From the UHGV virus genome UHGV-1351408: a DNA stretch of 64,000 nucleotides; one strand, 5' to 3'. Below the pieces are notes generated by a model. It was not told where the DNA came from. It ran no database searches and saw nothing but the letters and a program-made list of their open reading frames with translations. The position numbers were made by a program, and so were the translations under genes. Positions within the stretch are counted from its first letter, which is position 1. Each line of letters begins with the position of its first letter. Shown here in pieces: positions 1-64,000 of the stretch. The DNA comes from a virus.

Positions 1-812
1 ATCACAGCTACTTTTCCAGCACCTTTAAGGCCGAAGTAGTTGTCTGCATTATCCCCAGCAACAGCCTGATAACACAAGAATTTAAAACCTACACCGACTG
101 TTTTTGCAGCTTTTGGCTTTGATTTAATAGGGCAATCCCAGATATCACCAACATTATTATCAGCAATAAAAATCAGTGGTGACTTTTCATAAGTCATATC
201 AATACAATAAGTCCCTTCAGCTTGTCGAAGGTCTTTGTCAATACTCATAAGAGCAGCCTTCTTACCCATCTTTTCAGCTTTAGCAATTACGATGGAATCG
301 GCTTCGAAGCCTCCCTTTAAGAGCTTGAACTCTGGCCTAGATAGGAGATATTCACGACAAGCAACTAAGTGTGTTGGTGTGACAGCATCTTTACGGTTAC
401 CTTGATATTGGTGCTCAAGACCTTTAATGTCTTTATGTTTATGTACACCCTTCTCTGTTAAATAACCTACCCAAGTTCTTTCTTTACCAACAACCTTAAG
501 CCATTCCTGAAGAACCTGCTGAGTAGCCATGATAGCTTCTTTTTCACTCTTAGCTTCTTTCCAAGTCTGTCTTTCCCATTCCTCTTCATCAAATGTTAGG
601 CCAAGTTCTTCCACGAGGATTCTCTGGTCTGCTAACCATCTTGCGGCATCTTTTGCATTATCAAATGGCTCAGATTCTTCTGCTGTAAGTTTATTCACAT
701 ATTTATACTTTGCCTTTTCAACTACACAAGCACCTTTATAGGCAATACTGTCAGAGTCAATAAAGACATGCGTAACTGAATCGGGGAGTTTTGTTAGTGT
801 GTACTTCTCCAT
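1..812 (-). CDS. 5'-3' exonuclease / flap endonuclease (T7 gp6-like); C-terminus runs off the window start
   Basis: Manual minus-strand translation from ATG at 812 (GGAGAG RBS upstream) stays open to position 1: MEKYTLTKLPDSVTHVFIDSDS... ending ...DNYFGLKGAGKVAVI, an H3TH-like G-x-x-G-x-G-K motif. Absent from ORF track because there is no stop inside the window. Confidence 0.55.
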   Translation of the reverse strand, partial: MEKYTLTKLPDSVTHVFIDSDSIAYKGACVVEKAKYKYVNKLTAEESEPFDNAKDAARWLADQRILVEELGLTFDEEEWERQTWKEAKSEKEAIMATQQVLQEWLKVVGKERTWVGYLTEKGVHKHKDIKGLEHQYQGNRKDAVTPTHLVACREYLLSRPEFKLLKGGFEADSIVIAKAEKMGKKAALMSIDKDLRQAEGTYCIDMTYEKSPLIFIADNNVGDIWDCPIKSKPKAAKTVGVGFKFLCYQAVAGDNADNYFGLKGAGKVAV

Positions 813-874
813 TGTGACTCTCCATATGAAAAAGCCCCATACTAAGTACAGGGCTTTAAAGTAACTTTTAGAGA

Positions 875-1732
875 TTAGTCTTCTGTATCGAAGTCTTCAT
901 CTTCTTCGTCATCTGGGTCTGGCAAGTCTTCATCGTCGCCGTCATCGGAATTATTCGAAGGTTTGTGGTCTGTTGCGTCTTCTTCAGTGATTTCACCATT
1001 ATCTTCAACGCCATCAAGACCAAGCATAGCCAGTTCGTCTTCATCCAGTTCAGGTTCACCGTTAGCACCGTTACCACCAGTGTAGGGTACAAGAGTATCA
1101 ATGATAAACTGTTCCTGAATAGGCTTTGTCAGAACATTGTTCTCAAAAGTGTAGAAGTGAGTAGAAAGAATCACACTACCAAAAGAACCGTTACCAACTG
1201 CAATGTCTGGATGAATTACATCATAGTTCTTGTCATCTTCATGTTTGTCAGATGCTTGAGCTTTGATTTTCTTCATCGGCTGTTTAACAGCTACACGCTT
1301 ACCATTTACTTCTTCAATCAGCATTACAGGGAATGACTGTTTAGCTGTCCACACAGCACCATCTTTATAAGCTGCTGCACGACTTACTTTCAAGATGTAG
1401 TAAGTGTCTGCTTCAAATGGTGGTTTGCAACCAAACTTCTCTTCGAAGTCATCTGCATCAACCGCTTCAGTAGTAACTTTATCCCAACCTTCTGGGTTTT
1501 TCTTAGACTTAGTGAACTCTTTAAACAGCTTGTTACCATCTTCTGCCAGAATTGAAACACTGTAGTTACAGTCTTTGCCTGGGAATTTCTTATCAATAGA
1601 TTTACCTTTCCCCGGACGTGGTGAAGTGTTCAGGTAATAAAACCAGACATCTTTCAGCAGGTAACGCAAAGTTTGACGTTCAGTACCGTTGTACTTCTCT
1701 ACCGGAGCTTTCATTTTAACAACTTTAGACAT
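875..1732 (-). CDS. hypothetical protein with strongly acidic C-terminal tail (possible ssDNA-binding protein)
   Basis: 285-aa ORF; C-terminus DDGDDEDLPDPDDEEDEDFDTED resembles the acidic tails of phage SSBs; sits between primase-helicase and exonuclease. Confidence 0.5.
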   Translation of the reverse strand: MSKVVKMKAPVEKYNGTERQTLRYLLKDVWFYYLNTSPRPGKGKSIDKKFPGKDCNYSVSILAEDGNKLFKEFTKSKKNPEGWDKVTTEAVDADDFEEKFGCKPPFEADTYYILKVSRAAAYKDGAVWTAKQSFPVMLIEEVNGKRVAVKQPMKKIKAQASDKHEDDKNYDVIHPDIAVGNGSFGSVILSTHFYTFENNVLTKPIQEQFIIDTLVPYTGGNGANGEPELDEDELAMLGLDGVEDNGEITEEDATDHKPSNNSDDGDDEDLPDPDDEEDEDFDTED

Positions 1733-1804
1733 TATTTAAACCTCTATCTCAATTTATGAAGAGTACCAATTCTAATTTGTTGATACTCTATTGTCAAACA
1801 TTAA

Positions 1805-1954
1805 TTACTGGAAGTTGTGCTTATCTTTAGAAGCTGCTTTACGTGCAGTTTTTCCAGTTCTTACACGCTTCTCTTCATAGTATTTCGCTGGTTTGCCAGC
1901 AGTGGCTTTTAAGGAATCCCCAAAAACTTTTTCAAATGCTTTAGAGTGTTTCAT
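1805..1954 (-). CDS. small basic hypothetical protein (49 aa)
   Basis: Manual ORF MKHSKAFEKVFGDSLKATAGKPAKYYEEKRVRTGKTARKAASKDKHNFQ; GGAGAA RBS; ATGA start/stop overlap with upstream gene; below ORF-track cutoff. Confidence 0.3.
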   Translation of the reverse strand: MKHSKAFEKVFGDSLKATAGKPAKYYEEKRVRTGKTARKAASKDKHNFQ

Positions 1955-2244
1955 GATATTCTCCGATATACTTGATATTCAAACACATTTTCTTTAATCA
2001 TAAACAGCCAACCAATATTATGTCGAGGTATAGTAATAGTGACTGTTATCATACTGTGATGGAACTTTTCTTCTACCTCAACGCCTCCATCACATTTCAT
2101 GTAGAGCATTCTATAGAACCTATCAACCTTTGTCAAACACTCTTCCTGAAATTCATTTAAACTTTTTTCTTCAAAGAAGGGTATGAACCCCTCTCTTTTA
2201 TAACTATCACTCAGTTTCAAACGGGCAGTCATCTGCATCCTCAC
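1951..2244 (-). CDS. hypothetical protein
   Basis: 97-aa ORF in operon orientation; start overlaps the 3' end of the primase-helicase gene. Confidence 0.4.
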   Translation of the reverse strand: MRMQMTARLKLSDSYKREGFIPFFEEKSLNEFQEECLTKVDRFYRMLYMKCDGGVEVEEKFHHSMITVTITIPRHNIGWLFMIKENVFEYQVYRRIS

Positions 2245-4198
2245 TTAATACAGGTGGAATCGTTGAGCTTTGACGCTGTTCTTCAGTATAGACTTCACCA
2301 GTCTCACGGTCAAACACTTCATCTTCATAATGAGGTAGAGAGTCATCATAATGGTCTTCAGCTTCACCAATACCAAACTGTTGACGAATATTTTCTGCTG
2401 CACCATCAATGTCAACACCACATCCAGAAGCTTTGATAAGACGTCCTGTGTCTGGATTGTACCAAGTATGACCAGCAATACCTGTTGACTTACCATGACG
2501 ACGACACTTAGTTAACTTGATTTTTGTCAAGTTTTTCTTAACAGGGTCTGGGTCAACCTTGTTACGCATTAACAGAATATTGTTCATGGAAATCTGGAAA
2601 TACGCACCAGAACCTTTAATGTCCTCTTCAGAGATATCTCCACCTTCAGAGTTAGCTTTCTGACCACCTGCACTCTTACGAACGTGACAGACGTTTACCT
2701 GTGCATACTGGTAGCGTTTGCAGCGACGTAATAGCTCAGACAAAACTTCCTCTTCATCTGTATCTGAACGTGACAGAGCCAACGTAATAGGGTCAAGAAT
2801 GATAATCTTACAGTCTAAACTATTAACAAGATAGTCAACAAACTCCAGCAGGTTATCTTGGTCAATTGCCCCTTGATGGTCAACGATATGGATGCGACGA
2901 CCTTTTGAAAGCTCGGCGTGTGCTCCCTTTAATTCATCCCAATCTCGTTCATCATAGGGAATCTCAGAAATCTGCTTGCTTAGGTGGATTGCACAGAGCA
3001 TCTCCATCAACTCTTCATAGGTATCTTCTACAGGAATTACACCGATATTATAATCAGTTTCTTTCCAAGCTGAATAAATCATCTCACGAGTGTAAGCTGA
3101 TTTACCTACTGAAGATGGGGCTGCAATAGTCGTAATCTCACCTAAACCGTAACCACCATAAGTCAGTCTGTTCAAATCCCCGAAAGATTCTGGGAAAGGA
3201 ATCAATGGAATCTGACCACGATTCTTCATTGCCTCAAAACCATCTGCAAAGTTCTTAATACCAGCAGGACAGTAACGAGGTGCATTGTAGATACGCTGCT
3301 TAAATCCTTCCAGAACTGTATCTTTTTCTTTATAGAACTTTGTCCACCACTCGTTAAGGTCTTTTACACCCTCTGGGTACTGGAATAAACGAACCTTCTC
3401 AATAGGTAGGATACCAGCAGCCTCTTTGGTAGCTTTAGCACCTGCTTCATCGTTATCAAAGCACAAGTAAATCTCATCAAATGATGTGATGTACTGATAG
3501 TTGTCTTTGATAGACTTAATGTTTGCACCTGATGGGACAGATACGTGACAGTAATTCTTACGACGAGACTTGTCCTTAATCGCAAGAGAAGTCATATAGA
3601 TTGCTGTCGCACATTCCATCTCACCTTCCCAGATGAATAGACGGTTACCACCTTCTGGAGCAATCCATGAACCGAACATTGCCAGTTCACCTTTAATGTC
3701 TCCAACACCACCTGAAAAGTCTTTTAACTTACCACGTAGGTGTTCTTTTGGATGGTCTTCTGGGTAACGGTGACGAACACGGTAGCCAACATGTTCTAGC
3801 TTACCATCTTCATTACGTTTGTAAGTCGGATAGAAATGTGCATCAATTTCACCGTCACTGTCAATGTCAACCTTGATACCTAGACGTTCAAGAACTTTTG
3901 CAGGAATCTTCCTGTCTTTCAAGTCCATTGCTTCTAGGTTTTCTTTTACATCGTCTAAATCCATTCCACGGAAAGTACGGTTTTTGTTATCTGAACCAGT
4001 AGAATAAGTGCTCACGATTTGTCCTTTATCAAAATCCCACTCTGGGAAACCTTTGTTACAGCTAAAGCAAGTCATCGAATAAGAATCATCGTCATGATGA
4101 TAGATTGAACCAGCATCTGATGAACCACAACGTGGACATGCACAATGACCAATAAACTGACCAGCCTCTTTCAATTTACGACCTTTAGACATTAGCAC
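2207..4198 (-). CDS. bifunctional DNA primase-helicase (T7 gp4-like)
   Basis: 663 aa; N-terminal Cys4 zinc ribbon (CPRCGSSD...CFSCNKG); C-terminal DnaB-type Walker A (APSSVGKSAY). Confidence 0.85.
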   Translation of the reverse strand: MLMSKGRKLKEAGQFIGHCACPRCGSSDAGSIYHHDDDSYSMTCFSCNKGFPEWDFDKGQIVSTYSTGSDNKNRTFRGMDLDDVKENLEAMDLKDRKIPAKVLERLGIKVDIDSDGEIDAHFYPTYKRNEDGKLEHVGYRVRHRYPEDHPKEHLRGKLKDFSGGVGDIKGELAMFGSWIAPEGGNRLFIWEGEMECATAIYMTSLAIKDKSRRKNYCHVSVPSGANIKSIKDNYQYITSFDEIYLCFDNDEAGAKATKEAAGILPIEKVRLFQYPEGVKDLNEWWTKFYKEKDTVLEGFKQRIYNAPRYCPAGIKNFADGFEAMKNRGQIPLIPFPESFGDLNRLTYGGYGLGEITTIAAPSSVGKSAYTREMIYSAWKETDYNIGVIPVEDTYEELMEMLCAIHLSKQISEIPYDERDWDELKGAHAELSKGRRIHIVDHQGAIDQDNLLEFVDYLVNSLDCKIIILDPITLALSRSDTDEEEVLSELLRRCKRYQYAQVNVCHVRKSAGGQKANSEGGDISEEDIKGSGAYFQISMNNILLMRNKVDPDPVKKNLTKIKLTKCRRHGKSTGIAGHTWYNPDTGRLIKASGCGVDIDGAAENIRQQFGIGEAEDHYDDSLPHYEDEVFDRETGEVYTEEQRQSSTIPPVLSEDADDCPFETE

Positions 4199-4385
4199 CT
4201 CTTCGTTGTAGTTCTGCCTTCAATCCATTTTCAATCTTGTCCAGTTCATGAATCTCATCTGCAATCTCTTTCCTTCGTGATTCAACTCTCTTAAGACGTT
4301 CAATCATTACCTCATTGGAAAGAGATGAGAGTTCCACTAAACGGTGGTCAATAACTTTAAAATTGTCTTTTACTCTCATCTTCAT
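4185..4385 (-). CDS. hypothetical protein
   Basis: 66-aa coiled-coil-like ORF upstream of the primase gene. Confidence 0.35.
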   Translation of the reverse strand: MKMRVKDNFKVIDHRLVELSSLSNEVMIERLKRVESRRKEIADEIHELDKIENGLKAELQRRGANV

Positions 4386-4393
4386 TCTCTCTT

Positions 4394-5137
4394 TTAAATC
4401 TTCAGGATAGCTCTTAGCTTGCTCTCAAGGTCTGCAAGAGTACCATTATTATGAATAATGTCACGCTCATATTTTGTAGAAATACCATTTTCTGAAACAT
4501 GTGATGAAACTTTGTCCACATTGTCTCTTTTTACTTCAATGGTTTGGTGTGCAAATCTACTCAGCCACTCAGCTTCAGAGTCAAATCTTAAATCACTGAT
4601 TAAAACAACACCTTCTTGATTTCTAAGTGAGCAAACATCAAAGAAATTTACCATTCGTTTTTCGAGGTCTTTAGCCCAGAACTTGTCACCCAGAACTTTA
4701 CGGATAACTTCAGTGCCCCAAATCTGTTGAATTTGTCTTGATGAGAATTTATACTTTTTACTAAATCCCAGACGTGTTAATAGAGTCGGTTTAGCAACCT
4801 TCTTCAGTTCCATAATTAATCGTCCGGTTAACTCTGACATGAGTTTGAAGTCCGTATGATAACGTTCACCTCTGAAGGTAAACTCCATAGCTTCTGTGAC
4901 CTTGAACATCAGTTCAGAGTATGATAAATCAAAAACCTGTGGAGTCTCTTTAGTTTCACCGTACAGGTCATTCCAAGTTAAGTCAAATATCCTTGATGCA
5001 GAGAGTTTAAGGTTGTCTGCATAGGCCATTACTGCAACATTGTAGCCATACTCATCTTCTAGGATATTCTTCACAATAGAACATGAGGTGTCTTTTCCAG
5101 AACGTGCCTTTCCAGTAAATGCGATAATATTACTCAT
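4394..5137 (-). CDS. deoxynucleoside monophosphate kinase (T4 gp1-like)
   Basis: N-terminal P-loop IIAFTGKARSGKDT matches the dNMP kinase signature RSGKDT. Confidence 0.6.
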   Translation of the reverse strand: MSNIIAFTGKARSGKDTSCSIVKNILEDEYGYNVAVMAYADNLKLSASRIFDLTWNDLYGETKETPQVFDLSYSELMFKVTEAMEFTFRGERYHTDFKLMSELTGRLIMELKKVAKPTLLTRLGFSKKYKFSSRQIQQIWGTEVIRKVLGDKFWAKDLEKRMVNFFDVCSLRNQEGVVLISDLRFDSEAEWLSRFAHQTIEVKRDNVDKVSSHVSENGISTKYERDIIHNNGTLADLESKLRAILKI

Positions 5138-5198
5138 TCTATCTCCCTTAATTACTAAAAAGCCCCCAACTAAGGAGGCTTGTAAGATTTATAAATGC

Positions 5199-6011
5199 TT
5201 AGTGAAGTTGTTCACTAGTAATTTGTGAGTGCTCTTTTTCAGCCATAGCTGAGACTTGCTTCACAAAATCGTCACCAAAGTGAATGCGAAGCTTCTCTTC
5301 AATGATTGAAGCACCAATGTTTACCAAAACATCATTGATTGCTTGCATACTGACACCACCAGTCATCTCCTCAACGAACTCAATGGTTACACCCAACATC
5401 TGAGCAAGTTGGATTAGTGCAACGATATTCATCATTGTAGAAATAGCTGGAATCATCAGAGCGACCTTCACCTGTAGTGGTTCTACATCAGCTACAGAAT
5501 CATCTTTCACAGCTTCTGCTAAAGACTCTTTAGTTTGCTGGATAATCTCTCTGATTCGTGGGGTTAACTCTTCTACACCCCAATCAAACTTTTCATATCG
5601 TGAAAGCTTCTCTTCCATGCGCTTCTCAAGAGCAGCCATAACAGCACTTGTTGATGCAATGATTGTATCAATAAGGGAATCATTATCCTGAGTCAGCAAC
5701 AGTTCTTTATTTTCGTCTGACATCCTGATATAGTCATTCTTTTGCATTTCATAAAAAATGAACTCAGCAAGTGCGTCAACACCAACAGCGATAGATGCCA
5801 GAGCTAGTGGAGTGTCTGTCAACATCATGTTAACCTGTTCTGCAAAAGCACCGTTATCAGACTTGTCTTTAGGCAAGTTATAGCTTGCAGGCATAAACCG
5901 TTCTGTGTAGTTGTTTCCACGAAGAATCATAGCCATGCTTTCTACGGCATTGATTAAGAATGCTTCGTCAATACCTTTTTCTTTAAGCATTTGGTCTACA
6001 GTAGTATTCAT
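5199..6011 (-). CDS. hypothetical protein
   Basis: 270-aa ORF. Confidence 0.5.
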   Translation of the reverse strand: MNTTVDQMLKEKGIDEAFLINAVESMAMILRGNNYTERFMPASYNLPKDKSDNGAFAEQVNMMLTDTPLALASIAVGVDALAEFIFYEMQKNDYIRMSDENKELLLTQDNDSLIDTIIASTSAVMAALEKRMEEKLSRYEKFDWGVEELTPRIREIIQQTKESLAEAVKDDSVADVEPLQVKVALMIPAISTMMNIVALIQLAQMLGVTIEFVEEMTGGVSMQAINDVLVNIGASIIEEKLRIHFGDDFVKQVSAMAEKEHSQITSEQLH

Positions 6012-6012
6012 A

Positions 6013-6435
6013 TTATTTCTCTCTCAGTTGGTTAAGTTTCTTTCTAGAGCATTTTAAGTTTTCTGATGAAGAAAAGTCAAGTGTCTTTTCAGAACGTGGA
6101 TAGTAATGTCTATCCCAAGAAGTTTCAACATCGTTAATCAGTGACGCTAGATTACACAGGTCTGTACCACTTTGCAACCTCTTTTTAAGAGAATCTAGTA
6201 AAGCAACTGTGTCTTTAGCTTTACGTCTCGCTGTAGCAACATCTTTCATATGCTCAAATACAGAGCATTTTAAGTCATCTTCATAGTTTTCAGACAACTC
6301 TATTTCATGTTGTATATCAACCATTCTCCTGTGATGGTGAGCATATTCCCGTTGAGCAGCAATGTCAAGTTCTTCCAACTTCTGCAAAGCCCTAACAAAG
6401 TCAGCTATGTCTGGGTGAACAAACATTTTCTGCAT
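6013..6435 (-). CDS. hypothetical protein
   Basis: 140-aa ORF; first gene of the minus-strand replication operon. Confidence 0.5.
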   Translation of the reverse strand: MQKMFVHPDIADFVRALQKLEELDIAAQREYAHHHRRMVDIQHEIELSENYEDDLKCSVFEHMKDVATARRKAKDTVALLDSLKKRLQSGTDLCNLASLINDVETSWDRHYYPRSEKTLDFSSSENLKCSRKKLNQLREK

Positions 6436-6610
6436 GTAAGCCTCTTTTAAGTAACTATTAAGTTTTAATCTTTTATCTTAACGTATTCTATACGTTATAC
6501 TTTAAAGCTTTTTAAAAGCTATTAAATAATCTTTTAAGAGTTTTAAAGTATCTGTATAGTTAAACTGTTAAGTAACCTTTTAAGTAAAAACCCACTTCGC
6601 AAAGATTAAC

Positions 6611-6633
6611 ACCTTGTCAAGTACATTGTCAAC
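6611..6633. promoter_or_regulatory. 23-bp motif ACCTTGTCAAGTACATTGTCAAC, two TTGTCAA half-sites 11 bp apart
   Basis: Near-identical copy at 48894-48916; both lie in divergent intergenic regions upstream of plus-strand gene blocks. Confidence 0.4.
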
Positions 6634-6692
6634 TTGCTTTTTATAATTTTTTGCAGTAATGTATGAGGTTAATGATTTTAGAGGGAGTAAAA

Positions 6693-9392
6693 ATGGAAAA
6701 CGTAGATTTTAAAAACTTACATTTAGTTGGTGATACAGAAACTGATGGTTTACTCCTTGAGTTCACTAAAGTGCACGTAATGGCTTTCGCAGACTATAAA
6801 TCTGACGATGAAGAGCCACCTGTATGGGTCTTTACAGATGAGCCTATCCTCGGTCACAAGTATACCAAGTACATTAAGGGTGGTTTGCGTGAAGGTATTG
6901 AGTTTGCGTTAAAGGCAAAACGACTTTGCATCCATAATGGTTTAGGGTATGACTGGTGGGTTTTCAATCACATTGCACCTGATTTGTGGAACTTTGATAA
7001 TCCAAAGTGTAAGCCGTGGAGTAATTTCTTTCAGGATTCTCTTATCCAGTCTCGTGTTCAGTGGATGGATAGACCAACTCCAAAAGGCTATAAAGGTGCT
7101 CATGGCTTGGCAGCATGGGGTGCTCGTGTTGGTGTCCGTAAACCAGAGATTGAACATTGGGGTGTGTGGAATGCAGAAATCTTCACTCGTGTTGTGGAAG
7201 ATATCCGTATTAACGCCAAAACTAAACGTGCATTGGATAATGAATATCTGAAGCTAAAGAAGTGTGGCATAGACACCTATGAAACCTACATGCGAGCTAA
7301 AGAAACATCTTTCTGGATGAGTCAACAAGCTATCAATGGTTGGAAAGCTGATAAAGAGCTTATGGAGTTCCATGTAAAGGAACTTGACAAATTGACTAAT
7401 GAGCTTGCTTCAGAAGTTGAACCACATCTTCCTCCAACTATTAAGACCAAAGGTAAAGTCACTGGAGAAGAGTTTGCAAAAGCTTGGAATGAGTATGTTG
7501 AAGCATTTGGTCATGCAGATGGACTGAAGAGAATTACCAAGTACCCTAAGACAAAGTATCGTCAACAGGTACGTAACGGTGAGATGCAGACATATGAAAT
7601 CAAGCCATTTGGTAAGCCAACTACAAAGATTTTTAACATTGAAAAGAGAAATTGCTATACACCAACCAACTCTGTAACTGGTGAAGAGTACAAGGAAGGT
7701 TTTGTAGCAATGAAGGATGCTCGTGCAATTTGCAATGAGTTGAACGCAAAGATTGGTAAGAAATGCAAAGACTGGAAGCCAGTAAAAACAGTTAAAACTG
7801 TGAAGTACTATAACAGTCATGTTGTTAACCACTTTGAACTTGAGTCAAGTCGCTACACAGGTTTGATTGATGCACCATATACACCAATTGAGTTCGAAGT
7901 TTCTCGTATGACTCAGGTAGCAGTTGTTAAAGACTACTTGAAATCAGTTGGTTGGATTCCAGATGACTGGAACTACAAGAAAGATTCAGATGGTCGTCCT
8001 GTTAAGGTTTGTCGCTTCAAAGACAACAAAAAGATGATTACAAAGCATCCTAAATGGCAGGAGATGGTTGAACGGTGCGGCTTGAGTTATGTTGAACATG
8101 AAGGTGTCCAGTACATTGAACATAACTGGTCTGTGAAGAAGTACACAGATTTGCTTGAACCTTGTTTAATCCGTACTTCACCAAAACTTACTGAATCATC
8201 TTATGATACGATTGAAGGTGAGCTTGGACAGAAGATTGCTAAGTACTATACTTTGATGCACCGACGCAGAACTATTGAGAACTCAAAGGATGATGAAAAA
8301 GGTTGGTTGAACCAGATTCGTCCAGATGGTCGCCTTAGTGCTGGCGCAATGGTGTTTGGTACTTCAACTGGACGTATGACACAATATGGTATTGTAAACG
8401 TACCGTCTGGTGCTGCTGTCTATGGGGAACCAATGAGGGCAGTGTGGATTTGTGAAGAAGGTACTAACGTTGTCTCTGTAGACATGAACTCAGCCCAGCT
8501 AGTTCTTCTTTGCAACTTTATGGGTGACAAAGACTTCACCAAAGCGGTAACGCAAGGTAAAGAAGAGATTGAGTTTATTCGTCAAGAAGATGGACGCTAT
8601 TACTGCAAACACTTTGATGAGTACCTCAACCCAGAGATTGATAAGTACCTGCGCTATGACTCTGAGAATGACCTGTACGTTGTCTATTCAGGGACTGATG
8701 CACATACACTGAACAGTATTTACTTTAGCTTGAATGATGAGCAGGATATCTTGACTTGTCGTGCAACGCAGGATGAGAATCTTCTTCATGAGATTAGTAA
8801 AGGTCGTAAGAAAGCTAAGAATGGTATCTATGCACTGCTGTTTGGTGCAGGTGATGAGAAGTTTGCTAAAACTATTAAGGCAGCCACTACTCAGGAAGGT
8901 GCATTAACTAAACAGACTTACTTTGTGCGTTTGCCAAAGATTAAGAAATTATTAGATAACTTGGAAGCTGACTACAAAGCAACTAAAAAGGCACTTGAAG
9001 AGGTGTTTGGTAAGACTGCTGCAATCTCTAAAGGGGGTTTTGTAAAGGTTGCTGGAGCTTGGTTGTGGTGTAAATCTCCACATAAGTTATTGAATTATTT
9101 GCTCATGGGTTCGGAGGCTCAGATTCAAAATGAGGCAATTAACCTGGCTTGTCGTCGTATGATTGACGAAGGCTTGATGAAGTTGAATGGTCGTAAACCA
9201 GCTATTGGTGCTCGCTTACTCTGCGCATATCACGATGAAACGAGTTGGGAATGCCCAGAAAGTATGACGGCAGAGGTGAAAGCAGTCACTGACTGGTATT
9301 ATGGGCAAGCTTCTAAGAACTTAGGTCTTAAGAAAGAAACACTTGTAACAGGTACTGGTAAGGTTGGTAAAAGCTGGCTTGAGGTTCACTAA
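6693..9392 (+). CDS. DNA polymerase, family A (T7 gp5-like)
   Basis: ORF 6663-9392; start placed at MENVDF after GAGGGAG RBS; N-terminal exonuclease motif VGDTETDGL; C-terminal CAYHDE motif C. Confidence 0.85.
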   Translation: MENVDFKNLHLVGDTETDGLLLEFTKVHVMAFADYKSDDEEPPVWVFTDEPILGHKYTKYIKGGLREGIEFALKAKRLCIHNGLGYDWWVFNHIAPDLWNFDNPKCKPWSNFFQDSLIQSRVQWMDRPTPKGYKGAHGLAAWGARVGVRKPEIEHWGVWNAEIFTRVVEDIRINAKTKRALDNEYLKLKKCGIDTYETYMRAKETSFWMSQQAINGWKADKELMEFHVKELDKLTNELASEVEPHLPPTIKTKGKVTGEEFAKAWNEYVEAFGHADGLKRITKYPKTKYRQQVRNGEMQTYEIKPFGKPTTKIFNIEKRNCYTPTNSVTGEEYKEGFVAMKDARAICNELNAKIGKKCKDWKPVKTVKTVKYYNSHVVNHFELESSRYTGLIDAPYTPIEFEVSRMTQVAVVKDYLKSVGWIPDDWNYKKDSDGRPVKVCRFKDNKKMITKHPKWQEMVERCGLSYVEHEGVQYIEHNWSVKKYTDLLEPCLIRTSPKLTESSYDTIEGELGQKIAKYYTLMHRRRTIENSKDDEKGWLNQIRPDGRLSAGAMVFGTSTGRMTQYGIVNVPSGAAVYGEPMRAVWICEEGTNVVSVDMNSAQLVLLCNFMGDKDFTKAVTQGKEEIEFIRQEDGRYYCKHFDEYLNPEIDKYLRYDSENDLYVVYSGTDAHTLNSIYFSLNDEQDILTCRATQDENLLHEISKGRKKAKNGIYALLFGAGDEKFAKTIKAATTQEGALTKQTYFVRLPKIKKLLDNLEADYKATKKALEEVFGKTAAISKGGFVKVAGAWLWCKSPHKLLNYLLMGSEAQIQNEAINLACRRMIDEGLMKLNGRKPAIGARLLCAYHDETSWECPESMTAEVKAVTDWYYGQASKNLGLKKETLVTGTGKVGKSWLEVH

Positions 9393-9453
9393 TTAGTGTT
9401 GACAAGGTGCTCAGGGAAGAGTACCTTATACTGTATCTTGTATAGGAGGGCTT

Positions 9454-9663
9454 ATGAGCCACCGTGGAAGAACCCATGCAGCGATGATGAAAGGTGCTTC
9501 AAAGGAAACTATCAAGAACCGTAAGCAGAAGTTGTTTGAGAGAATGAACAGGTTGATTGACAATTCATCTCTTTCAGGTTCTGAGAAGGTTTTCTTGAAA
9601 GGTAATCTGAAAAGCATTGCACAAGAACTTATTGACATTGAGTATTGGAGACACCAAAAATGA
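9454..9663 (+). CDS. hypothetical protein
   Basis: 69 aa; AGGAGGG RBS. Confidence 0.45.
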   Translation: MSHRGRTHAAMMKGASKETIKNRKQKLFERMNRLIDNSSLSGSEKVFLKGNLKSIAQELIDIEYWRHQK

Positions 9664-9872
9664 CACTTGCAGACGTTATTCAGCAACTTCACGACAATTG
9701 CTATACTCCAGAGTTGATTCAGGAGATGCTTATTGTAGTGATGCCTAGTAAGTTCGTAAAAGGTTTTAATAGTGAATCTTTAAAGTCTGCACATATCCTT
9801 ATTGTTGACGGTAAGATTGCAAGAGACCGCACAGGAGTCCTTAAAGGTGAACGTATTAGTATTAACCTCTGA
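9660..9872 (+). CDS. hypothetical protein
   Basis: ORF 9645-9872; start at MTLADV after GGAGA RBS. Confidence 0.4.
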   Translation: MTLADVIQQLHDNCYTPELIQEMLIVVMPSKFVKGFNSESLKSAHILIVDGKIARDRTGVLKGERISINL

Positions 9873-9888
9873 ATATTGTGGATACCAA

Positions 9889-10044
9889 AATGAAACGTAA
9901 AGTAAAATTCTTCAGTTTATATGGAAGAGTCGGTAAAGGTTTTGATTGGCAACTTCTACGTTCAGATGTTAAAAGCAATGAGTTAGCACAGCTCATCATA
10001 AACTACAGACGAACGTACAGAGAGGTAGAACATCGTGAACAGTA
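9889..10044 (+). CDS. small hypothetical protein (51 aa)
   Basis: Manual ORF MKRKVKFFSLYGRVGKGFDWQ...; below ORF-track cutoff. Confidence 0.25.
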
Positions 10045-10289
10045 AAATTGAAAAGTCTGATGAAGTTATCAGAAGCAAAGACAAAGCTACAGCCCTAATC
10101 GCTGACGCTTGGAGCAGAGGCTTAGATTACGAATGGTATCTTAGTGTATGTCAAGAGTTATCAGTCTCCCCAGTATCAAAAGAAACTTTCGATAAACTCT
10201 ACGCAGTTTGTCAAGAGGGATACAATGAAGCCATGCTTCAAAACTGCATGAGTTTAACCAACCCAAAAGCATCTGACTTATTCTTTTAA
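10035..10289 (+). CDS. hypothetical protein
   Basis: 84 aa, GTG start. Confidence 0.4.
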   Translation: MNSKIEKSDEVIRSKDKATALIADAWSRGLDYEWYLSVCQELSVSPVSKETFDKLYAVCQEGYNEAMLQNCMSLTNPKASDLFF

Positions 10290-10298
10290 GGTGAAGAT

Positions 10299-10505
10299 AT
10301 GCAAGTTCTAGTAAACTACATCTACTGTTATGATACTGTTCACTCCACTACAACGGTAGCCCAACGTAACCCAATCGTCCCACGGGAAGGTGAGTTGGTT
10401 AGAATCGAGGGTTGGACTTACACTGTGGAAAGCATCACCCATAAGTTTGATGTTGCTGGTGATGTTCAAGTTATTGACGTAGAAATTGGTGGTAAGAGAA
10501 AATGA
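10299..10505 (+). CDS. hypothetical protein
   Basis: 68 aa; AAGGTGA RBS. Confidence 0.45.
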   Translation: MQVLVNYIYCYDTVHSTTTVAQRNPIVPREGELVRIEGWTYTVESITHKFDVAGDVQVIDVEIGGKRK

Positions 10506-10663
10506 AATCTAAGCAAACAATGACAGATGCAATCTTCACAGTACACAGTTTCGAAAGGTTGTGCATCAAAGATGCAAAGGATACCCCAAAATGCGTTGTG
10601 CATTTCATTAAAAGATGTAGCAACAGGTCTTATATGAAATCTGAAAAGGAAAGAGCAGAATGA
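10502..10663 (+). CDS. small hypothetical protein (53 aa)
   Basis: Manual ORF MKSKQTMTDAIFTVHSFERLC...; start/stop overlaps with neighbours. Confidence 0.25.
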   Translation: MKSKQTMTDAIFTVHSFERLCIKDAKDTPKCVVHFIKRCSNRSYMKSEKERAE

Positions 10664-10851
10664 ATAAAGAAGGTAAGAATAAGAATGCTGTACTTACTCC
10701 TGATGGGAAGGTTCAATCCTTCATCCTGACAGTTGGTGGAAAACCTTTTCGTTGCCACTGCGGAGCAAACTGCTTTCATAAACCGGATAAAAATGACTTA
10801 GAGCTTTACGCATGTAATGCTTGCAATACTTGGTATCACTCAGAGGAATAA
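10660..10851 (+). CDS. small zinc-ribbon protein
   Basis: 63 aa with CHCGANC ... CNACN motifs. Confidence 0.45.
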   Translation: MNKEGKNKNAVLTPDGKVQSFILTVGGKPFRCHCGANCFHKPDKNDLELYACNACNTWYHSEE

Positions 10852-10852
10852 A

Positions 10853-11956
10853 ATGACAATACTGTACAAACAAAATAAAGACGGCTCTTTTAACGTCTGG
10901 TCGTGTGTTGCTGTAGGTGACAAAGTTATTACAACCTACGGTAAAGAAAATGGCAAGATGATGTTTGAAGAGTATACAGCAGAACCTAAAAACATCGGTA
11001 AAAAGAATGAGCGTAACGCTGAACAGCAAGCTCTCTTTGAAGTTGCTGCAAAGTATAAAAAGCAAGTTGACCGTAAAGGTTATGCTTACACAAAAGAGTC
11101 TGCACAGAATACTGAGAAGGTAGGTGTACAGCTTGCTCATGATGCTGCAAAGGTTAGCCATGCAAAGTATCTGAAGTTCCCTGCTGATGCTCAACCGAAA
11201 CTTGATGGTGTCCGTTGTAGGATTTCAAGGCACTTGAGTATTGGCAGTGTATTTACAGCATATTCTCGTGAGAATACTGTTTACAAAATCCCTACTGAAC
11301 TAATACCTGACATTATGGCAATGTTAAGGCTCCACAAAGATGTTGATGAATTTGATGGAGAGATTTATGCTCATGGGTGGGACTTAGAAGATATCGTCTC
11401 CATGATTAAAAATGAAGATAATCCTGACAGACACTTGCTCAAGTTTTACTGGTACGATATCTGTGACAGTACTAAGACGTGGCCTGAGCGTAGAGATATT
11501 ATTGAGACTTCACCATTGAATGACTTCAGAGACGGCTGTAAAGTTGTACCTGTTAAGTCTCGTCGTGTGAACTCTTGGGAAGAGTTTGATGAAGCTCATG
11601 ATAAGTGGGTTGAAGCTAAGTTTGAAGGTGCAATGTACCGTTCAATCTCTGAAGAATCTTTCTACGAGTGTTGTCACCGTTCATACTTCTTGATTAAACA
11701 CAAGAAGATGCACACTGAAGAGTTTAAAGTGACTGGTGTCAAGACCGATAAACGTGGTCATGGCAAGTTCGTTGTAGAGACTCTTCCTAACGTCTTTGTA
11801 GATGTCTCATGGAAGACTACTCATGAGAAGAAACAGTATCTTGCTGAGCATCCTGAAGAGTTTATCGGGAAACCTTTAACGGTACAGTTCCAGAAGATGA
11901 CTCGTAAGGGTTCTTTACAGTTCCCTGTCGGACTAGTTATTAGGGATTATGAATAA
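10853..11956 (+). CDS. ATP-dependent DNA ligase
   Basis: Adenylation motif I AQPKLDGVRC (KxDG); start placed at MTILYK after GAGGA RBS. Confidence 0.8.
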   Translation: MTILYKQNKDGSFNVWSCVAVGDKVITTYGKENGKMMFEEYTAEPKNIGKKNERNAEQQALFEVAAKYKKQVDRKGYAYTKESAQNTEKVGVQLAHDAAKVSHAKYLKFPADAQPKLDGVRCRISRHLSIGSVFTAYSRENTVYKIPTELIPDIMAMLRLHKDVDEFDGEIYAHGWDLEDIVSMIKNEDNPDRHLLKFYWYDICDSTKTWPERRDIIETSPLNDFRDGCKVVPVKSRRVNSWEEFDEAHDKWVEAKFEGAMYRSISEESFYECCHRSYFLIKHKKMHTEEFKVTGVKTDKRGHGKFVVETLPNVFVDVSWKTTHEKKQYLAEHPEEFIGKPLTVQFQKMTRKGSLQFPVGLVIRDYE

Positions 11957-11966
11957 AAGTTGTTGA

Positions 11967-11995
11967 CATAGAAAATTTGGTGAGTATACTGAGCA
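11967..11995 (+). promoter_or_regulatory. sigma70-like promoter (TTGACA-16-TATACT)
   Basis: gTTGACAtagaaaatttggtgagTATACT directly after the ligase gene, firing into repeat region I. Confidence 0.4.
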
Positions 11996-12000
11996 GCATA

Positions 12001-12325
12001 AACCGACGGGTACTCACCAGCATCACTTAAGAGTCTTTTAAAAGGGTTTTTAAGTGATGTCTGGTAAAGTATGGTTCTGTCCGGTAATGCGATGTATGCT
12101 ATGGTTTGGTGTGGGTAGTTAGTCTCAGCTACATTAAAATGAGACTTACCTTTTTAAAAGGTCTTTAAGAGGGTCTTTTAATGAGGTGGGGTCTGGTTTG
12201 GTATGGTAATGCGAGGTATGGGTCAGGTGGGGTGAGGTGTAGTTAGGTCTGGTATGGGTGGATGGTAGTAGCCACATTAAAAATCTACCAAGTTTCTAAA
12301 GAGTCTTCTGTTGAGGGTTCTTTAC
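12001..12325. repeat. composite repeat region I: two ~140-bp units (palindromic or GTCTTT-box head, GT-rich GGTNNGG body, ACATTAAAA tail)
   Basis: 10-bp perfect inverted repeat CATCACTTAA/TTAAGTGATG at 12021-12059; GGGTC at 12171, 12188, 12220; units recur at 13426-13700. Confidence 0.6.
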
Positions 12326-12347
12326 AAACAACTTAACAATCAACTAA

Positions 12348-12953
<606 letters not shown>

Positions 12954-12955
12954 TT

Positions 12956-13396
12956 ATGAATACAAAAGCATTAGCAGCAAAGTTTAGTTACGGTGACACT
13001 GTATCACATTCTGAGATGGACACCTTCTTAGGTATTGTGAAGCCAACTTATCAAGGTGACATTGTTAAGTACGAAGATGAAATGAAGGCTTATGCACTTA
13101 CACGTCTAAACCGACTTGAGAAGTTTATTGAGAAACTTCTTAAAGAAGAGAAGATTTATCTGGTTGCTTCAATGGGTGTTGGTTATCGTGTGGTTGAACC
13201 TAAACATCAAGCAACTATTGCAAAACGTAAAATGTCTGGTAAGATTGGTCGTGCTTTAAAACAAGCCACTCAAGCAATTGAGAATGTGAACACTATGGCA
13301 CTTAGTCATCAAGAACGTTCACGACTGATTGAACAGCAAAACCATTTAGCTGCTATGAAAGCTAACATTAACAAGCAACGTAGAAAACCTTTCTAA
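12956..13396 (+). CDS. hypothetical protein
   Basis: 146 aa. Confidence 0.5.
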   Translation: MNTKALAAKFSYGDTVSHSEMDTFLGIVKPTYQGDIVKYEDEMKAYALTRLNRLEKFIEKLLKEEKIYLVASMGVGYRVVEPKHQATIAKRKMSGKIGRALKQATQAIENVNTMALSHQERSRLIEQQNHLAAMKANINKQRRKPF

Positions 13397-13405
13397 GTTG
13401 ACTAG

Positions 13406-13431
13406 GTAGCCTCTTCGGAGGCTCCTTTTTA
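13406..13431 (+). terminator. rho-independent terminator
   Basis: AGCCTC-TTCG-GAGGCT hairpin followed by CCTTTTT. Confidence 0.6.
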
Positions 13432-13700
13432 AAAGGTCTTTAAACAGGGTCTTTTAATGAGGTTTGTTATGGTCAGGTATGGTGTGGTGTTGTAAAGTTT
13501 GGTGCGGTCAGGTTAGGCTTGGTATGGGTAGTTAATCGAAACTACATAAAAATTCGATTACATCACTTAAGAGTCTTCTAAGAGGATTTTTAAGTGATGT
13601 CTAGTCAGGTATTGTCCGGTATGGCAAAGCATGGTTCGGTTCGGCAGGGCTTGGTATGGAAGGATGGTAGTAGCCTTATAAAAAATCTGCCAAATAAGCT
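13426..13700. repeat. composite repeat region II (same unit types as region I, reversed order)
   Basis: Head AAAAGGTCTTTAAACAGGGTCTTTTAATGAGGT; palindrome CATCACTTAA/TTAAGTGATG at 13561-13599; GT-rich body. Confidence 0.6.
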
Positions 13701-13783
13701 ATAAAATCTGTTGACAAGTCAGGTGTTATAGCTTATTTTTATACTCAATGTAATACAAAATTTAATATAACTTTGAGGTCATT

Positions 13784-14167
13784 ATGAAAAAGATTTTATT
13801 AGCTGCTGCAATGGTTATGGCAATGAATTTACCAGTCAATGCAACAGAACTCCCAAATGTGGACTTATCAGGTGTTTCAGAAGACACTTGCCAGATTGTT
13901 AAAGGTGTTGCTCTAGCTAATGGTGAGCTACTTAAACCAATCTCTGAAGAGTCTTTGACAGAGATGACTGATAAGGTAACTGACTATCAATATCGCGTTC
14001 TTGCAGAGTATTTCCTGCAATCTGCAAATATTAAAGAGAAGCACCATGATGATATTGATGTACAGGCTATGCTCAATCATCGTATTCAGTTTAAAGAAGA
14101 TTTGATGCAAAAAGCTATGTATGGTGTTGAGTATTTCTTAGAAAACAGAAGCTGCACAGGTATTTGA
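13784..14167 (+). CDS. secreted or periplasmic hypothetical protein
   Basis: 127 aa; N-terminal signal-peptide-like MKKILLAAAMVMAMNLPVNA. Confidence 0.5.
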   Translation: MKKILLAAAMVMAMNLPVNATELPNVDLSGVSEDTCQIVKGVALANGELLKPISEESLTEMTDKVTDYQYRVLAEYFLQSANIKEKHHDDIDVQAMLNHRIQFKEDLMQKAMYGVEYFLENRSCTGI

Positions 14168-14168
14168 T

Positions 14169-14381
14169 ATGGCTCTTAAAAAGTTACATCCCCGAAGCGG
14201 TTATGGTAAGATAATTGACGATACAGATGGCTTTACAGTCTTTACAGTTATCTGTCAAGATGATTCACAGATTGAAAAGGCTCTTGATGATTACCTTAAC
14301 GATGAACGTGAAAAGGTTAGAGCTACAAACATAGATTCATTGATTGACACTTCACGTAAACGGAAGAAGAAAGATGAATGA
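14169..14381 (+). CDS. hypothetical protein
   Basis: 70 aa. Confidence 0.4.
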   Translation: MALKKLHPRSGYGKIIDDTDGFTVFTVICQDDSQIEKALDDYLNDEREKVRATNIDSLIDTSRKRKKKDE

Positions 14382-14673
14382 AGTTTTTGACCCTTATGCT
14401 CCACAAGATGATTGGGAGGCTGACAGAGAGGCTGAAATGGAGAGTTATGTTTGTCCAATGGATGTAGACGAAATGAGAGACTTCGTTGCACACCGTTTTA
14501 AGAAAGAGATTAAATCCAGAGGTCTTTCTCAAGAGCAAGTTGCTAAAATTTGTGGTATCTCTCAGGCTCGCGTATCCAACATAATTAATCTCACTGGTAA
14601 TGTCTCTCTTGAGTTTATGTTGGAAGTATGTGAAAAATTTGGTGTTAATTTTAATTTAAGGCTGGCAGATTAA
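14374..14673 (+). CDS. helix-turn-helix DNA-binding protein (XRE-like)
   Basis: ORF 14344-14673; start at MNEVF; HTH-like QEQVAKICGISQARVSNI. Confidence 0.45.
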   Translation: MNEVFDPYAPQDDWEADREAEMESYVCPMDVDEMRDFVAHRFKKEIKSRGLSQEQVAKICGISQARVSNIINLTGNVSLEFMLEVCEKFGVNFNLRLAD

Positions 14674-14674
14674 T

Positions 14675-15034
14675 ATGAAACGTGAAAACATTATCCACTC
14701 TGAAAACTTCGCATTAGGTTTTTATGGTGTACCGACTCACCTTGAAAAGTATTATGGTGTGAAGATTCTTTCCAATCTCATTATGGCTTACAAAGATGGT
14801 AAGATTAAGCATACTGAGAAGAAACGTGTCATGGGTTATATGGCTGTAGGTTCAGCAATCTCAAACATTAAGCTGGAAACAACTAGCAGCCAGATTGTGA
14901 AAGACCACTTCATCAAAGAGCTTTACCAGAATCTTGACGGTGTAGATGTTCAGGCTGTTTGGTTGGATGTTGATGGTCACAACTACACAAGTTTTGTTTT
15001 CAAAAATGATGACATTAAGTGTCTGTTCCCATAA
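14675..15034 (+). CDS. hypothetical protein
   Basis: 119 aa. Confidence 0.5.
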   Translation: MKRENIIHSENFALGFYGVPTHLEKYYGVKILSNLIMAYKDGKIKHTEKKRVMGYMAVGSAISNIKLETTSSQIVKDHFIKELYQNLDGVDVQAVWLDVDGHNYTSFVFKNDDIKCLFP

Positions 15035-15047
15035 TAGGTGATTAACT

Positions 15048-15563
15048 ATGATTGATATCTACTTACAAGATGCTCATGCAGACTTCCTTAAAGTGATGCT
15101 TAAAAAGTTTATGGCTTCACAGTATGAGAATGAAGCATCTTTTAAAATAGTTACATGTGGCGACGAAGCTGGTTTTGTTGAGATTGAACATGAAGGTACT
15201 GGAAAGACTGTTTGTAAGTTACCTGATAGCATGTTCTCTCCTGTGTTCTTAACAAAGACTAGTATAAATGTTAAGCTTGTACCTCAGATTGAAACATACT
15301 CTGGTACAGATTACCCTAAAGGCTTTAAGTCACTGATGAAGTACTTCTTAGATGACTTTGTGAGTAATCTTCTGAGAGAGGTAAAAGAAAGCCGCACAGT
15401 GTTGACTGTAGAGAATATGGGTGGCGCTATTAGAGTTACTTCTGACTGCTTTGTTATGAGCCTCTTCGACTTCGTTCCTAAGAACTTTGATGGTATTCTG
15501 GATGAAGAAGATGATTGTGTAGACTTTATATTGGTTCTTGAACCAGTTTTTGAGGTTAAATAA
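15048..15563 (+). CDS. hypothetical protein
   Basis: 171 aa. Confidence 0.5.
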   Translation: MIDIYLQDAHADFLKVMLKKFMASQYENEASFKIVTCGDEAGFVEIEHEGTGKTVCKLPDSMFSPVFLTKTSINVKLVPQIETYSGTDYPKGFKSLMKYFLDDFVSNLLREVKESRTVLTVENMGGAIRVTSDCFVMSLFDFVPKNFDGILDEEDDCVDFILVLEPVFEVK

Positions 15564-15824
15564 ATGAAAATTGAACACTGTTATGAGTCTGATGGGACAC
15601 CTATCCGATGCCCACATTGTGGATGTACAGACTTGCAAGGTGAAGTTCATGTGATTGTTAATGGTAACATAGCTGAAGAGAGTACTACATGTGTTGGTTG
15701 CGGTGAGCATCTATCATTCTGGGCTTATGGTTCATACCAACCTACACCACACTTAATCTACCACAGCAATAAAGCTGTGAAGAGTGTTATCAACTGGTTC
15801 ATTAATAAAGGGTTTATAAAATGA
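15564..15824 (+). CDS. zinc-ribbon hypothetical protein
   Basis: 86 aa; CPHCGC ... CVGCGEH. Confidence 0.45.
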   Translation: MKIEHCYESDGTPIRCPHCGCTDLQGEVHVIVNGNIAEESTTCVGCGEHLSFWAYGSYQPTPHLIYHSNKAVKSVINWFINKGFIK

Positions 15825-16366
15825 TTAAATTAATCTTCGCAAGTGGTGAAAATGGTGAATTTGGTACTCCAACTGGTATGCCGTGGCCTCGACATAAACA
15901 GGATATGCAAGAGTTTAAGAGGCTCACTAAAAACAACTTAGTAGTGATGGGTAATGAGACTTTTAAGACTCTGGGGAGTAAACCTTTACCAGAACGTGCA
16001 AACCTAATCTTAACAAATTCTGTACCATATTTAGGCATAGACTTTGGCAAAGATGATATAATGTATGCTAAGGCCACTAAAGAGTCATTTGGAGCATTTT
16101 TGAAGTATCTTGATAGCTCTATTGATGAAGATGTCTTTGTAATTGGTGGTGCAGGTGTTCTTGTTAATGCTTTACCGTATGCTGATGTAGTGTTCCATAC
16201 AGTTTTCCATAAAGTTACTGAAGAGGTCACTGTGTATTTACCTTTTGAAAACTTCTTCGATAAACTGTATGATAACCGTGTATTTGCAAAGGTGCAGTCA
16301 AGACCCTCAGATGATGGTAAAGCAACCTTTGAAATCTATGTTCCACAAGTAAAAGGCCACTTTTGA
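15821..16366 (+). CDS. dihydrofolate reductase
   Basis: N-terminus GTPTGMPW...VVMGNETFKTLG...PLPERANLILT matches the DHFR fold signature; immediately upstream of thymidylate synthase. Confidence 0.75.
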   Translation: MIKLIFASGENGEFGTPTGMPWPRHKQDMQEFKRLTKNNLVVMGNETFKTLGSKPLPERANLILTNSVPYLGIDFGKDDIMYAKATKESFGAFLKYLDSSIDEDVFVIGGAGVLVNALPYADVVFHTVFHKVTEEVTVYLPFENFFDKLYDNRVFAKVQSRPSDDGKATFEIYVPQVKGHF

Positions 16367-16367
16367 T

Positions 16368-17267
16368 ATGTCACAAGCTGATTTGAGTTACAAAAATATC
16401 CTGAACCATGTTTTATCCGTTGGTGAACTGCGTACTACACGAACTGGAGATGTTATCTCTGCATTTGCTCCACCACAATTTCGTTTTGATATGCGTACTG
16501 GTTTCCCACTCTTAACATCTAAACAGGTGTTTACACGGCAAGTTATTGGGGAAGCTTTATGGTTCCTGAATGGTGAGAATAAACTTGGTGAACTTCGTTA
16601 CCGTACTTGGGGTGAAAATGATGGGGAACGCTGGACTATCTGGTCAGATGATTTTAAACGCTGGTTGAGTTCTAATTATTCTTCTGAACAAGACTGGTTA
16701 GAGGATGCAGGTGGGAGAATCTACGGAGTTCAGTGGAGAAACTTTGAAGGTCATAATGGTTGTGTTGTAGACCAGTTAGAAACCTTAGTAACGAAGATGA
16801 AGGGTGATATCACAGACCGTTACATGCTTGTTAATGCTTGGAATGCAGCAGATATTGCAGCAAACTCAATGGCTCTAGCACCTTGTCATGTTCTGTTTCA
16901 GATTTATATTACTAACGAGGGTGAAGTTGACTTACAATGGTATCAGCGTTCAGTAGACACCTTTTTAGGACTTCCGTTTAATATTGCATCTTATGGTTTT
17001 ATTCTGGAAGTTCTTTGTAAGATGACTGGATACACTCCACGGTACTTGATAGGTGTCTTTGGGGATACTCAGATTTATCAGAATCATATGAAGCAGGTTT
17101 ATGAACTGATGAACAATGAAGAGTTCCATGCACCAACTTTTGAGATTGGTATCCCACTTAACACTTTAAGTGACTTAAAACACCTCACTGCAAGTGACTT
17201 TATCGGTGGTATTAACAATTACCAACATGCAGGAAAGATTGAAGCACCTTTGTCAGTAGGTAAATAA
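16368..17267 (+). CDS. thymidylate synthase (ThyA-type)
   Basis: Active-site region MALAPCH and QRSVDTFLGLPFNIASY. Confidence 0.85.
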   Translation: MSQADLSYKNILNHVLSVGELRTTRTGDVISAFAPPQFRFDMRTGFPLLTSKQVFTRQVIGEALWFLNGENKLGELRYRTWGENDGERWTIWSDDFKRWLSSNYSSEQDWLEDAGGRIYGVQWRNFEGHNGCVVDQLETLVTKMKGDITDRYMLVNAWNAADIAANSMALAPCHVLFQIYITNEGEVDLQWYQRSVDTFLGLPFNIASYGFILEVLCKMTGYTPRYLIGVFGDTQIYQNHMKQVYELMNNEEFHAPTFEIGIPLNTLSDLKHLTASDFIGGINNYQHAGKIEAPLSVGK

Positions 17268-17270
17268 AAC

Positions 17271-17300
17271 AAAAAAGGCTCCCGTAAAAAGGAGCCTTAA
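17271..17300. terminator. convergent terminator hairpin
   Basis: AAAAAA-GGCTCC-CGTAAAAA-GGAGCC between the converging thymidylate synthase and 17304-17675 genes; strong T-run on the minus strand. Confidence 0.55.
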
Positions 17301-17303
17301 ACT

Positions 17304-17675
17304 TTACTTTTCAGTATTCTTTGTGTTCTTTTCAGTAATAGCTTGGAGGGCTGATACTGATTGAGCCAGATTGTTCACACTATCAGAGAATTTATCAAGA
17401 GTCTTAGTAAGTTTTGCGTTCTCACCCTTAACATTCTCTAACTGGACTTTCTGGTTCTCCATCCCTAGCTGAAGCAGCCTCATATCAGACTGTAAATCAC
17501 GAATAGCTGAATAATTACTTTTGGAATAATTATCTAACTGCTGTAACTTTGTTGTGATAGACACTTCTTGCTTACCATCCGAGACTTGCATGGTGGTATA
17601 CATACCAATAACACTAAAAATACCAACTACAATTGCACCAATATTATTTTTAAAAGCTTCCTCTAGCCACTTCAT
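17304..17675 (-). CDS. membrane-anchored coiled-coil protein (possible i-spanin-like)
   Basis: 123 aa; N-terminal TM segment IGAIVVGIFSVIGMY then coiled-coil region. Confidence 0.45.
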   Translation of the reverse strand: MKWLEEAFKNNIGAIVVGIFSVIGMYTTMQVSDGKQEVSITTKLQQLDNYSKSNYSAIRDLQSDMRLLQLGMENQKVQLENVKGENAKLTKTLDKFSDSVNNLAQSVSALQAITEKNTKNTEK

Positions 17676-17869
17676 TTATTCTCCCCCTTAAAAGCTTTTT
17701 CTAAGTTATCTACGAACTCATCATCAATAGGTGTGTCTGTTTTACTCGCAAGGTATCTTGCAAGCCTAAAGAACACTTTCTCAATCATGTATTCACTTAG
17801 AAGGGATAAAATGAGTTTCCAGAAGAAGCTACCTAGATTTTTTAGAAGAATTGCTAGGATTGTAGGCAT
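17672..17869 (-). CDS. small membrane protein
   Basis: 65 aa, hydrophobic N-terminus. Confidence 0.4.
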   Translation of the reverse strand: MPTILAILLKNLGSFFWKLILSLLSEYMIEKVFFRLARYLASKTDTPIDDEFVDNLEKAFKGENK

Positions 17870-17948
17870 TTAATCACCTCATCAGCCAAGATGGTGAGAA
17901 TACCCATAAAAAATATTAACACCATCTTAACAATCAGTCAACAAGGGA

Positions 17949-20333
17949 TTAAGCAGTTCTTACCCAAGCCATTAACTTGTAGAACTGGTTAGTAACACTA
18001 AATGCCGAACCAGAACCTGTACTACCAGTATTACCACTAACTGTGTGGCTGTGAGCACCAATGCCTACAGAGTGGGAATGGTTACCAGCACCACTTGTAG
18101 TACCAGACCATGTGTGTGTATGGTTACCAGTTGTGTTAGTGTTAGGGAACTTGTTATCAGTTCTGTCAAGCCAGTCAAGAGTTCTTGTCTTATTGTTACC
18201 AATAGTGGTATATCCGTACTGAGCATCACCACCATTAACCAATAGCAGACCTAAGTGGTGAGCGTGGTTACCAGCAGCACTTGTTGTACCACTTACAGAG
18301 TGAGTATGACCACCAGTGCTATTAGTACCCTTCGTACCATAATCAAAAGATGAAGTGGTAGCAGAGAAACTGTGAGTGTGTGATGGTAAGTTACCAACAG
18401 CTAACGTTACAGAATCTGAACCACCAGTTGTAGCAACATCTGAACCATTTGCTGCTGCGATTCTGATAGTTCTACCAACACCATTGTTCAGGTATGTCCA
18501 AGTTAGACCAGGAAGTGCTGTATTAGGGTTAACATTACTGTTAAACCACGTTACAATACCAACTGGGTAGATTTTATTAAGGTCTGTAGAGTCACTTACT
18601 GCCTGTGCAATCTTCTGGTCAGTCTCAGCTTTAGTGTATGCACCGATATCTGAAGGGGTTGGTTTAAAATCAGTTGTGTAAAGCTGTGCCTCTCCGGCAT
18701 AGTCACCATTTTTGTCATAGGCATAGGTGAATGTTGCCAAACCATTTGAACCGTATACAAAAGAGATACCCCTTGCATGTGCAGCAGACTTATTAGAGTG
18801 AGCAACATGAATTGCCAACTCTTTCAGACCACTAGTCACACTGTTGTTTCTGACAAAACCTGAATACCCAAGATTAAATGCTGAAGGGTTTTCAAGATTA
18901 TCTACAGATACAGTCATCAAGGATTGATTTAATAACTGAGTCTTAACAAAGTATCTAGCATCTAAGTTAGACCAATCAGATGGCTGAACTTGACCAGTAA
19001 TGGTTAGATTCTTATTAGCCTTAATCACTGAAGTCCCAAGAGTAATTTGAGTGCCAGAGAAACTATTGTTTAAGGCTACATCAGTAGAATTTGTGCCACC
19101 CACACCTACCCACCATCTAGATACATTCGCAGTATCAACACCACGGATATATTGTGGCTGCCCCTGTGTTAAGTTCCTTAATACTACGCCTTCATTATTT
19201 GATACAATAGTTTGCACATTCACAAATGTGTTAGCAACATTAAGTTTAGGTAGGTTACTCAAAGTTGCGGCTGGGATGTATCTAGAGTCAATGTTAGCCC
19301 AATCTGAAGGTTGAACTTGACCACCAATTTGGACTGTTCTGCTCATGGTAATGGTGTTACCTAGTGAGATTTGTGTTCTTGCTAAATAGTTATAGATGTT
19401 TACAATGTTCTCATCACCGTCATTACCAATGTACCACTTATTAGTTCCATCTGATTTTCTTGCTTGGATATACAAAGCAGCAGTTGTATCTACATTTTGC
19501 AGAGTAATAGCATTAGCATTCTTCTTAACAACAAAATTAGTGAAAATATTAGAGCCACTAAATGTGTTATTACCAGCTAACTGTGCAAATCTCTGGTTAG
19601 CTTCTGTTTGAGTAAAATATCTAGCATCCAAGTTAGCAAAACTTGATGGCTGAACTTGACCAGCAATTTGAAGAGTCCTGTTGACTGTTACTAAATTTCC
19701 CAAAATAGCAATTGAAACGTCAGTCTTGACATTCTTTAACACAAGGTTGTCTGTGCCTTTATTATCATTACCTAGATACCACCTGTTAGTACCGTCTGCA
19801 TCTTGACCACGAATATATAGCGGCATTCCTTGTGTAATGTTCTTAACAATAAGAGCTTCATTATCAGAGAGGATAGCTTGAGTACCTCTAAATGTGTTAT
19901 TTACAGCTAATCTTGCATATCTTGCATCATTCTCTTCATTAGTTCTCATCCCAAGTTCATTAGGACTTGGTTTATTCAGAGTATGGTAAACAGTTGCTGA
20001 CCTTGAAGCATCTGCAATAGTTAGCTTAAGACCATTTGAGTTGATTTTAAAAGACTTTAAAACATCTCCGATATTAATCTCAGAAGAGCCTGTTGGGTCA
20101 AATACTGTCTTACCACCATAAAGTAACTTAACAATTCCTAAGTCACCTGCCATAGTGCTACCAGCAATCTGAACAAATCTCTCAAGTTTAAAAGATGCTA
20201 AGAAGTCTTGATAGGTCATTCGACGGTCTTCATCACCCAGCATTTCAGGTCTCTTTTTAACTCTGACATGAAGAAGGTCATCTGAACGGATTGTGTCGAT
20301 TGAGTTTAATTCACTCAACTTGTAATCTGCCAT
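17949..20333 (-). CDS. tail fiber protein with internal repeats and C-terminal HxH motifs
   Basis: 794 aa; repeated ~100-aa units ([14 protein letters not shown]); C-terminal HTHSFS / GGHTHS / GNHAHH / GNHSHS. Confidence 0.7.
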
Positions 20334-20379
20334 TATAAATTTTCCTCTTAAAAGGGGCTATAAAGCCCCTGTAAAGAAA

Positions 20380-21567
20380 TTAAGCTGTTCTCTGCCATAC
20401 ATACAGTACGAATGATGGCTGCTCAATGTTGAAAGCTTGTCCACCACCAACACTGTTAGTGTTTCCGCTATGTGTATGCTCAGAAGAAGAAACTGTCACA
20501 GTACCGTTGTGTGTATGTGAACCAATACCAACTGTATGGCTATGAGCACCAATACCCACTGTGTGATTGTGGTTACCGGTTGTGTTAGTGGTAACGCTAA
20601 AAGAGTGGGTGTGCGAACCAGCGACTTCGCAGACAGCATCTGCTGAGTACCACGATTGGTCATTCCTTGTAGACCAAACCATTGCAGGTCTTTCCGACAG
20701 ACCACCACCTGCTTCATAAGTCAATCTGTGGTTGTGAGCACCAGCAGCACTTGTTGACCCACTACCAACGTGATTGTGGTTACCAGTTGTGTTAGTGGTC
20801 TTTGTTCCATAGTCAAAAGAGTTGGTAGTCTTAGTTCCATAGTCAAAAGCTGAGATTGAAACAGTTGCATTATGAGTGTGACCACCACCACTGAGAGACA
20901 CAGAGTGTGAGTGTTGAGGCATATTATTAACTGACAAAGTGACAGTTGAAGCACCAAATACAGAACCTGCTGGCCTTGTATCAGAGTCATAACCAACCAA
21001 TGCCCTACCTTTTGAAACTAACTCCCAAGTACCTCCACAAATTAAGTATGTAGAAGGATTTGCAGAGTTCATAGAAAGATGGATAGTACCTACTGGATAA
21101 GAAGCCTGAACAGCCTTGTACAAGTTATTTACTGCTCTTGCTGTAGCATACTTATCTGCATCTTCGTTATACAGATTAGATGTTGTCCAGTTCTGGACAT
21201 TACTTAAACCAACCTGTGCCTTAGTTGTATTGTGTGGGTTACTCTTGTCCTTAATATGTTGCTGAACAAGGTTATTAACCTCTTCTGAAGACATAATCTG
21301 TAGATTTGCTCTTGCCTCAGCTACATTAACAATATCTGATAAGTTATTTGCAGCAACTAACTGAAGAGCATTAATAACATTATCTAAACCAATTTGTGTC
21401 TTAGTAACACCATGAGGGTTATTTTTTAGGCTTGAGTGTGGAGCAAGTAATTGCTCAAGAGTACATCTCTTATCCTCAATACCCTGCTTAAGATGGAAGA
21501 TATCACTAAGGTCAATTGGTAAGGCTGCTTGAGGCAAGGCACTAATTTGAATTTCACCTACTGCCAT
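20380..21567 (-). CDS. tail fiber protein (HxH-repeat paralog)
   Basis: 395 aa; HSHSVS, GGHTHN, GNHNH, GSHTHS motifs; DNA segments shared with 17949-20333. Confidence 0.65.
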   Translation of the reverse strand: MAVGEIQISALPQAALPIDLSDIFHLKQGIEDKRCTLEQLLAPHSSLKNNPHGVTKTQIGLDNVINALQLVAANNLSDIVNVAEARANLQIMSSEEVNNLVQQHIKDKSNPHNTTKAQVGLSNVQNWTTSNLYNEDADKYATARAVNNLYKAVQASYPVGTIHLSMNSANPSTYLICGGTWELVSKGRALVGYDSDTRPAGSVFGASTVTLSVNNMPQHSHSVSLSGGGHTHNATVSISAFDYGTKTTNSFDYGTKTTNTTGNHNHVGSGSTSAAGAHNHRLTYEAGGGLSERPAMVWSTRNDQSWYSADAVCEVAGSHTHSFSVTTNTTGNHNHTVGIGAHSHTVGIGSHTHNGTVTVSSSEHTHSGNTNSVGGGQAFNIEQPSFVLYVWQRTA

Positions 21568-21569
21568 TA

Positions 21570-29585
<8,016 letters not shown>

Positions 29586-29586
<1 letters not shown>

Positions 29587-29825
29587 TACATTTTTCCTGC
29601 TCTTCTAAGTTCGTTGTAAGCAATTTCCTCTTTATACGACCTCTGAATTTCAAGAAATTGTCTCAATGATAATAAATCAGAGAATGTCATAGCAAAGAGT
29701 TGGTCAAGTGTTTCTTTACACCCTTCCATACCATAAATAGCAAGCACAAATTTCATCTCGTCTGCTTCTTCATAGGTTGCCTCTACAGCAGCATCAGTCA
29801 GTGGTGTCTGTAGAGTGTTACCCAT
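29586..29825 (-). CDS. tail assembly chaperone, frameshift-extension ORF (gpT/E'-like)
   Basis: 79-aa ORF; its frame is the -1 frame of 29828-30226 and is open back to the slippery site. Confidence 0.45.
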
Positions 29826-29827
29826 GT

Positions 29828-30226
29828 TTACTGAGAAGTTAGGCTTTTGAAAATGCTTGCTTCGAAAAAACTTCCGAAATTTGCCTCCAGCGCAAATGCT
29901 AAGTAATCAATAAATTCACCATAGTTTGCTTGGAAGTATGTATCAATATTAAGTGGGAAGTCATCAACAGTTGCCCCTTGAAATAATAGGGTAGCCATTT
30001 CTTCAAGGTTAATTTCTTCAATTCTGTCAAAACAAGCTTCAACAAGTTCTTTAAATGGAACCATTGGAGCTTCTTTCTTATCTTTATCAGTCAGACTTGA
30101 TAGCATCTGTGCAAAAGTTGGAACAACAATTTTACCCAACTTCATAGACATCTTAATACCATCTCTTGCCCCAAGCAGAACGATATTTACTTTCTTACCA
30201 TTAATTACTCTAGATTCTGTTTTCAT
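29828..30226 (-). CDS. tail assembly chaperone (gpG/E-like)
   Basis: 132 aa; directly upstream of tape measure; contains the slippery heptamer near its 3' end. Confidence 0.5.
   Translation of the reverse strand: MKTESRVINGKKVNIVLLGARDGIKMSMKLGKIVVPTFAQMLSSLTDKDKKEAPMVPFKELVEACFDRIEEINLEEMATLLFQGATVDDFPLNIDTYFQANYGEFIDYLAFALEANFGSFFEASIFKSLTSQ
29864..29870 (-). other. candidate -1 programmed frameshift heptamer T_TTT_TTC
   Basis: In zero-frame phase of the upstream ORF; -1 frame has no stop from here into 29586-29825 (checked codon by codon). Confidence 0.45.
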
Positions 30227-30246
30227 TGTGATTCCTTAATACTTTT

Positions 30247-30288
30247 AAAAGAAACAAAAAAGGGGAAGACCTTTTAAAGTCTCCCCCT
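30247..30288 (-). terminator. rho-independent terminator after tube gene
   Basis: Hairpin GGGGAAGAC/GTCTCCCC; T-run on the minus strand. Confidence 0.55.
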
Positions 30289-30299
30289 TATAGGATTTA

Positions 30300-30746
30300 T
30301 TAAACACTTGACGCTGGAATTGTAGAAGTGTAGTCTAGCTTCTCACAACCAAAAATCCAAGTTTTAGAGTTCTGGTCACGACCAAGTTCAATCTGCGGTA
30401 ATTCCTGCAACCAAGCATTAATACCAGTTGCCAGAACAGAGCCTGATGGGTCGTAGATTACGAAGTTAGAAGAGATATCTTCTTCAAGTTCCATATTGTC
30501 TTGTTTAGCTTGAATTGCAGAAAGCATCTGATTAGAGAGAGAAGTCTGCATTAGCTCAATCTCAATAGTACCTGTCTTGTCTGCATTTCTTGTCAGAGCA
30601 ACCTGACCACCTGCACCTACAACTGGTGTAATAAGTGGTGATGTTCTCTGTAGACGTAAGAATGAATCTGGAGCAAAGCCTTCAATAGCAATGCCGTTCC
30701 AGCTACACACAACGTCTTTAGGGGAATATTGCTGATACATAGCCAT
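30300..30746 (-). CDS. tail tube protein (by size and position)
   Basis: 148 aa. Confidence 0.45.
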   Translation of the reverse strand: MAMYQQYSPKDVVCSWNGIAIEGFAPDSFLRLQRTSPLITPVVGAGGQVALTRNADKTGTIEIELMQTSLSNQMLSAIQAKQDNMELEEDISSNFVIYDPSGSVLATGINAWLQELPQIELGRDQNSKTWIFGCEKLDYTSTIPASSV

Positions 30747-30761
30747 TCCAATTTACCTCTA

Positions 30762-32114
30762 TTATTCGTAAGCCACTGTACCTTTCAAGTCAACATCCAA
30801 GATAGCCCCTGCTAAGATACCTGCGAAGGTAACATCTTTCAGGATACGAGCTTTCTTGTCTGCCAAAGCAACTTGAGAGGCTTTAGGAACATTAACTGTG
30901 TAAGATGACAGGAAGTTTCTGTTGACTGCTCTTTGTAGAGAGGTTTCAATGACTTGACGAATACGGGTAATACCAGTATCATCATAAGTAATCTTACCAC
31001 CCTTCTGGTTAATTAGCAAGTCTCTCAGAGAAGTTTTCAGGTCTGATTCCAACCAGTCAACGCCACGGATGATATCAATCCATTCCCCACCAGAAGTAAT
31101 CCCTCTACGAACCACTGGAACACCACCATCAAGGTCAATAAAGTTACAGTGACGTGCATCTAAAGCTGACTTCTGAATACTTGTCAGAGGTCTCTTATTA
31201 GCTGGCTGTAGAGAAGCAGCTACACCAGTCAACTGAGCATTACCCCAAGCAATTGACCCTGCATCGTATGGAGCACCGTAAGCAATGTATGCCATCTCTG
31301 GATAGTCTTCTGCTGCTGTGTGATGCCACAAGCAAACTGTGCGGGTATACATACTCTTAGCAAGCTGTGCTGGAACATCGTTTGCACTGTTTAATTCTGT
31401 ACCTTGTAGTGCTGATACATCAGAGTTAGCAGTGAAGAAGATTTTCTTACGAGCCTGAATCTCAGAAGCCATTGCTAAGACAAACTGTTGAGTTCTGTCT
31501 TCTGCTGCAATGAAATACCAGTCAGTTGAATAAGCTTCAATAGCTGCTAGAGCAGTTGATGCTGTATCGGCAGTTGTGCTTGCAATAGATACAGTCTGTG
31601 CTGTAGTTGTTACTTTCACAAAGTCATTATCACCAGCTTTAGTGATAATCATTGTGGCAGAACCACCGCTACCAGTTACGTTCACAGAAACCTTATCTTT
31701 AATTGTTGGGTCAGCTTCAATCTGTGTTTTGAACTGTTGCAAAACTTTCTCAGCAGTATCTGATTCCACTGCTGTATACTGATATGGTTGAGAAATTCCA
31801 CCGCCAGCAGCTACAGTAATTGAGTAGTCTGTACTTTCGGTAACAGCATCAGGAATTGATACAGTATACTGCATAGCACGTCTACCAATATAAAGCTGAG
31901 TTACTTTAGGAGTCTGACTCCAAAGTTGTTTAGCAGCCTTATATGCAGCAGAGTTTTCATCGAAATCTTCAGCAACTTCAGTTAAGGAAGTGTAACCACG
32001 CACTCTTTCTTCAAAGTTATCTGTTGAAGCTAAGAATAGTGGCAGCCCAAAACCTTCTCTTGTAGTTCCTGCGGTGTTCAATGTAATATCTACATTAACA
32101 ATTGGATTCCACAT
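30762..32114 (-). CDS. tail sheath protein (by size and position)
   Basis: 450 aa, directly upstream of tube. Confidence 0.45.
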   Translation of the reverse strand: MWNPIVNVDITLNTAGTTREGFGLPLFLASTDNFEERVRGYTSLTEVAEDFDENSAAYKAAKQLWSQTPKVTQLYIGRRAMQYTVSIPDAVTESTDYSITVAAGGGISQPYQYTAVESDTAEKVLQQFKTQIEADPTIKDKVSVNVTGSGGSATMIITKAGDNDFVKVTTTAQTVSIASTTADTASTALAAIEAYSTDWYFIAAEDRTQQFVLAMASEIQARKKIFFTANSDVSALQGTELNSANDVPAQLAKSMYTRTVCLWHHTAAEDYPEMAYIAYGAPYDAGSIAWGNAQLTGVAASLQPANKRPLTSIQKSALDARHCNFIDLDGGVPVVRRGITSGGEWIDIIRGVDWLESDLKTSLRDLLINQKGGKITYDDTGITRIRQVIETSLQRAVNRNFLSSYTVNVPKASQVALADKKARILKDVTFAGILAGAILDVDLKGTVAYE

Positions 32115-32714
32115 TTATTTTACCCCTTTGGAGTCTACATCTAGATGGATAGTATATTCTGGCGGCTCTTGTCCTTCTTCGTAAACTAATTCACCATCCA
32201 CAATGACACGCTCAATAATACTTCCACGTTCATCTTTCAGGACTGAATTTTTTACAAGAGTTACAACAAGAGGTGCAGAATTTTCGAAATCTGTATTGAG
32301 ATAAGTATAGTCATTCGGGATTGCTCCAGTATCTAGTACTGTAGCCCCTGTTTCTTCAAGGATTAAATCTCTGACTGAACTCATCTCTAATCGTTGTTTA
32401 AGCTCAAGCATGATGCTGTGAGCACCCTTACCATTTACCGTAATCAATACAGGAATCTGAAAAGCAATTCTGTAGCAAACTACATCATCTTCAACAAATT
32501 TATCAAGAACCCAACCATAAGGTGTTGCAGCATCTTGACAATATACGGTAATGAATGGCTGGTCAGGTTTTAAACCTTTGTCATTTGAGTTATCAGAAGG
32601 GTAAGCTCTAATTACATTTGGTCTATTATTTTTATCACGAGCTAGTCTGTGACCAATAACATCCACTAAGGTTCTAACTAGACCTTTTTCAAGTTCTGCT
32701 GTTTCTAACTGCAT
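32115..32714 (-). CDS. head-tail joining / tail completion protein
   Basis: 199 aa; position. Confidence 0.4.
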   Translation of the reverse strand: MQLETAELEKGLVRTLVDVIGHRLARDKNNRPNVIRAYPSDNSNDKGLKPDQPFITVYCQDAATPYGWVLDKFVEDDVVCYRIAFQIPVLITVNGKGAHSIMLELKQRLEMSSVRDLILEETGATVLDTGAIPNDYTYLNTDFENSAPLVVTLVKNSVLKDERGSIIERVIVDGELVYEEGQEPPEYTIHLDVDSKGVK

Positions 32715-33090
32715 TCATTTTATCCCTTCTAATAATGATATATTCATAATGGGACGTATGGGCTAATTGCTGTGACCAATCCATAGTCATAAATACTTCA
32801 TACTCATGACCATCAATCATAACAATATCAGACTCATTCCACTCTACATCATCTGAAGTTCTAAGTTTATATGTGGTATACAGGATTCTTGTATCGGTAA
32901 GCCTAATACCTTCCGGTAAAGCAATCTGTGTACCATTCTTTACAGAACCTTTGATATATGGCTGGATATTACCTTTGCAGTTAACCTCTACAATATCTTG
33001 TGAAGCTACCCAATCACCATCATCATTATAATAACCATCTTCAGAGACTTTACGCTTTACTACAAAGCTGTGTCTGTTTAAGAGTCTCAT
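32689..33090 (-). CDS. head-tail joining protein
   Basis: 133 aa; position. Confidence 0.4.
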   Translation of the reverse strand: MRLLNRHSFVVKRKVSEDGYYNDDGDWVASQDIVEVNCKGNIQPYIKGSVKNGTQIALPEGIRLTDTRILYTTYKLRTSDDVEWNESDIVMIDGHEYEVFMTMDWSQQLAHTSHYEYIIIRRDKMNAVRNSRT

Positions 33091-33569
33091 TTTTTAATAC
33101 CCTTCTTAGTAGAAATTTTATAAGCAAGGTTGTCTCTTAAGTCACCTGTCTCAACAAGAGGTGCATTAAAGCCTTTTTTCTTGACTGTGGAAGGTGCGTT
33201 AGGAGGGAGGATAGCAGAATTACCAAAACCTCTTTTAATTGCCTTTTGAGCATTCTTTGCAAATGCTTCTAAGGTATTTGAAGGGTCTGTGTTGAGACTG
33301 CTAAGTTGCTTATATAGATTCTTCTTAGTCTGCTCTAACAAGGTCTGTTTGTTTAGCATCATAGTGATTTCAAACAACCTACGATATACTTTACCAGAAG
33401 CTGAGGGAACCCCAATAACTTCTTGTAAATACATTAAAGCAGGATAAGAAAAACCAGAGCTATGTTGACCTTGTTCTTGAAAATACCCAACTTGAGCATT
33501 AGCCGTTTGCAAGTTCTTCATAGCCCCGACTAATTTTGCTCTAGCGGGGTGAATAACCCTTTTAACCAT
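33087..33569 (-). CDS. head completion protein
   Basis: 160 aa; position. Confidence 0.4.
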   Translation of the reverse strand: MVKRVIHPARAKLVGAMKNLQTANAQVGYFQEQGQHSSGFSYPALMYLQEVIGVPSASGKVYRRLFEITMMLNKQTLLEQTKKNLYKQLSSLNTDPSNTLEAFAKNAQKAIKRGFGNSAILPPNAPSTVKKKGFNAPLVETGDLRDNLAYKISTKKGIKK

Positions 33570-34018
33570 TATTCATCTCGCTCGATAATAAATACGCCAT
33601 TAACACGGTTGCAGTAATCTCTGCCTTCGTATCTGGCAGCATCACCATATTCTGTGTATTTCTTGACAGAGCAAGGATTCTGACGACGCATATCAATGTC
33701 GCACTGATTAATACCACCTGCATAGGGTAGTCCTGAAACAGAGCTTTTAACAAGGTCGTCATAAACAGCTTTCAGAGATTTGAATCTGGAAGAGTTACGT
33801 AAATAAACACCACCAACCTTCTCATCTCCCATCTTGGCTACTTGAAAGAGTAAATATTTAAGAGCTTTGATGGCTGCTTTCTTTTCATCCTTTCCAGATT
33901 CTAGATAGAACCACTCTAGCACAGACTGCTCAATAAGAATTTCATCATTATTAGTGTCTGTGCAGAGGATTCTTACTCTATCAAGAGGGTTATTGGCTGG
34001 GTCGCCTGTATAACACAT
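33569..34018 (-). CDS. head completion / DNA-packaging protein
   Basis: 149 aa; position. Confidence 0.4.
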   Translation of the reverse strand: MCYTGDPANNPLDRVRILCTDTNNDEILIEQSVLEWFYLESGKDEKKAAIKALKYLLFQVAKMGDEKVGGVYLRNSSRFKSLKAVYDDLVKSSVSGLPYAGGINQCDIDMRRQNPCSVKKYTEYGDAARYEGRDYCNRVNGVFIIERDE

Positions 34019-34039
34019 TAATAACCCTCCTTAAGAATA

Positions 34040-35143
34040 TTAGTCTTTGGCGTCAGCACGAACATCTACCAGCAACTGAGGACGAGTACAGTATGGCAGC
34101 ATGTAAGAGTGAGCTTCAAAGTCAATACCTTCGTCACGGTCTTTTTCGTATTCGAATACGTACAGTTCCTGACCAAGTGTATTTGCGTAACCCATCTTAG
34201 GACATGGACCATAAGCCACTTCGAAGATGTTGTTTGCTTCACCCAGCATAGAAACGTTAGGGAAGGCATGACCAACACCAACAGTTGCTGCTGCACCATC
34301 AATGCTCACCAGAGTGTGAACCTTACCGCGCTTGTCTTTGAACTTACCGTTGTACTGGACAAACTTAACACCACCGTAGTAGAAGGTGTTCATATGAGCC
34401 TGAACGCCGTCAGTACCACCAGTTCTCAGAGAACCAGTAATCTGTTGCCAAGCCAGCGGAGTCTGCTGTGCAAGATAAGCGTCACGAATCTTAGGATGTT
34501 TAGTCAGCTTGCTGAAGAACACACGGTCAACAACTACGTGAATTTCTTCACCGTTGATTACAGTGCCAGTCTTAGCTTCATCTTCCATGTGCATACGCAG
34601 TTCTTCAATAGAAGCGTCGATATCCGCATTAGGGTTGTCAAGGTCGAAGTAAACAGTCTTCTTCTCAACATCGAACTGCTTGTACAGGTCAGCGTACAGA
34701 GTACCACGAGCATCGACAACTTTACCCTTCAGAGCTTGCATAAACAGGAACTCACGAGTAATATCGAACTTGGTACGAATCTTCATCAGCTTCTTAGCAC
34801 GTACTACAGCTTCAGTAGTAAGCTCGTTTGCAGTGCCTGGCTGACGTACACCCTGAATTTCATCAGGAGTGATGCTTTCAACTTCTTTGAAGTACATCAT
34901 TGGGAAGCTGATTTGACGAACACGCTCAGGTGCGCTAGTCTCTGCTTTACGGCTATCACGGTCTACCGCATCAAGCAAGCTAACATCCCAATCAGTCAAG
35001 TCCATAAGGAAAGTAGTTTGGGTGATTGGTGCTGAACGGAACAGACCTAAGTTGGAAATATACCCATAAGTATTTGGGATAGACTGGACTTCACCAGTCA
35101 GGTCAGCAAGGAAAAATCTGCTTTTTTCAGAATTAGTCAACAT
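34040..35143 (-). CDS. major capsid protein (lambda gpE-like arrangement)
   Basis: 367 aa; follows decoration protein and protease-scaffold. Confidence 0.65.
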   Translation of the reverse strand: MLTNSEKSRFFLADLTGEVQSIPNTYGYISNLGLFRSAPITQTTFLMDLTDWDVSLLDAVDRDSRKAETSAPERVRQISFPMMYFKEVESITPDEIQGVRQPGTANELTTEAVVRAKKLMKIRTKFDITREFLFMQALKGKVVDARGTLYADLYKQFDVEKKTVYFDLDNPNADIDASIEELRMHMEDEAKTGTVINGEEIHVVVDRVFFSKLTKHPKIRDAYLAQQTPLAWQQITGSLRTGGTDGVQAHMNTFYYGGVKFVQYNGKFKDKRGKVHTLVSIDGAAATVGVGHAFPNVSMLGEANNIFEVAYGPCPKMGYANTLGQELYVFEYEKDRDEGIDFEAHSYMLPYCTRPQLLVDVRADAKD

Positions 35144-35176
35144 TGTAAAATTCTCCAGAATGTCTTATTATTGTTA

Positions 35177-35554
35177 TTACAGGCCAGTTGGTACGAAATC
35201 AATACCTTTAGCAGCCAGAGCTTTCTTGACGTTCTCAGCATTAACACCAGACTCAAGAGTAAGCATGTCTTTCAGTTCTGCATCACGGTAAATACCAACA
35301 ACTTTCAACTGACCGTGGTAAGACAGTTGCAGGTCTGCATAAAAGTTAACGATACATACAGAATCAGCCTGAGTTTCTTCCCCTGCTGCAACTTTAGTAC
35401 CATCTGCTTTCAGAACTTCACCTACACGGTATTCTGTTGAAGCAACTGGAGTGTACTCTTTACGAGAGTGGCCTGTTGGGGTAATCTGTTCCCAAAGAAT
35501 GATATCATTCAGAGGTTCTCTTTTACCTAGCTTAGTAAAACCTTCATATGCCAT
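35177..35554 (-). CDS. head decoration protein (gpD-like, by position)
   Basis: 125 aa between protease-scaffold and capsid genes. Confidence 0.45.
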   Translation of the reverse strand: MAYEGFTKLGKREPLNDIILWEQITPTGHSRKEYTPVASTEYRVGEVLKADGTKVAAGEETQADSVCIVNFYADLQLSYHGQLKVVGIYRDAELKDMLTLESGVNAENVKKALAAKGIDFVPTGL

Positions 35555-35565
35555 TATTGTGTTCC

Positions 35566-36912
35566 TTATTTAATAAGAGATTTTAGAGCATTCTGGAGAG
35601 CCAGTTTGCGTTGTTCAGCGGTGTCTTCGGAAGCATTCTTAGCTGGTTCGTTTTCTTCTTCAACCAAATCAGCTTCGCCGTCATTACCCATTTCTTCCAT
35701 AGCGTTGGAATGTTCAAGAACAGCACCAGCAGTTTCTTTCAGCTTGGTAATTTCTGATTCTTTTTCTTCCATTGCAGAAGCGTGGGACGCGATAGTTTCA
35801 TTAAGTTTCTGGTTAGCACCTTCCATAGCATTCATAAACAGAACACTCAGAGGGTTATCAAGACCAGCACCTAAAATAGTTGTTGCAGCTTCTTTTGCAT
35901 CAAATCCAAAAGCTTCAGCAGAAGCAGAAATCTTATTAGTCAAATCTGACAAAGCAGCTTCCTGTTCTTTGGCTTTCATTTGAGCAACCTGAAGACGCAA
36001 AGCTTCTAGTTCTTGCTTTTCTTGTTCAGTCATTTCTTCACCTGAATTGTTAACGTTTAAACTTACAGGAGCCTCTTCAGAACCTTGTAAGTAATTTAAG
36101 AAATCATCTTGAGACATGATTGAGTTAATTAAACCAAGTTCAAGAGCTTCCTGAGCAGAATAAACATTCGCCTCAGTATTCTTTACAGCTTCTTCAGAGA
36201 GATTACGAGATTCAGCTACAAAACCTGTAAAGGTTGCGTAGGTATCATTAATTCTCTTTTGAAGTCTTTCTTTGCTTTCTTCTGAAAGTGCTTGGAATGG
36301 TGAACCCATACCTTTAAACTCACCAGCTTTGATGACGTTAATTGTTACGCCATTCTTTTCAAATGCCTTAGTTAATTCCTGATGAACCATGATTACACCA
36401 ATAGAACCAACATCTGCATCTGGTGATGCAATAATTTCTTCAGCAGAAGATGCAAGAGCGTATGCAGCGGAACAAGCGAACTCATCTACATAAGCAATAA
36501 TTTTCTTTTGGCCTCTTGAAGCCATAATGTGACGTGCTAATTCAAAGCAACCTGAAGCTTCACCACCACCGGAATCAATATGCAGAACAATAGTCTTAAT
36601 TGACTCATCTGCTAAAGCTTCGTCAAAGCCTCTGCGTAAACCTTCATAAGAGCTTAAACCACCTGTACACATTGCATCAATGAATGTCATACGATGAGTT
36701 AAGCCACCCATAATAGGGATAATAGCAATATCATCTTTTACTTTTAAAAGACTTCTTGCTTCACCTTTGGGTTTATCAAAGTTTACTGCTGCTTGGACAT
36801 CACCCAGCAATCTGTTATTCACATAAGTTGCTGCTGAGTGAGCTAATGATTCAGTGGCTAGTAAAGGTTGGTTGAATAATCTATCAGCAAGTCTGAAGAT
36901 ATTCGAACTCAT
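35566..36912 (-). CDS. prohead protease, S49 (SppA/ClpP-like) family, fused to scaffold domain
   Basis: 448 aa; S49-like core (IVLHIDSGGGE ... FACSAAYALAS); C-terminal coiled-coil region. Confidence 0.7.
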   Translation of the reverse strand: MSSNIFRLADRLFNQPLLATESLAHSAATYVNNRLLGDVQAAVNFDKPKGEARSLLKVKDDIAIIPIMGGLTHRMTFIDAMCTGGLSSYEGLRRGFDEALADESIKTIVLHIDSGGGEASGCFELARHIMASRGQKKIIAYVDEFACSAAYALASSAEEIIASPDADVGSIGVIMVHQELTKAFEKNGVTINVIKAGEFKGMGSPFQALSEESKERLQKRINDTYATFTGFVAESRNLSEEAVKNTEANVYSAQEALELGLINSIMSQDDFLNYLQGSEEAPVSLNVNNSGEEMTEQEKQELEALRLQVAQMKAKEQEAALSDLTNKISASAEAFGFDAKEAATTILGAGLDNPLSVLFMNAMEGANQKLNETIASHASAMEEKESEITKLKETAGAVLEHSNAMEEMGNDGEADLVEEENEPAKNASEDTAEQRKLALQNALKSLIK

Positions 36913-36923
36913 TTTTACTCACC

Positions 36924-37256
36924 CTATTTGTTTAAATCTACAGAGACTGAAGAGATAACATAGATACCTTCTTCAGCAAAGAATTGAGGTTTGCTAAGAG
37001 CACCAGTTGCCACGCATTTATCGTTGGCATCCCACAAGCTATAGTGTGAGACCGTTGCAGAAGCTGGGACAGTAATATTAACTGTGTCTTCTGAGGCAAT
37101 TAAGCCATTATCCGGTTCAGAAAAATAAATAGCCACTGGATGAGTAACCTTATTTGCTGTAGGGTCTGCCGTTGGGTCTACATTGTGTAAAATAATAGTC
37201 GTTGGGGTTAGCGTGGCGAGGATTTTATTCTTACCATCAATAGTTAATGTTCCCAT
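36924..37256 (-). CDS. hypothetical head protein
   Basis: 110 aa. Confidence 0.4.
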   Translation of the reverse strand: MGTLTIDGKNKILATLTPTTIILHNVDPTADPTANKVTHPVAIYFSEPDNGLIASEDTVNITVPASATVSHYSLWDANDKCVATGALSKPQFFAEEGIYVISSVSVDLNK

Positions 37257-37756
37257 TAATTAAACCTTACTTTTTGTTTAAGGACTGTTGAATGGTTACC
37301 AGATTCATCTACCACATTTACAATCATATCATATACTTTACCTTTGACAAGTACTTTGTAATCATTTTGTGAAAAAATGTATTCAAGTCTGTTTGTTTCT
37401 TTATTAACTATCATTGGAGATTGAAATGCAGTGTCGAGGGTAATGAAAGAGGCTTCAATGCTATTAACATTGATACGTTTATTCTCGCAGTTATATAACT
37501 TTACACCCAAAAGGCATGAACTGTCAAATGGAATTTTAACAATTTCACTACAATTTCCTGAAATAAACGATTTTCCACTCATTGGTGCATCAAGTAACCT
37601 GCAAATAGTGAAAACGTCAGAGATTCCACCATCACTAACATAACCTGAAAGGCTGACCCTTGAGCCAGCCTCTACAGATAACTTATCAGTAATGATAAGG
37701 ACACCTCTATACGAATGCACTCGTGTAGCATTTGAAATAGAGATAACTTCAGCCAT
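37256..37756 (-). CDS. hypothetical head protein
   Basis: 166 aa. Confidence 0.4.
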   Translation of the reverse strand: MAEVISISNATRVHSYRGVLIITDKLSVEAGSRVSLSGYVSDGGISDVFTICRLLDAPMSGKSFISGNCSEIVKIPFDSSCLLGVKLYNCENKRINVNSIEASFITLDTAFQSPMIVNKETNRLEYIFSQNDYKVLVKGKVYDMIVNVVDESGNHSTVLKQKVRFN

Positions 37757-39231
37757 TATTTATTTGCCTTATTTGCTGTGCTTGGGTCTTTCGCTGAAGG
37801 TGTCTTTGCAGTACCTTCTCCAGCGGTCTTATAACCATCTCCTGAACGGCTTTGGCTATTCGGAGAAAGCTTTTCAGATACTGGCTGAGACTCATCAGCA
37901 GGAGGAAGACCAATATGCTCTCTAAGTTTGTTAGATAGCTCTTTGTCAACTTCCAAAGCACCTACTGCAACAGTCTTCTGAATATAAGAACCAATTGCTT
38001 CAAGGTCTGGAGTTTCAATATCATCATATGTGATTTGCACATGTTCTTCATCATCCCACATATTAAGAGCATAAGTCTGTGCAACTAAGTCACGGTTAAT
38101 TACGTTCTTAATTTGCTTCAGCAGAATATCTACTGACATTGCTAATAAGCTTGTCTTAGAATCTGCAAGAGAGAATGAACCGTATTTTGACTGACCCATA
38201 GCAAGAACATCTGACATAAATGCCATCATAATCTGCTTAGAATATCTGTCAATGATAGAGCCTGTGTCATATGCTTTAGCACCCTGTCTAGAAACTAATG
38301 AGAACTCAAAAATATCCTCTTTAGTATCTGGGTCGATATATCTAGGCCAGATTAAACCTGCTCTGTCATTAGCAATCATGTCATTAACAACAGTTTTGCA
38401 GTATTGTACGAAAGCTTTCTTTTCAGGTTCTGCATTTTCATCTAGATAGTCTGGTGGTAAACCAATCTTTGGCATACCTACTAAGTCTCTTGAAACACCA
38501 ACAGCCTCATACTCTTCAATCTGTACTTTATATTTCCACGGTACATAAGCATTAAGTAATGGTGAACGACCTTCTGGATTTCCATATTCATCGTCATACT
38601 TAAACAGCATAAACTTAGCTCGTGGAAGTTTTCTTGTTAGAGGTCTCTCTCCAAGATTGATTGCTCCAGCAATATGTGAAACATTTCTCAGATTCTGTCT
38701 AACACCAGTAACTTTTCTAAAGTCTTCGTCAAAATACCACTTATCAAGTGTTGACTGGTTTCTGATTGGTAATTTAGCCCACCCAATTAGACCATCATCA
38801 AATTTTGACTGGTACTTTCCTTTTTTACCCTGACGTTTCTTATAAACCTTTTCGTTAACACAGAACCCATAAGTGCAGAATGACATTACAGAGTTAATAA
38901 AATCTGCCCAATCATGCTCCATGTCATCCATTAAAGAATTAAAGAAGTCTGCTCTTTCAAGCATTTTAGGGTCTTGCTCTTTTCCCTTTGGAGGTACGAA
39001 TCTCCAGTTGACTTTTCTGACAAACATCTTAATAATATTTACAGATGCTGCTACAGCAGGGTCACGCATCATTAATTGGAAAGTTTTAATACTTTCAGGG
39101 AACCTTAGTGCCTGACGAGGTTCTTCATAGATTCTTCCATTCTTAACCTTCAGACCCAAAGAACCTACTTCACCCATTCTAAATGGTGGTAAGCTTTCTT
39201 GTGTTTCTGTAATATCTGCCATTCTTCTCAC
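37756..39231 (-). CDS. portal protein
   Basis: 491 aa; immediately downstream of large terminase. Confidence 0.65.
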   Translation of the reverse strand: MRRMADITETQESLPPFRMGEVGSLGLKVKNGRIYEEPRQALRFPESIKTFQLMMRDPAVAASVNIIKMFVRKVNWRFVPPKGKEQDPKMLERADFFNSLMDDMEHDWADFINSVMSFCTYGFCVNEKVYKKRQGKKGKYQSKFDDGLIGWAKLPIRNQSTLDKWYFDEDFRKVTGVRQNLRNVSHIAGAINLGERPLTRKLPRAKFMLFKYDDEYGNPEGRSPLLNAYVPWKYKVQIEEYEAVGVSRDLVGMPKIGLPPDYLDENAEPEKKAFVQYCKTVVNDMIANDRAGLIWPRYIDPDTKEDIFEFSLVSRQGAKAYDTGSIIDRYSKQIMMAFMSDVLAMGQSKYGSFSLADSKTSLLAMSVDILLKQIKNVINRDLVAQTYALNMWDDEEHVQITYDDIETPDLEAIGSYIQKTVAVGALEVDKELSNKLREHIGLPPADESQPVSEKLSPNSQSRSGDGYKTAGEGTAKTPSAKDPSTANKANK

Positions 39232-39238
39232 CTAGCTA

Positions 39239-40855
39239 TCAACGTCTAAGCCCCTCATATGGGTTCCCTCTCACTAAGTCTGTGTGAGCACCCATTGATG
39301 GTGGCTTGAATAATTTAACTTCGTTAAGACTGTTGAAAGCATCACTGGTAGCATCCACTTGGTCATCTTTAGTTTTACCATCACCACAAAAGCCTTCAAG
39401 CTCTTGGAAGTAAGCTTCATTCCAGCTACCTCTCAAGACTTTTACAAGTCCAGCTTCAGAAGCAGCAGAAAATCCCGCAAAGCGGGTAACTTTATCTTTA
39501 TTTGTTGGTTTAGCTCTTGCGCGATAACCTTTCTCGGCAAGTTTCCTGATGAGGGATGTTGCATAGGATTTACCAGCAGCGCCTGGGTCTTGAGGGATAA
39601 AAATACCAGTTCGCTTACCGTCACTTTCAGCAGTCAAATTAATTTGTGTTTCGACTCCAGAGGGTCTATCTCTAAATCTTACTACATCAATGATATAATA
39701 GCAACCGTCTTTTTTAGATTTACCCATCTTAACACCCGCTGTCCAGTCTGGGTTAGGGTTAATTTCAGATGGTAAAGTCGCTGCTAAGTCCCATGCTCTG
39801 ACATCAAACACATCTTCTGGTAGTGAATCAACAATCTCACACCATTGTCTTTGCCAATAGTTTGAACCTTCTGCACGAGCCTTCCAGTTACCGAAACGAA
39901 GTCTTGCAACGTTTACAGGTGTGTTGTTTTCCAACTTACCACGATACTTAGGTTCCAAGAAGTCAAGAATTGGGTTATCATCAATCGTACCAGAGATGAA
40001 GGTGTATGTCTGAGGAATCTCAAGAGGGAACATTTCAAGAATCTTGTCTCTCTCCCAATCAGAAACCATCACACCATCATTCATAACATACCAACGAATA
40101 CGACCACATTTCTCAGGGTCTGGGTAACCTTCTTCATCTAAGAATGGCTCTACCCAATCATAAATGAAGTGGTCTCTATCTGGGTTCATAGAAATCTTCA
40201 TGTATGAATCCCCTTCAGCACCAGAACGTAGACGGGTCTGTAGGTATGAAATCTGTGAAGCTGAGAAGTGTGTACCTTCGTCAAAGTAAATAGCTGAGTA
40301 TTCAATACCCTGATGACCTTCAGCGTGCTTTTCAAGCTCTAAGTAGGTGAACTTAATAGTTGCCCCAGAAGGGAATGTGATAGTCATTTTCTGCTCGTGA
40401 GGAATCCCACCAAACTTACCAAATAGTTTCTTTGCAGCAGGCCATAAACCACCTTGTAACTGTGTTGTATTTCGACGGAAATATACAGCATTATAGTTAG
40501 GGTCTTCAATAAATCTTAAAGAGTCCATTAACAATGCAGCAGTTTTACCAGCACCAGCAGCACCACCATATAAAACCAAGTCAGCATTAGTATTTAAAAA
40601 CACCTCTTGAGAACCCGGTTGAGGGGCTACATAATTCTTATCAGTCATCAATTTGAAGATAAGTCTAACTTGGTCTGGTGTGTATCTTAATAAAGTCAGA
40701 ATTTGAGTTGGAAGGAATTTAGAGGGGTCTTTACCGAATGATTTGATAATTTCTTTTACTTCATCAGAAAGCCCCAACTCTCCAGCTAGGACTTTCCTAA
40801 CGTCTTCCACTCGCTTCTGCTTAACAGCATTTAAGTCCATTAAGCACCTCCGCAA
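39239..40855 (-). CDS. terminase large subunit
   Basis: 538 aa; Walker A LYGGAAGAGKT. Confidence 0.85.
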   Translation of the reverse strand: MRRCLMDLNAVKQKRVEDVRKVLAGELGLSDEVKEIIKSFGKDPSKFLPTQILTLLRYTPDQVRLIFKLMTDKNYVAPQPGSQEVFLNTNADLVLYGGAAGAGKTAALLMDSLRFIEDPNYNAVYFRRNTTQLQGGLWPAAKKLFGKFGGIPHEQKMTITFPSGATIKFTYLELEKHAEGHQGIEYSAIYFDEGTHFSASQISYLQTRLRSGAEGDSYMKISMNPDRDHFIYDWVEPFLDEEGYPDPEKCGRIRWYVMNDGVMVSDWERDKILEMFPLEIPQTYTFISGTIDDNPILDFLEPKYRGKLENNTPVNVARLRFGNWKARAEGSNYWQRQWCEIVDSLPEDVFDVRAWDLAATLPSEINPNPDWTAGVKMGKSKKDGCYYIIDVVRFRDRPSGVETQINLTAESDGKRTGIFIPQDPGAAGKSYATSLIRKLAEKGYRARAKPTNKDKVTRFAGFSAASEAGLVKVLRGSWNEAYFQELEGFCGDGKTKDDQVDATSDAFNSLNEVKLFKPPSMGAHTDLVRGNPYEGLRR

Positions 40856-40861
40856 ATAGAA

Positions 40862-41062
40862 TTATTCAGAGTCTGTAGCAGTCTCTTCTTTCTTAACTTC
40901 GAACTTTGCATCAACAGCATCAAGAAGTGCATCCATAGATGCCTCTTTAATATCAATACCTGTTGCTACAGATAATCTGTCTGCAATTGCCATGATAGTG
41001 TTCTGCATAAATTCTAGCTTCTTATTAGCTTCATAAAGTTCTTTATAAACGGTCTCACTCAT
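40862..41062 (-). CDS. hypothetical small protein
   Basis: 66 aa upstream of large terminase. Confidence 0.4.
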   Translation of the reverse strand: MSETVYKELYEANKKLEFMQNTIMAIADRLSVATGIDIKEASMDALLDAVDAKFEVKKEETATDSE

Positions 41063-41096
41063 TATGTTTTCTCCAAATAATTAACCATGTTTCCCC

Positions 41097-41121
41097 TTAA
41101 AAAAGACGGTACAGAGACCGT
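41097..41121 (-). terminator. hairpin with T-run (terminator or attenuator)
   Basis: GACGGT-ACAGAG-ACCGTC with T-run on minus strand. Confidence 0.35.
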
Positions 41122-41185
41122 CAAGGAGAAACCACAATGTACGTCAGAGACATACTGTATAAGTCTTCTTATAAAGTATAACTCT

Positions 41186-41258
41186 GTAAAAAAGCCCTGT
41201 CTAAAAATACTCTTCGGTAGCGAAAGGAAGAATACTTATAGCAGGGCATTATTATTAT
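41186..41258 (-). terminator. long imperfect hairpin with T-run at the 3' end of the tRNA operon
   Basis: GCCCTG ... CAGGGC followed on minus strand by TTTTTT. Confidence 0.4.
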
Positions 41259-41284
41259 TTTAATTGAGAGAGAGTAAAATAACT

Positions 41285-41360
41285 TGGAGAATCCGAAGGG
41301 ACTCGAACCCTTATAAACCTGTTTTGCAGACAGGCACATAGCCATTTCTGTCACGGATTC
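41285..41360 (-). tRNA. tRNA-Cys(GCA)
   Basis: Acceptor GAATCCG/CGGATTC, T-loop TTCGAGT, anticodon loop CTGCAAA, U73, CCA encoded. Confidence 0.7.
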
Positions 41361-41364
41361 AAAT

Positions 41365-41457
41365 TGGAGGAAGATACCAGACTTGAACTGGTACACCGAT
41401 TTCTCAGTTACTGGCAGTTTAGCAAACTGCTCCCTTACCTTTTAGGGTTAATCTTCC
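41365..41457 (-). tRNA. tRNA-Ser(GCT), long variable arm
   Basis: 93 nt; anticodon stem GCAGT/ACTGC, loop TTGCTAA. Confidence 0.6.
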
Positions 41458-41458
41458 A

Positions 41459-42193
41459 TTATTTCTGTAATGCGTTCTTCATTTCTGGTGTTGCAATAGT
41501 GTCAATCACACCAGTTTTACAAGCATCGTCAAACCAGTCTGGTAAGATACCTGCTAAGAACCCATTGATATTCGTTTTAAGGTACTCTGCAATAAGGGCA
41601 GCTTCTTCTTCAATCATCTGCACAACTTCATCTGCATAAGCTGTAATCTTCGAAATACCTTCATTAATCTTACTAACAGCTTGGTTAGCTAAATCAGAAA
41701 TAGTATCAAGACCTTTGTCAATAGCATCTTGTAAGTCACTTAATACATCATTAACACCGTCTAGTGCACTGTTAATCATATCAATAGCTTTTTGACCATA
41801 CTCTGTAGCAACACCCATAATACCACTAAATGGTGTACAACCGACTTGTTCACCTGCTGCACCCATAACATTAGAATAACCTTTTGCTACCTGCATACGT
41901 GATGAAAACTCATCAATGGACTTTTGACCGTAATCCGTCAGCGTTTTGGTAGTTGATGTAGTACTTGTCAGACTCGTTGTAAAGCTGTTAAGCAGAACTG
42001 TTGTAAGTCCAGCAGCAACAAGTTTATCCTTTATTGTAGGGTCTGTTACAGAGCTAATAGAGCTTACAAGTGATGTAGAGGCAGCTACGGTTCCACCGAG
42101 AACTGCTGCACCAGTAATAAGGGGATTAGAAAACCCTCTACCGGTTTTTAAGAGATTAAAAATCTCCTTACCTTGTTCTGTCATCTCTTTCAT
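41459..42193 (-). CDS. hypothetical Ser/Thr-rich protein inside the tRNA array
   Basis: ORF 41459-42256; start moved to MKEMTEQ (AAAGGTG RBS) to avoid tRNA-Phe. Confidence 0.45.
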   Translation of the reverse strand: MKEMTEQGKEIFNLLKTGRGFSNPLITGAAVLGGTVAASTSLVSSISSVTDPTIKDKLVAAGLTTVLLNSFTTSLTSTTSTTKTLTDYGQKSIDEFSSRMQVAKGYSNVMGAAGEQVGCTPFSGIMGVATEYGQKAIDMINSALDGVNDVLSDLQDAIDKGLDTISDLANQAVSKINEGISKITAYADEVVQMIEEEAALIAEYLKTNINGFLAGILPDWFDDACKTGVIDTIATPEMKNALQK

Positions 42194-42209
42194 TAAGCAC
42201 CTTTGAAAT

Positions 42210-42286
42210 TGGTAGTCCAGTGGGATTTGAACCCTCTTCTCATGTTTTTCAGACACGCGCTTTAACCATATAAGCTACTTGGACTA
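42210..42286 (-). tRNA. tRNA-Phe(GAA)
   Basis: Acceptor TAGTCCA/TGGACTA, anticodon loop CTGAAAA. Confidence 0.6.
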
Positions 42287-42291
42287 TAAAT

Positions 42292-42367
42292 TGGGGTGAC
42301 CTACGGGATTTGAACCCGTATAGACCATGTTCACAGCATGGGTCATTACCATTTATGATAAGGCCAC
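42292..42367 (-). tRNA. tRNA-His(GTG)
   Basis: Anticodon loop CTGTGAA; extra 5' G and C73. Confidence 0.7.
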
Positions 42368-42398
42368 ATTTAAGGACTCTCGTAAGAACCCTTAGAAG

Positions 42399-42474
42399 TG
42401 GCAGCGGCATAAGGATTTGAACCTTAATAAGACAGCTTCAGAGACTGCTGCATTGCCAGTTATGCTATACCGCT
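42399..42474 (-). tRNA. tRNA-Gln(CTG)
   Basis: Loop CTCTGAA, G73. Confidence 0.5.
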
Positions 42475-42479
42475 AAATT

Positions 42480-42558
42480 TGGTACTCCATATCGGATTCG
42501 AACCGATACATAACACAGATTTTAAGTCTGGCCTCTCTGCCAATTGGAGTAATGGAGC
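42480..42558 (-). tRNA. tRNA with Leu anticodon TAA, short variable arm
   Basis: 79 nt; loop CTTAAAA; Leu-type D-loop AATTGGCAGAG; A73. Confidence 0.5.
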
Positions 42559-42560
42559 AT

Positions 42561-42636
42561 TGGCGGGGGATGTTGGAATTGAACCAACTTCTTCGATTTC
42601 AAAGACCGAGGTTTTAACCTTGTAAACTAATCCCCT
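42561..42636 (-). tRNA. tRNA-Gln(TTG)
   Basis: Anticodon stem TCGGT/ATCGA, loop CTTTGAA, G73. Confidence 0.55.
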
Positions 42637-42644
42637 TTAAATCT

Positions 42645-43202
42645 TTACTTTCTTAGTGGATGAATAAAGAATGCCAACATAACTCTTTCCCTTGAGAATG
42701 CTCTTTCTTCTGGGACAACACTTTTTAGCTTCCACCCAATATAAATTCTCCAGTAAAACTGTTTACCAAAGACTTTAATTGATGGGATAAAAGCGAATAA
42801 TCCCCAAGCATTGCTGTTCCACATTAGGAGATAACCTGTCTGATTATCTTCAGGGTTAGAACTTACGTTGATATTACCTTTCCACTTAGTAACATCTTTT
42901 ACATCTCTTCCTAACACATGGTAAGAGAAGTTATAAGCTTTGTTTCTCCAGAGCCAACCAACTCTCTGCATATAGACACCAAGCTTACCAATCTTTCTAA
43001 TCTTAGCCCATCGTTCGATATGACCTTCATCACCATCAATTGGGTTGTCATAAGTTTCCATCCATCTGAACCCGAAAGGTAAGTGTCCTTTCTTCTCACT
43101 GTAGAATGGAACTACAAAAGGTGCTAAGATAACTGCTAAGATTGCTGCAAATGGCTCTAATAAAGCTAAGAAAATCCATGAAGCATACTTCAAATATCTC
43201 AT
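42645..43202 (-). CDS. membrane protein inside the tRNA array
   Basis: 185 aa; N-terminal hydrophobic segment WIFLALLEPFAAILAVILAPFVVPF. Confidence 0.45.
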   Translation of the reverse strand: MRYLKYASWIFLALLEPFAAILAVILAPFVVPFYSEKKGHLPFGFRWMETYDNPIDGDEGHIERWAKIRKIGKLGVYMQRVGWLWRNKAYNFSYHVLGRDVKDVTKWKGNINVSSNPEDNQTGYLLMWNSNAWGLFAFIPSIKVFGKQFYWRIYIGWKLKSVVPEERAFSRERVMLAFFIHPLRK

Positions 43203-43441
43203 TGTCTAATCCTAGTAAGGAGGTAAACATTATTATCTGTTTCTGAGTTTTCTGGTAAAGCTGTCTCAAAATTGACGCTTTTAAATTGTCTCCCACCAAA
43301 GTAATGACCAATAAATTTTTGTACTTTTATTGGGTCACATTCCCAGCCGACTTTCAAGAAAATGTGGGTATCTATAGTGGGAACCCTTACAAACTCAATA
43401 CTATTGGAATTTTCATGTTCAACGACGATTAATGTTTGCAT
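43199..43441 (-). CDS. hypothetical protein
   Basis: 80 aa. Confidence 0.4.
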   Translation of the reverse strand: MQTLIVVEHENSNSIEFVRVPTIDTHIFLKVGWECDPIKVQKFIGHYFGGRQFKSVNFETALPENSETDNNVYLLTRIRQ

Positions 43442-43459
43442 AAATCTCTCTTATTTATC

Positions 43460-43535
43460 TGGCGCAGGATAAGGGACTTGAACCCCTATTAACAGCTTCG
43501 TAGACTGTTGCTCTATCCATTTGAACTAATCCTGC
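43460..43535 (-). tRNA. tRNA-Arg(ACG)
   Basis: Acceptor GCAGGAT/ATCCTGC, loop CTACGAA. Confidence 0.7.
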
Positions 43536-43650
43536 TTACCTACGAGAACACCATACAGTTTTTCACAAACTTTGCTTTTACGTCTGTTTAGATATGACGC
43601 TCTAAACTTTTTTTGCAATTGACTTATTACTCATAGTGTTCTCCTAAAAT

Positions 43651-43728
43651 TGGTGTTCCAAGACGGATTCGAACCGTCACTAGTACAAGGTTTGAGCTTG
43701 CATCCTCTGCCAATTGGGATACTGGAAC
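43651..43728 (-). tRNA. tRNA with Leu anticodon CAA, short variable arm
   Basis: 78 nt; loop CTCAAAC; D-loop AATTGGCAGAGG; A73. Confidence 0.5.
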
Positions 43729-43729
43729 A

Positions 43730-43804
43730 TGGTACTCACTAAAGGACTTGAACCTTTTTCTTCATCTTGTAAGGGTGATGTTTTACCATATAAACTAAGC
43801 GAGT
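43730..43804 (-). tRNA. tRNA-Val(TAC)
   Basis: Loop CTTACAA. Confidence 0.5.
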
Positions 43805-43900
43805 GTGAAAGAGGTCTGAAGTTGTGCCACTAACTCAACTCCGTGGAATTTGTTACGGTCTTCAGTTGACTCAAAGTGGTCTTTCACTTGACCTCTGAAT

Positions 43901-43976
43901 TGGTGCTCCCACAAGGATTCGAACCCTGATAAGTTGCTTACAAGGCAACCGTAATAGCCAATTATACGATAGGAGC
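43901..43976 (-). tRNA. tRNA-Thr(TGT)
   Basis: Anticodon stem GTTGC/GCAAC, loop CTTGTAA. Confidence 0.7.
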
Positions 43977-43983
43977 ATTAATT

Positions 43984-44058
43984 TGGAGCATCCAGAGGGA
44001 ATCGAACCCTCAACCTCAGTTTGGAAGACTGTAATTTTCCCGTTTAAACTATGGATGC
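43984..44058 (-). tRNA. tRNA-Gly(TCC)
   Basis: Acceptor GCATCCA/TGGATGC, loop CTTCCAA. Confidence 0.65.
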
Positions 44059-44064
44059 ACTAAT

Positions 44065-44140
44065 TGGTGGAGTCACTGAGAATTGAACTCAGTTCCCAAG
44101 TTTGCAAAACTCGAATTTTAACCATATAAACTATGACCCC
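44065..44140 (-). tRNA. tRNA-Ala(TGC)
   Basis: Loop TTTGCAA. Confidence 0.6.
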
Positions 44141-44145
44141 AATTT

Positions 44146-44221
44146 TGGTACAGGTGGAGGGAATTGAACCCATCGTCTTACTGATTAAGAGTCAGCCGCA
44201 TAACCATTTTGCTACACCTGC
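44146..44221 (-). tRNA. tRNA-Lys(CTT)
   Basis: Loop CTCTTAA. Confidence 0.55.
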
Positions 44222-44228
44222 ATTAATT

Positions 44229-44305
44229 TGGTACACCTAGAGAGATTCGAACTCACACTGAGCAGATTCTAAGTCTGCTGCCTCTACCAATTGGGCTATA
44301 GGTGC
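44229..44305 (-). tRNA. tRNA with Leu anticodon TAG, short variable arm
   Basis: 77 nt; anticodon stem GCAGA/TCTGC, loop CTTAGAA; D-loop AATTGGTAGAGG; A73. Confidence 0.55.
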
Positions 44306-44560
44306 ATTAAATCTTTTTAGAGAACTTCTAAGAACCTAAGCAACAAGGTTCCACAACAAGCTGTAATAACCTTAGAAGCCCTCTAAAAAGACCTAATTTG
44401 GTCTTTGCATAGTCTTGTTTAATCCGGTGACTAGAACCTTTGGAGAGCTTGATATTATCTCTTCTCCGTGACACCTACTAGGTGCTTTATCAGTGTGTAC
44501 GACAATACACGAGGGATAAACCGAAAATGCGAGCAAGCATGGACGGTGTAAATCTTATTA

Positions 44561-44650
44561 GGCGGTAAGTAAAGGAGTCGAACCCTCACCGTATCTCTAC
44601 AGTGGCAACAGTTTTCAAGACTGTTTGGCTGCCATTAGCCGCTACCTACC
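44561..44650 (-). tRNA. tRNA-Ser(TGA), long variable arm
   Basis: 90 nt; anticodon stem ACAGT/ACTGT, loop CTTGAAA; 3' CC encoded, terminal A not. Confidence 0.6.
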
Positions 44651-44663
44651 CCTAATAAGACTT

Positions 44664-44746
44664 TGGCATGGGACGGAGGAGTTGAACCCCTTTGAAACGG
44701 TTTTGGAGGCCGTTGCTCATGCCTTAGAGTCTTAACATCGTCCCAC
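44664..44746 (-). tRNA. tRNA-like element, anticodon unassigned (CCA/Trp possible)
   Basis: 83 nt with good acceptor (GTGGGAC/GTCCCAT) and T-arm, but D/anticodon region does not fold canonically. Confidence 0.3.
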
Positions 44747-44888
44747 ATTATAATTCGAAGCTTACCGTATTATCTCAACACTGTAAAGCCCCTTCTCAGA
44801 TTATTTACATGTTCTGGAAAACATGAGATACAGACCACCTCCCTACAGGAAGACCCGCTTAGGTCGTCTAAGTAATCTGCTAACTAAT

Positions 44889-44965
44889 TGGCACACCCTA
44901 CAGGATTCGAACCTGTAACTAACGATTTAGAAGACCGTTGCTCTATCCAATTGAACTAAGGGTGC
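44889..44965 (-). tRNA. tRNA-Arg(TCT)
   Basis: Anticodon stem ACGGT/ATCGT, loop CTTCTAA. Confidence 0.7.
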
Positions 44966-45302
44966 ATTAATCTTTAAAGACTCTCTTAGAAAGCCCTTAA
45001 AGATGCCCACCTTATTAATCATACCGTGGGCTAGTACGCCAAATTCTTTGATGAGGGATTGGAATACCTCACTGGTGTTTAGCCTATCAAGCTACTGCCA
45101 GAAAAACATTGTCGTTTGCATTTATTTTAAATTTGCAAAATAGACGCTACGCAACGAAAACTATTCAGAATATGTACAACAAATTTCCCCACATTGTGTT
45201 ACGTCTAACGCTCATGTATTGGTGTTTGAATTATACATATTATGAATTATTTTTAGTTACTATAAAGTAGTCACATCTTAATGTCAACAACTTTATTGAA
45301 AT

Positions 45303-45378
45303 TGGTACTGGTAGGTGGAATCGAACCACCGATGTTCCCTTATCAGGGGAGTGTTATAACCTTCTTAACTATACCAGC
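45303..45378 (-). tRNA. tRNA-Ile(GAT)
   Basis: Loop CTGATAA. Confidence 0.6.
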
Positions 45379-45379
45379 T

Positions 45380-45456
45380 TGGAGGTTCAGATGGGAATCG
45401 AACCCACATTCATAGGGCTTATGAAACCCCTGCATTACCTTATCTGCGACTGAACC
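45380..45456 (-). tRNA. tRNA-Met(CAT)
   Basis: Loop TTCATAA; GGG/CCC run in anticodon stem. Confidence 0.55.
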
Positions 45457-45534
45457 ATAATAAGTACCCTAGTTAGAGAAACTGTTGAGTGGGTGTTTCC
45501 AGCCGCGCAGGTGTTTCTCAGTTAAGGGTGAATT

Positions 45535-45610
45535 TGGTAGAAGTGGAGGGATTCGAACCCATCGCCTGTCAGATTAAAAGTCTGCCGCATCACCATTCTG
45601 CTACACTTCC
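45535..45610 (-). tRNA. tRNA-Lys(TTT)
   Basis: Loop CTTTTAA. Confidence 0.6.
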
Positions 45611-45814
45611 ATTAAATTATCTTTGTAGATAAGCTACCCAGACTTGCTTAAGGTCTGTAGCGATGTGCCTTTTTGGGTTTAAATCTAGAATTTACCCTTT
45701 CACCCTTTGTGGTCGCATACTCACAGGTAAGCTTAATAACTTATCTACAAAGATAATTACCAGACCGTTGTTTATCATCTTAAGTGCTACCATTACACCA
45801 ACTCGACATCTGCC

Positions 45815-45838
45815 GAGTGAAGGAATCGAACCTTCGCC
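45815..45838 (-). other. isolated tRNA T-arm-like module (GAAGG-TTCGATT-CCTTC) without an acceptor stem
   Basis: Canonical T-arm, but no 5' partner for the would-be acceptor within 100 nt; lies inside a conserved-box spacer element. Confidence 0.35.
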
Positions 45839-46068
45839 TTTTCTTTACCGGAGAAATAGATTGTTTAAGTTTTGCTGTAAACGGTCTTCTGTAAATTTGT
45901 TGAGCCAGACCAAGTTTTAAATTTTTTCAAAATTAAATTGGCTTGAAAATATCATACGTACTTGCTGAATTTGGTCTTCTGCTCCTTTAAAGAATACTCG
46001 TAAGAACTCTTTAAGGGAGGGGCTAAATAGCCCTCTCAAAACATCATTTTGAAATACTTATTATAATT

Positions 46069-46145
46069 TGGCGGCTACGATGAGACTTGAACTCACATCA
46101 TCTCCCGTGACAGGGGAGTATTTTCTCCAGTTAAACTACATAGCC
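46069..46145 (-). tRNA. tRNA-Asp(GTC)
   Basis: Anticodon stem CTCCC/GGGAG, loop CTGTCAC. Confidence 0.7.
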
Positions 46146-46150
46146 TCTAT

Positions 46151-46238
46151 TGGTGTGCCGTGTAGGAGTCGAACCTACCGAGTCTCAATGACAAGGGATT
46201 TACAGTCCCCACCGCTACCATCTACGGGATAACGACAC
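46151..46238 (-). tRNA. tRNA-Tyr(GTA), long variable arm
   Basis: 88 nt; loop CTGTAAA. Confidence 0.7.
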
Positions 46239-46247
46239 ATTTTAATT

Positions 46248-46324
46248 TGGCGGTTAGTCAGGGATTCGAACCCTGTGCCATTCGCTTAACAGGCGACCGC
46301 ACATACCTTATGTGCTTCCTAACC
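46248..46324 (-). tRNA. tRNA-Asn(GTT)
   Basis: Loop CTGTTAA. Confidence 0.6.
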
Positions 46325-46400
46325 TTAATACATTACCAGACCGTGTTTTTCTTTTATCCGCAAAAAGTAGTTTGTTGCTGAATACGGTCTTCTGTAAAAT

Positions 46401-46477
46401 TGGAGGCGGGTGCAGGAGTCGAACCTGCCGATACCATGCTAATGAGACATGTGAGACGCCCTTTCTCTATACCCGCA
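46401..46477 (-). tRNA. tRNA with CAT anticodon (Met or Ile2)
   Basis: Loop CTCATTA; 1-72 mismatch. Confidence 0.45.
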
Positions 46478-46568
46478 ATTCTTAATGACCAGACCAAATC
46501 TCTTCTTTGTCCGATTTACCTTCAGATGAATAAGATTAAGTTTGCTGTAATTGGTCTTCTGTCAAAAC

Positions 46569-46646
46569 TGGCGTTCCAGAAGGGATTTGAACCCTCAGAT
46601 ATCCACTTTGAAAGAGTGGTGACTTTACCATTTTGTCTACTGGAAC
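46569..46646 (-). tRNA. tRNA-Glu(TTC)
   Basis: Anticodon stem CCACT/AGTGG, loop CTTTCAA. Confidence 0.7.
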
Positions 46647-46653
46647 ATTAATT

Positions 46654-46730
46654 TGGTCTCTGTTGGAGGACTTGAACCTCCGGCCTTACCGCCCCAAACG
46701 GAACGCTCTACCAAGCTGAGCTAAACAGAG
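46654..46730 (-). tRNA. tRNA-Pro(TGG)
   Basis: D-arm AGCTCAGCTTGGTAGAGC, loop TTTGGGG. Confidence 0.7.
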
Positions 46731-46848
46731 ATAAACTTTTCAAACTCTATGTAAACACTTTAACATTATTTTTTAGTGGTTGTCAAGAACTTTTTTAAAA
46801 TATTTTTCAGTATCTTAGAAAAGCTCTCATTTCGTTTCTATGTAGAAC

Positions 46849-46877
46849 ATATTAAAGGGTATCAAACACATTGTCAA
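46849..46877 (-). promoter_or_regulatory. near-consensus sigma70 promoter for the tRNA operon (TTGACA-17-TAATAT)
   Basis: Minus-strand read: TTGACAatgtgtttgatacccttTAATAT, about 110 nt upstream of the first tRNA (Pro). Confidence 0.45.
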
Positions 46878-46896
46878 TACCCTTTTTAAAACTTTT

Positions 46897-48312
46897 TTAC
46901 CAGATGTAACGGTCAAGCATTACTGCTTTGAGCATTACGCTGATTGGGTCAAACTTCTCACCACCAAGCAGAGCTTTTAAAGTGGCTGGAGAGAACCCTG
47001 ATACCATTGCTACACCATTATCCTTAACAGATACTTCGCAAGTACCATTACGGTTTGCTAAGTACCAGAATACTAGTTGTGGCATTTCGTATCCAGCTTT
47101 TTTGTACTTACTCTGAATTGCTTCAAAGTTTGTACGACCATTTGCACCATCAACCTGATTAAACTCCATATCAGAGAAGATAATAAGCTTACTTGGCATA
47201 TCTTTCTGAGTCAAGTTGTTTCTCTTACCTGTTTCAAGAATGCGGTCAAAAGCTGCTTGTAAGTTAGTTGAGCCATATTCAACGTGTCGCATCACCTGAC
47301 GATGACGGTTTCGTAAATCACCACTCAGTTCGATGAAGTGAGGGTTTGTTGAATAAACCATTAACTCATTCTTAAAGCAACCTGTATTGCGTTCTGCTAC
47401 ATACAAGGCAAGTGATACACCAATATCCAGAGCAGTAATGGAGCCAAAATTCACCCAAGACATTGAACTTGATACATCAGACATACACAAGATGTTTTCA
47501 CCTTCTGCCATCCAGTTTGGTAGTGCTTTCCACTGCTCATTAGCAACATCTGCATTACCATACTTGACAGATTTAATCACATCGTATGGGTAAACAGCAC
47601 CAGCGTTAATCTTAGTCTCACCTTTTGATAAGGACTCGATGTAAGCTTTGTAACGCTCTCCATCTTTACGGTTAAACAGTTTTTGGTAACGTGCAGCAGC
47701 AAGTGAAGGAATCTTACTGTAGTCAATCTTACCAAACTCATTAGCAGAGATTTTTTGCTCAACTGTATCAGATAGTGCAGACAACAGTGTGCGGTACTCT
47801 TTCTCACTCAAGTTGGCAAACTTGCAGAAACGTTTTACAAACTGCTTATGACGTGGTTTGACTCGTGGCAACCACTTAGCCGCCAAACCTGCTGTTGCAG
47901 GGTCTAGTAATGCTGCTTCTAAATGTTTGAAGGCATCTGTCTCGAAACGAGTACCTACGAAGATTTTGAAGTCATCAAAACGACCAAGTTCTGCAATCTT
48001 ATCCATAATGCGAAGAACCTGCGTAGACTCTAAAACTTTGTCTTCAATTGCTTGAAGCAAAACAGTTCTGAAGGCTTTACGCTCACCCATACCTTCTCGT
48101 ACATCTCGCATATGAAGCAAAATACGAACTGCAACATCAACATCCTCACGCAAAGCTTTGTAGAACAGGTCTGGTAAGATTTCTACGTTGCTACGGCTTG
48201 AACCAGCAGCTTTGTAAAAGTCTACAAGAGCAGACATTGATGAAGTATGGTTTACAGCACCATTTTCAGTTCGACCTGCATGAAGGTGCGCATGTTTAAA
48301 TAATTCGCTCAT
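46897..48312 (-). CDS. vWA-domain protein with MIDAS motif (possibly Ro60/TROVE-like)
   Basis: 471 aa; helical N-terminal part; C-terminal vWA features: DxSxS (CMSDVSSSMS), later STN and FSDME. Confidence 0.6.
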   Translation of the reverse strand: MSELFKHAHLHAGRTENGAVNHTSSMSALVDFYKAAGSSRSNVEILPDLFYKALREDVDVAVRILLHMRDVREGMGERKAFRTVLLQAIEDKVLESTQVLRIMDKIAELGRFDDFKIFVGTRFETDAFKHLEAALLDPATAGLAAKWLPRVKPRHKQFVKRFCKFANLSEKEYRTLLSALSDTVEQKISANEFGKIDYSKIPSLAAARYQKLFNRKDGERYKAYIESLSKGETKINAGAVYPYDVIKSVKYGNADVANEQWKALPNWMAEGENILCMSDVSSSMSWVNFGSITALDIGVSLALYVAERNTGCFKNELMVYSTNPHFIELSGDLRNRHRQVMRHVEYGSTNLQAAFDRILETGKRNNLTQKDMPSKLIIFSDMEFNQVDGANGRTNFEAIQSKYKKAGYEMPQLVFWYLANRNGTCEVSVKDNGVAMVSGFSPATLKALLGGEKFDPISVMLKAVMLDRYIW

Positions 48313-48393
48313 ATTTTACTCTCTTCTCTCATTTGTTTGTTGATGTGACAGACTTTAGAGCAACTTTGTAGAGTCTGTCAACACCTTTTAAGA

Positions 48394-48765
48394 TTATTTT
48401 TTGAGAGTCGCTACAGCAGAGAACGTTGGTTTGTTATCTGTCTGTTGTTGACCACCATTATCAGGAGTCTTCTTAGTGTCTGCTGCAAGTGCTTTCATCT
48501 CACCTGCTGAGTGAGTAAAGATAGTTTTACCGACCTCAATCATACTCTTGATGGTTACGTCATCTGTGTTTAACCCGAACTCTGCAAGCTTAGCCGCGTC
48601 CCTTGTAACAATCGCCTCAAACAGCTTTGCAGCGAACTCAGCAGAATTATCAATGGTCAGTTGAGCTTTTACGAGCGAGCTTTTGTTACGAGAGCCTTTT
48701 GGTCTTCCAGATGGGTTTCCAGACTGGCCTTTTTTAAACTGGCCTTTGTTTGTTCTGTTTTTCAT
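48394..48765 (-). CDS. hypothetical basic protein with AT-hook-like GNPSGRPKG motif
   Basis: 123 aa. Confidence 0.5.
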   Translation of the reverse strand: MKNRTNKGQFKKGQSGNPSGRPKGSRNKSSLVKAQLTIDNSAEFAAKLFEAIVTRDAAKLAEFGLNTDDVTIKSMIEVGKTIFTHSAGEMKALAADTKKTPDNGGQQQTDNKPTFSAVATLKK

Positions 48766-48893
48766 TGGTATGCCTCTTATAAGACCTCTTAAAAGGCTTT
48801 TAAGATAAAAGATAGATATCCAGAAAGATATCTGTTTAAATAGCCTTTTTAGAGGAACCTTTTAAGTTATCTTCTAAGTATTTATAAGCCTAC

Positions 48894-48916
48894 ACCTTGT
48901 CAAGTACTTTGTCAAC
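48894..48916. promoter_or_regulatory. second copy of 23-bp motif ACCTTGTCAAGTACTTTGTCAAC
   Basis: Differs at one position from 6611-6633; divergent intergenic region upstream of the 49-57 kb plus-strand block. Confidence 0.4.
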
Positions 48917-49014
48917 AACTTTTTTAACTTGTAATAGTTCTTGACTTGTTGTATGGATTACTGTACCATCTTACTTAAAGCTGTAGGTCTGCCTTGTTCT
49001 ACAAAGGAGACTTA

Positions 49015-49176
49015 ATGAGAAAATCAAATAAACCGAAGAAAGGTAAGAATACCAATCACTGTAAGGAATCAAAAAGGGTAGAGTTACTCTACTATTCATC
49101 CTCTGAAATTGGTCTGTACCTGTTCTTTCAAAATTACAGAAGACAAGAGGATTATCTATGTGTAGTTCCCAATTAG
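49015..49176 (+). CDS. small hypothetical protein
   Basis: ORF 48994-49176; start at MRKSNK after AAAGGAGA RBS. Confidence 0.35.
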   Translation: MRKSNKPKKGKNTNHCKESKRVELLYYSSSEIGLYLFFQNYRRQEDYLCVVPN

Positions 49177-49391
49177 AAATCGCAGATATTATAGATTTAT
49201 ATCAAACTGCAAAGAGTCATGGTTATATAACCTCAATTGGAAAGAATAGTCACTATGATGCTTTGACTGGAATGTATTTCAGGGCAATGGCTCAATCTAG
49301 TGAACAACACTTAATGGTTTCTTCCAGTGAGTTTACTTCGTTTCTCTATTGCAGCAAAATCATAAATCGCAGGAGAACTGAAAAATGTTAA
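49158..49391 (+). CDS. hypothetical protein
   Basis: 77 aa. Confidence 0.4.
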   Translation: MCSSQLEIADIIDLYQTAKSHGYITSIGKNSHYDALTGMYFRAMAQSSEQHLMVSSSEFTSFLYCSKIINRRRTEKC

Positions 49392-49975
49392 CAGTAACTT
49401 TTAATTACAATAGTGACGGCTCTGTATCAATTAATTCACCGTATGCTAATGACCTCTTGAAAGAGTTAGTTAACCAGTGTGACAGAGGTCTTTTCTATGT
49501 TCAAAACTCTTTTAAACAAAAGACCATTGCTAATAATTTGATGCGCGTAACAGTGACTGCATCTAATCCAAACTATGACTTTGATAGTGAAAGTCCATAT
49601 TCATTAGTTGCTCTTGGAGAGTCTAGTCAATTTAAACTTGTATGCCATGACTCAGAAACATTTCTTAAGGTATTTTCCAACCTTATTCACAATAATAAGT
49701 ATAGTTACGTTGATGGGAGTGTGAACTTCTATCCAGCAAACTATACCTGTTTATTGGTTGATAATATGAGAAAGAGTAAGCAAGAGCCTACAGAAATTTC
49801 ATTTGATGTGAACTCTAGTCCAGATGCAGAAACAAGTAACAGCTTTGATATGGATTATGCGCTATCGCTTAGTAAAAAATCCGAGTTCATTGATTATGTC
49901 AATGGATTTGGTTTTAAGTTTGATGAGAGTATGAATCTCAAAAAACTTAAGAACCTACTTAAGACTAAAGCTTAA
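49385..49975 (+). CDS. hypothetical protein
   Basis: 196 aa; GGAGAA RBS. Confidence 0.55.
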   Translation: MLTVTFNYNSDGSVSINSPYANDLLKELVNQCDRGLFYVQNSFKQKTIANNLMRVTVTASNPNYDFDSESPYSLVALGESSQFKLVCHDSETFLKVFSNLIHNNKYSYVDGSVNFYPANYTCLLVDNMRKSKQEPTEISFDVNSSPDAETSNSFDMDYALSLSKKSEFIDYVNGFGFKFDESMNLKKLKNLLKTKA

Positions 49976-50022
49976 GTGTAGATAGGGGTTATTACCCCTT
50001 TTACTATTTATAAGGATATTTA

Positions 50023-50394
50023 ATGAAGGCTAAGAGTGCAAAAGACTTTTACTGCTTCCTACAATCCTACATCAATTCTGTGAAAAATGGTGAGCGATAT
50101 AATCTTAATGATGTTATCCCAACACCTTTGACATGGAGACTAAGTAAATGGCCTGAAGAAGATATCACATCGACGAGTGAACAACCTGCCTACAACCCTG
50201 AAATGCACATCCCAGATTCTGAAAACCTATTATATCCAATGTTTCATATTGTTGGTCTTGGTAGATTTCTTATGGATATTCAATATGTGATTGGTAAGGG
50301 TTATGAGATTAAAGGTATTGTTGTTGGTGATGTATCTTCACATCATAAAGGTTATTTTAGATTAAACGCACATTTAGAGGCTAAAAAGAAATGA
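50023..50394 (+). CDS. hypothetical protein, paralog of the N-terminal domain of the next gene
   Basis: 123 aa; shares FMDLQYAI and NAKLKDA motifs with the N-terminus of 50391-51524. Confidence 0.55.
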   Translation: MKAKSAKDFYCFLQSYINSVKNGERYNLNDVIPTPLTWRLSKWPEEDITSTSEQPAYNPEMHIPDSENLLYPMFHIVGLGRFLMDIQYVIGKGYEIKGIVVGDVSSHHKGYFRLNAHLEAKKK

Positions 50395-51524
50395 TTAAAG
50401 CAAAAACTTACCCAGACTTCAAAGAGTTTGTGAAGGGCTTCATTGCAAACGTAAAGGCTGGTAAGAGATATGATTTTAGAACATATCAAGAAGCTATTTT
50501 ACCGCTTACCTATAGTTCATATTGGCCTGAAGCTGATATCGCAGAAGTTGAGAAGTTTGACTACAAGCCAGACTACAAAGTTCCTTTTAGTGATGAATTG
50601 CTTTACAGTGTTGGTGCACAGATGAGAACTGCTGATTTCTTCATGGATTTGCAGTATGCAATCATCAATGGTAAAGATGTTGACACAATTTACTGTGAAT
50701 GGTTGGCAAGAGTTAAGCCGTTCTCAATGTTGAATGCTAAGTTGAAGGATGCTATCAAGCCACCATCAATTACTCAGCAACCAACCAATCAAACAGTAAA
50801 TGAAGGTGGTACACTTACCCTAAGTATTATTGCAACTAATGCCACTGGATATCAATGGAAGAAGGATGGTGAGGACATCTCCAGTGCCACTTCTGCAACT
50901 TACACAAAACAATCTGTAGTACCTGCCGATGCTGGTTCATATACTTGTGTTGTATCTGGAGAGGCTGGGACAAGTGTTACTTCAGACGCAGCAACAGTTA
51001 CCGTTAACGCACTACCTGTTATTACCAAGCAACCTTCTAGCCAGACCATCAATGAGGGTGGAAACATTAGCTTGGAAGTGACTGCCACAGGTGCAACGGG
51101 CTATCAGTGGAAGAAAGATGGCTCTAATATTCCTTCAGCTACAAATGCTACTTATAGCAAGTCTGGTGCACTACCAGCAGATGCAGGTTCATATACTTGC
51201 GTTGTAACGGGTGCAGGTGGTTCCGTTACTTCTAGCCCTGCAACAGTAACTGTTAAAGCACTTCCGGTAATCACTCAACAGCCAACTAATCAAGAAATCA
51301 CTGAAGGTGAGGTATTGACACTCAACGTTGTGGCAACAGGTGCAACGGGTTATCAGTGGAAGAAGGGTGAGGAAAACATCCCAGACGCAACGACTGCAAC
51401 TTACACCAAAGAAGGTGCAACTGCTGCTGATGCAGGAAGCTACACTTGCGTAGTGACTGGTGCAGGTGGCTCTGTAACATCTAATGCGGCAACAGTTACA
51501 GTTAACCCAACAGGGGAGGCATAA
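50391..51524 (+). CDS. Ig-like domain protein with three tandem ~83-aa repeats
   Basis: 377 aa; repeats ITQQPTNQ..GYQWKKDGE..AGSYTCVV x3, also tandem at DNA level. Confidence 0.6.
   Translation: MIKAKTYPDFKEFVKGFIANVKAGKRYDFRTYQEAILPLTYSSYWPEADIAEVEKFDYKPDYKVPFSDELLYSVGAQMRTADFFMDLQYAIINGKDVDTIYCEWLARVKPFSMLNAKLKDAIKPPSITQQPTNQTVNEGGTLTLSIIATNATGYQWKKDGEDISSATSATYTKQSVVPADAGSYTCVVSGEAGTSVTSDAATVTVNALPVITKQPSSQTINEGGNISLEVTATGATGYQWKKDGSNIPSATNATYSKSGALPADAGSYTCVVTGAGGSVTSSPATVTVKALPVITQQPTNQEITEGEVLTLNVVATGATGYQWKKGEENIPDATTATYTKEGATAADAGSYTCVVTGAGGSVTSNAATVTVNPTGEA
50760..51506 (+). repeat. three tandem ~249-bp DNA repeats encoding the Ig-like domains
   Basis: Copies at about 50760-51010, 51011-51258, 51259-51506. 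Confidence 0.6.
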
Positions 51525-51988
51525 TGCAACTCTCAAGAAAAGGTTTAGATGCCATTAAGTTCTTTGAAGGTCTGAAGTTAGAGGCTTACAAAGACTCTGC
51601 CGGAATCCCAACAATCGGGTACGGTACAATCCGTATTGACGGAAAACCTGTTAAGATGGGTATGAAAATTACTGCTGAACAAGCTGAACAGTATCTTCTC
51701 GCAGATGTTGAAAAGTTTGTTGCAGCAGTGAACAAAGCTATCAAGGTTCCAACTTCTCAGAATGAGTTCGATGCACTTGTAAGTGAAACATACAACATCG
51801 GTATCACAGCTATGCAGGACTCTACATTTATCAAGCGCCACAATGCTGGTAATAAAGTAGGTTGTGCAGAAGCTATGCAGTGGTGGAACAAGATTACAGT
51901 CAAAGGTGAGAAGGTCACTTCAAACGGTCTGAAAAATAGACGAAGAATGGAAGCTGACATTTATCTTGACAGTGTATATCCAAAGTAA
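51524..51988 (+). CDS. endolysin, GH24 lysozyme family (T4 e-like)
   Basis: N-terminus FFEGLKLEAYKDSAGIPTIGYGT matches T4 lysozyme [21 protein letters not shown] including catalytic Glu/Asp/Thr positions. Confidence 0.8.
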   Translation: MQLSRKGLDAIKFFEGLKLEAYKDSAGIPTIGYGTIRIDGKPVKMGMKITAEQAEQYLLADVEKFVAAVNKAIKVPTSQNEFDALVSETYNIGITAMQDSTFIKRHNAGNKVGCAEAMQWWNKITVKGEKVTSNGLKNRRRMEADIYLDSVYPK

Positions 51989-51997
51989 TATCTTCAT

Positions 51998-52025
51998 AGG
52001 CTCCTTCGGGAGCCTTTTTTATTTT
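51998..52025 (+). terminator. rho-independent terminator after endolysin
   Basis: AGGCTCC-TTCG-GGAGCCT followed by TTTTTTATTTT. Confidence 0.65.
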
Positions 52026-52039
52026 CTAAGGAGAAAGCT

Positions 52040-52438
52040 ATGAAACTTTGGGCTAGTGACTTTGGGACTTTTAAGTACACCCGTAATGGCTCGCTTGTAC
52101 GCATTGTTGGAAATAATGTAGTTTCAAGAGGTGACAAGGTGTATACACGGTTTACTGTAGAGCTTGTTGAACTGTCACCTATTGAGTCTGTTAACAATGG
52201 TCTATTCAAGTTTGAGACTTACAATGTCAATGAGCATGGACAATTCAACCCTCTTGGCGAAAGTGGACTTGATATTATTTCAGAGCACCCATTGACAAAA
52301 GAGCAACTTGCAGGTTACTATAAAACTGTTCTGGAAAGGCAGTTAGCAACACATGAACAAGAAGCTAACTACCATCTACAGCATTGCGAAAATTTAAGAG
52401 CAAAAATTGAACAAGCAGAGAGAGGTTTTTATGAATAA
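52040..52438 (+). CDS. hypothetical protein
   Basis: 132 aa; AAGGAGA RBS. Confidence 0.5.
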   Translation: MKLWASDFGTFKYTRNGSLVRIVGNNVVSRGDKVYTRFTVELVELSPIESVNNGLFKFETYNVNEHGQFNPLGESGLDIISEHPLTKEQLAGYYKTVLERQLATHEQEANYHLQHCENLRAKIEQAERGFYE

Positions 52439-52820
52439 AGAGATTCAAGTAAAAGTTGACACGTTTGGGCATGATGGTCGTGAAGACGCTGGTCTTGCTG
52501 ATGCAGTAATTTTTGAGTGTAATGGTAATATCAGCCTTCGTTTTACAGGCTCAGGTAGCACACTACGTAGGATGCGAGATGATGCAGATGGATGCCCTGT
52601 ATTTGGTTGGTATGACATGGAGTTCCCACTTTATGCAATCCATTATCCAGATGGTGGGGAAGACTGGACAACTCAATCAATCCGTGATGAGCTTAACGGC
52701 ATTCCGGTTGAGCCAGAAGAGAAAGAGCCTGTTGAACTGACCTTTACATTCATCAAAGAGGAGAAGGTAGGTGATTTGTCAGTAACTGAAGCAATTCAAG
52801 TCTCACAGGTTATCCGTTAA
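52431..52820 (+). CDS. hypothetical protein
   Basis: ORF 52407-52820; start at MNKEIQ. Confidence 0.45.
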   Translation: MNKEIQVKVDTFGHDGREDAGLADAVIFECNGNISLRFTGSGSTLRRMRDDADGCPVFGWYDMEFPLYAIHYPDGGEDWTTQSIRDELNGIPVEPEEKEPVELTFTFIKEEKVGDLSVTEAIQVSQVIR

Positions 52821-53113
52821 TGAGCAAAGTACAGGTTATTTTCCCTATTTGTGACTTCTCACTAGAGCGTGAACTTGACCTGTACGAAGAAATTACTGAC
52901 GAAATCATCTGGTCTGTTGTAGAAGAGGCTATCAAGAAACTGTATGGTGGCCTCTTAAACCCATCAAGTAAAAAGCTCACTACTAAGCAAGTAGCTGATA
53001 CGTACACTTCATACGATGCCTACAACAAGCCTTTTGAAAATACCTGCTTTGACCTTATGGTAGGCAATAATAAAGTCAACTATTTCTTCGTCAGAGAGTT
53101 TAACGATGAGTAA
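52820..53113 (+). CDS. hypothetical protein
   Basis: 97 aa. Confidence 0.5.
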   Translation: MSKVQVIFPICDFSLERELDLYEEITDEIIWSVVEEAIKKLYGGLLNPSSKKLTTKQVADTYTSYDAYNKPFENTCFDLMVGNNKVNYFFVREFNDE

Positions 53114-53450
53114 GCTCCATGTCGTAGTCTACAAAAACTTCTCAGATATCAAAGAGTCTTTAACCAATAAGCTTGACATGCAACGGAAAAGACTCTTTTT
53201 AATGTACGATATTGACAACTACAACCATCCTAAAGAGTTCAACTACAAAGATGGTACAAAGGTTGTAGAATTTGAAGATTCTGTAACAGTGTATGTCAAA
53301 CATGACTTACCAGCAAAGTACATAGGGATGTTAGAATACTATATATTCAAACATACAGGTATGCGTGGTGAATCTGTAAAGATATCTTCTGTAGAAGTTT
53401 TTGAGAAACCTAACACACAACTTAAAAAGTATTTAATGAGGAAACTGTAA
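53106..53450 (+). CDS. hypothetical protein
   Basis: 114 aa. Confidence 0.5.
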   Translation: MSKLHVVVYKNFSDIKESLTNKLDMQRKRLFLMYDIDNYNHPKEFNYKDGTKVVEFEDSVTVYVKHDLPAKYIGMLEYYIFKHTGMRGESVKISSVEVFEKPNTQLKKYLMRKL

Positions 53451-54040
53451 TGTCCGAAGAGCAACAGAATATTACCCCACAAGTAACACTAGTCCAACAT
53501 TTTGGGAACATTGAAGGTTGTGTTGCACTTTTTCAACCAAGTATCAATTCTCCTGCAAAAGTCTGTAAGTTGACTATGAATGTCAACAATATCAGTGTTT
53601 GCCTTGTTGATGAAGTACAATACTTCAAATTCAATGACAGAGAGGTTGATGCTGCACTATTGAAGTATCGAGCGAGCCTCGAAAAAGACATTGACCACAA
53701 AGAACTTGTAACACTGTTTGGTGACCTTCACAAGCTTCTTGAAAAGGTTATTAAGCGTACATACTACATGAACAATGGTTCAATTGTCACAACTTTGATT
53801 TCTCCATGTATCTCAGAGCCAATTCTGACTGATGAAGGTGGATTCTACGTAGTGGCATCAGCAGATTCTGATTGGTGGATGAAAAATACAGCACTTAAGA
53901 CGGTTATTGAGGCTATTCGTGAGCATATCCCTTCATTCAGCCCGTGGAAAGGTAAAGGTGATGACTTTATCGCATTGTTGAGCGAAGAAAGTAGCAAACG
54001 TAGTGCATTAATGCCTAAGAAATACTCTTGCCGAGTATAA
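53450..54040 (+). CDS. hypothetical protein
   Basis: 196 aa. Confidence 0.5.
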   Translation: MSEEQQNITPQVTLVQHFGNIEGCVALFQPSINSPAKVCKLTMNVNNISVCLVDEVQYFKFNDREVDAALLKYRASLEKDIDHKELVTLFGDLHKLLEKVIKRTYYMNNGSIVTTLISPCISEPILTDEGGFYVVASADSDWWMKNTALKTVIEAIREHIPSFSPWKGKGDDFIALLSEESSKRSALMPKKYSCRV

Positions 54041-54102
54041 AATATTGACTATAATGGGAGCTATCGAGAGGTAGTTCCCTTTTTAGTTTCTGGAGAATAG
54101 AT

Positions 54103-54648
54103 ATGCCTAAAGTAAAAGAACACGATAAAATTATTCTGTATGTTAAACAAAACCCTTTGAAGAGTGTTGAGGCTGTTGTGACATATGTCTCACACAATGG
54201 TACAGTCTATTTTCGACCACTGAAGAACTTAGACTTTGATACTACACCAAACCACACATTTAGTACTTCTGCAAGACTGTGTGCAGGAACTGTATACTCA
54301 ACCGCTGAGATTGAGTCCTTAGCTTTCACAGGTGCTTACAAGAACTTTATAGGGATTGCTTTAAAGGACTCTGAAGAAACTTTTAAGTTTTTCATGGAAA
54401 CTAATAAGGGCTGTTATGCACATACTATGCCAGTTTTTAAGAGGGTTGGTACAGAGCTTGCTAGTAAGTGCGAAGAAATTAGCAGTGACCTGAAGGAACT
54501 TAAAGCATCGGTGCAGAATGCTGTTTACATCATTGAAAGGAACCACTTAGAAGCTCTTTTCAGAGATATGTTGAAAGCAGGGTTTACTCCAAATGAAATC
54601 ACAAGAGAGACTCAACGTCAGTTCAGAAACGCTATGGTGAAAGAATGA
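54103..54648 (+). CDS. hypothetical protein
   Basis: 181 aa; GGAGAA RBS. Confidence 0.5.
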   Translation: MPKVKEHDKIILYVKQNPLKSVEAVVTYVSHNGTVYFRPLKNLDFDTTPNHTFSTSARLCAGTVYSTAEIESLAFTGAYKNFIGIALKDSEETFKFFMETNKGCYAHTMPVFKRVGTELASKCEEISSDLKELKASVQNAVYIIERNHLEALFRDMLKAGFTPNEITRETQRQFRNAMVKE

Positions 54649-54863
54649 AAAAACTAACTACAGTTGAAGATTACTACAAGCTGTCCCTATTAGAACAATA
54701 TCGTAGGAGTCAGAATATCAGAAAATGCTATGGTAAACACGCTGAAGGTGACTTTTACCGTTGCTACGATGCAGATTTAAAAGGTGTAACACCTAGAGGG
54801 AAAGTCCTGCAAAGACTTGTTGACCTTGAGTGGAACAAACGATTGAGAGGGGTTGGAAAATGA
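54645..54863 (+). CDS. hypothetical protein
   Basis: 72 aa. Confidence 0.45.
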   Translation: MKKLTTVEDYYKLSLLEQYRRSQNIRKCYGKHAEGDFYRCYDADLKGVTPRGKVLQRLVDLEWNKRLRGVGK

Positions 54864-55363
54864 TTTACGAAGAAAGATATAAAATAGATTATCAGGATAC
54901 TCGTCATCATACTTCTTTGAGAGTAACCAAACCAAATGGAGATACCGGTATCATAGCACATTTCGGTGGTGATTATTGGTACGGTACAGGTTGTTTTGAA
55001 GGCTACACTCAAGAATACTTGAAAGCTTTCTACAGAGATTTTACAAACGACTACAACAGAGTTGTTGACGAAAAGAATAAGTGCATTAAGCATGAACACC
55101 ATGCCAGAGGTTGTCTGAATATTGCTATGATACTGGTTTTCTTCTTAGCAACATTACTAGCCGTATCAGCAATCAGCTACATAGCTCAAGACTTGACTAT
55201 CACACAGATTACTGCAAAGGTATATGATGTTTGGTACTTGTATGCTGTTCCTTTAGCTGGTATCATCATCTCACTACTAAGATTCAGAGTTCATAAGAAA
55301 CGACTTAAGGACTCGGAGATTAAACTTGAAGAGGTAAGTAAAGAATGCAACCTACAATTATAG
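54860..55363 (+). CDS. membrane protein (two C-terminal TM segments)
   Basis: ORF 54830-55363; start at MIYEER; hydrophobic segments MILVFFLATLLAVSAISYI and YLYAVPLAGIIISLL. Confidence 0.45.
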   Translation: MIYEERYKIDYQDTRHHTSLRVTKPNGDTGIIAHFGGDYWYGTGCFEGYTQEYLKAFYRDFTNDYNRVVDEKNKCIKHEHHARGCLNIAMILVFFLATLLAVSAISYIAQDLTITQITAKVYDVWYLYAVPLAGIIISLLRFRVHKKRLKDSEIKLEEVSKECNLQL

Positions 55364-55439
55364 CTGTATGTGTTCGTTTTGCAATCGCTGAAATGATTAA
55401 CAAGGCAATCTTGAAAGATGCCTATGGAGAAACTAAGTA

Positions 55440-55664
55440 ATGATTAAGACACCTGTACCAATTTTTGGATTTCCTTCTATAGAAGAGTTTAAAGTTTATC
55501 TTGACAAAAACTTCTACAATGAGCAGCCTGTTACTTTGCTGAAGAGTGACTTATCAGAGCTTCTTGATATGGTTATCAAGGCAACTTCTGAGAAGGAGCC
55601 TGAGCAGAAAGCTGAGAAGAAGACTAGTAAGAAATCCGATAAAAAGGCTGAAAAGTCTGAGTAG
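55440..55664 (+). CDS. hypothetical protein
   Basis: 74 aa, Lys-rich C-terminus. Confidence 0.45.
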   Translation: MIKTPVPIFGFPSIEEFKVYLDKNFYNEQPVTLLKSDLSELLDMVIKATSEKEPEQKAEKKTSKKSDKKAEKSE

Positions 55665-55717
55665 TAACTTGAGGGGTTACTTGATAGCCCCTTCGTAGAA
55701 ACTTAGAAGGTAGCGAA

Positions 55718-56140
55718 ATGAAAGAGCTTATTGGTAAAAGATTGACAGTTTACTGCTCTAAAACAAAGAAACCACTCACTTCTGTGAAGGTTTTTGATGT
55801 TGACACCACTGGTGTAGAGTACCCAATCCAATGCACAATAATTACTCCATTCAATGCAGATGATATGGATTTTAAAGAGTGTGAAGTGATATCTTTTAAT
55901 GCTGATGGGTATTGGAGAGGTAAGTTAAACAAGCAATCAAAAGATTTTGATATGAAAATCCTTATCAATGAGGGCTATATCAGTGTAAAAGATATCCTCG
56001 TAGAAGCCTATGAAGAGGGTATAATAGATGTTGTGCAAGATGTTGAAAAAGCTTTAAAGCTTGTTATTCCACATTTAGAATCTGGAAAGCTGACTTTAGA
56101 GATGCTTAATAGGGTTATTCGGAGAGCTTATGAAAATTAA
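55718..56140 (+). CDS. hypothetical protein
   Basis: 140 aa. Confidence 0.5.
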   Translation: MKELIGKRLTVYCSKTKKPLTSVKVFDVDTTGVEYPIQCTIITPFNADDMDFKECEVISFNADGYWRGKLNKQSKDFDMKILINEGYISVKDILVEAYEEGIIDVVQDVEKALKLVIPHLESGKLTLEMLNRVIRRAYEN

Positions 56141-56594
56141 AGTAGTAGTTCAAAAAGCAATGCTTAACAATTCAACTAAAGATAAAATGTACAAAGAGAT
56201 TTGTGATAAGTTGAATTGTTCAAGACATGCTGCTAAGGCTCTTGTGCATTGCTTTATCTTGGAATGCTCAGAAGCTTATATGAAACATATAGCTTTTGAA
56301 AGTTCTAACTTACTAGGTGATGTAGAAGTTGGTGAGAAGCTAAAAGAACCTGAGATGAAAACAGTTCCTAAAGTTGGTAATGTATACCCTCTTAAAGATT
56401 TCAAGACTGGAAAGATTGTTGCAAAAGGTGTAGTAGAATCTGTTTATCACGATGGTAAATACTTACTTAAAATATTTGAGTATGATAGCCACTACACACA
56501 CTTATGTGGGATTACATTCTTAGTAACAGAAGAAGACCTCATTAAGAACAATGGCAACAAGTTTGCAGTTCCAGCTTACCAAGTTTTACGATAA
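56130..56594 (+). CDS. hypothetical protein
   Basis: 154 aa. Confidence 0.5.
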   Translation: MKIKVVVQKAMLNNSTKDKMYKEICDKLNCSRHAAKALVHCFILECSEAYMKHIAFESSNLLGDVEVGEKLKEPEMKTVPKVGNVYPLKDFKTGKIVAKGVVESVYHDGKYLLKIFEYDSHYTHLCGITFLVTEEDLIKNNGNKFAVPAYQVLR

Positions 56595-56607
56595 TGGTGT
56601 GATAGAT

Positions 56608-57156
56608 ATGGAAAAAGATAACTTAAAAGATGTTGAAGGTAACTACCTAGTACTTGACTGGAGTGATATCCGAGAAGCACTCTCCGAAGAAAGCCTTGAC
56701 CTGCTAGAGCAACTTATCTTCTCAGTACGCCATACCAGAGGTATTGTAAATGGTAAAGAACCATTAGAAGGAATCTTTGTAGAGAAGTCTTATCCGTTCT
56801 ATGAAGACACTTTACAGAAAGTTAAAATCTACTTTAGACAGAAGAACCGTAAAGTGGTCACTATGGTATCTCTTGGTGGACAGAGTATGTCTGTGATGGA
56901 AGATATCAACCCTAAGAGACCGAGTAAAGGTGTTTGTATAAAAATCACAGGTCATGAAGAGTATATCTCAGTGGATGACTTTAGCTCATTCTGTAGTGGT
57001 TCTTGTGTCTTTAATGGTTTTCACTATGATATCCGAGTGTACCCAATCAAGGGAGATGATATCATGATGCAGGTATTCGATAATAACAATGGATTTACTC
57101 ATTTTTATCAGACAACCAAGTCATCATTAAAAACAGTTCTTGAAACACTGATTTAA
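56608..57156 (+). CDS. hypothetical protein
   Basis: ORF 56551-57156; start uncertain (56551 or 56608). Confidence 0.45.
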   Translation: MEKDNLKDVEGNYLVLDWSDIREALSEESLDLLEQLIFSVRHTRGIVNGKEPLEGIFVEKSYPFYEDTLQKVKIYFRQKNRKVVTMVSLGGQSMSVMEDINPKRPSKGVCIKITGHEEYISVDDFSSFCSGSCVFNGFHYDIRVYPIKGDDIMMQVFDNNNGFTHFYQTTKSSLKTVLETLI

Positions 57157-57166
57157 AATATCTTAA

Positions 57167-57195
57167 GAGCCTCCTTAATCGGGGGCTTTTTAATT
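57167..57195 (+). terminator. rho-independent terminator ending the plus-strand block
   Basis: AGCCTCC-TTAATC-GGGGGCT followed by TTTTT. Confidence 0.55.
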
Positions 57196-57199
57196 TTTA

Positions 57200-58758
57200 T
57201 AAAATTTTATCGGTTGTCCCAACCTCTGGGTCACCATCATATGTGAATAAGATATCTACCCTTCTTAATAGCCTTCTTAATCTTACTCTCTATATAGTTA
57301 TATAGTACTATACAGTATCTTAGTAACTATCTAGTGGTCTTAATAGCCCTCTGTATAGCCCTTCTAAACACTCTTCTAACAAGCCTTCTTAACAGCCTAT
57401 ACAATCACCTTAACCGTACCTCTACACCCTCTTAGAAGCCCCTATACACCTCTTAATCTCTATGTCAGCTATGATACCCTCTATATGTGTTCACTAGGGA
57501 ATACTAAGCCTCTATATAGACTGTTTTAACAAACTTAACAGGAATATCTTCACAGACCTTATCTCACAAGGTCTAACACGGTACTAACAAGGTATCTTAT
57601 AAGCCTGTTTATGCCTGTATTTTTAAAAGACTGTATAGGTAATTATTCAGAATTTTAAAATTTTTATAAAATAGGACTATCAAGTCATTTTTTAGGGTCT
57701 TTGAAGGAACTGAAAAATATCTGTAGAAGATGTATATCTGCTTGGTAGCCCTTAACATCCCTGTAACATCCCCTTTGCAGAATTTTAAAATATCATTAAC
57801 AATCTCTTAACAGCTATTACATTCTCTTAACATCTCTTCAGAGGTCTTAACAGATTCTTAACAGAACTAACAAGGGTGTAACAAGTTCTTAACAGTCAAT
57901 ACATGGTCTTTATAGTTTCTTAACAGATGACTAACAATAGCTAACAAGTTAATTTTTAAGAGTTATTTTGTAGGGATTGGTAACAATACCAATTAAGATA
58001 ATTAACAAGTTTCTAACAAGTGTTTAATCTTTTTAACAAGCTATTAACATGGTCACTATCTCTTTTCTTATCATTCCCTTTCCCTCTTAGTGATTCTCTA
58101 AATAGCCCTCTTAAAAGCTCTCTATAGCTCCTTGTAAGCTCTTTTAAGCCTCTTCCTAGTAGTTACACCCCAACTGTACAGACACCTTTTTATAGGGCTT
58201 TACAGGGGCTTTAAAGGCTATGTCAAAGGTTCTTACAAGGCTTTTACGTGGTCTTAACAGAGATTTAACAAGGGGCTAACAAGTTGCTAACAAGTGCCTT
58301 AAAAGCATAACTATGTAGGGATTGTTAAGAAATTGTTAAGAAAATGTTAAGGGGGCTAGCATTTACGTAACTTTTAAGCTATCTATCACGTAACTTTGAA
58401 GTAACTTTATAGCCCCTATAACATACTTTTTAGTGACTATCAAGGGGATTGTTTAGTTATTCACAAGATACTAACGAGATAATAAAGCTCACACCCTTAT
58501 AAGATTCTTTTAAGCCTCTATAAAGCCCTGTAAAGAGCTTTTAAGGGTGAGTTAATGCAATCCCTTAAGTTAGATTGATAAGGCTGTTATAGCGCTTTAT
58601 AGAGCGTTTAAGTGGGCCATCCCCTTTCTGGGGTTATTGGCTTATATTTAAGTTGATTTGATAAAAGGCTATAGAGTAGACTATAGAGTTATTGCTTTTA
58701 AGGTCTGATAAGATTCTGAAAAGGTGAGGAAAGGGATTGTATAAGGATTGGATAGACG
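57200..58758. repeat. 1.6-kb non-coding iteron-rich region (more than 25 TAACA(A/G)G copies, both orientations) with an AT-rich tract
   Basis: Dense runs at 57790-57960, 58010-58050, 58250-58300, inverted copies TTGTTAAG at 58320-58350; AT-rich 57290-57340; no ORF of 60 aa or more. Confidence 0.6.
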
Positions 58759-58782
58759 TAAAAAAGCCCCTGTGAGGGGCTG
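58759..58782 (-). terminator. rho-independent terminator ending the 58.8-64 kb minus-strand block
   Basis: AGCCCC-TGTGA-GGGGCT with T-run on minus strand; second hairpin GGGGCT-ATTT-AGCCCC at 58796-58811. Confidence 0.55.
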
Positions 58783-58821
58783 TATAAAGGTATCTGGGGC
58801 TATTTAGCCCCGTTGCGTCGA

Positions 58822-59070
58822 TTAGTTGTAACCTTGTTTATTGTAGTACAGTGAGACAATCAAGTCACCCCAGTAATGATAGTGATGCTCATCGTTTAAT
58901 GCCTCTTTTACAGCGTCTTTCCAGAAGTCATCAGTAGGGTTATAATCTGGGATAACTTGCTTGATAACTGTCTTCACTAATGAAAAGCATTCATCAGTTC
59001 CACCGATATCAAATTTAACGTCCAGAGTATAACAGCCATAAGCATTGACAGTTGCGCGGATAGTTGCCAT
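58822..59070 (-). CDS. hypothetical small protein
   Basis: 82 aa; preceded by type-A cassette. Confidence 0.5.
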   Translation of the reverse strand: MATIRATVNAYGCYTLDVKFDIGGTDECFSLVKTVIKQVIPDYNPTDDFWKDAVKEALNDEHHYHYWGDLIVSLYYNKQGYN

Positions 59071-59139
59071 TTTCAGAATCTCCTAGTTTAAGGACTTTAT
59101 TTAGTGGGGAAGGTCATTCCCTCCCCGTTGATTAGTAAT
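59071..59139 (-). promoter_or_regulatory. type-A intergenic cassette (8-bp hairpin GGGGAGGG/CCTTCCCC + CACTAAATAAAG + SD)
   Basis: Minus-strand read ...CAACGGGGAGGGAATGACCTTCCCCACTAAATAAAGTCCTTAAACTAGGAGATTC...ATG. Confidence 0.5.
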
Positions 59140-59403
59140 TTACTGCATGTTGGCGTATGTTGCAAGCCTTTTTTCGTTGTATTTTGTCAGAATCTCACAA
59201 GATAAAACATCATATTTTGTAACCGCTTTGCCTTTGTCGAGGTCAAAGAATCCGAACGCTTTACCGTCTTTGAATCCGACAACTTCGTAAGATTCTTTAA
59301 CGATTTCACCATTGAACAAATCGCTTTCGATGCGGTGAAACAGTGCTACGTCTTCTTTGTCAGTTGCAATTTGTAAAAGTGTGGTCAGCTCGACGTGTTC
59401 CAT
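59140..59403 (-). CDS. hypothetical small protein
   Basis: 87 aa; type-A cassette upstream. Confidence 0.5.
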   Translation of the reverse strand: MEHVELTTLLQIATDKEDVALFHRIESDLFNGEIVKESYEVVGFKDGKAFGFFDLDKGKAVTKYDVLSCEILTKYNEKRLATYANMQ

Positions 59404-59468
59404 TTCGAATCTCCAGTTTAGGATTTTATTTAGTGGGGAAGGTCATTCCCTCCCCGTTGATTGACAAT
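59404..59468 (-). promoter_or_regulatory. type-A intergenic cassette
   Basis: Near-identical to 59071-59139. Confidence 0.5.
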
Positions 59469-59999
59469 TTACAGATTTTTGATTGTCTCGTCAATGTCTT
59501 TTTCAATATCTTTTAAAGTTTTTTCTAAGTTCTTGATATTGAACGTTAAACCTTCTCCCAGTGTCTTAGAGTAACCGCTAGGACGTAAATCATAAAGCTC
59601 GATTTCTTCCACTAGAGAAAGGTTAACAGCCCAGCCACCTATGCCGTAGGCCATTGAAACGGTATTTACAGGGGCTTTATAGAACTTGTTCAAGGACTTG
59701 ATAGAACGTTCATAAGCCATTTTATAACCATTTAAAAGGTTTTTAACGTGGTTGTGAACGTTTTTACAATCATCTAAGTAAAGACCTAAAAACATCGGGA
59801 GAAGTTCCGCGACAGCTTGCATAAAGTGAGAGACTACAACGGTGGAAACATTGCGACGATGGACGTAATAAGCCCCGTTTTCTGATTTGGTAATGGTTGC
59901 AAAGTGTACACCATTGCAACGAAATTCATAGGTATCTTTAACAGGCTTTGACATTACAGCATTTGAACGAATGAAGTTGATAGCTTGAAATTTGTTCAT
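59469..59999 (-). CDS. hypothetical protein
   Basis: 176 aa; type-A cassette upstream. Confidence 0.5.
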   Translation of the reverse strand: MNKFQAINFIRSNAVMSKPVKDTYEFRCNGVHFATITKSENGAYYVHRRNVSTVVVSHFMQAVAELLPMFLGLYLDDCKNVHNHVKNLLNGYKMAYERSIKSLNKFYKAPVNTVSMAYGIGGWAVNLSLVEEIELYDLRPSGYSKTLGEGLTFNIKNLEKTLKDIEKDIDETIKNL

Positions 60000-60075
60000 T
60001 TTAGAATCTCCAGTTTAGGACTTTATTTAGTGGGGAGGTTATTGCCTTCCCGTTGATTAGTAATTTACTTGTTTT
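60000..60075 (-). promoter_or_regulatory. type-A intergenic cassette (variant hairpin)
   Basis: GGGGAGGTTATTGCCTTCCC variant; followed by 145 bp extra spacer containing a TTGTCAAG motif at 60147-60167. Confidence 0.45.
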
Positions 60076-60219
60076 GATAGCTGATTGCAAGCAATTTTTT
60101 AAGTTTATCTATAAAGAATCTTTTAAGTGAATCCCTTTTAGATAAACCCCCTCGAACAAATGTACTATTGTCAAGGGGTATCGTCAAGTAATTTTTTAAA
60201 GTTTTTTATAAGTTATTGA

Positions 60220-60561
60220 TTAACTGATGAATATTTTTTCAGGCTTTACATAGCTGATACGCTGACTTTTTAGCAGGTCATCCCAGATTAGCGCGGCAAT
60301 ATGAGAATAGCCGGATTCACGTAAAAGTTTCATTGTTTTACTTCTCGTCTCAAAGCGGCTTGCGTAGTATTCACTGTTCAAGGTTGTTTTATTCCCTTCG
60401 TTGTCTGTATGGATGATTTGCATCACTTGAAAGGGGCTTACATCCTCACCTTTGTTCCACTGCTCAAAGTATTTTAGGCACTGCATAGGTGATATCTTAT
60501 CACTTACTTGAGTTGACCAAGATGAACCCTCTTTATCAGTAATTACAGTTACATAAGCCAT
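60220..60561 (-). CDS. hypothetical protein
   Basis: 113 aa; type-A cassette upstream. Confidence 0.5.
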   Translation of the reverse strand: MAYVTVITDKEGSSWSTQVSDKISPMQCLKYFEQWNKGEDVSPFQVMQIIHTDNEGNKTTLNSEYYASRFETRSKTMKLLRESGYSHIAALIWDDLLKSQRISYVKPEKIFIS

Positions 60562-60650
60562 TTTAGAATCTCCAGTTTAGGACTTTATTTAGTGGGGAAG
60601 GTCATTCCCTCCCCGTTGATTGACAATTTACAGATTTTTATCAGGCTTGT
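60562..60650 (-). promoter_or_regulatory. type-A intergenic cassette
   Basis: Identical core to 59404-59468. Confidence 0.5.
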
Positions 60651-60884
60651 CTAGTCTTTTTCAATGATAATTTCATACTGACCATCTACGCTGTCAAAAT
60701 AGACACCATCTTCATCTTCTGTCTTAAAGTAGCATTGAATATCATCACTGGCGGGATAGTCTTGTCTTGCTATCTGGCAAACTTGAATAGCATTTTCTTT
60801 ACTCCCTGTAAACTCCTCAAGCCCTTTAAAATCACATGAATGACCATTACAAATAGAAAGGATAAGATAAACGGTTGTAAGCAT
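60651..60884 (-). CDS. hypothetical small protein
   Basis: 77 aa; no conserved cassette upstream, only a GGCCC-TGTAT-GGGCC hairpin. Confidence 0.45.
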   Translation of the reverse strand: MLTTVYLILSICNGHSCDFKGLEEFTGSKENAIQVCQIARQDYPASDDIQCYFKTEDEDGVYFDSVDGQYEIIIEKD

Positions 60885-60947
60885 GATTTAAGCCCTTTAA
60901 ATGGCCCTGTATGGGCCTTAAGTTGGAAGTTGGTGTCTTTGTACTGA

Positions 60948-61511
60948 TTAACCTAAAAAGTCTTTTAAATTGCGCTCTGTGATGTTTGCCGTGATTTTAT
61001 CCAACAAGTCACAAAACACGGAACTATCACCGCTATTCTGTACAATTTTCGCCATACTTAACAAATCATCGTCAACATAGCCTAAATTGCGGTTAGTTGC
61101 ATCTGGTACAAAGAAAGGTGCATACATCGCACTAAATTTCGTCGAGTGAAGGCCAATAATCCAACCTTTATCAAAGTGTCCGGTAAAGCTGGCGATATCA
61201 CTCATGTTGTCACAAGAATAATCATCCTCTAGCTCTTCCTCTGGGATATCCATCTCAATGACAATTACGTCCTGCGTTTCCATTTGGAAAGCTGCCGTAA
61301 TAAGCCCAGATTCTAAAGCGTTTTGAATGCAGCGTTCACGAATGTAAGAATCTTCCTCATCTTCCAGACATTCCGTTTTGATAATCTTGTTCATTGGGTA
61401 AACGTAGAAACAATCATCCATGTATGAGCAGTTCCAGATTCCTTCCGGCTTGTCGCCACCATTCAGCAGGTTTACAAAGTTTTTGATGGTAGTTCCGTGA
61501 TAGCATTTCAT
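60948..61511 (-). CDS. hypothetical acidic protein
   Basis: 187 aa; type-B cassette upstream. Confidence 0.5.
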   Translation of the reverse strand: MKCYHGTTIKNFVNLLNGGDKPEGIWNCSYMDDCFYVYPMNKIIKTECLEDEEDSYIRERCIQNALESGLITAAFQMETQDVIVIEMDIPEEELEDDYSCDNMSDIASFTGHFDKGWIIGLHSTKFSAMYAPFFVPDATNRNLGYVDDDLLSMAKIVQNSGDSSVFCDLLDKITANITERNLKDFLG

Positions 61512-61596
61512 TTTTGAATCTCCAGTTTAGGATTTAGTGGTAAAGCTCTTTATCTGGGGCTTACTTTATCGAACTATAAGCCCCTTGTAAAGTACT
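61512..61596 (-). promoter_or_regulatory. type-B intergenic cassette (hairpin GGGGCTTA..TAAGCCCC flanked by AAAGTACTTTAC / AAAGAGCTTTAC direct repeats + SD)
   Basis: Minus-strand read ATAAAGTACTTTACAAGGGGCTTATAGTTCGATAAAGTAAGCCCCAGATAAAGAGCTTTACCACTAAATCCTAAACTGGAGATTC...ATG. Confidence 0.5.
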
Positions 61597-61845
61597 TTAT
61601 TTAACTTTTTTTGAGAAAATTAGTTTAACTGCAACTGTAGGAATCTCGTCAGCGGTTGTAACCAGCATTACTTTTTGAGTGACCAACTTATAACCGTTCT
61701 TTGCAGCGTATGCGGTAAAACGGTTGACATTGTAACTATAAGTTTTTGGTGTGTTGTCTGGCATGTGGTAAAGAAAAGGTTTACCCAAGTTTTCTTCTTG
61801 TGTCAATAGTCGGCAGGTATCAGGGACATTGAAATAGTTCATCAT
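61597..61845 (-). CDS. hypothetical small protein
   Basis: 82 aa; type-B cassette upstream. Confidence 0.5.
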   Translation of the reverse strand: MMNYFNVPDTCRLLTQEENLGKPFLYHMPDNTPKTYSYNVNRFTAYAAKNGYKLVTQKVMLVTTADEIPTVAVKLIFSKKVK

Positions 61846-61937
61846 TTTTTAATCTCCTAGTTTAAGGACTGTGTAAAGCTCTTTATCTGGGGCTTAAGAT
61901 ACCAACTTTTTAAGCCCCTTGTAAAGTACTTTATTAC
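61846..61937 (-). promoter_or_regulatory. type-B intergenic cassette
   Basis: Hairpin GGGGCTTAAGATACCAACTTTTTAAGCCCC. Confidence 0.5.
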
Positions 61938-62135
61938 TTAATTTTTGACAACTTTTAAAACTGCAAGATAACCTAAGCAATAAGAATCACCGAAGAGAGT
62001 TCTACCCATGAAAGAATCCTCTTTGATATCCTTTGCAGTGACAGTTTTTTCTACGCCGTGGGAAAGGACTACATCACCAACTTTGATATCTTTGATGTGT
62101 GTTGTTTCAATGGTTAAGCCGTTAATAATAGCCAT
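61938..62135 (-). CDS. hypothetical small protein
   Basis: 65 aa; type-A cassette upstream. Confidence 0.45.
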   Translation of the reverse strand: MAIINGLTIETTHIKDIKVGDVVLSHGVEKTVTAKDIKEDSFMGRTLFGDSYCLGYLAVLKVVKN

Positions 62136-62210
62136 TTTAGAATCTCCTAGTTTAAGGACTTTATTTAGTAGGGAGGTTATTGCCTCCCCGTTGATGAGTA
62201 ATTTAATCTA
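62136..62210 (-). promoter_or_regulatory. type-A intergenic cassette (variant)
   Basis: GTAGGGAGGTTATTGCCTCCCC variant hairpin. Confidence 0.45.
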
Positions 62211-62235
62211 TCTAAAAATCAGTGTCAACATCTTT

Positions 62236-62640
62236 TTAAAGTTCTGCGTAGATTGCATCACAGACATCACGGAAATCATGATTTGTTAAGTTACGTTGTA
62301 ACCAAGTGGCAAAGAAATCAGCGATTGCAAAATTAGCGTCATACTCGACGGATAGCCACACTTTAACAGCAAATCGGAACATCTTTAAATCAAGCTCTTT
62401 ATTCATTACCTTTGATTTGCCTAACATGTCGGCCATCTCATGTTGTGCACCGTCTAGCGTGATACCGGCTGCAACGTCAGCCAATGAGTTTTTTACGCTT
62501 TCAACGTCTAAGATAATACTTTGAATCTTCCCAATAATGTTTTGCAGTGTTTCATCTGGTGCTGATGATGTGATAACATTAATCCGGTTGACGGTCAAAC
62601 GTGCTTTTAAGATAGATAACTCACGATTATTAATAGCCAT
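62236..62640 (-). CDS. hypothetical protein
   Basis: 134 aa; type-B cassette upstream. Confidence 0.5.
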   Translation of the reverse strand: MAINNRELSILKARLTVNRINVITSSAPDETLQNIIGKIQSIILDVESVKNSLADVAAGITLDGAQHEMADMLGKSKVMNKELDLKMFRFAVKVWLSVEYDANFAIADFFATWLQRNLTNHDFRDVCDAIYAEL

Positions 62641-62725
62641 TTTTGAATCTCCAATTTAGGATTTAGTGGTAAAGCTCTTTATCTGGGGCTTACTTTATCG
62701 AACTATAAGCCCCTTGTAAAGTACT
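62641..62725 (-). promoter_or_regulatory. type-B intergenic cassette
   Basis: Same hairpin as 61512-61596. Confidence 0.5.
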
Positions 62726-62998
62726 TTATGCTAAATGCAGCTTTTTGCCTTTTACTATGATGTAACTTGATGCGCTATTGCCGCATACATCTTGATAAAT
62801 TCTACGCAAACGGCCTTCGTAGTATACTTTCCAGCTAGTTGGAATCTTTTTCCCGTATCCGGTAGCAGTTTTTTGGAATCCTGCAAGTTGCCAATCCAAA
62901 ATGTGCTGTTCAGCTTGTAAATCCTCGAAGTGCATTACACCGTTTACATAGTGGCGTAGGGTTACGTTTAAGGTGCGACCGTTGTTAGTAGTGTACAT
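62726..62998 (-). CDS. hypothetical small protein
   Basis: 90 aa; type-A cassette upstream. Confidence 0.5.
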   Translation of the reverse strand: MYTTNNGRTLNVTLRHYVNGVMHFEDLQAEQHILDWQLAGFQKTATGYGKKIPTSWKVYYEGRLRRIYQDVCGNSASSYIIVKGKKLHLA

Positions 62999-63075
62999 TT
63001 TTGAATCTCCTAGTTTAAGGACTTTACTTAGTGGGGAAGGTCATTCCCTCCCCGTTGATTAGTAATTTACTTGTT
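62999..63075 (-). promoter_or_regulatory. type-A intergenic cassette
   Basis: GGGGAAGGTCATTCCCTCCCC hairpin. Confidence 0.5.
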
Positions 63076-63088
63076 TTTAAAACTAAAA

Positions 63089-63421
63089 TCAAGAGAAATT
63101 TTTTCGTTTGTTCAGTTCTTGGACAATTACAGTGTAATAGTCTTTTAAGTCACTGATATTTAAAGCATTTATCAGAGAGTTATAATCATCGACAAGCTGA
63201 AAATTATCTTTGAAAATGTCGCTGATTTGATAAGTTTTTGATTGAAATCTGAAGCTCATTTCTAACCGTTTTATTTGTTCATCACTTAAACGCTCCAGAA
63301 AGCTCATTACAAGGCTATTATTAACCTGTTGCGTGATTGCCTTACTTGCCAAATTATATGCGCTATAAGCCTTGTACAGTGCTATAATGGCAATGATTGC
63401 AGTGATACCCATCATTAACAT
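63089..63421 (-). CDS. hypothetical membrane protein
   Basis: 110 aa; N-terminal TM segment MLMMGITAIIAIIALY; overlaps upstream gene by 7 nt. Confidence 0.5.
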   Translation of the reverse strand: MLMMGITAIIAIIALYKAYSAYNLASKAITQQVNNSLVMSFLERLSDEQIKRLEMSFRFQSKTYQISDIFKDNFQLVDDYNSLINALNISDLKDYYTVIVQELNKRKNFS

Positions 63422-63711
63422 GGTGCTTCCTCTTTACGTGATACTTTGCCATTTAAAGTTATCTCATAAGACTCTAGTAAATCACTTTCAGACTTAACAG
63501 GACTTTTACAAGTATCATCATAAACATTAATTTGCAATACAGGCTTTTTATACTCCCTGCAACTATTCCATAAGCAAATCACTACACGACGGCCTTTTAT
63601 TTTGCCGTGTAACCATTCCATAACCTCATGAGTATTTCTTGAGGTCTCGATAAAATCGATTTTGTTGAGTAACTTGCTTAGATTTTCCCTAACTTTATTT
63701 GATAATTTCAT
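63415..63711 (-). CDS. hypothetical protein
   Basis: 98 aa; type-B cassette upstream. Confidence 0.5.
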   Translation of the reverse strand: MKLSNKVRENLSKLLNKIDFIETSRNTHEVMEWLHGKIKGRRVVICLWNSCREYKKPVLQINVYDDTCKSPVKSESDLLESYEITLNGKVSRKEEAPC

Positions 63712-63799
63712 TTTTGAATCTCCAGTTTAGGATTTAGTGGTAAAGCTCTTTATCTGGGGCTTAAGATATCAGCTTTTAAGCCCCTTGTAAAGTACTTTA
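63712..63799 (-). promoter_or_regulatory. type-B intergenic cassette
   Basis: Hairpin GGGGCTTAAGATATCAGCTTTTAAGCCCC. Confidence 0.5.
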
Positions 63800-64000
63800 T
63801 CAGATTAAATTGCCAGTTAATGATAAGTGCATTTTATAGCCTTTTTTGGTAAAAACGTTCACTTTACCCAGTGTTTTTACACCTTTAAAAAGGTTGTTTG
63901 AACTGCGTTTTAAAGTTAACTGCTTATCAACCTTCACGCCCCACCTTACAGCAGATTGTTTCCCGTTGTCAATCACTTTCCCGCATAACTTTTTAGCCAT
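63800..64000 (-). CDS. hypothetical small basic protein
   Basis: 66 aa; start codon at the last three bases of the window, so upstream region unseen. Confidence 0.45.
   Translation of the reverse strand: MAKKLCGKVIDNGKQSAVRWGVKVDKQLTLKRSSNNLFKGVKTLGKVNVFTKKGYKMHLSLTGNLI

Follow-up and report, generated by a model that had tools for sequence, protein, structure and literature searches.

The question raised by this locus is what a 1.6-kb stretch of DNA, free of genes but crowded with short and regularly spaced repeats, is doing between two converging gene blocks of a phage genome (UHGV virus genome UHGV-1351408, of which a stretch of 64,000 nucleotides, the “window” hereafter, was analysed). 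The original prediction favoured a replication origin, in which iterons would lie next to an AT-rich unwinding element, and listed a terminase-binding pac region or a genome-end repeat array as the alternatives. The evidence presented below very probably identifies the region as the concatemer junction, that is, the genome end, of a Felix O1-like phage, and its TAACA arrays as packaging signals.

The 1.6-kb region has matches in 256 phage records, the best of which are those of Felixounavirus (Felix O1-like myophages; identity up to 93%), with Mooglevirus and Suspvirus being the more distant ones, and the window is, judging from its sequence, of Felixounavirus (i.e., Felix O1-like myophage) origin. 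Annotated relatives all leave the homologous stretch as a gap, either unannotated or “hypothetical”, with the Felix01p049-side small-gene block on one side, the p050-side block on the other, and convergent terminators flanking it. The same setting is seen here: as had been proposed, no ORF of 60 aa or more is present within 57157-58821 (1665 bp), and the terminators expected on both sides were indeed found as hairpins at 57165-57190 (+) and 58781-58765 (−). Three small ORFs within the same interval (33, 49 and 35 aa) are interrupted or have no start in related genomes; hidden small genes were rejected, the 49-aa and 35-aa ORFs being broken in relatives and the former being one that a genome end would split. 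A promoter cluster was likewise rejected, with 11 sites in a sigma-70 scan vs. 7.9 ± 3.3 expected, most of which owe their score to the likeness of TTAACA to TTGACA, and an Rfam scan of 57000-59000 (E up to 1) returned two sub-threshold chance matches only and no known RNA family. Bracketed by convergent terminators and containing neither a conserved ORF nor an Rfam family, with promoter-like sites no more frequent than by chance, the repeat lies in untranscribed DNA at a gene-block junction.

It was the last of the readings originally listed, a genome-end repeat array, that proved to be the correct one, as the densest part of the array (57744-58356) matches, to the nucleotide, the direct terminal repeat (DTR) present at both ends of related records. 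An exact 581-bp repeat found at both ends of the PP892526 record (vB_EcoM_I14.1, oriented by PhageTerm; PMC11737134) aligns to 57744-58356, and 57742-58358 is the counterpart of the DTR annotated in Salmonella phage UAB_69. In GenBank, at least 12 related records start or end no more than 2 nt away from 57744 or 58356: a start or end falls at 57744 in ECP2307, pEP20, NBEco004 and E9 and at 57746 in GE_vB_7A, while ZX4221, Ro111lw, CRP22, D4, I14.1, NBEco005 and Citrobacter phage HP1 (Mooglevirus) start at the 58356 boundary. Among the matches listed, at least nine records carry a match to the repeat at both ends, and the repeat is annotated in two records (as a DTR in UAB_69 and as a repeat_region in Mooglevirus HP1). 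The termini are fixed across independent isolates (the same nucleotide within 2 nt), and the boundary blocks are invariant in three genera. The end coordinates given for this phage are those transferred from relatives that are 88-94% identical, and sources disagree by 2 nt on the boundaries (57742 or 57744; 58356 or 58358).

Homology to mapped relatives thereby establishes 57744-58356 (613 bp) as the homologue of an exact, short and non-permuted DTR. Read in sequence, the junction consists of a left unique flank, one collapsed DTR copy and a right unique flank, the DTR being single in the window because assemblies collapse the two terminal copies. As the densest TAACA core coincides with the physical chromosome ends of relatives, the region as a whole is best understood as the concatemer junction.

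What the element is has been known before: close relatives have it annotated in GenBank, and it has been mapped experimentally in UAB_Phi87, where a DTR of 608 bp was demonstrated by the Bal31 sensitivity of two restriction fragments and run-off sequencing, heat-sensitive cos fragments were absent, and a Felix O1-like DTR cluster was recognized among terminases (PMC4837284). PhageTerm-derived DTRs have been reported for Ro111lw (613 bp; PMC6454146) and Pr103Blw (581 bp; PMC8303462), as has one of 439 bp (PMC8928762), and short terminal repeats had already been inferred for Felix O1 by Whichard et al. The published descriptions of these DTRs that we found state how long the repeat is but not how it is built internally. 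A headful pac site and a cos site were both considered and rejected, the ends being exact and fixed and UAB_Phi87 lacking the heat-sensitive fragments a cos site would give.

What sets the region apart is the abundance of a single short word. The + strand of the 1665-bp region carries 29 copies of TAACA, vs. 2.88 ± 1.64 expected (and never more than 10) when the region was shuffled 1000 times with its dinucleotides preserved, together with 4 inverted copies. The more than 25 copies claimed originally for TAACA(A/G)G are, therefore, there for the 5-bp core, but not for the exact 7-mer, of which there are 12, all on the + strand (TAACA(A/G) is present in 23 copies). The spacing of 10-11 bp noticed earlier is borne out by 13 adjacent copies 10-11 bp apart vs. 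0.01 expected, 11 bp being the commonest distance, and so are the three inverted copies (TTGTTAAG, TTGTTAAG and ATGTTAAG). Fourier analysis reveals a sharp 11.0-bp period across the whole 1.6 kb (power of 8.3 vs. a median of 2.1 for windows elsewhere), which is also present where the exact TAACA core is absent, and short arrays with periods of 8-12 bp, a number of which overlap, make up sixteen rows of the Tandem Repeats Finder output.

The layout of the junction is summarized in Table 1. Its two boundaries, when read on opposite strands, both contain TAGCCC(CC)TTAACA, which makes them inverted near-copies of each other; on the + strand the right one reads ...TTGTTAAGAAATTGTTAAGAAAATGTTAAGGGGGC/TAGC, the slash marking the inferred cut. 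The left flank shows a periodicity of 11.5-11.75 bp, enriched k-mers and an 86% column identity across ten genomes. The segment at 57290-57340, put forward earlier as the AT-rich one, is moderately AT-rich (27.5% GC), but the real AT-rich tract is the one at 57618-57700 (14-21% GC), which lies near the repeats and holds one copy of CAGAATTTTAAAAT, a second being found within the repeat at 57778-57791; AT-rich DNA is, however, also usual near phage ends and terminators.

Table 1. Features of the putative concatemer junction and the terminase-related genes of the window (a slash marks an inferred cut).
Feature	Coordinates	Strand	Description or basis
Large terminase (TerL), enzyme expected to cut at the repeat boundaries	39239-40855	−	Pfam Terminase_6N + Terminase_6C; phrog_979
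Candidate small terminase, 123-aa DUF5681 protein	48394-48765	−	Pfam PF18932, E = 2.3e-14; N-terminal GNPSGRPKGSRNK (AT-hook-like) arm
Intrinsic terminator, end of the left-hand gene block (+ strand)	57165-57190	+	Stem of 10 bp with a T run after it; phages Barry and Moogle have a terminator annotated in the corresponding position
Unique non-coding left flank, expected just inside the right genome end in virion DNA	57191-57743	+	Degenerate 11-12-bp phased CTTCTTAA / CTATA repeats, six TAACA
Most AT-rich tract	57618-57700	.	14-21% GC; 45-125 bp outside the left repeat boundary
Left-boundary block	57729-57757	+	GATGTATATCTGCTT/GGTAGCCCTTAACA; inferred cut 57743/57744
DTR homologue, 613 bp	57744-58356	+	Exact 581-bp PP892526 repeat and UAB_69 DTR map here
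Array A, 18 same-strand (C/T)TAACA(A/G)(G)	57753-58049	+	Spacing mostly of 11 bp or a multiple of ~10-11 bp
Middle of the repeat, with degenerate units phased by 10-12 bp (AGCYC..., TANAGGG...)	58050-58254	+	No exact TAACA; tandem-repeat rows, period 10-12
Array B, four TAACA(A/G)G	58255-58292	+	Exactly 11 bp apart; 4-6 copies in other genera
Three inverted copies (TGTTAAG) abutting the right boundary	58322-58351	−	11 bp apart; tandem-repeat scan, 95% matches
Right-boundary element	58343-58360	−	GCTA/GCCCCCTTAACA (− strand), inverted near-copy of the left GGTAGCCCTTAACA; inferred cut 58356/58357
Unique non-coding right flank, expected just inside the left genome end in virion DNA	58357-58764	+	11-bp phased ACGTAACTTT, TTTAAG and TATAGAG; period 11.0 bp, enriched k-mers, tandem repeats
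Intrinsic terminator, end of the right-hand small-gene block (− strand)	58765-58781	−	Terminator scan; annotated in Barry and Moogle

An alignment of ten genomes from three genera indicates which parts of this layout are retained. The two repeat boundaries are the most conserved parts of the aligned region, the left block being invariant in all ten genomes from 57731 on (57730 varies in Sf17). Within the repeat, TAACA motif columns are 92% conserved vs. 80% for the other columns, and the motif sites exceed random 5-mers (mean identity of 82%) in a permutation test both overall (P = 0.0015) and when only cross-genus comparisons are considered (P = 0.0035). Sixteen of the 25 TAACA sites of the repeat are intact in all nine of the other genomes, as are 11 of the 18 array A copies and two members of the inverted trio, the third being intact in seven of the nine. 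Between genera, the non-coding region retains 77-79% nucleotide identity vs. 68-76% for the flanking genes, and the amino-acid identity of a flanking 82-aa protein drops to 48-64% in phages that retain a repeat with up to ~90% identity. Phage mistaenkt, to whose group a genome GC content of 47% is ascribed in the literature, keeps 35% GC in the region. A fourth genus is represented by Erwinia phage M7 (Kolesnikvirus), whose exact 444-bp terminal repeat has one half packed with TTAACA and the other with TGTTAAG; little else aligns, the left boundary is recognisably related, and the flanks have short repeats of their own (CTTAGAAG). Taken at the level of sequence, these comparisons demonstrate a sequence-specific constraint on the repeat boundaries and the TAACA sites.

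How, then, might such an element work? By analogy with the CCTAAAG arrays of T7, we infer that the TAACA layout, together with the boundaries, would constitute the recognition and cutting signals of the terminase. Replicated genomes would form head-to-tail concatemers in which neighbours share one copy of the repeat, and the terminase would recognise this junction and cut it at the inverted boundary elements (at the positions given in Table 1), whereupon the 613 bp between the cuts would be duplicated by repair synthesis, leaving a copy at both ends of each packaged genome, as has been proposed for T7. The roughly 25 TAACA copies of the repeat, phased by 11 bp, run inward from the left boundary and the inverted trio inward from the right one, and they might act as a multivalent platform on which an oligomeric DNA-recognition protein lands. 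This protein would most probably be the small terminase (TerS), for which the DUF5681 protein encoded at 48394-48765 would be the best candidate. Inverted boundary elements would suit a single nuclease that works on the two strands in opposite orientations, with the reservation that the cut offsets relative to the element differ by ~2 nt between the two sides, which makes such a symmetric-nicking picture approximate. The pac alternative of the original prediction is thus retained in part: terminase binding is the most likely function of the array, whereas a pac site in the proper sense is not, since the ends are exact and fixed.

The origin reading, which the original prediction preferred, is the one to be weighed most carefully against this, and the TAACA repeats appear more likely to be DNA-packaging signals. 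According to it, the TAACA copies would be iterons bound by an initiator of the phage or of the host, and the tract at 57618-57700 or that at 57290-57340 would unwind, either instead of or besides any role at the genome end. Points in its favour are the many helically phased short repeats on the same strand near a tract of 14-21% GC, the lack of genes in the region and the purifying selection acting on it, and ends and origins can adjoin: the phiOL and phiOR promoters, which in T7 double as replication origins, are annotated beside the T7 junction. The repeats, however, fill the DTR and flip their orientation at its right boundary, which fits end recognition better, and their unit is an 11-bp phased one with a 5-7-bp core, as opposed to an iteron of 17-22 bp. 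None of the eight flanking proteins has a Pfam domain, be it that of an initiator or any other, there is no conserved ORF within the region, and most relatives lack the two DnaA-box matches (TTATNCACA, at 57242 and 58457). Transcription converges on the region, with promoter-like sites not above chance, and the GC skew merely tracks gene orientation, being uninformative on the origin. Without a recognisable initiator gene in the flanks, conserved DnaA boxes or an iteron-sized unit, the preference for an origin finds no support, and we consider this reading unlikely.

The packaging reading makes the protein side of the recognition worth considering. The protein described earlier as “AT-hook-like” is the 123-aa DUF5681 protein, whose N-terminus bears the invariant motif F-KKG-SGNP-GRPKGS-N. 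No function could be assigned to it from PHROGs, NCBIfam or a PDB sequence search, gene order being the only informative source. Its AlphaFold model (pLDDT of 67, i.e., moderate confidence) consists of a disordered basic N-terminal arm and a helical hairpin, for which Foldseek returned no significant PDB match. Homologues with 50-59% identity are encoded on 85-92-kb contigs and by Pectobacterium phage Wc4-1. In four of the six distant homologues examined, the large terminase is the next gene downstream, either overlapping or 4 nt away (two of these terminases were recognised by Pfam matches and two via PHROGs at E = 5e-72 and 2e-99), and the remaining two homologues sit on short uninformative contigs. 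Its distant homologues hold the gene position typical of a small terminase, so that DUF5681 probably represents a TerS family, of which the Felix O1-type protein would be a member displaced from TerL, as the gene lies 7.5 kb from TerL in the window and does not adjoin it. Its role as the binder of the TAACA arrays is a hypothesis, for which the protein is a candidate; a 66-aa ORF directly upstream of TerL (40862-41062), for which no family annotation was found, is a possible alternative partner of TerL. Felix O1 has been described as having a large terminase only (Whichard et al.).

A more specific and admittedly tentative picture, which we regard as possible rather than probable, is that the ~25 TTAACA sites, phased by 11 bp, form a wrap-around docking array for this putative, hitherto unrecognised small-terminase family, with the conserved AT-hook-like GNPxGRPKG arms of a ring-shaped oligomer inserting into successive TTAA minor grooves. 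If true, it would provide Felix O1-like phages with the “missing” TerS that a report of 2010 had described as absent, and short-repeat arrays at a terminal repeat of the T7 type would for the first time have an explained function.

Somewhat less probable than the origin is that the arrays handle the ends without involving the terminase, binding a virion or early protein for protection of the incoming DNA ends against host exonucleases, for pausing of ejection (cf. the injection-stop region of T5) or for the synapsis of repeats that yields concatemers. The arrays would be well placed for this, at the very ends of the injected DNA, a RecBCD inhibitor is absent from the phage group according to the Bas63 study, and the window contains no Chi sites. 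No candidate protein and no precedent in the phage group are, however, at hand, the highly conserved inverted boundary elements indicate a nuclease recognition system, and the order of genes around DUF5681 favours the terminase. As for protein-independent structural DNA, in which the 11-bp phasing would produce intrinsically curved or superhelical DNA that aids the first or last genome segment in portal engagement or capsid spooling and TAACA would be kept for its shape, the 11.0-bp period does span the whole 1.6 kb, TAACA-free parts included, but specific 5-7-bp cores kept across four genera while spacers vary are the signature of sequence-specific recognition, which makes this reading highly improbable.

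Recognition of the junction by the terminase, thus, remains the preferred explanation, and some of its consequences are practical. With the ends placed at 57744 and 58356, the genome can be given its correct orientation and annotation, including a copy of the repeat at either end, which matters for phage rebooting, synthetic assembly, the assessment of transduction risk in these widely used therapeutic and biocontrol phages and the interpretation of coverage peaks. In the literature searched, no description was found of the repeat architecture, the inverted boundary elements, their Ounavirinae-wide conservation or a Felixounavirus small terminase, and the 11-bp phased TAACA architecture and its link to a small terminase appear to be undescribed. 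The conserved array and the DUF5681 candidate together offer a testable model for the recognition of the packaging site by a myophage with exact terminal repeats; this is an advance, albeit an incremental and not a surprising one.

Among the known systems to which the region can be likened, the iteron origins (plasmid or phage oriV, lambda ori) share with it tandem same-strand repeats near an AT-rich tract, but differ in unit length and core size, and the region, having neither a recognisable adjacent initiator gene nor conserved DnaA boxes, is located at the genome ends. The R sites of lambda cosB and the pacL and pacR boxes of SPP1 are closer in that phased short sites for an oligomeric TerS near the TerL cut are proposed here as well; those phages, however, have cohesive or headful permuted ends and 3-7 sites, as opposed to the about 25 seen here, where the binding itself is a proposal.

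Closer still is T7, which is packaged from concatemers with duplication of the terminal repeat. Its junction, as examined here, has a 160-bp repeat, in and next to which CCTAAAG occurs 13 times on one strand, with a gap of 13 bp between adjacent TAAAG cores in eight cases, and it therefore provides a precedent for short-repeat arrays at exact terminal repeats, although to our knowledge no function of these T7 arrays has been established. Both junctions have a short, exact and non-permuted terminal repeat and a 5-7-bp core of a single orientation, present in many copies in or beside the repeat at a fixed spacing. They are, nevertheless, without any sequence relationship, and the repeat of the present phage is about four times longer, has its arrays mainly inside it, is spaced by 11 bp instead of 13 bp and bears an inverted trio at one boundary; the genes flanking its junction point towards the ends with no evident promoter, whereas T7 has early promoters as well as phiOL and phiOR there. 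The closest counterparts are the DTRs of Felixounavirus and other Ounavirinae, which are the same element, being 88-94% identical and having the same position between convergent blocks, the same boundaries and the same TAACA layout. Their lengths range from 444 bp in Erwinia M7 through 581 bp in Pr103Blw and I14.1, 608 bp in UAB_Phi87 and 613 bp in Ro111lw to 618 bp in UAB_69, and the present repeat differs from those of its relatives in copy number and spacers only, array B having four copies here vs. 2-6 in relatives.

The DUF5681 protein, encoded on the minus strand and carrying an AT-hook-like N-terminus (see the table), may be the small terminase that has been reported missing in Felix O1-like phages, since distant members of the DUF5681 family have large terminase genes directly downstream of their own; in the window, the DUF5681 gene lies 7.5 kb from that of the large terminase (TerL), and it is the Ro60-like gene and a putative tRNA cluster that are found downstream of it. 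The position directly upstream of TerL is the usual site of the small terminase gene, and the 66-aa ORF found there is, by its location, an alternative or additional candidate for the packaging partner. The 471-aa protein gene adjoins the putative tRNA cluster, and a homologue of its product was named Ro60-like, a counter-defence gene, in the Bas63 study.

Features around the candidate packaging genes, the left repeat boundary and a probable early gene block
Feature	Coordinates	Strand	Remarks
66-aa ORF	40862-41062	-	phrog_4397 (unknown function); directly upstream of TerL
Putative tRNA cluster	about 43500-46800		
471-aa protein	46897-48312	-	DUF2828 and DUF7788; phrog_850 ("RNA-binding protein")
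DUF5681 protein, 123 aa	48394-48765	-	AT-hook-like N-terminus GNPSGRPKGSRNK
14-bp duplicate CAGAATTTTAAAAT, outer copy	57648-57661		outside the repeat, 83-96 bp from its left boundary
14-bp duplicate CAGAATTTTAAAAT, inner copy	57778-57791		34-47 bp inside the left repeat boundary
Gene block with intergenic cassettes	59057-63817	-	cassette example ...GAATCTCCAGTTTAGGACTTTATTTAGTGGGGAAGGTCATTCCCTCCCCGTTGATT...
Periodic stretch	59401-60013		11-bp periodicity power 6.6

The homologue of the junction non-coding region (57157-58821) in Escherichia phage mistaenkt, a Suspvirus, has a GC content of 35% and shares 79% identity with its Felixounavirus counterpart, despite the 47% GC reported for the mistaenkt genome as a whole. 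Either the composition of this region is therefore held fixed, or the region has been exchanged between the genera. At the left repeat boundary of the window sequence (57743|57744), a 14-bp sequence is exactly duplicated, with one copy on either side, and the block holding the inner copy is conserved across genera.

PP892526 (vB_EcoM_I14.1, 89 kb), which is filed in GenBank as a Tequintavirus, proves to be of Felix O1 type along the ~2.7 kb compared at its two ends, where it encodes a counterpart of the window's 82-aa protein with 98.8% identity. Felix O1-like sequence is also present in the GenBank record GU169904 ("Staphylococcus phage SA1", 147 kb), which suggests that this assembly is chimeric or contaminated.

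To the right of the junction, the second-strongest 11-bp periodicity of the whole window (power 6.6, against a median of 2.1) falls outside the non-coding region, within and between small genes. Between the small genes adjoining the genome end also sit families of near-identical intergenic cassettes, 40-90 bp long and present in 3-6 copies each. These cassettes probably represent ribosome-binding-site, terminator and promoter units that recur within an early gene block; similar repeats, of 57 bp and 39 bp, were listed for Felix O1 by Whichard et al.

Follow-up and report, generated by a model that had tools for sequence, protein, structure and literature searches.

Hairpin-bearing cassettes of two types, probably promoters, precede small genes in a Felix O1-like bacteriophage

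The window, a 64,000-nucleotide stretch of viral DNA, contains ten repeated cassettes, each of which precedes one gene and most likely brings together a host-type σ70 promoter, an RNA hairpin and a ribosome-binding site. We put at about 0.7 the probability that these cassettes are compact gene-gene junctions of an early accessory array that is read by the host σ70 RNA polymerase. The window derives from a Felixounavirus and is 94% identical to phage VpaE1_ev108, and the phage is most likely a Felix O1-like virus whose cassettes precede small early genes. All ten array genes that were tested encode proteins of PHROG families of unknown function, without a Pfam match.

The original prediction described ten conserved repeats of two kinds ahead of nearly every small gene, and this description holds. 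Six type-A and four type-B cassettes lie between 59068 and 63799, all of them on the minus strand, and 10 of the 12 complete small genes have one in front. The two genes without a cassette of their own encode 77 aa (60651-60884) and 110 aa (63089-63421), the latter with a start that overlaps the upstream gene. The common 3' part that had been noted is likewise present, reading CACTAAAT..CCTAAACTGGAGATTC, or the variant CCTTAAACTAGGAGATT, and running into the ATG; every one of the ten cassettes places GGAG 7-9 nt ahead of that codon. The cassette motifs greatly exceed chance expectation and are restricted to this block: CCTAAACTGGAGATTC has six cassette matches with at most one mismatch and one more at 38998 with three mismatches (total 7, against 0.75 expected), AAAGTACTTTACAAGGGGC has four exact matches against 0.00 expected, and AATCAACGGGGAGGG occurs six times in the block against 0.62 expected.

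Type-A cassettes are built, along the minus strand, of TTGnnn, 17 bp, TAAATT, 10 nt, an 8-bp G/C-rich hairpin, an A/U-rich leader, GGAG, 7-9 nt and ATG. The -35 hexamer falls within the upstream gene or at its end and reads TTG in five of six copies, though it sits in unrelated coding sequence; the spacer is 17 bp and the -10 is TAAATT in all six. The hairpin is exactly GGGGAGGG-AATGA-CCTTCCCC in four of the six, A3 and A5 being variants, and the leader folds with a ΔG of -17.9 and a z-score of -2.8. Cassette A1 (59068-59165) precedes an 82-aa gene (58822-59070) and has its -35 (TTGCAA) at 59160-59165, its -10 at 59137-59142, the exact hairpin at 59106-59126, the Shine-Dalgarno (SD) GGAG at 59080-59083 and ATG at 59068-59070; the first three nucleotides of the -10 are the TAA stop codon of the upstream gene. 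A2 (59401-59494), before an 87-aa gene (59140-59403), has TTGACG at 59489-59494, the -10 at 59466-59471, the hairpin at 59435-59455 and the SD at 59411-59414. A3 (59997-60090), before a 176-aa gene (59469-59999), has TTGCAA at 60085-60090, the -10 at 60062-60067, the SD at 60008-60011 and a degenerate hairpin, GGGAAGGC-AATAA-CCTCCCC, with one A·C mismatch (60032-60051). A4 (60559-60653) precedes a 113-aa gene (60220-60561), with TAGACA at 60648-60653, the -10 at 60625-60630, the hairpin at 60594-60614 and the SD at 60570-60573. A5 (62133-62228), before a 65-aa gene (61938-62135), has TTGACA at 62223-62228, the -10 at 62200-62205, the SD at 62144-62147 and the hairpin GGGGAGG-caataa-CCTCCCT (62170-62189; variant arms GGGGAGGC/CCTCCCT). 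The last, A6 (62996-63092), precedes a 90-aa gene (62726-62998) and has TTGATT at 63087-63092, overlapping the stop codon of the upstream gene, the -10 at 63064-63069, the hairpin at 63033-63053 and the SD at 63007-63010.

Type-B cassettes carry TTTACA, a spacer of 17 or 18 bp and TAnnnT, often TGn-extended. The hairpin arms occupy the spacer and discriminator, the -10 lies in the hairpin loop, and all four copies hold GGGGCTTA...TAAGCCCC between the flanks AAAGTACTTTAC and AAAGAGCTTTAC. B1 (61509-61599) starts at the TAA stop of the upstream gene and precedes a 187-aa gene (60948-61511); its -35 is at 61586-61591 and, after 17 bp, TAAAGT at 61563-61568 lies across the loop and 3' arm. The upper stem of B1, GGGGCTTAT/GTAAGCCCC, spans 61556-61584, the lower stem pairs AAAGTACTTTA (61588-61598) with TAAAGAGCTTT (61542-61552), and the SD is at 61520-61523. 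B2 (61843-61933), before an 82-aa gene (61597-61845), has TTTACA at 61920-61925, an 18-bp spacer, the extended -10 TGG-TATCTT (hexamer 61896-61901), an upper stem at 61889-61918, a lower stem joining 61922-61932 to 61875-61885, and the SD at 61854-61857. B3 (62638-62728), before a 134-aa gene (62236-62640), has TTTACA at 62715-62720, 17 bp, TAAAGT at 62692-62697, stems at 62685-62713 (upper) and 62717-62727 with 62671-62681 (lower), and the SD at 62649-62652. B4 (63709-63799), before a 98-aa gene (63415-63711), has TTTACA at 63786-63791, 17 bp, the extended -10 TGA-TATCTT (hexamer 63763-63768), stems at 63756-63784 (upper) and 63788-63798 with 63742-63752 (lower), and the SD at 63720-63723.

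It had been claimed that no σ70 -35/-10 spacing fits these elements, and here our results differ: all ten cassettes in the window have such a pair at 17 or 18 bp. The earlier reading addressed the common 3' part, but the -10 is just upstream of the type-A hairpin or inside the type-B loop. In a consensus scan, seven of the ten cassettes reach 9 of 12 positions. Relatives keep the same geometry while stems and loops vary across 43 type-B and 67 type-A variants, although these variant counts are of non-independent events, as cassette copies within and between genomes share ancestry. Among the 43 distinct type-B hairpin cores TTTACA is invariant and TAnnnT follows at 17 bp in 39 and at 18 bp in 3 (42 of 43 in all), with 12 different -10 hexamers and a TG at the extended -10 position in 28; about 65 of the 67 distinct type-A contexts have TTG (or TAG) at the -35, the six different -10 hexamers are all TAnnnT, and the hairpin begins 10-11 nt past the -10. 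The homologue of A5 is annotated as a promoter in the AYO145A GenBank record, and in VpaE1_ev108 the array starts after a terminator with a 17-bp stem, its first unit being a type-A cassette with TTGACT-17-TAATAT.

That said, several observations stand against the promoter reading. Agreement with the consensus is no better than moderate (8-10 of 12), with TAAATT two bases away from TATAAT; scanned for promoters in general, the region shows no overall enrichment (28 against 20.8 expected); and neither the strongly conserved leader CACTAAAT..CCTAAACT nor the conserved AGATAAAGAGCTTTAC is explained by a promoter and SD alone. By RT-PCR in Felix O1, the cassette-preceded ORFs 16, 20, 21 and 22 peak 5 min after infection (PMC3185647, Table 3), but ORFs 17, 19 and 23, also preceded by cassettes, were placed at 25 min rather than 5 min (PMC3185647). 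One could suppose instead that a single upstream promoter drives the array and that the repeats are ribosome-binding spacers and stabilising hairpins spread by duplication. The common 3' part does have the form of a translation initiation region in all ten cassettes, with GGAG 7-9 nt before the ATG, and the similarity of the copies could come from recent duplication or gene conversion. We think this improbable, however: the type-A -35 is not part of the repeated core but of unrelated coding sequence, and still reads TTG at exactly 17 bp, the -10 hexamers vary and yet stay TAnnnT, and the best consensus match is the first cassette past a strong terminator.

The cassettes had also been likened to promoters of phage-encoded polymerases, either single-subunit (T3/T7-like) or hairpin-dependent (N4-like). 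The heptamer CACTAAA is indeed common to the T3 promoter, and the hairpins, as at N4 promoters, adjoin putative starts. Unlike at those promoters, neither the T3 nor the T7 core consensus has a match within three mismatches, and what comes after CACTAAA is TAAAGT, not GGGAGA, with no initiating GGG. N4 virion polymerase promoters require a polymerase of about 3500 aa, and the window has no ORF of that size. The earlier observation that the window holds no RNA polymerase gene stands, its large ORFs being primase-helicase, DNA polymerase A, tail fibre, tape measure and terminase. Nor did a search beyond the window find a cognate polymerase in the Felix O1 annotation (parts 1-16000 and 60000-86155), a phage that according to its genome paper encodes no RNA polymerase (PMC3185647). 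A phage polymerase as the reader of the cassettes is effectively refuted.

If the host σ70 polymerase does read the cassettes, type-A transcription is predicted to start about 7-8 nt past the -10, 2-3 nt before the hairpin, and the mRNA would begin with a 5'-terminal stem-loop. Such stem-loops guard E. coli mRNAs from 5'-end-dependent decay; stabilisers of this kind, for example that of the ompA 5' UTR, were reportedly described by Emory, Bouvet and Belasco in 1992. The type-A arrangement, a G/C-rich hairpin predicted 2-3 nt from the 5' end, then an A/U-rich leader and the SD, is similar, with the difference that its transcript start is a prediction. By contrast, RNA begun at a type-B promoter would be without the hairpin; read-through RNA from upstream would contain it.

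The hairpins apparently function at the RNA level, on the sense strand, because G·U far exceeds A·C and compensatory changes occur. The partners are paired in 91.8% of cells, compared with 30-57% when they are shifted out of register; at pair 11/63, 15 sequences have GC and 8 have UA, and at pair 26/48, 13 have CG, 10 UG and 3 UA. G·U pairs are confined to the sense strand, with 35 cells against 3 for A·C (23 against 0 in a larger set). The type-B fold extends to a helix of about 20 bp, in which a 3x3 internal loop separates the 9-bp upper stem from a lower stem of some 11 bp (AAAGUACUUUA / UAAAGAGCUUU), with ΔG of -21.6 to -25 kcal/mol and z-scores of -4 to -6.4. In read-through RNA this helix would process, attenuate or 3'-stabilise upstream transcripts, possibly via host RNase III. 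The suggested resemblance to RNase III sites is reasonable for type B, given its helix length, 3x3 loop and covariation; the 8-bp type-A hairpin is too short as a substrate. The T7 early region contains RNase III processing hairpins such as R1.1, at sites without a promoter; early transcription in T7 starts from a small number of promoters at the left genome end. Like these, the type-B element is an irregular hairpin (upper stem, internal loop, lower stem, about two helical turns) between early cistrons and, if cleaved, could stay at the 3' end of the upstream mRNA; unlike these, it contains a predicted promoter, and its cleavage is putative.

It is possible, if somewhat doubtful, that type B is mainly such an RNA element, a hairpin for processing by RNase III (or another endonuclease) or for 3'-stabilisation that separates cistrons of a long early transcript, with TTTACA and TAnnnT incidental or secondary and promoters provided by type A only. 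The extended, stable helix, the covariation in both of its stems and the restriction of wobble pairs to the sense strand speak for this reading, and if the predicted type-B start is right, selection on a hairpin found only in read-through RNA implies that read-through matters. But an RNA loop has no evident need for a TAnnnT kept 17-18 bp from an invariant TTTACA through 12 hexamers, or for the TG of 28 of the 43 variants, and the C and A of TTTACA are conserved even though they are unpaired in the internal loop. The two roles are, moreover, not mutually exclusive.

The symmetry of type B might alternatively be that of an operator, in which a dimeric regulator of early promoters, from the phage or the host, binds the 10-bp palindromes AAAGTACTTT and AAAGAGCTTT on either side of the GGGGCTTA/TAAGCCCC inverted repeat. 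Both near-palindromic 10-mers overlap typical repressor positions, the -35 and +2 to +15; the palindromes are kept as far as Erwinia phages, where both copies are AAAGAGCTTTA, and AGATAAAGAGCTTTAC is conserved beyond the needs of a leader. Against this, departures from symmetry are sense-strand G·T rather than A·C (35 cells against 3, or 23 against 0 in the larger set), which fits RNA pairing and not a protein on double-stranded DNA, and the half-site centres are about 47 bp, or 4.5 helical turns, apart, which places them on opposite helix faces. No regulator candidate emerged, and the array proteins lack Pfam matches; we consider an operator unlikely.

For promoters joined to hairpins in this way, we regard the PeSL (promoter-early stem-loop) cassettes of T4-type phages as the closest known system; we found no description of PeSL-like cassettes in Ounavirinae in the literature. 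PeSLs join a σ70-type promoter to a GGGG...CCCC stem-loop, which may sit between -35 and -10, overlap the -10 or follow closely after it (Arbiol et al. 2010, PMC2839356). They extend from the stop codon of one small ORFan through the SD and ATG of the next (PMC2839356) and are grouped in a variable region whose early genes have no known function (PMC2839356; Comeau et al. 2014, PMC4122927). Indels and replacements between related phages break in them, and chimeric cassettes occur (PMC2839356; PMC4122927). The architecture of predicted promoter and stem-loop, the stop-to-ATG span, the early ORFan setting, the breakpoints and a chimera are all matched here. The differences are that our cassettes come from Ounavirinae, with sequence similarity to the T4-type cassettes not established; that a loose motif is replaced by only two sharply defined types conserved across genera; and that the type-B hairpin is prolonged into a two-part helix some 20 bp long that shows covariation and sense-strand G·U. 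PeSL stem-loops have been proposed as terminators, a role that is doubtful for the present cassettes, since no U-tract follows the hairpins, and that would be self-defeating for the type-A hairpin, which lies downstream of its own promoter at the predicted mRNA 5' end.

The same elements are listed as direct repeats in the Felix O1 genome paper (Whichard et al. 2010, PMC3185647), the 57-bp repeat CTTTACATGGGGCTTAAAAGTCTGTAAAGTAAGCCCCAGATAAAGAGCTTTACCACT corresponding to type B and the 39-bp repeat TTGACACTGGTTTTTAGATAGATTAAATTACACATCAAC to the promoter half of type A. That paper gave the repeats no function, mentioned neither hairpins nor a family-wide distribution, and did not include the repeats among its five predicted promoters (PMC3185647).

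Alignments indicate that related phages gained and lost genes at the cassettes, as described for PeSLs. Internal alignment ends between relatives fall in cassettes in 36 of 47 cases, against 21.5% expected, as do 14 of 21 distinct breakpoint clusters. Being in the same orientation, with 60-90 nt in common, the cassettes are substrates for homologous recombination, which has probably inserted, deleted and swapped cassettes together with their genes in Felix O1-like phages. The 87-aa gene (59140-59403) is absent from Felix O1, where the alignment breaks at A1 and A2, and A4 is one breakpoint of a four-gene difference from the same phage. AYO145A, SUT_S920, C600M2 and L27 lack the 82-aa gene (61597-61845), their alignments breaking at B1 and B2; SUT_S920 has a chimeric cassette in which the 5' half of B2 is followed by the 3' half of B1, the gene between being absent. 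Six relatives (AYO145A, SUT_S920, SUSP2, Sl26, C600M2 and L27) carry an extra segment of about 0.5 kb at B4, and the B4 interval 63706-63800 aligns at both edges of that segment.

The block at 58700-64000 matches 256 phage records, nearly all of them Felixounavirus with Escherichia, Salmonella, Shigella or Citrobacter hosts, and is 94% identical to Escherichia phage VpaE1_ev108 over 99% of its length; the window is thus part of a Felixounavirus, subfamily Ounavirinae. All genes of the array lie on the minus strand, and their counterpart in Felix O1 is the last part of the unit of transcription made up of genes 1-23 (ORF15-ORF23 plus variable neighbours). The original prediction counted ten cassettes here, and all were recovered in place: six of type A (A1, 59068-59165; A2, 59401-59494; A3, 59997-60090; A4, 60559-60653; A5, 62133-62228; A6, 62996-63092) and four of type B (B1, 61509-61599; B2, 61843-61933; B3, 62638-62728; B4, 63709-63799). 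They do stand upstream of nearly every small gene, that is, 10 of the 12 complete genes of the block. Elsewhere in the 64 kb the core motifs have only single chance matches with three mismatches, and their counts far exceed shuffled expectation, making the cassettes a real, strongly non-random feature. The ten array proteins tested had only PHROG matches of unknown function, and none had a match in Pfam.

The cassettes are fitted closely to the genes around them. Every type-B cassette starts exactly at the TAA stop codon of the upstream gene and ends at an ATG, and the TAAATT hexamer of both A1 and A2 has the stop codon of the upstream gene as its first three bases. Across the array, stop codons sit at the 5' edge of the cassette or within the putative promoter elements, and the cassette fills the gap to the downstream SD sequence and ATG. 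Two leader forms, CCTAAACTGGAGATTC and CCTTAAACTAGGAGATT, are distributed over all ten cassettes, each with both cassette types (B2 and A1 share the second), which suggests crossovers inside cassettes. Immediately 5' of the SD, TAAACT is invariant across cassettes, and SD function alone provides no explanation for it. Apart from the overlapping pair of 110-aa and 98-aa genes, which have no spacer, the sole cassette-free intergenic spacer of the array is 60885-60947. It carries another small hairpin, GGCCC-TGTAT-GGGCC (60893-60907, plus strand), a weak SD before the 77-aa gene, and no sigma-70 pair.

The earlier view that the spacing fits no sigma-70 -35/-10 pair did not hold up: the search behind it covered the shared 3' part, and a sigma-70-like pair with a 17- or 18-bp spacer lies further upstream in all ten cassettes, seven of which agree with the consensus at 9 or more of 12 positions. 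In each of the six type-A cassettes, TAAATT is followed after 10 nt by an 8-bp stem, and a -35 hexamer is found exactly 17 bp upstream of TAAATT (in order, TTGCAA, TTGACG, TTGCAA, TAGACA, TTGACA and TTGATT). None of these -35 hexamers belongs to the repeated core; they lie within the final codons of six different genes. All four type-B cassettes have TTTACA, then 17 or 18 bp, then TAAAGT or TGnTATCTT inside the hairpin loop. The comparison was widened with cassettes from IMG/VR contigs and twelve annotated relatives. In the 43 distinct type-B hairpin cores so gathered, TTTACA is invariant and TAnnnT follows at the same 17/18 spacing in 42, with twelve different -10 hexamers and a TG at the extended -10 position in 28; among 67 distinct type-A contexts, the -35 has TTG (or TAG) in about 65, and the -10 takes six forms, all of them TAnnnT. 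These variant sets point to a promoter geometry that has been kept while stems and loops vary.

Existing annotation and expression data bear on the same question. In the curated AYO145A record the A5 homologue carries a promoter annotation, and in VpaE1_ev108 the array begins downstream of a terminator with a 17-bp stem, its first unit being a type-A cassette with TTGACT-17-TAATAT. RT-PCR of Felix O1 showed ORFs 16, 20, 21 and 22 peaking at 5 min, and ORFs 17, 19 and 23 at 25 min (PMC3185647). Transcripts are predicted to start 6-9 nt past TAAATT in type A (for A1, near 59129) and at the AGATAAAG position in type B (for B1, near 61555). We infer promoter activity, start sites and hairpin function; on that footing, the cassettes are best explained as an early host-polymerase promoter joined to an RNA hairpin and an RBS, the whole doubling as a recombination linker.

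A phage-encoded polymerase had been suggested instead, from a loose resemblance of the cassette core to T3/T7-type promoters. Such promoters share a conserved consensus, some 23 bp long, that includes an initiating GGG. No match to the T3 or T7 consensus core was found within 3 mismatches, TAAAGT after CACTAAA stands in place of the initiating GGG, and there is no polymerase gene to go with them, so this reading was rejected. Promoters of the N4 type, which the hairpins might recall, depend on a virion RNA polymerase some 3500 aa long and on a hairpin whose stem of 5-7 bp is closed by a 3-nt loop; this reading was rejected as well, since the window has no giant polymerase ORF (its largest, of 909 aa, is DNA polymerase A) and the loops here are of 5 nt and 11-13 nt. 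The window was rightly said to have no RNA polymerase gene, as its large ORFs have other functions: primase-helicase, DNA polymerase A, tail fibre, tape measure, terminase and a DUF protein. For the rest of the genome, which the window does not cover, the Felix O1 annotation at 1-16000 and 60000-86155 contains no RNA polymerase, and according to the Felix O1 genome paper none is encoded (PMC3185647). A late or middle phage promoter in the shared 3' part is considered unlikely: CACTAAAT and AAAG(W)(R)CTTTAC do not occur upstream of structural genes. The shared part can be read as a T4 MotA-box-like arrangement (AGCTTTA-N11-TAAACT), an unlikely reading in which the start would fall inside or after the SD; neither MotA nor AsiA has been reported for Felix O1 (PMC3185647).

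If the host-polymerase promoters are as predicted, the two hairpins would occupy quite different places. In the fold of the type-A leader (-17.9 kcal/mol, z -2.8), the 8-bp hairpin begins at nt 4 of the transcript as predicted. In type B, a stem of 8-9 bp extends across the spacer and discriminator with the -10 in its loop, and in the extended fold a 3x3 internal loop separates a 9-bp upper stem from a lower helix of 5 bp and 6 bp with one mismatch between them, with energies of -21.6 to -25 kcal/mol (z -4.1 to -6.4) that are alike in the Escherichia, Salmonella and Erwinia phage versions. When 26 type-B cassettes from four genera were aligned, 91.8% of cells were paired, compared with 30-57% for slid partners, and double changes were evident at two positions (GC in 15 and UA in 8; CG in 13, UG in 10 and UA in 3). 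Non-Watson-Crick pairs were sense-strand G·T in 35 cells and A·C in only 3, the latter all in one poorly aligned Erwinia variant; a larger type-B set gave 23 and 0. This asymmetry would be unexpected for a DNA palindrome read by protein or for a cruciform, and the hairpins thus appear to have been selected as sense-strand RNA.

The cassette hairpins were rejected as classic intrinsic terminators: a terminator scan flagged none of them, and they have no U-tracts, which argues against this kind of termination, while real terminators lie nearby at 57165-57190 (plus strand) and 58765-58781 (minus strand). An attenuating effect is possible. An Rfam scan of 57000-64000 at E<=1 gave no family for the cassettes, the only hit being a chance Phe-leader match outside the array. 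RNase III sites are stretches of double-stranded RNA some two helical turns long (around 20 bp), and many contain an internal loop. The original suggestion of such sites suits type B, with its covarying helix of about two turns, roughly 20 bp, and its internal loop; the 8 bp of type A are too short. The predicted type-B fold likewise resembles in shape the RNase III sites of T7. If the type-B start is right, this hairpin would be present only in read-through RNA from upstream, and its role would concern the upstream message, through processing, attenuation or 3' protection. One could go further and propose that type B is dual-coded across the Ounavirinae, with about 60 nt serving both as sigma-70 promoter DNA, its -10 in the apical loop, and as an RNase III-type bipartite hairpin that processes or insulates on read-through RNA; accessory genes would then be insulated and independently expressed, and the repeats would be built-in recombination sites moving promoter-plus-gene modules between phages. 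Taken whole, this proposal is tentative and strikes us as rather doubtful.

The part of the main reading that concerns recombination could be addressed by aligning the array block to ten relatives. Internal alignment ends fell in cassettes in 36 of 47 cases, compared with 21.5% expected, as did 14 of 21 distinct breakpoint clusters, and two more clusters were within 35 nt of B1. In Felix O1 the 87-aa gene is missing and the alignment breaks at A1 and A2; a run of four adjacent genes is missing too, the breaks there being at A4 and A5. The 82-aa gene at 61597-61845 is absent from AYO145A, SUT_S920, C600M2 and L27, where the alignments break at B1 and B2. An extra segment of ~0.5 kb is present at B4 in six relatives (AYO145A, SUT_S920, SUSP2, Sl26, C600M2 and L27), and interval 63706-63800 of the window aligns to each edge of this segment. 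The SUT_S920 cassette before the 187-aa gene is a chimera of the B2 5' half and the B1 3' half, the product expected from a crossover in the shared TAAGCCCCAGATAAAGAGCTTTAC. A MITE-like mobile element was rejected as an explanation: the cassettes have a single orientation, each spans the interval between a stop codon and an ATG, and no target-site duplications could be read from the sequence.

Type A is found in 249 phage records, with about 4-7 copies in most records among the matches listed. Type B is found in 288, including the genera Mooglevirus and Suspvirus and, at 76-84% identity, Erwinia Kolesnikvirus phages. A third flavour is seen in Erwinia phages (SunLIRen 7638, 10133 and 10536), with TTGCAA or TTTACA, GGGGTTA-cggttatgagacta-TAACCCC, GTCGAAACAAACAACCC and an AAGGA-type SD; the hairpin and a TGn-GACTAT at a 17-nt spacing are retained, and the AGATAAAGAGCTTTAC segment is replaced. 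SunLIRen also has another exact repeat (399-420 and 2961-2982), GGGACTC-TTCG-GAGTCCT plus a T-run, which is a canonical terminator and is absent from the window's array. The Erwinia phage phiEa21-4 has a precisely conserved terminator in many copies, and the SunLIRen repeat fits this pattern.

The closest known parallel is with the promoter-early stem-loop cassettes (PeSLs) of T4-type phages, in which a sigma-70 promoter is combined with a GGGG...CCCC stem-loop at variable positions relative to the -35/-10, and which, set among ORFans, reach from one stop codon to the next ATG and bring about modular shuffling (PMC2839356, PMC4122927). Both anatomy and behaviour match: sigma-70-like elements within the 16-18 bp spacing of PeSLs; a stable stem-loop (typically GGGG...CCCC in PeSLs) within or beside the promoter; a span from stop codon to SD/ATG among clustered small genes of unknown function; and inter-phage insertions, deletions and replacements that break at the cassettes. 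For PeSLs, reporter assays have in addition demonstrated promoter activity and terminator activity of the stem-loop, and mini-circles form. The original definition of PeSLs, however, places them in T4-type (Tevenvirinae-like) genomes, whereas the window is from the Ounavirinae. The present cassettes differ further: they fall into two sharply conserved sequence types, their type-B helix is extended and covarying, and they lack U-tracts. By analogy, then, they would work like PeSLs yet form a separate lineage. The Felix O1 genome paper listed a 57-bp repeat, equivalent to type B, and a 39-bp repeat, equivalent to the type-A promoter half, without interpretation; its candidate promoters numbered only five, and it did not settle how genes lying beyond terminators come to be expressed (PMC3185647). 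In the literature searched, PeSLs are discussed for T4-like phages only, the wV8 paper mentions neither promoters nor repeats, and no transcriptome, transcript mapping or transcription-start data were found for Felixounavirus.

Felix O1-like phages are widely used in Salmonella typing, biocontrol and therapy, and to our knowledge their transcription programme is essentially unmapped. If the cassettes are promoters, they would provide about a dozen early promoters per genome and would explain the gain and loss of accessory early genes, likely with host-takeover and anti-defence functions, as ready-to-express modules. They would also extend the PeSL idea to a second, unrelated myovirus subfamily, which suggests that regulatory cassettes doubling as recombination linkers have evolved convergently. 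As two compact ~90-bp units of promoter, RNA structure and RBS, they would make natural portable expression parts, and they may mark safe insertion points for engineering Felix O1-like phages.

Some further sites in the window deserve mention. Within the 220-nt spacer upstream of A3, 60091-60219 contains a separate promoter-like site, TTGACG-17-TACATT (60187-60159, minus strand), and a promoter is annotated at the corresponding, homologous position in the AYO145A record; the spacer also holds an imperfect direct repeat of 43 nt (60088-60130 and 60185-60227). In the divergent intergenic region 48766-49157, AAAGTACTTGACAAGG (48892-48910, minus strand) resembles the type-B -35 context AAAGTACTTTACAAGG and is preceded by a second TTGACA; AAAGTACTTGACA in this region is like that context. 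No convincing -10 could be assigned to it in 48766-49157, and 48892-48910 may be a stand-alone early promoter of cassette style.

Beside the array is a 1665-bp ORF-free gap (57157-58821), set between the two convergent terminators and equivalent to the gap that separates ORF23 from ORF24 in Felix O1. Its GC content is 35%, compared with 38.9% for the window, and it is conserved like coding DNA: for Felixounavirus-type relatives the figure is 80-90% (mostly 86-90%), and for Moogle and SUSP2 it is 77% across about 1.55 kb. The gap contains about 31 copies of [CT]TAACA[AG], often spaced by 10-11 or about 31 nt, with CTAACA enriched 28-fold and TAACAA 19-fold, as well as three inverted TGTTAA at 58323-58345. 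This arrangement resembles an array of iterons and may be a replication origin or some other region bound by protein.
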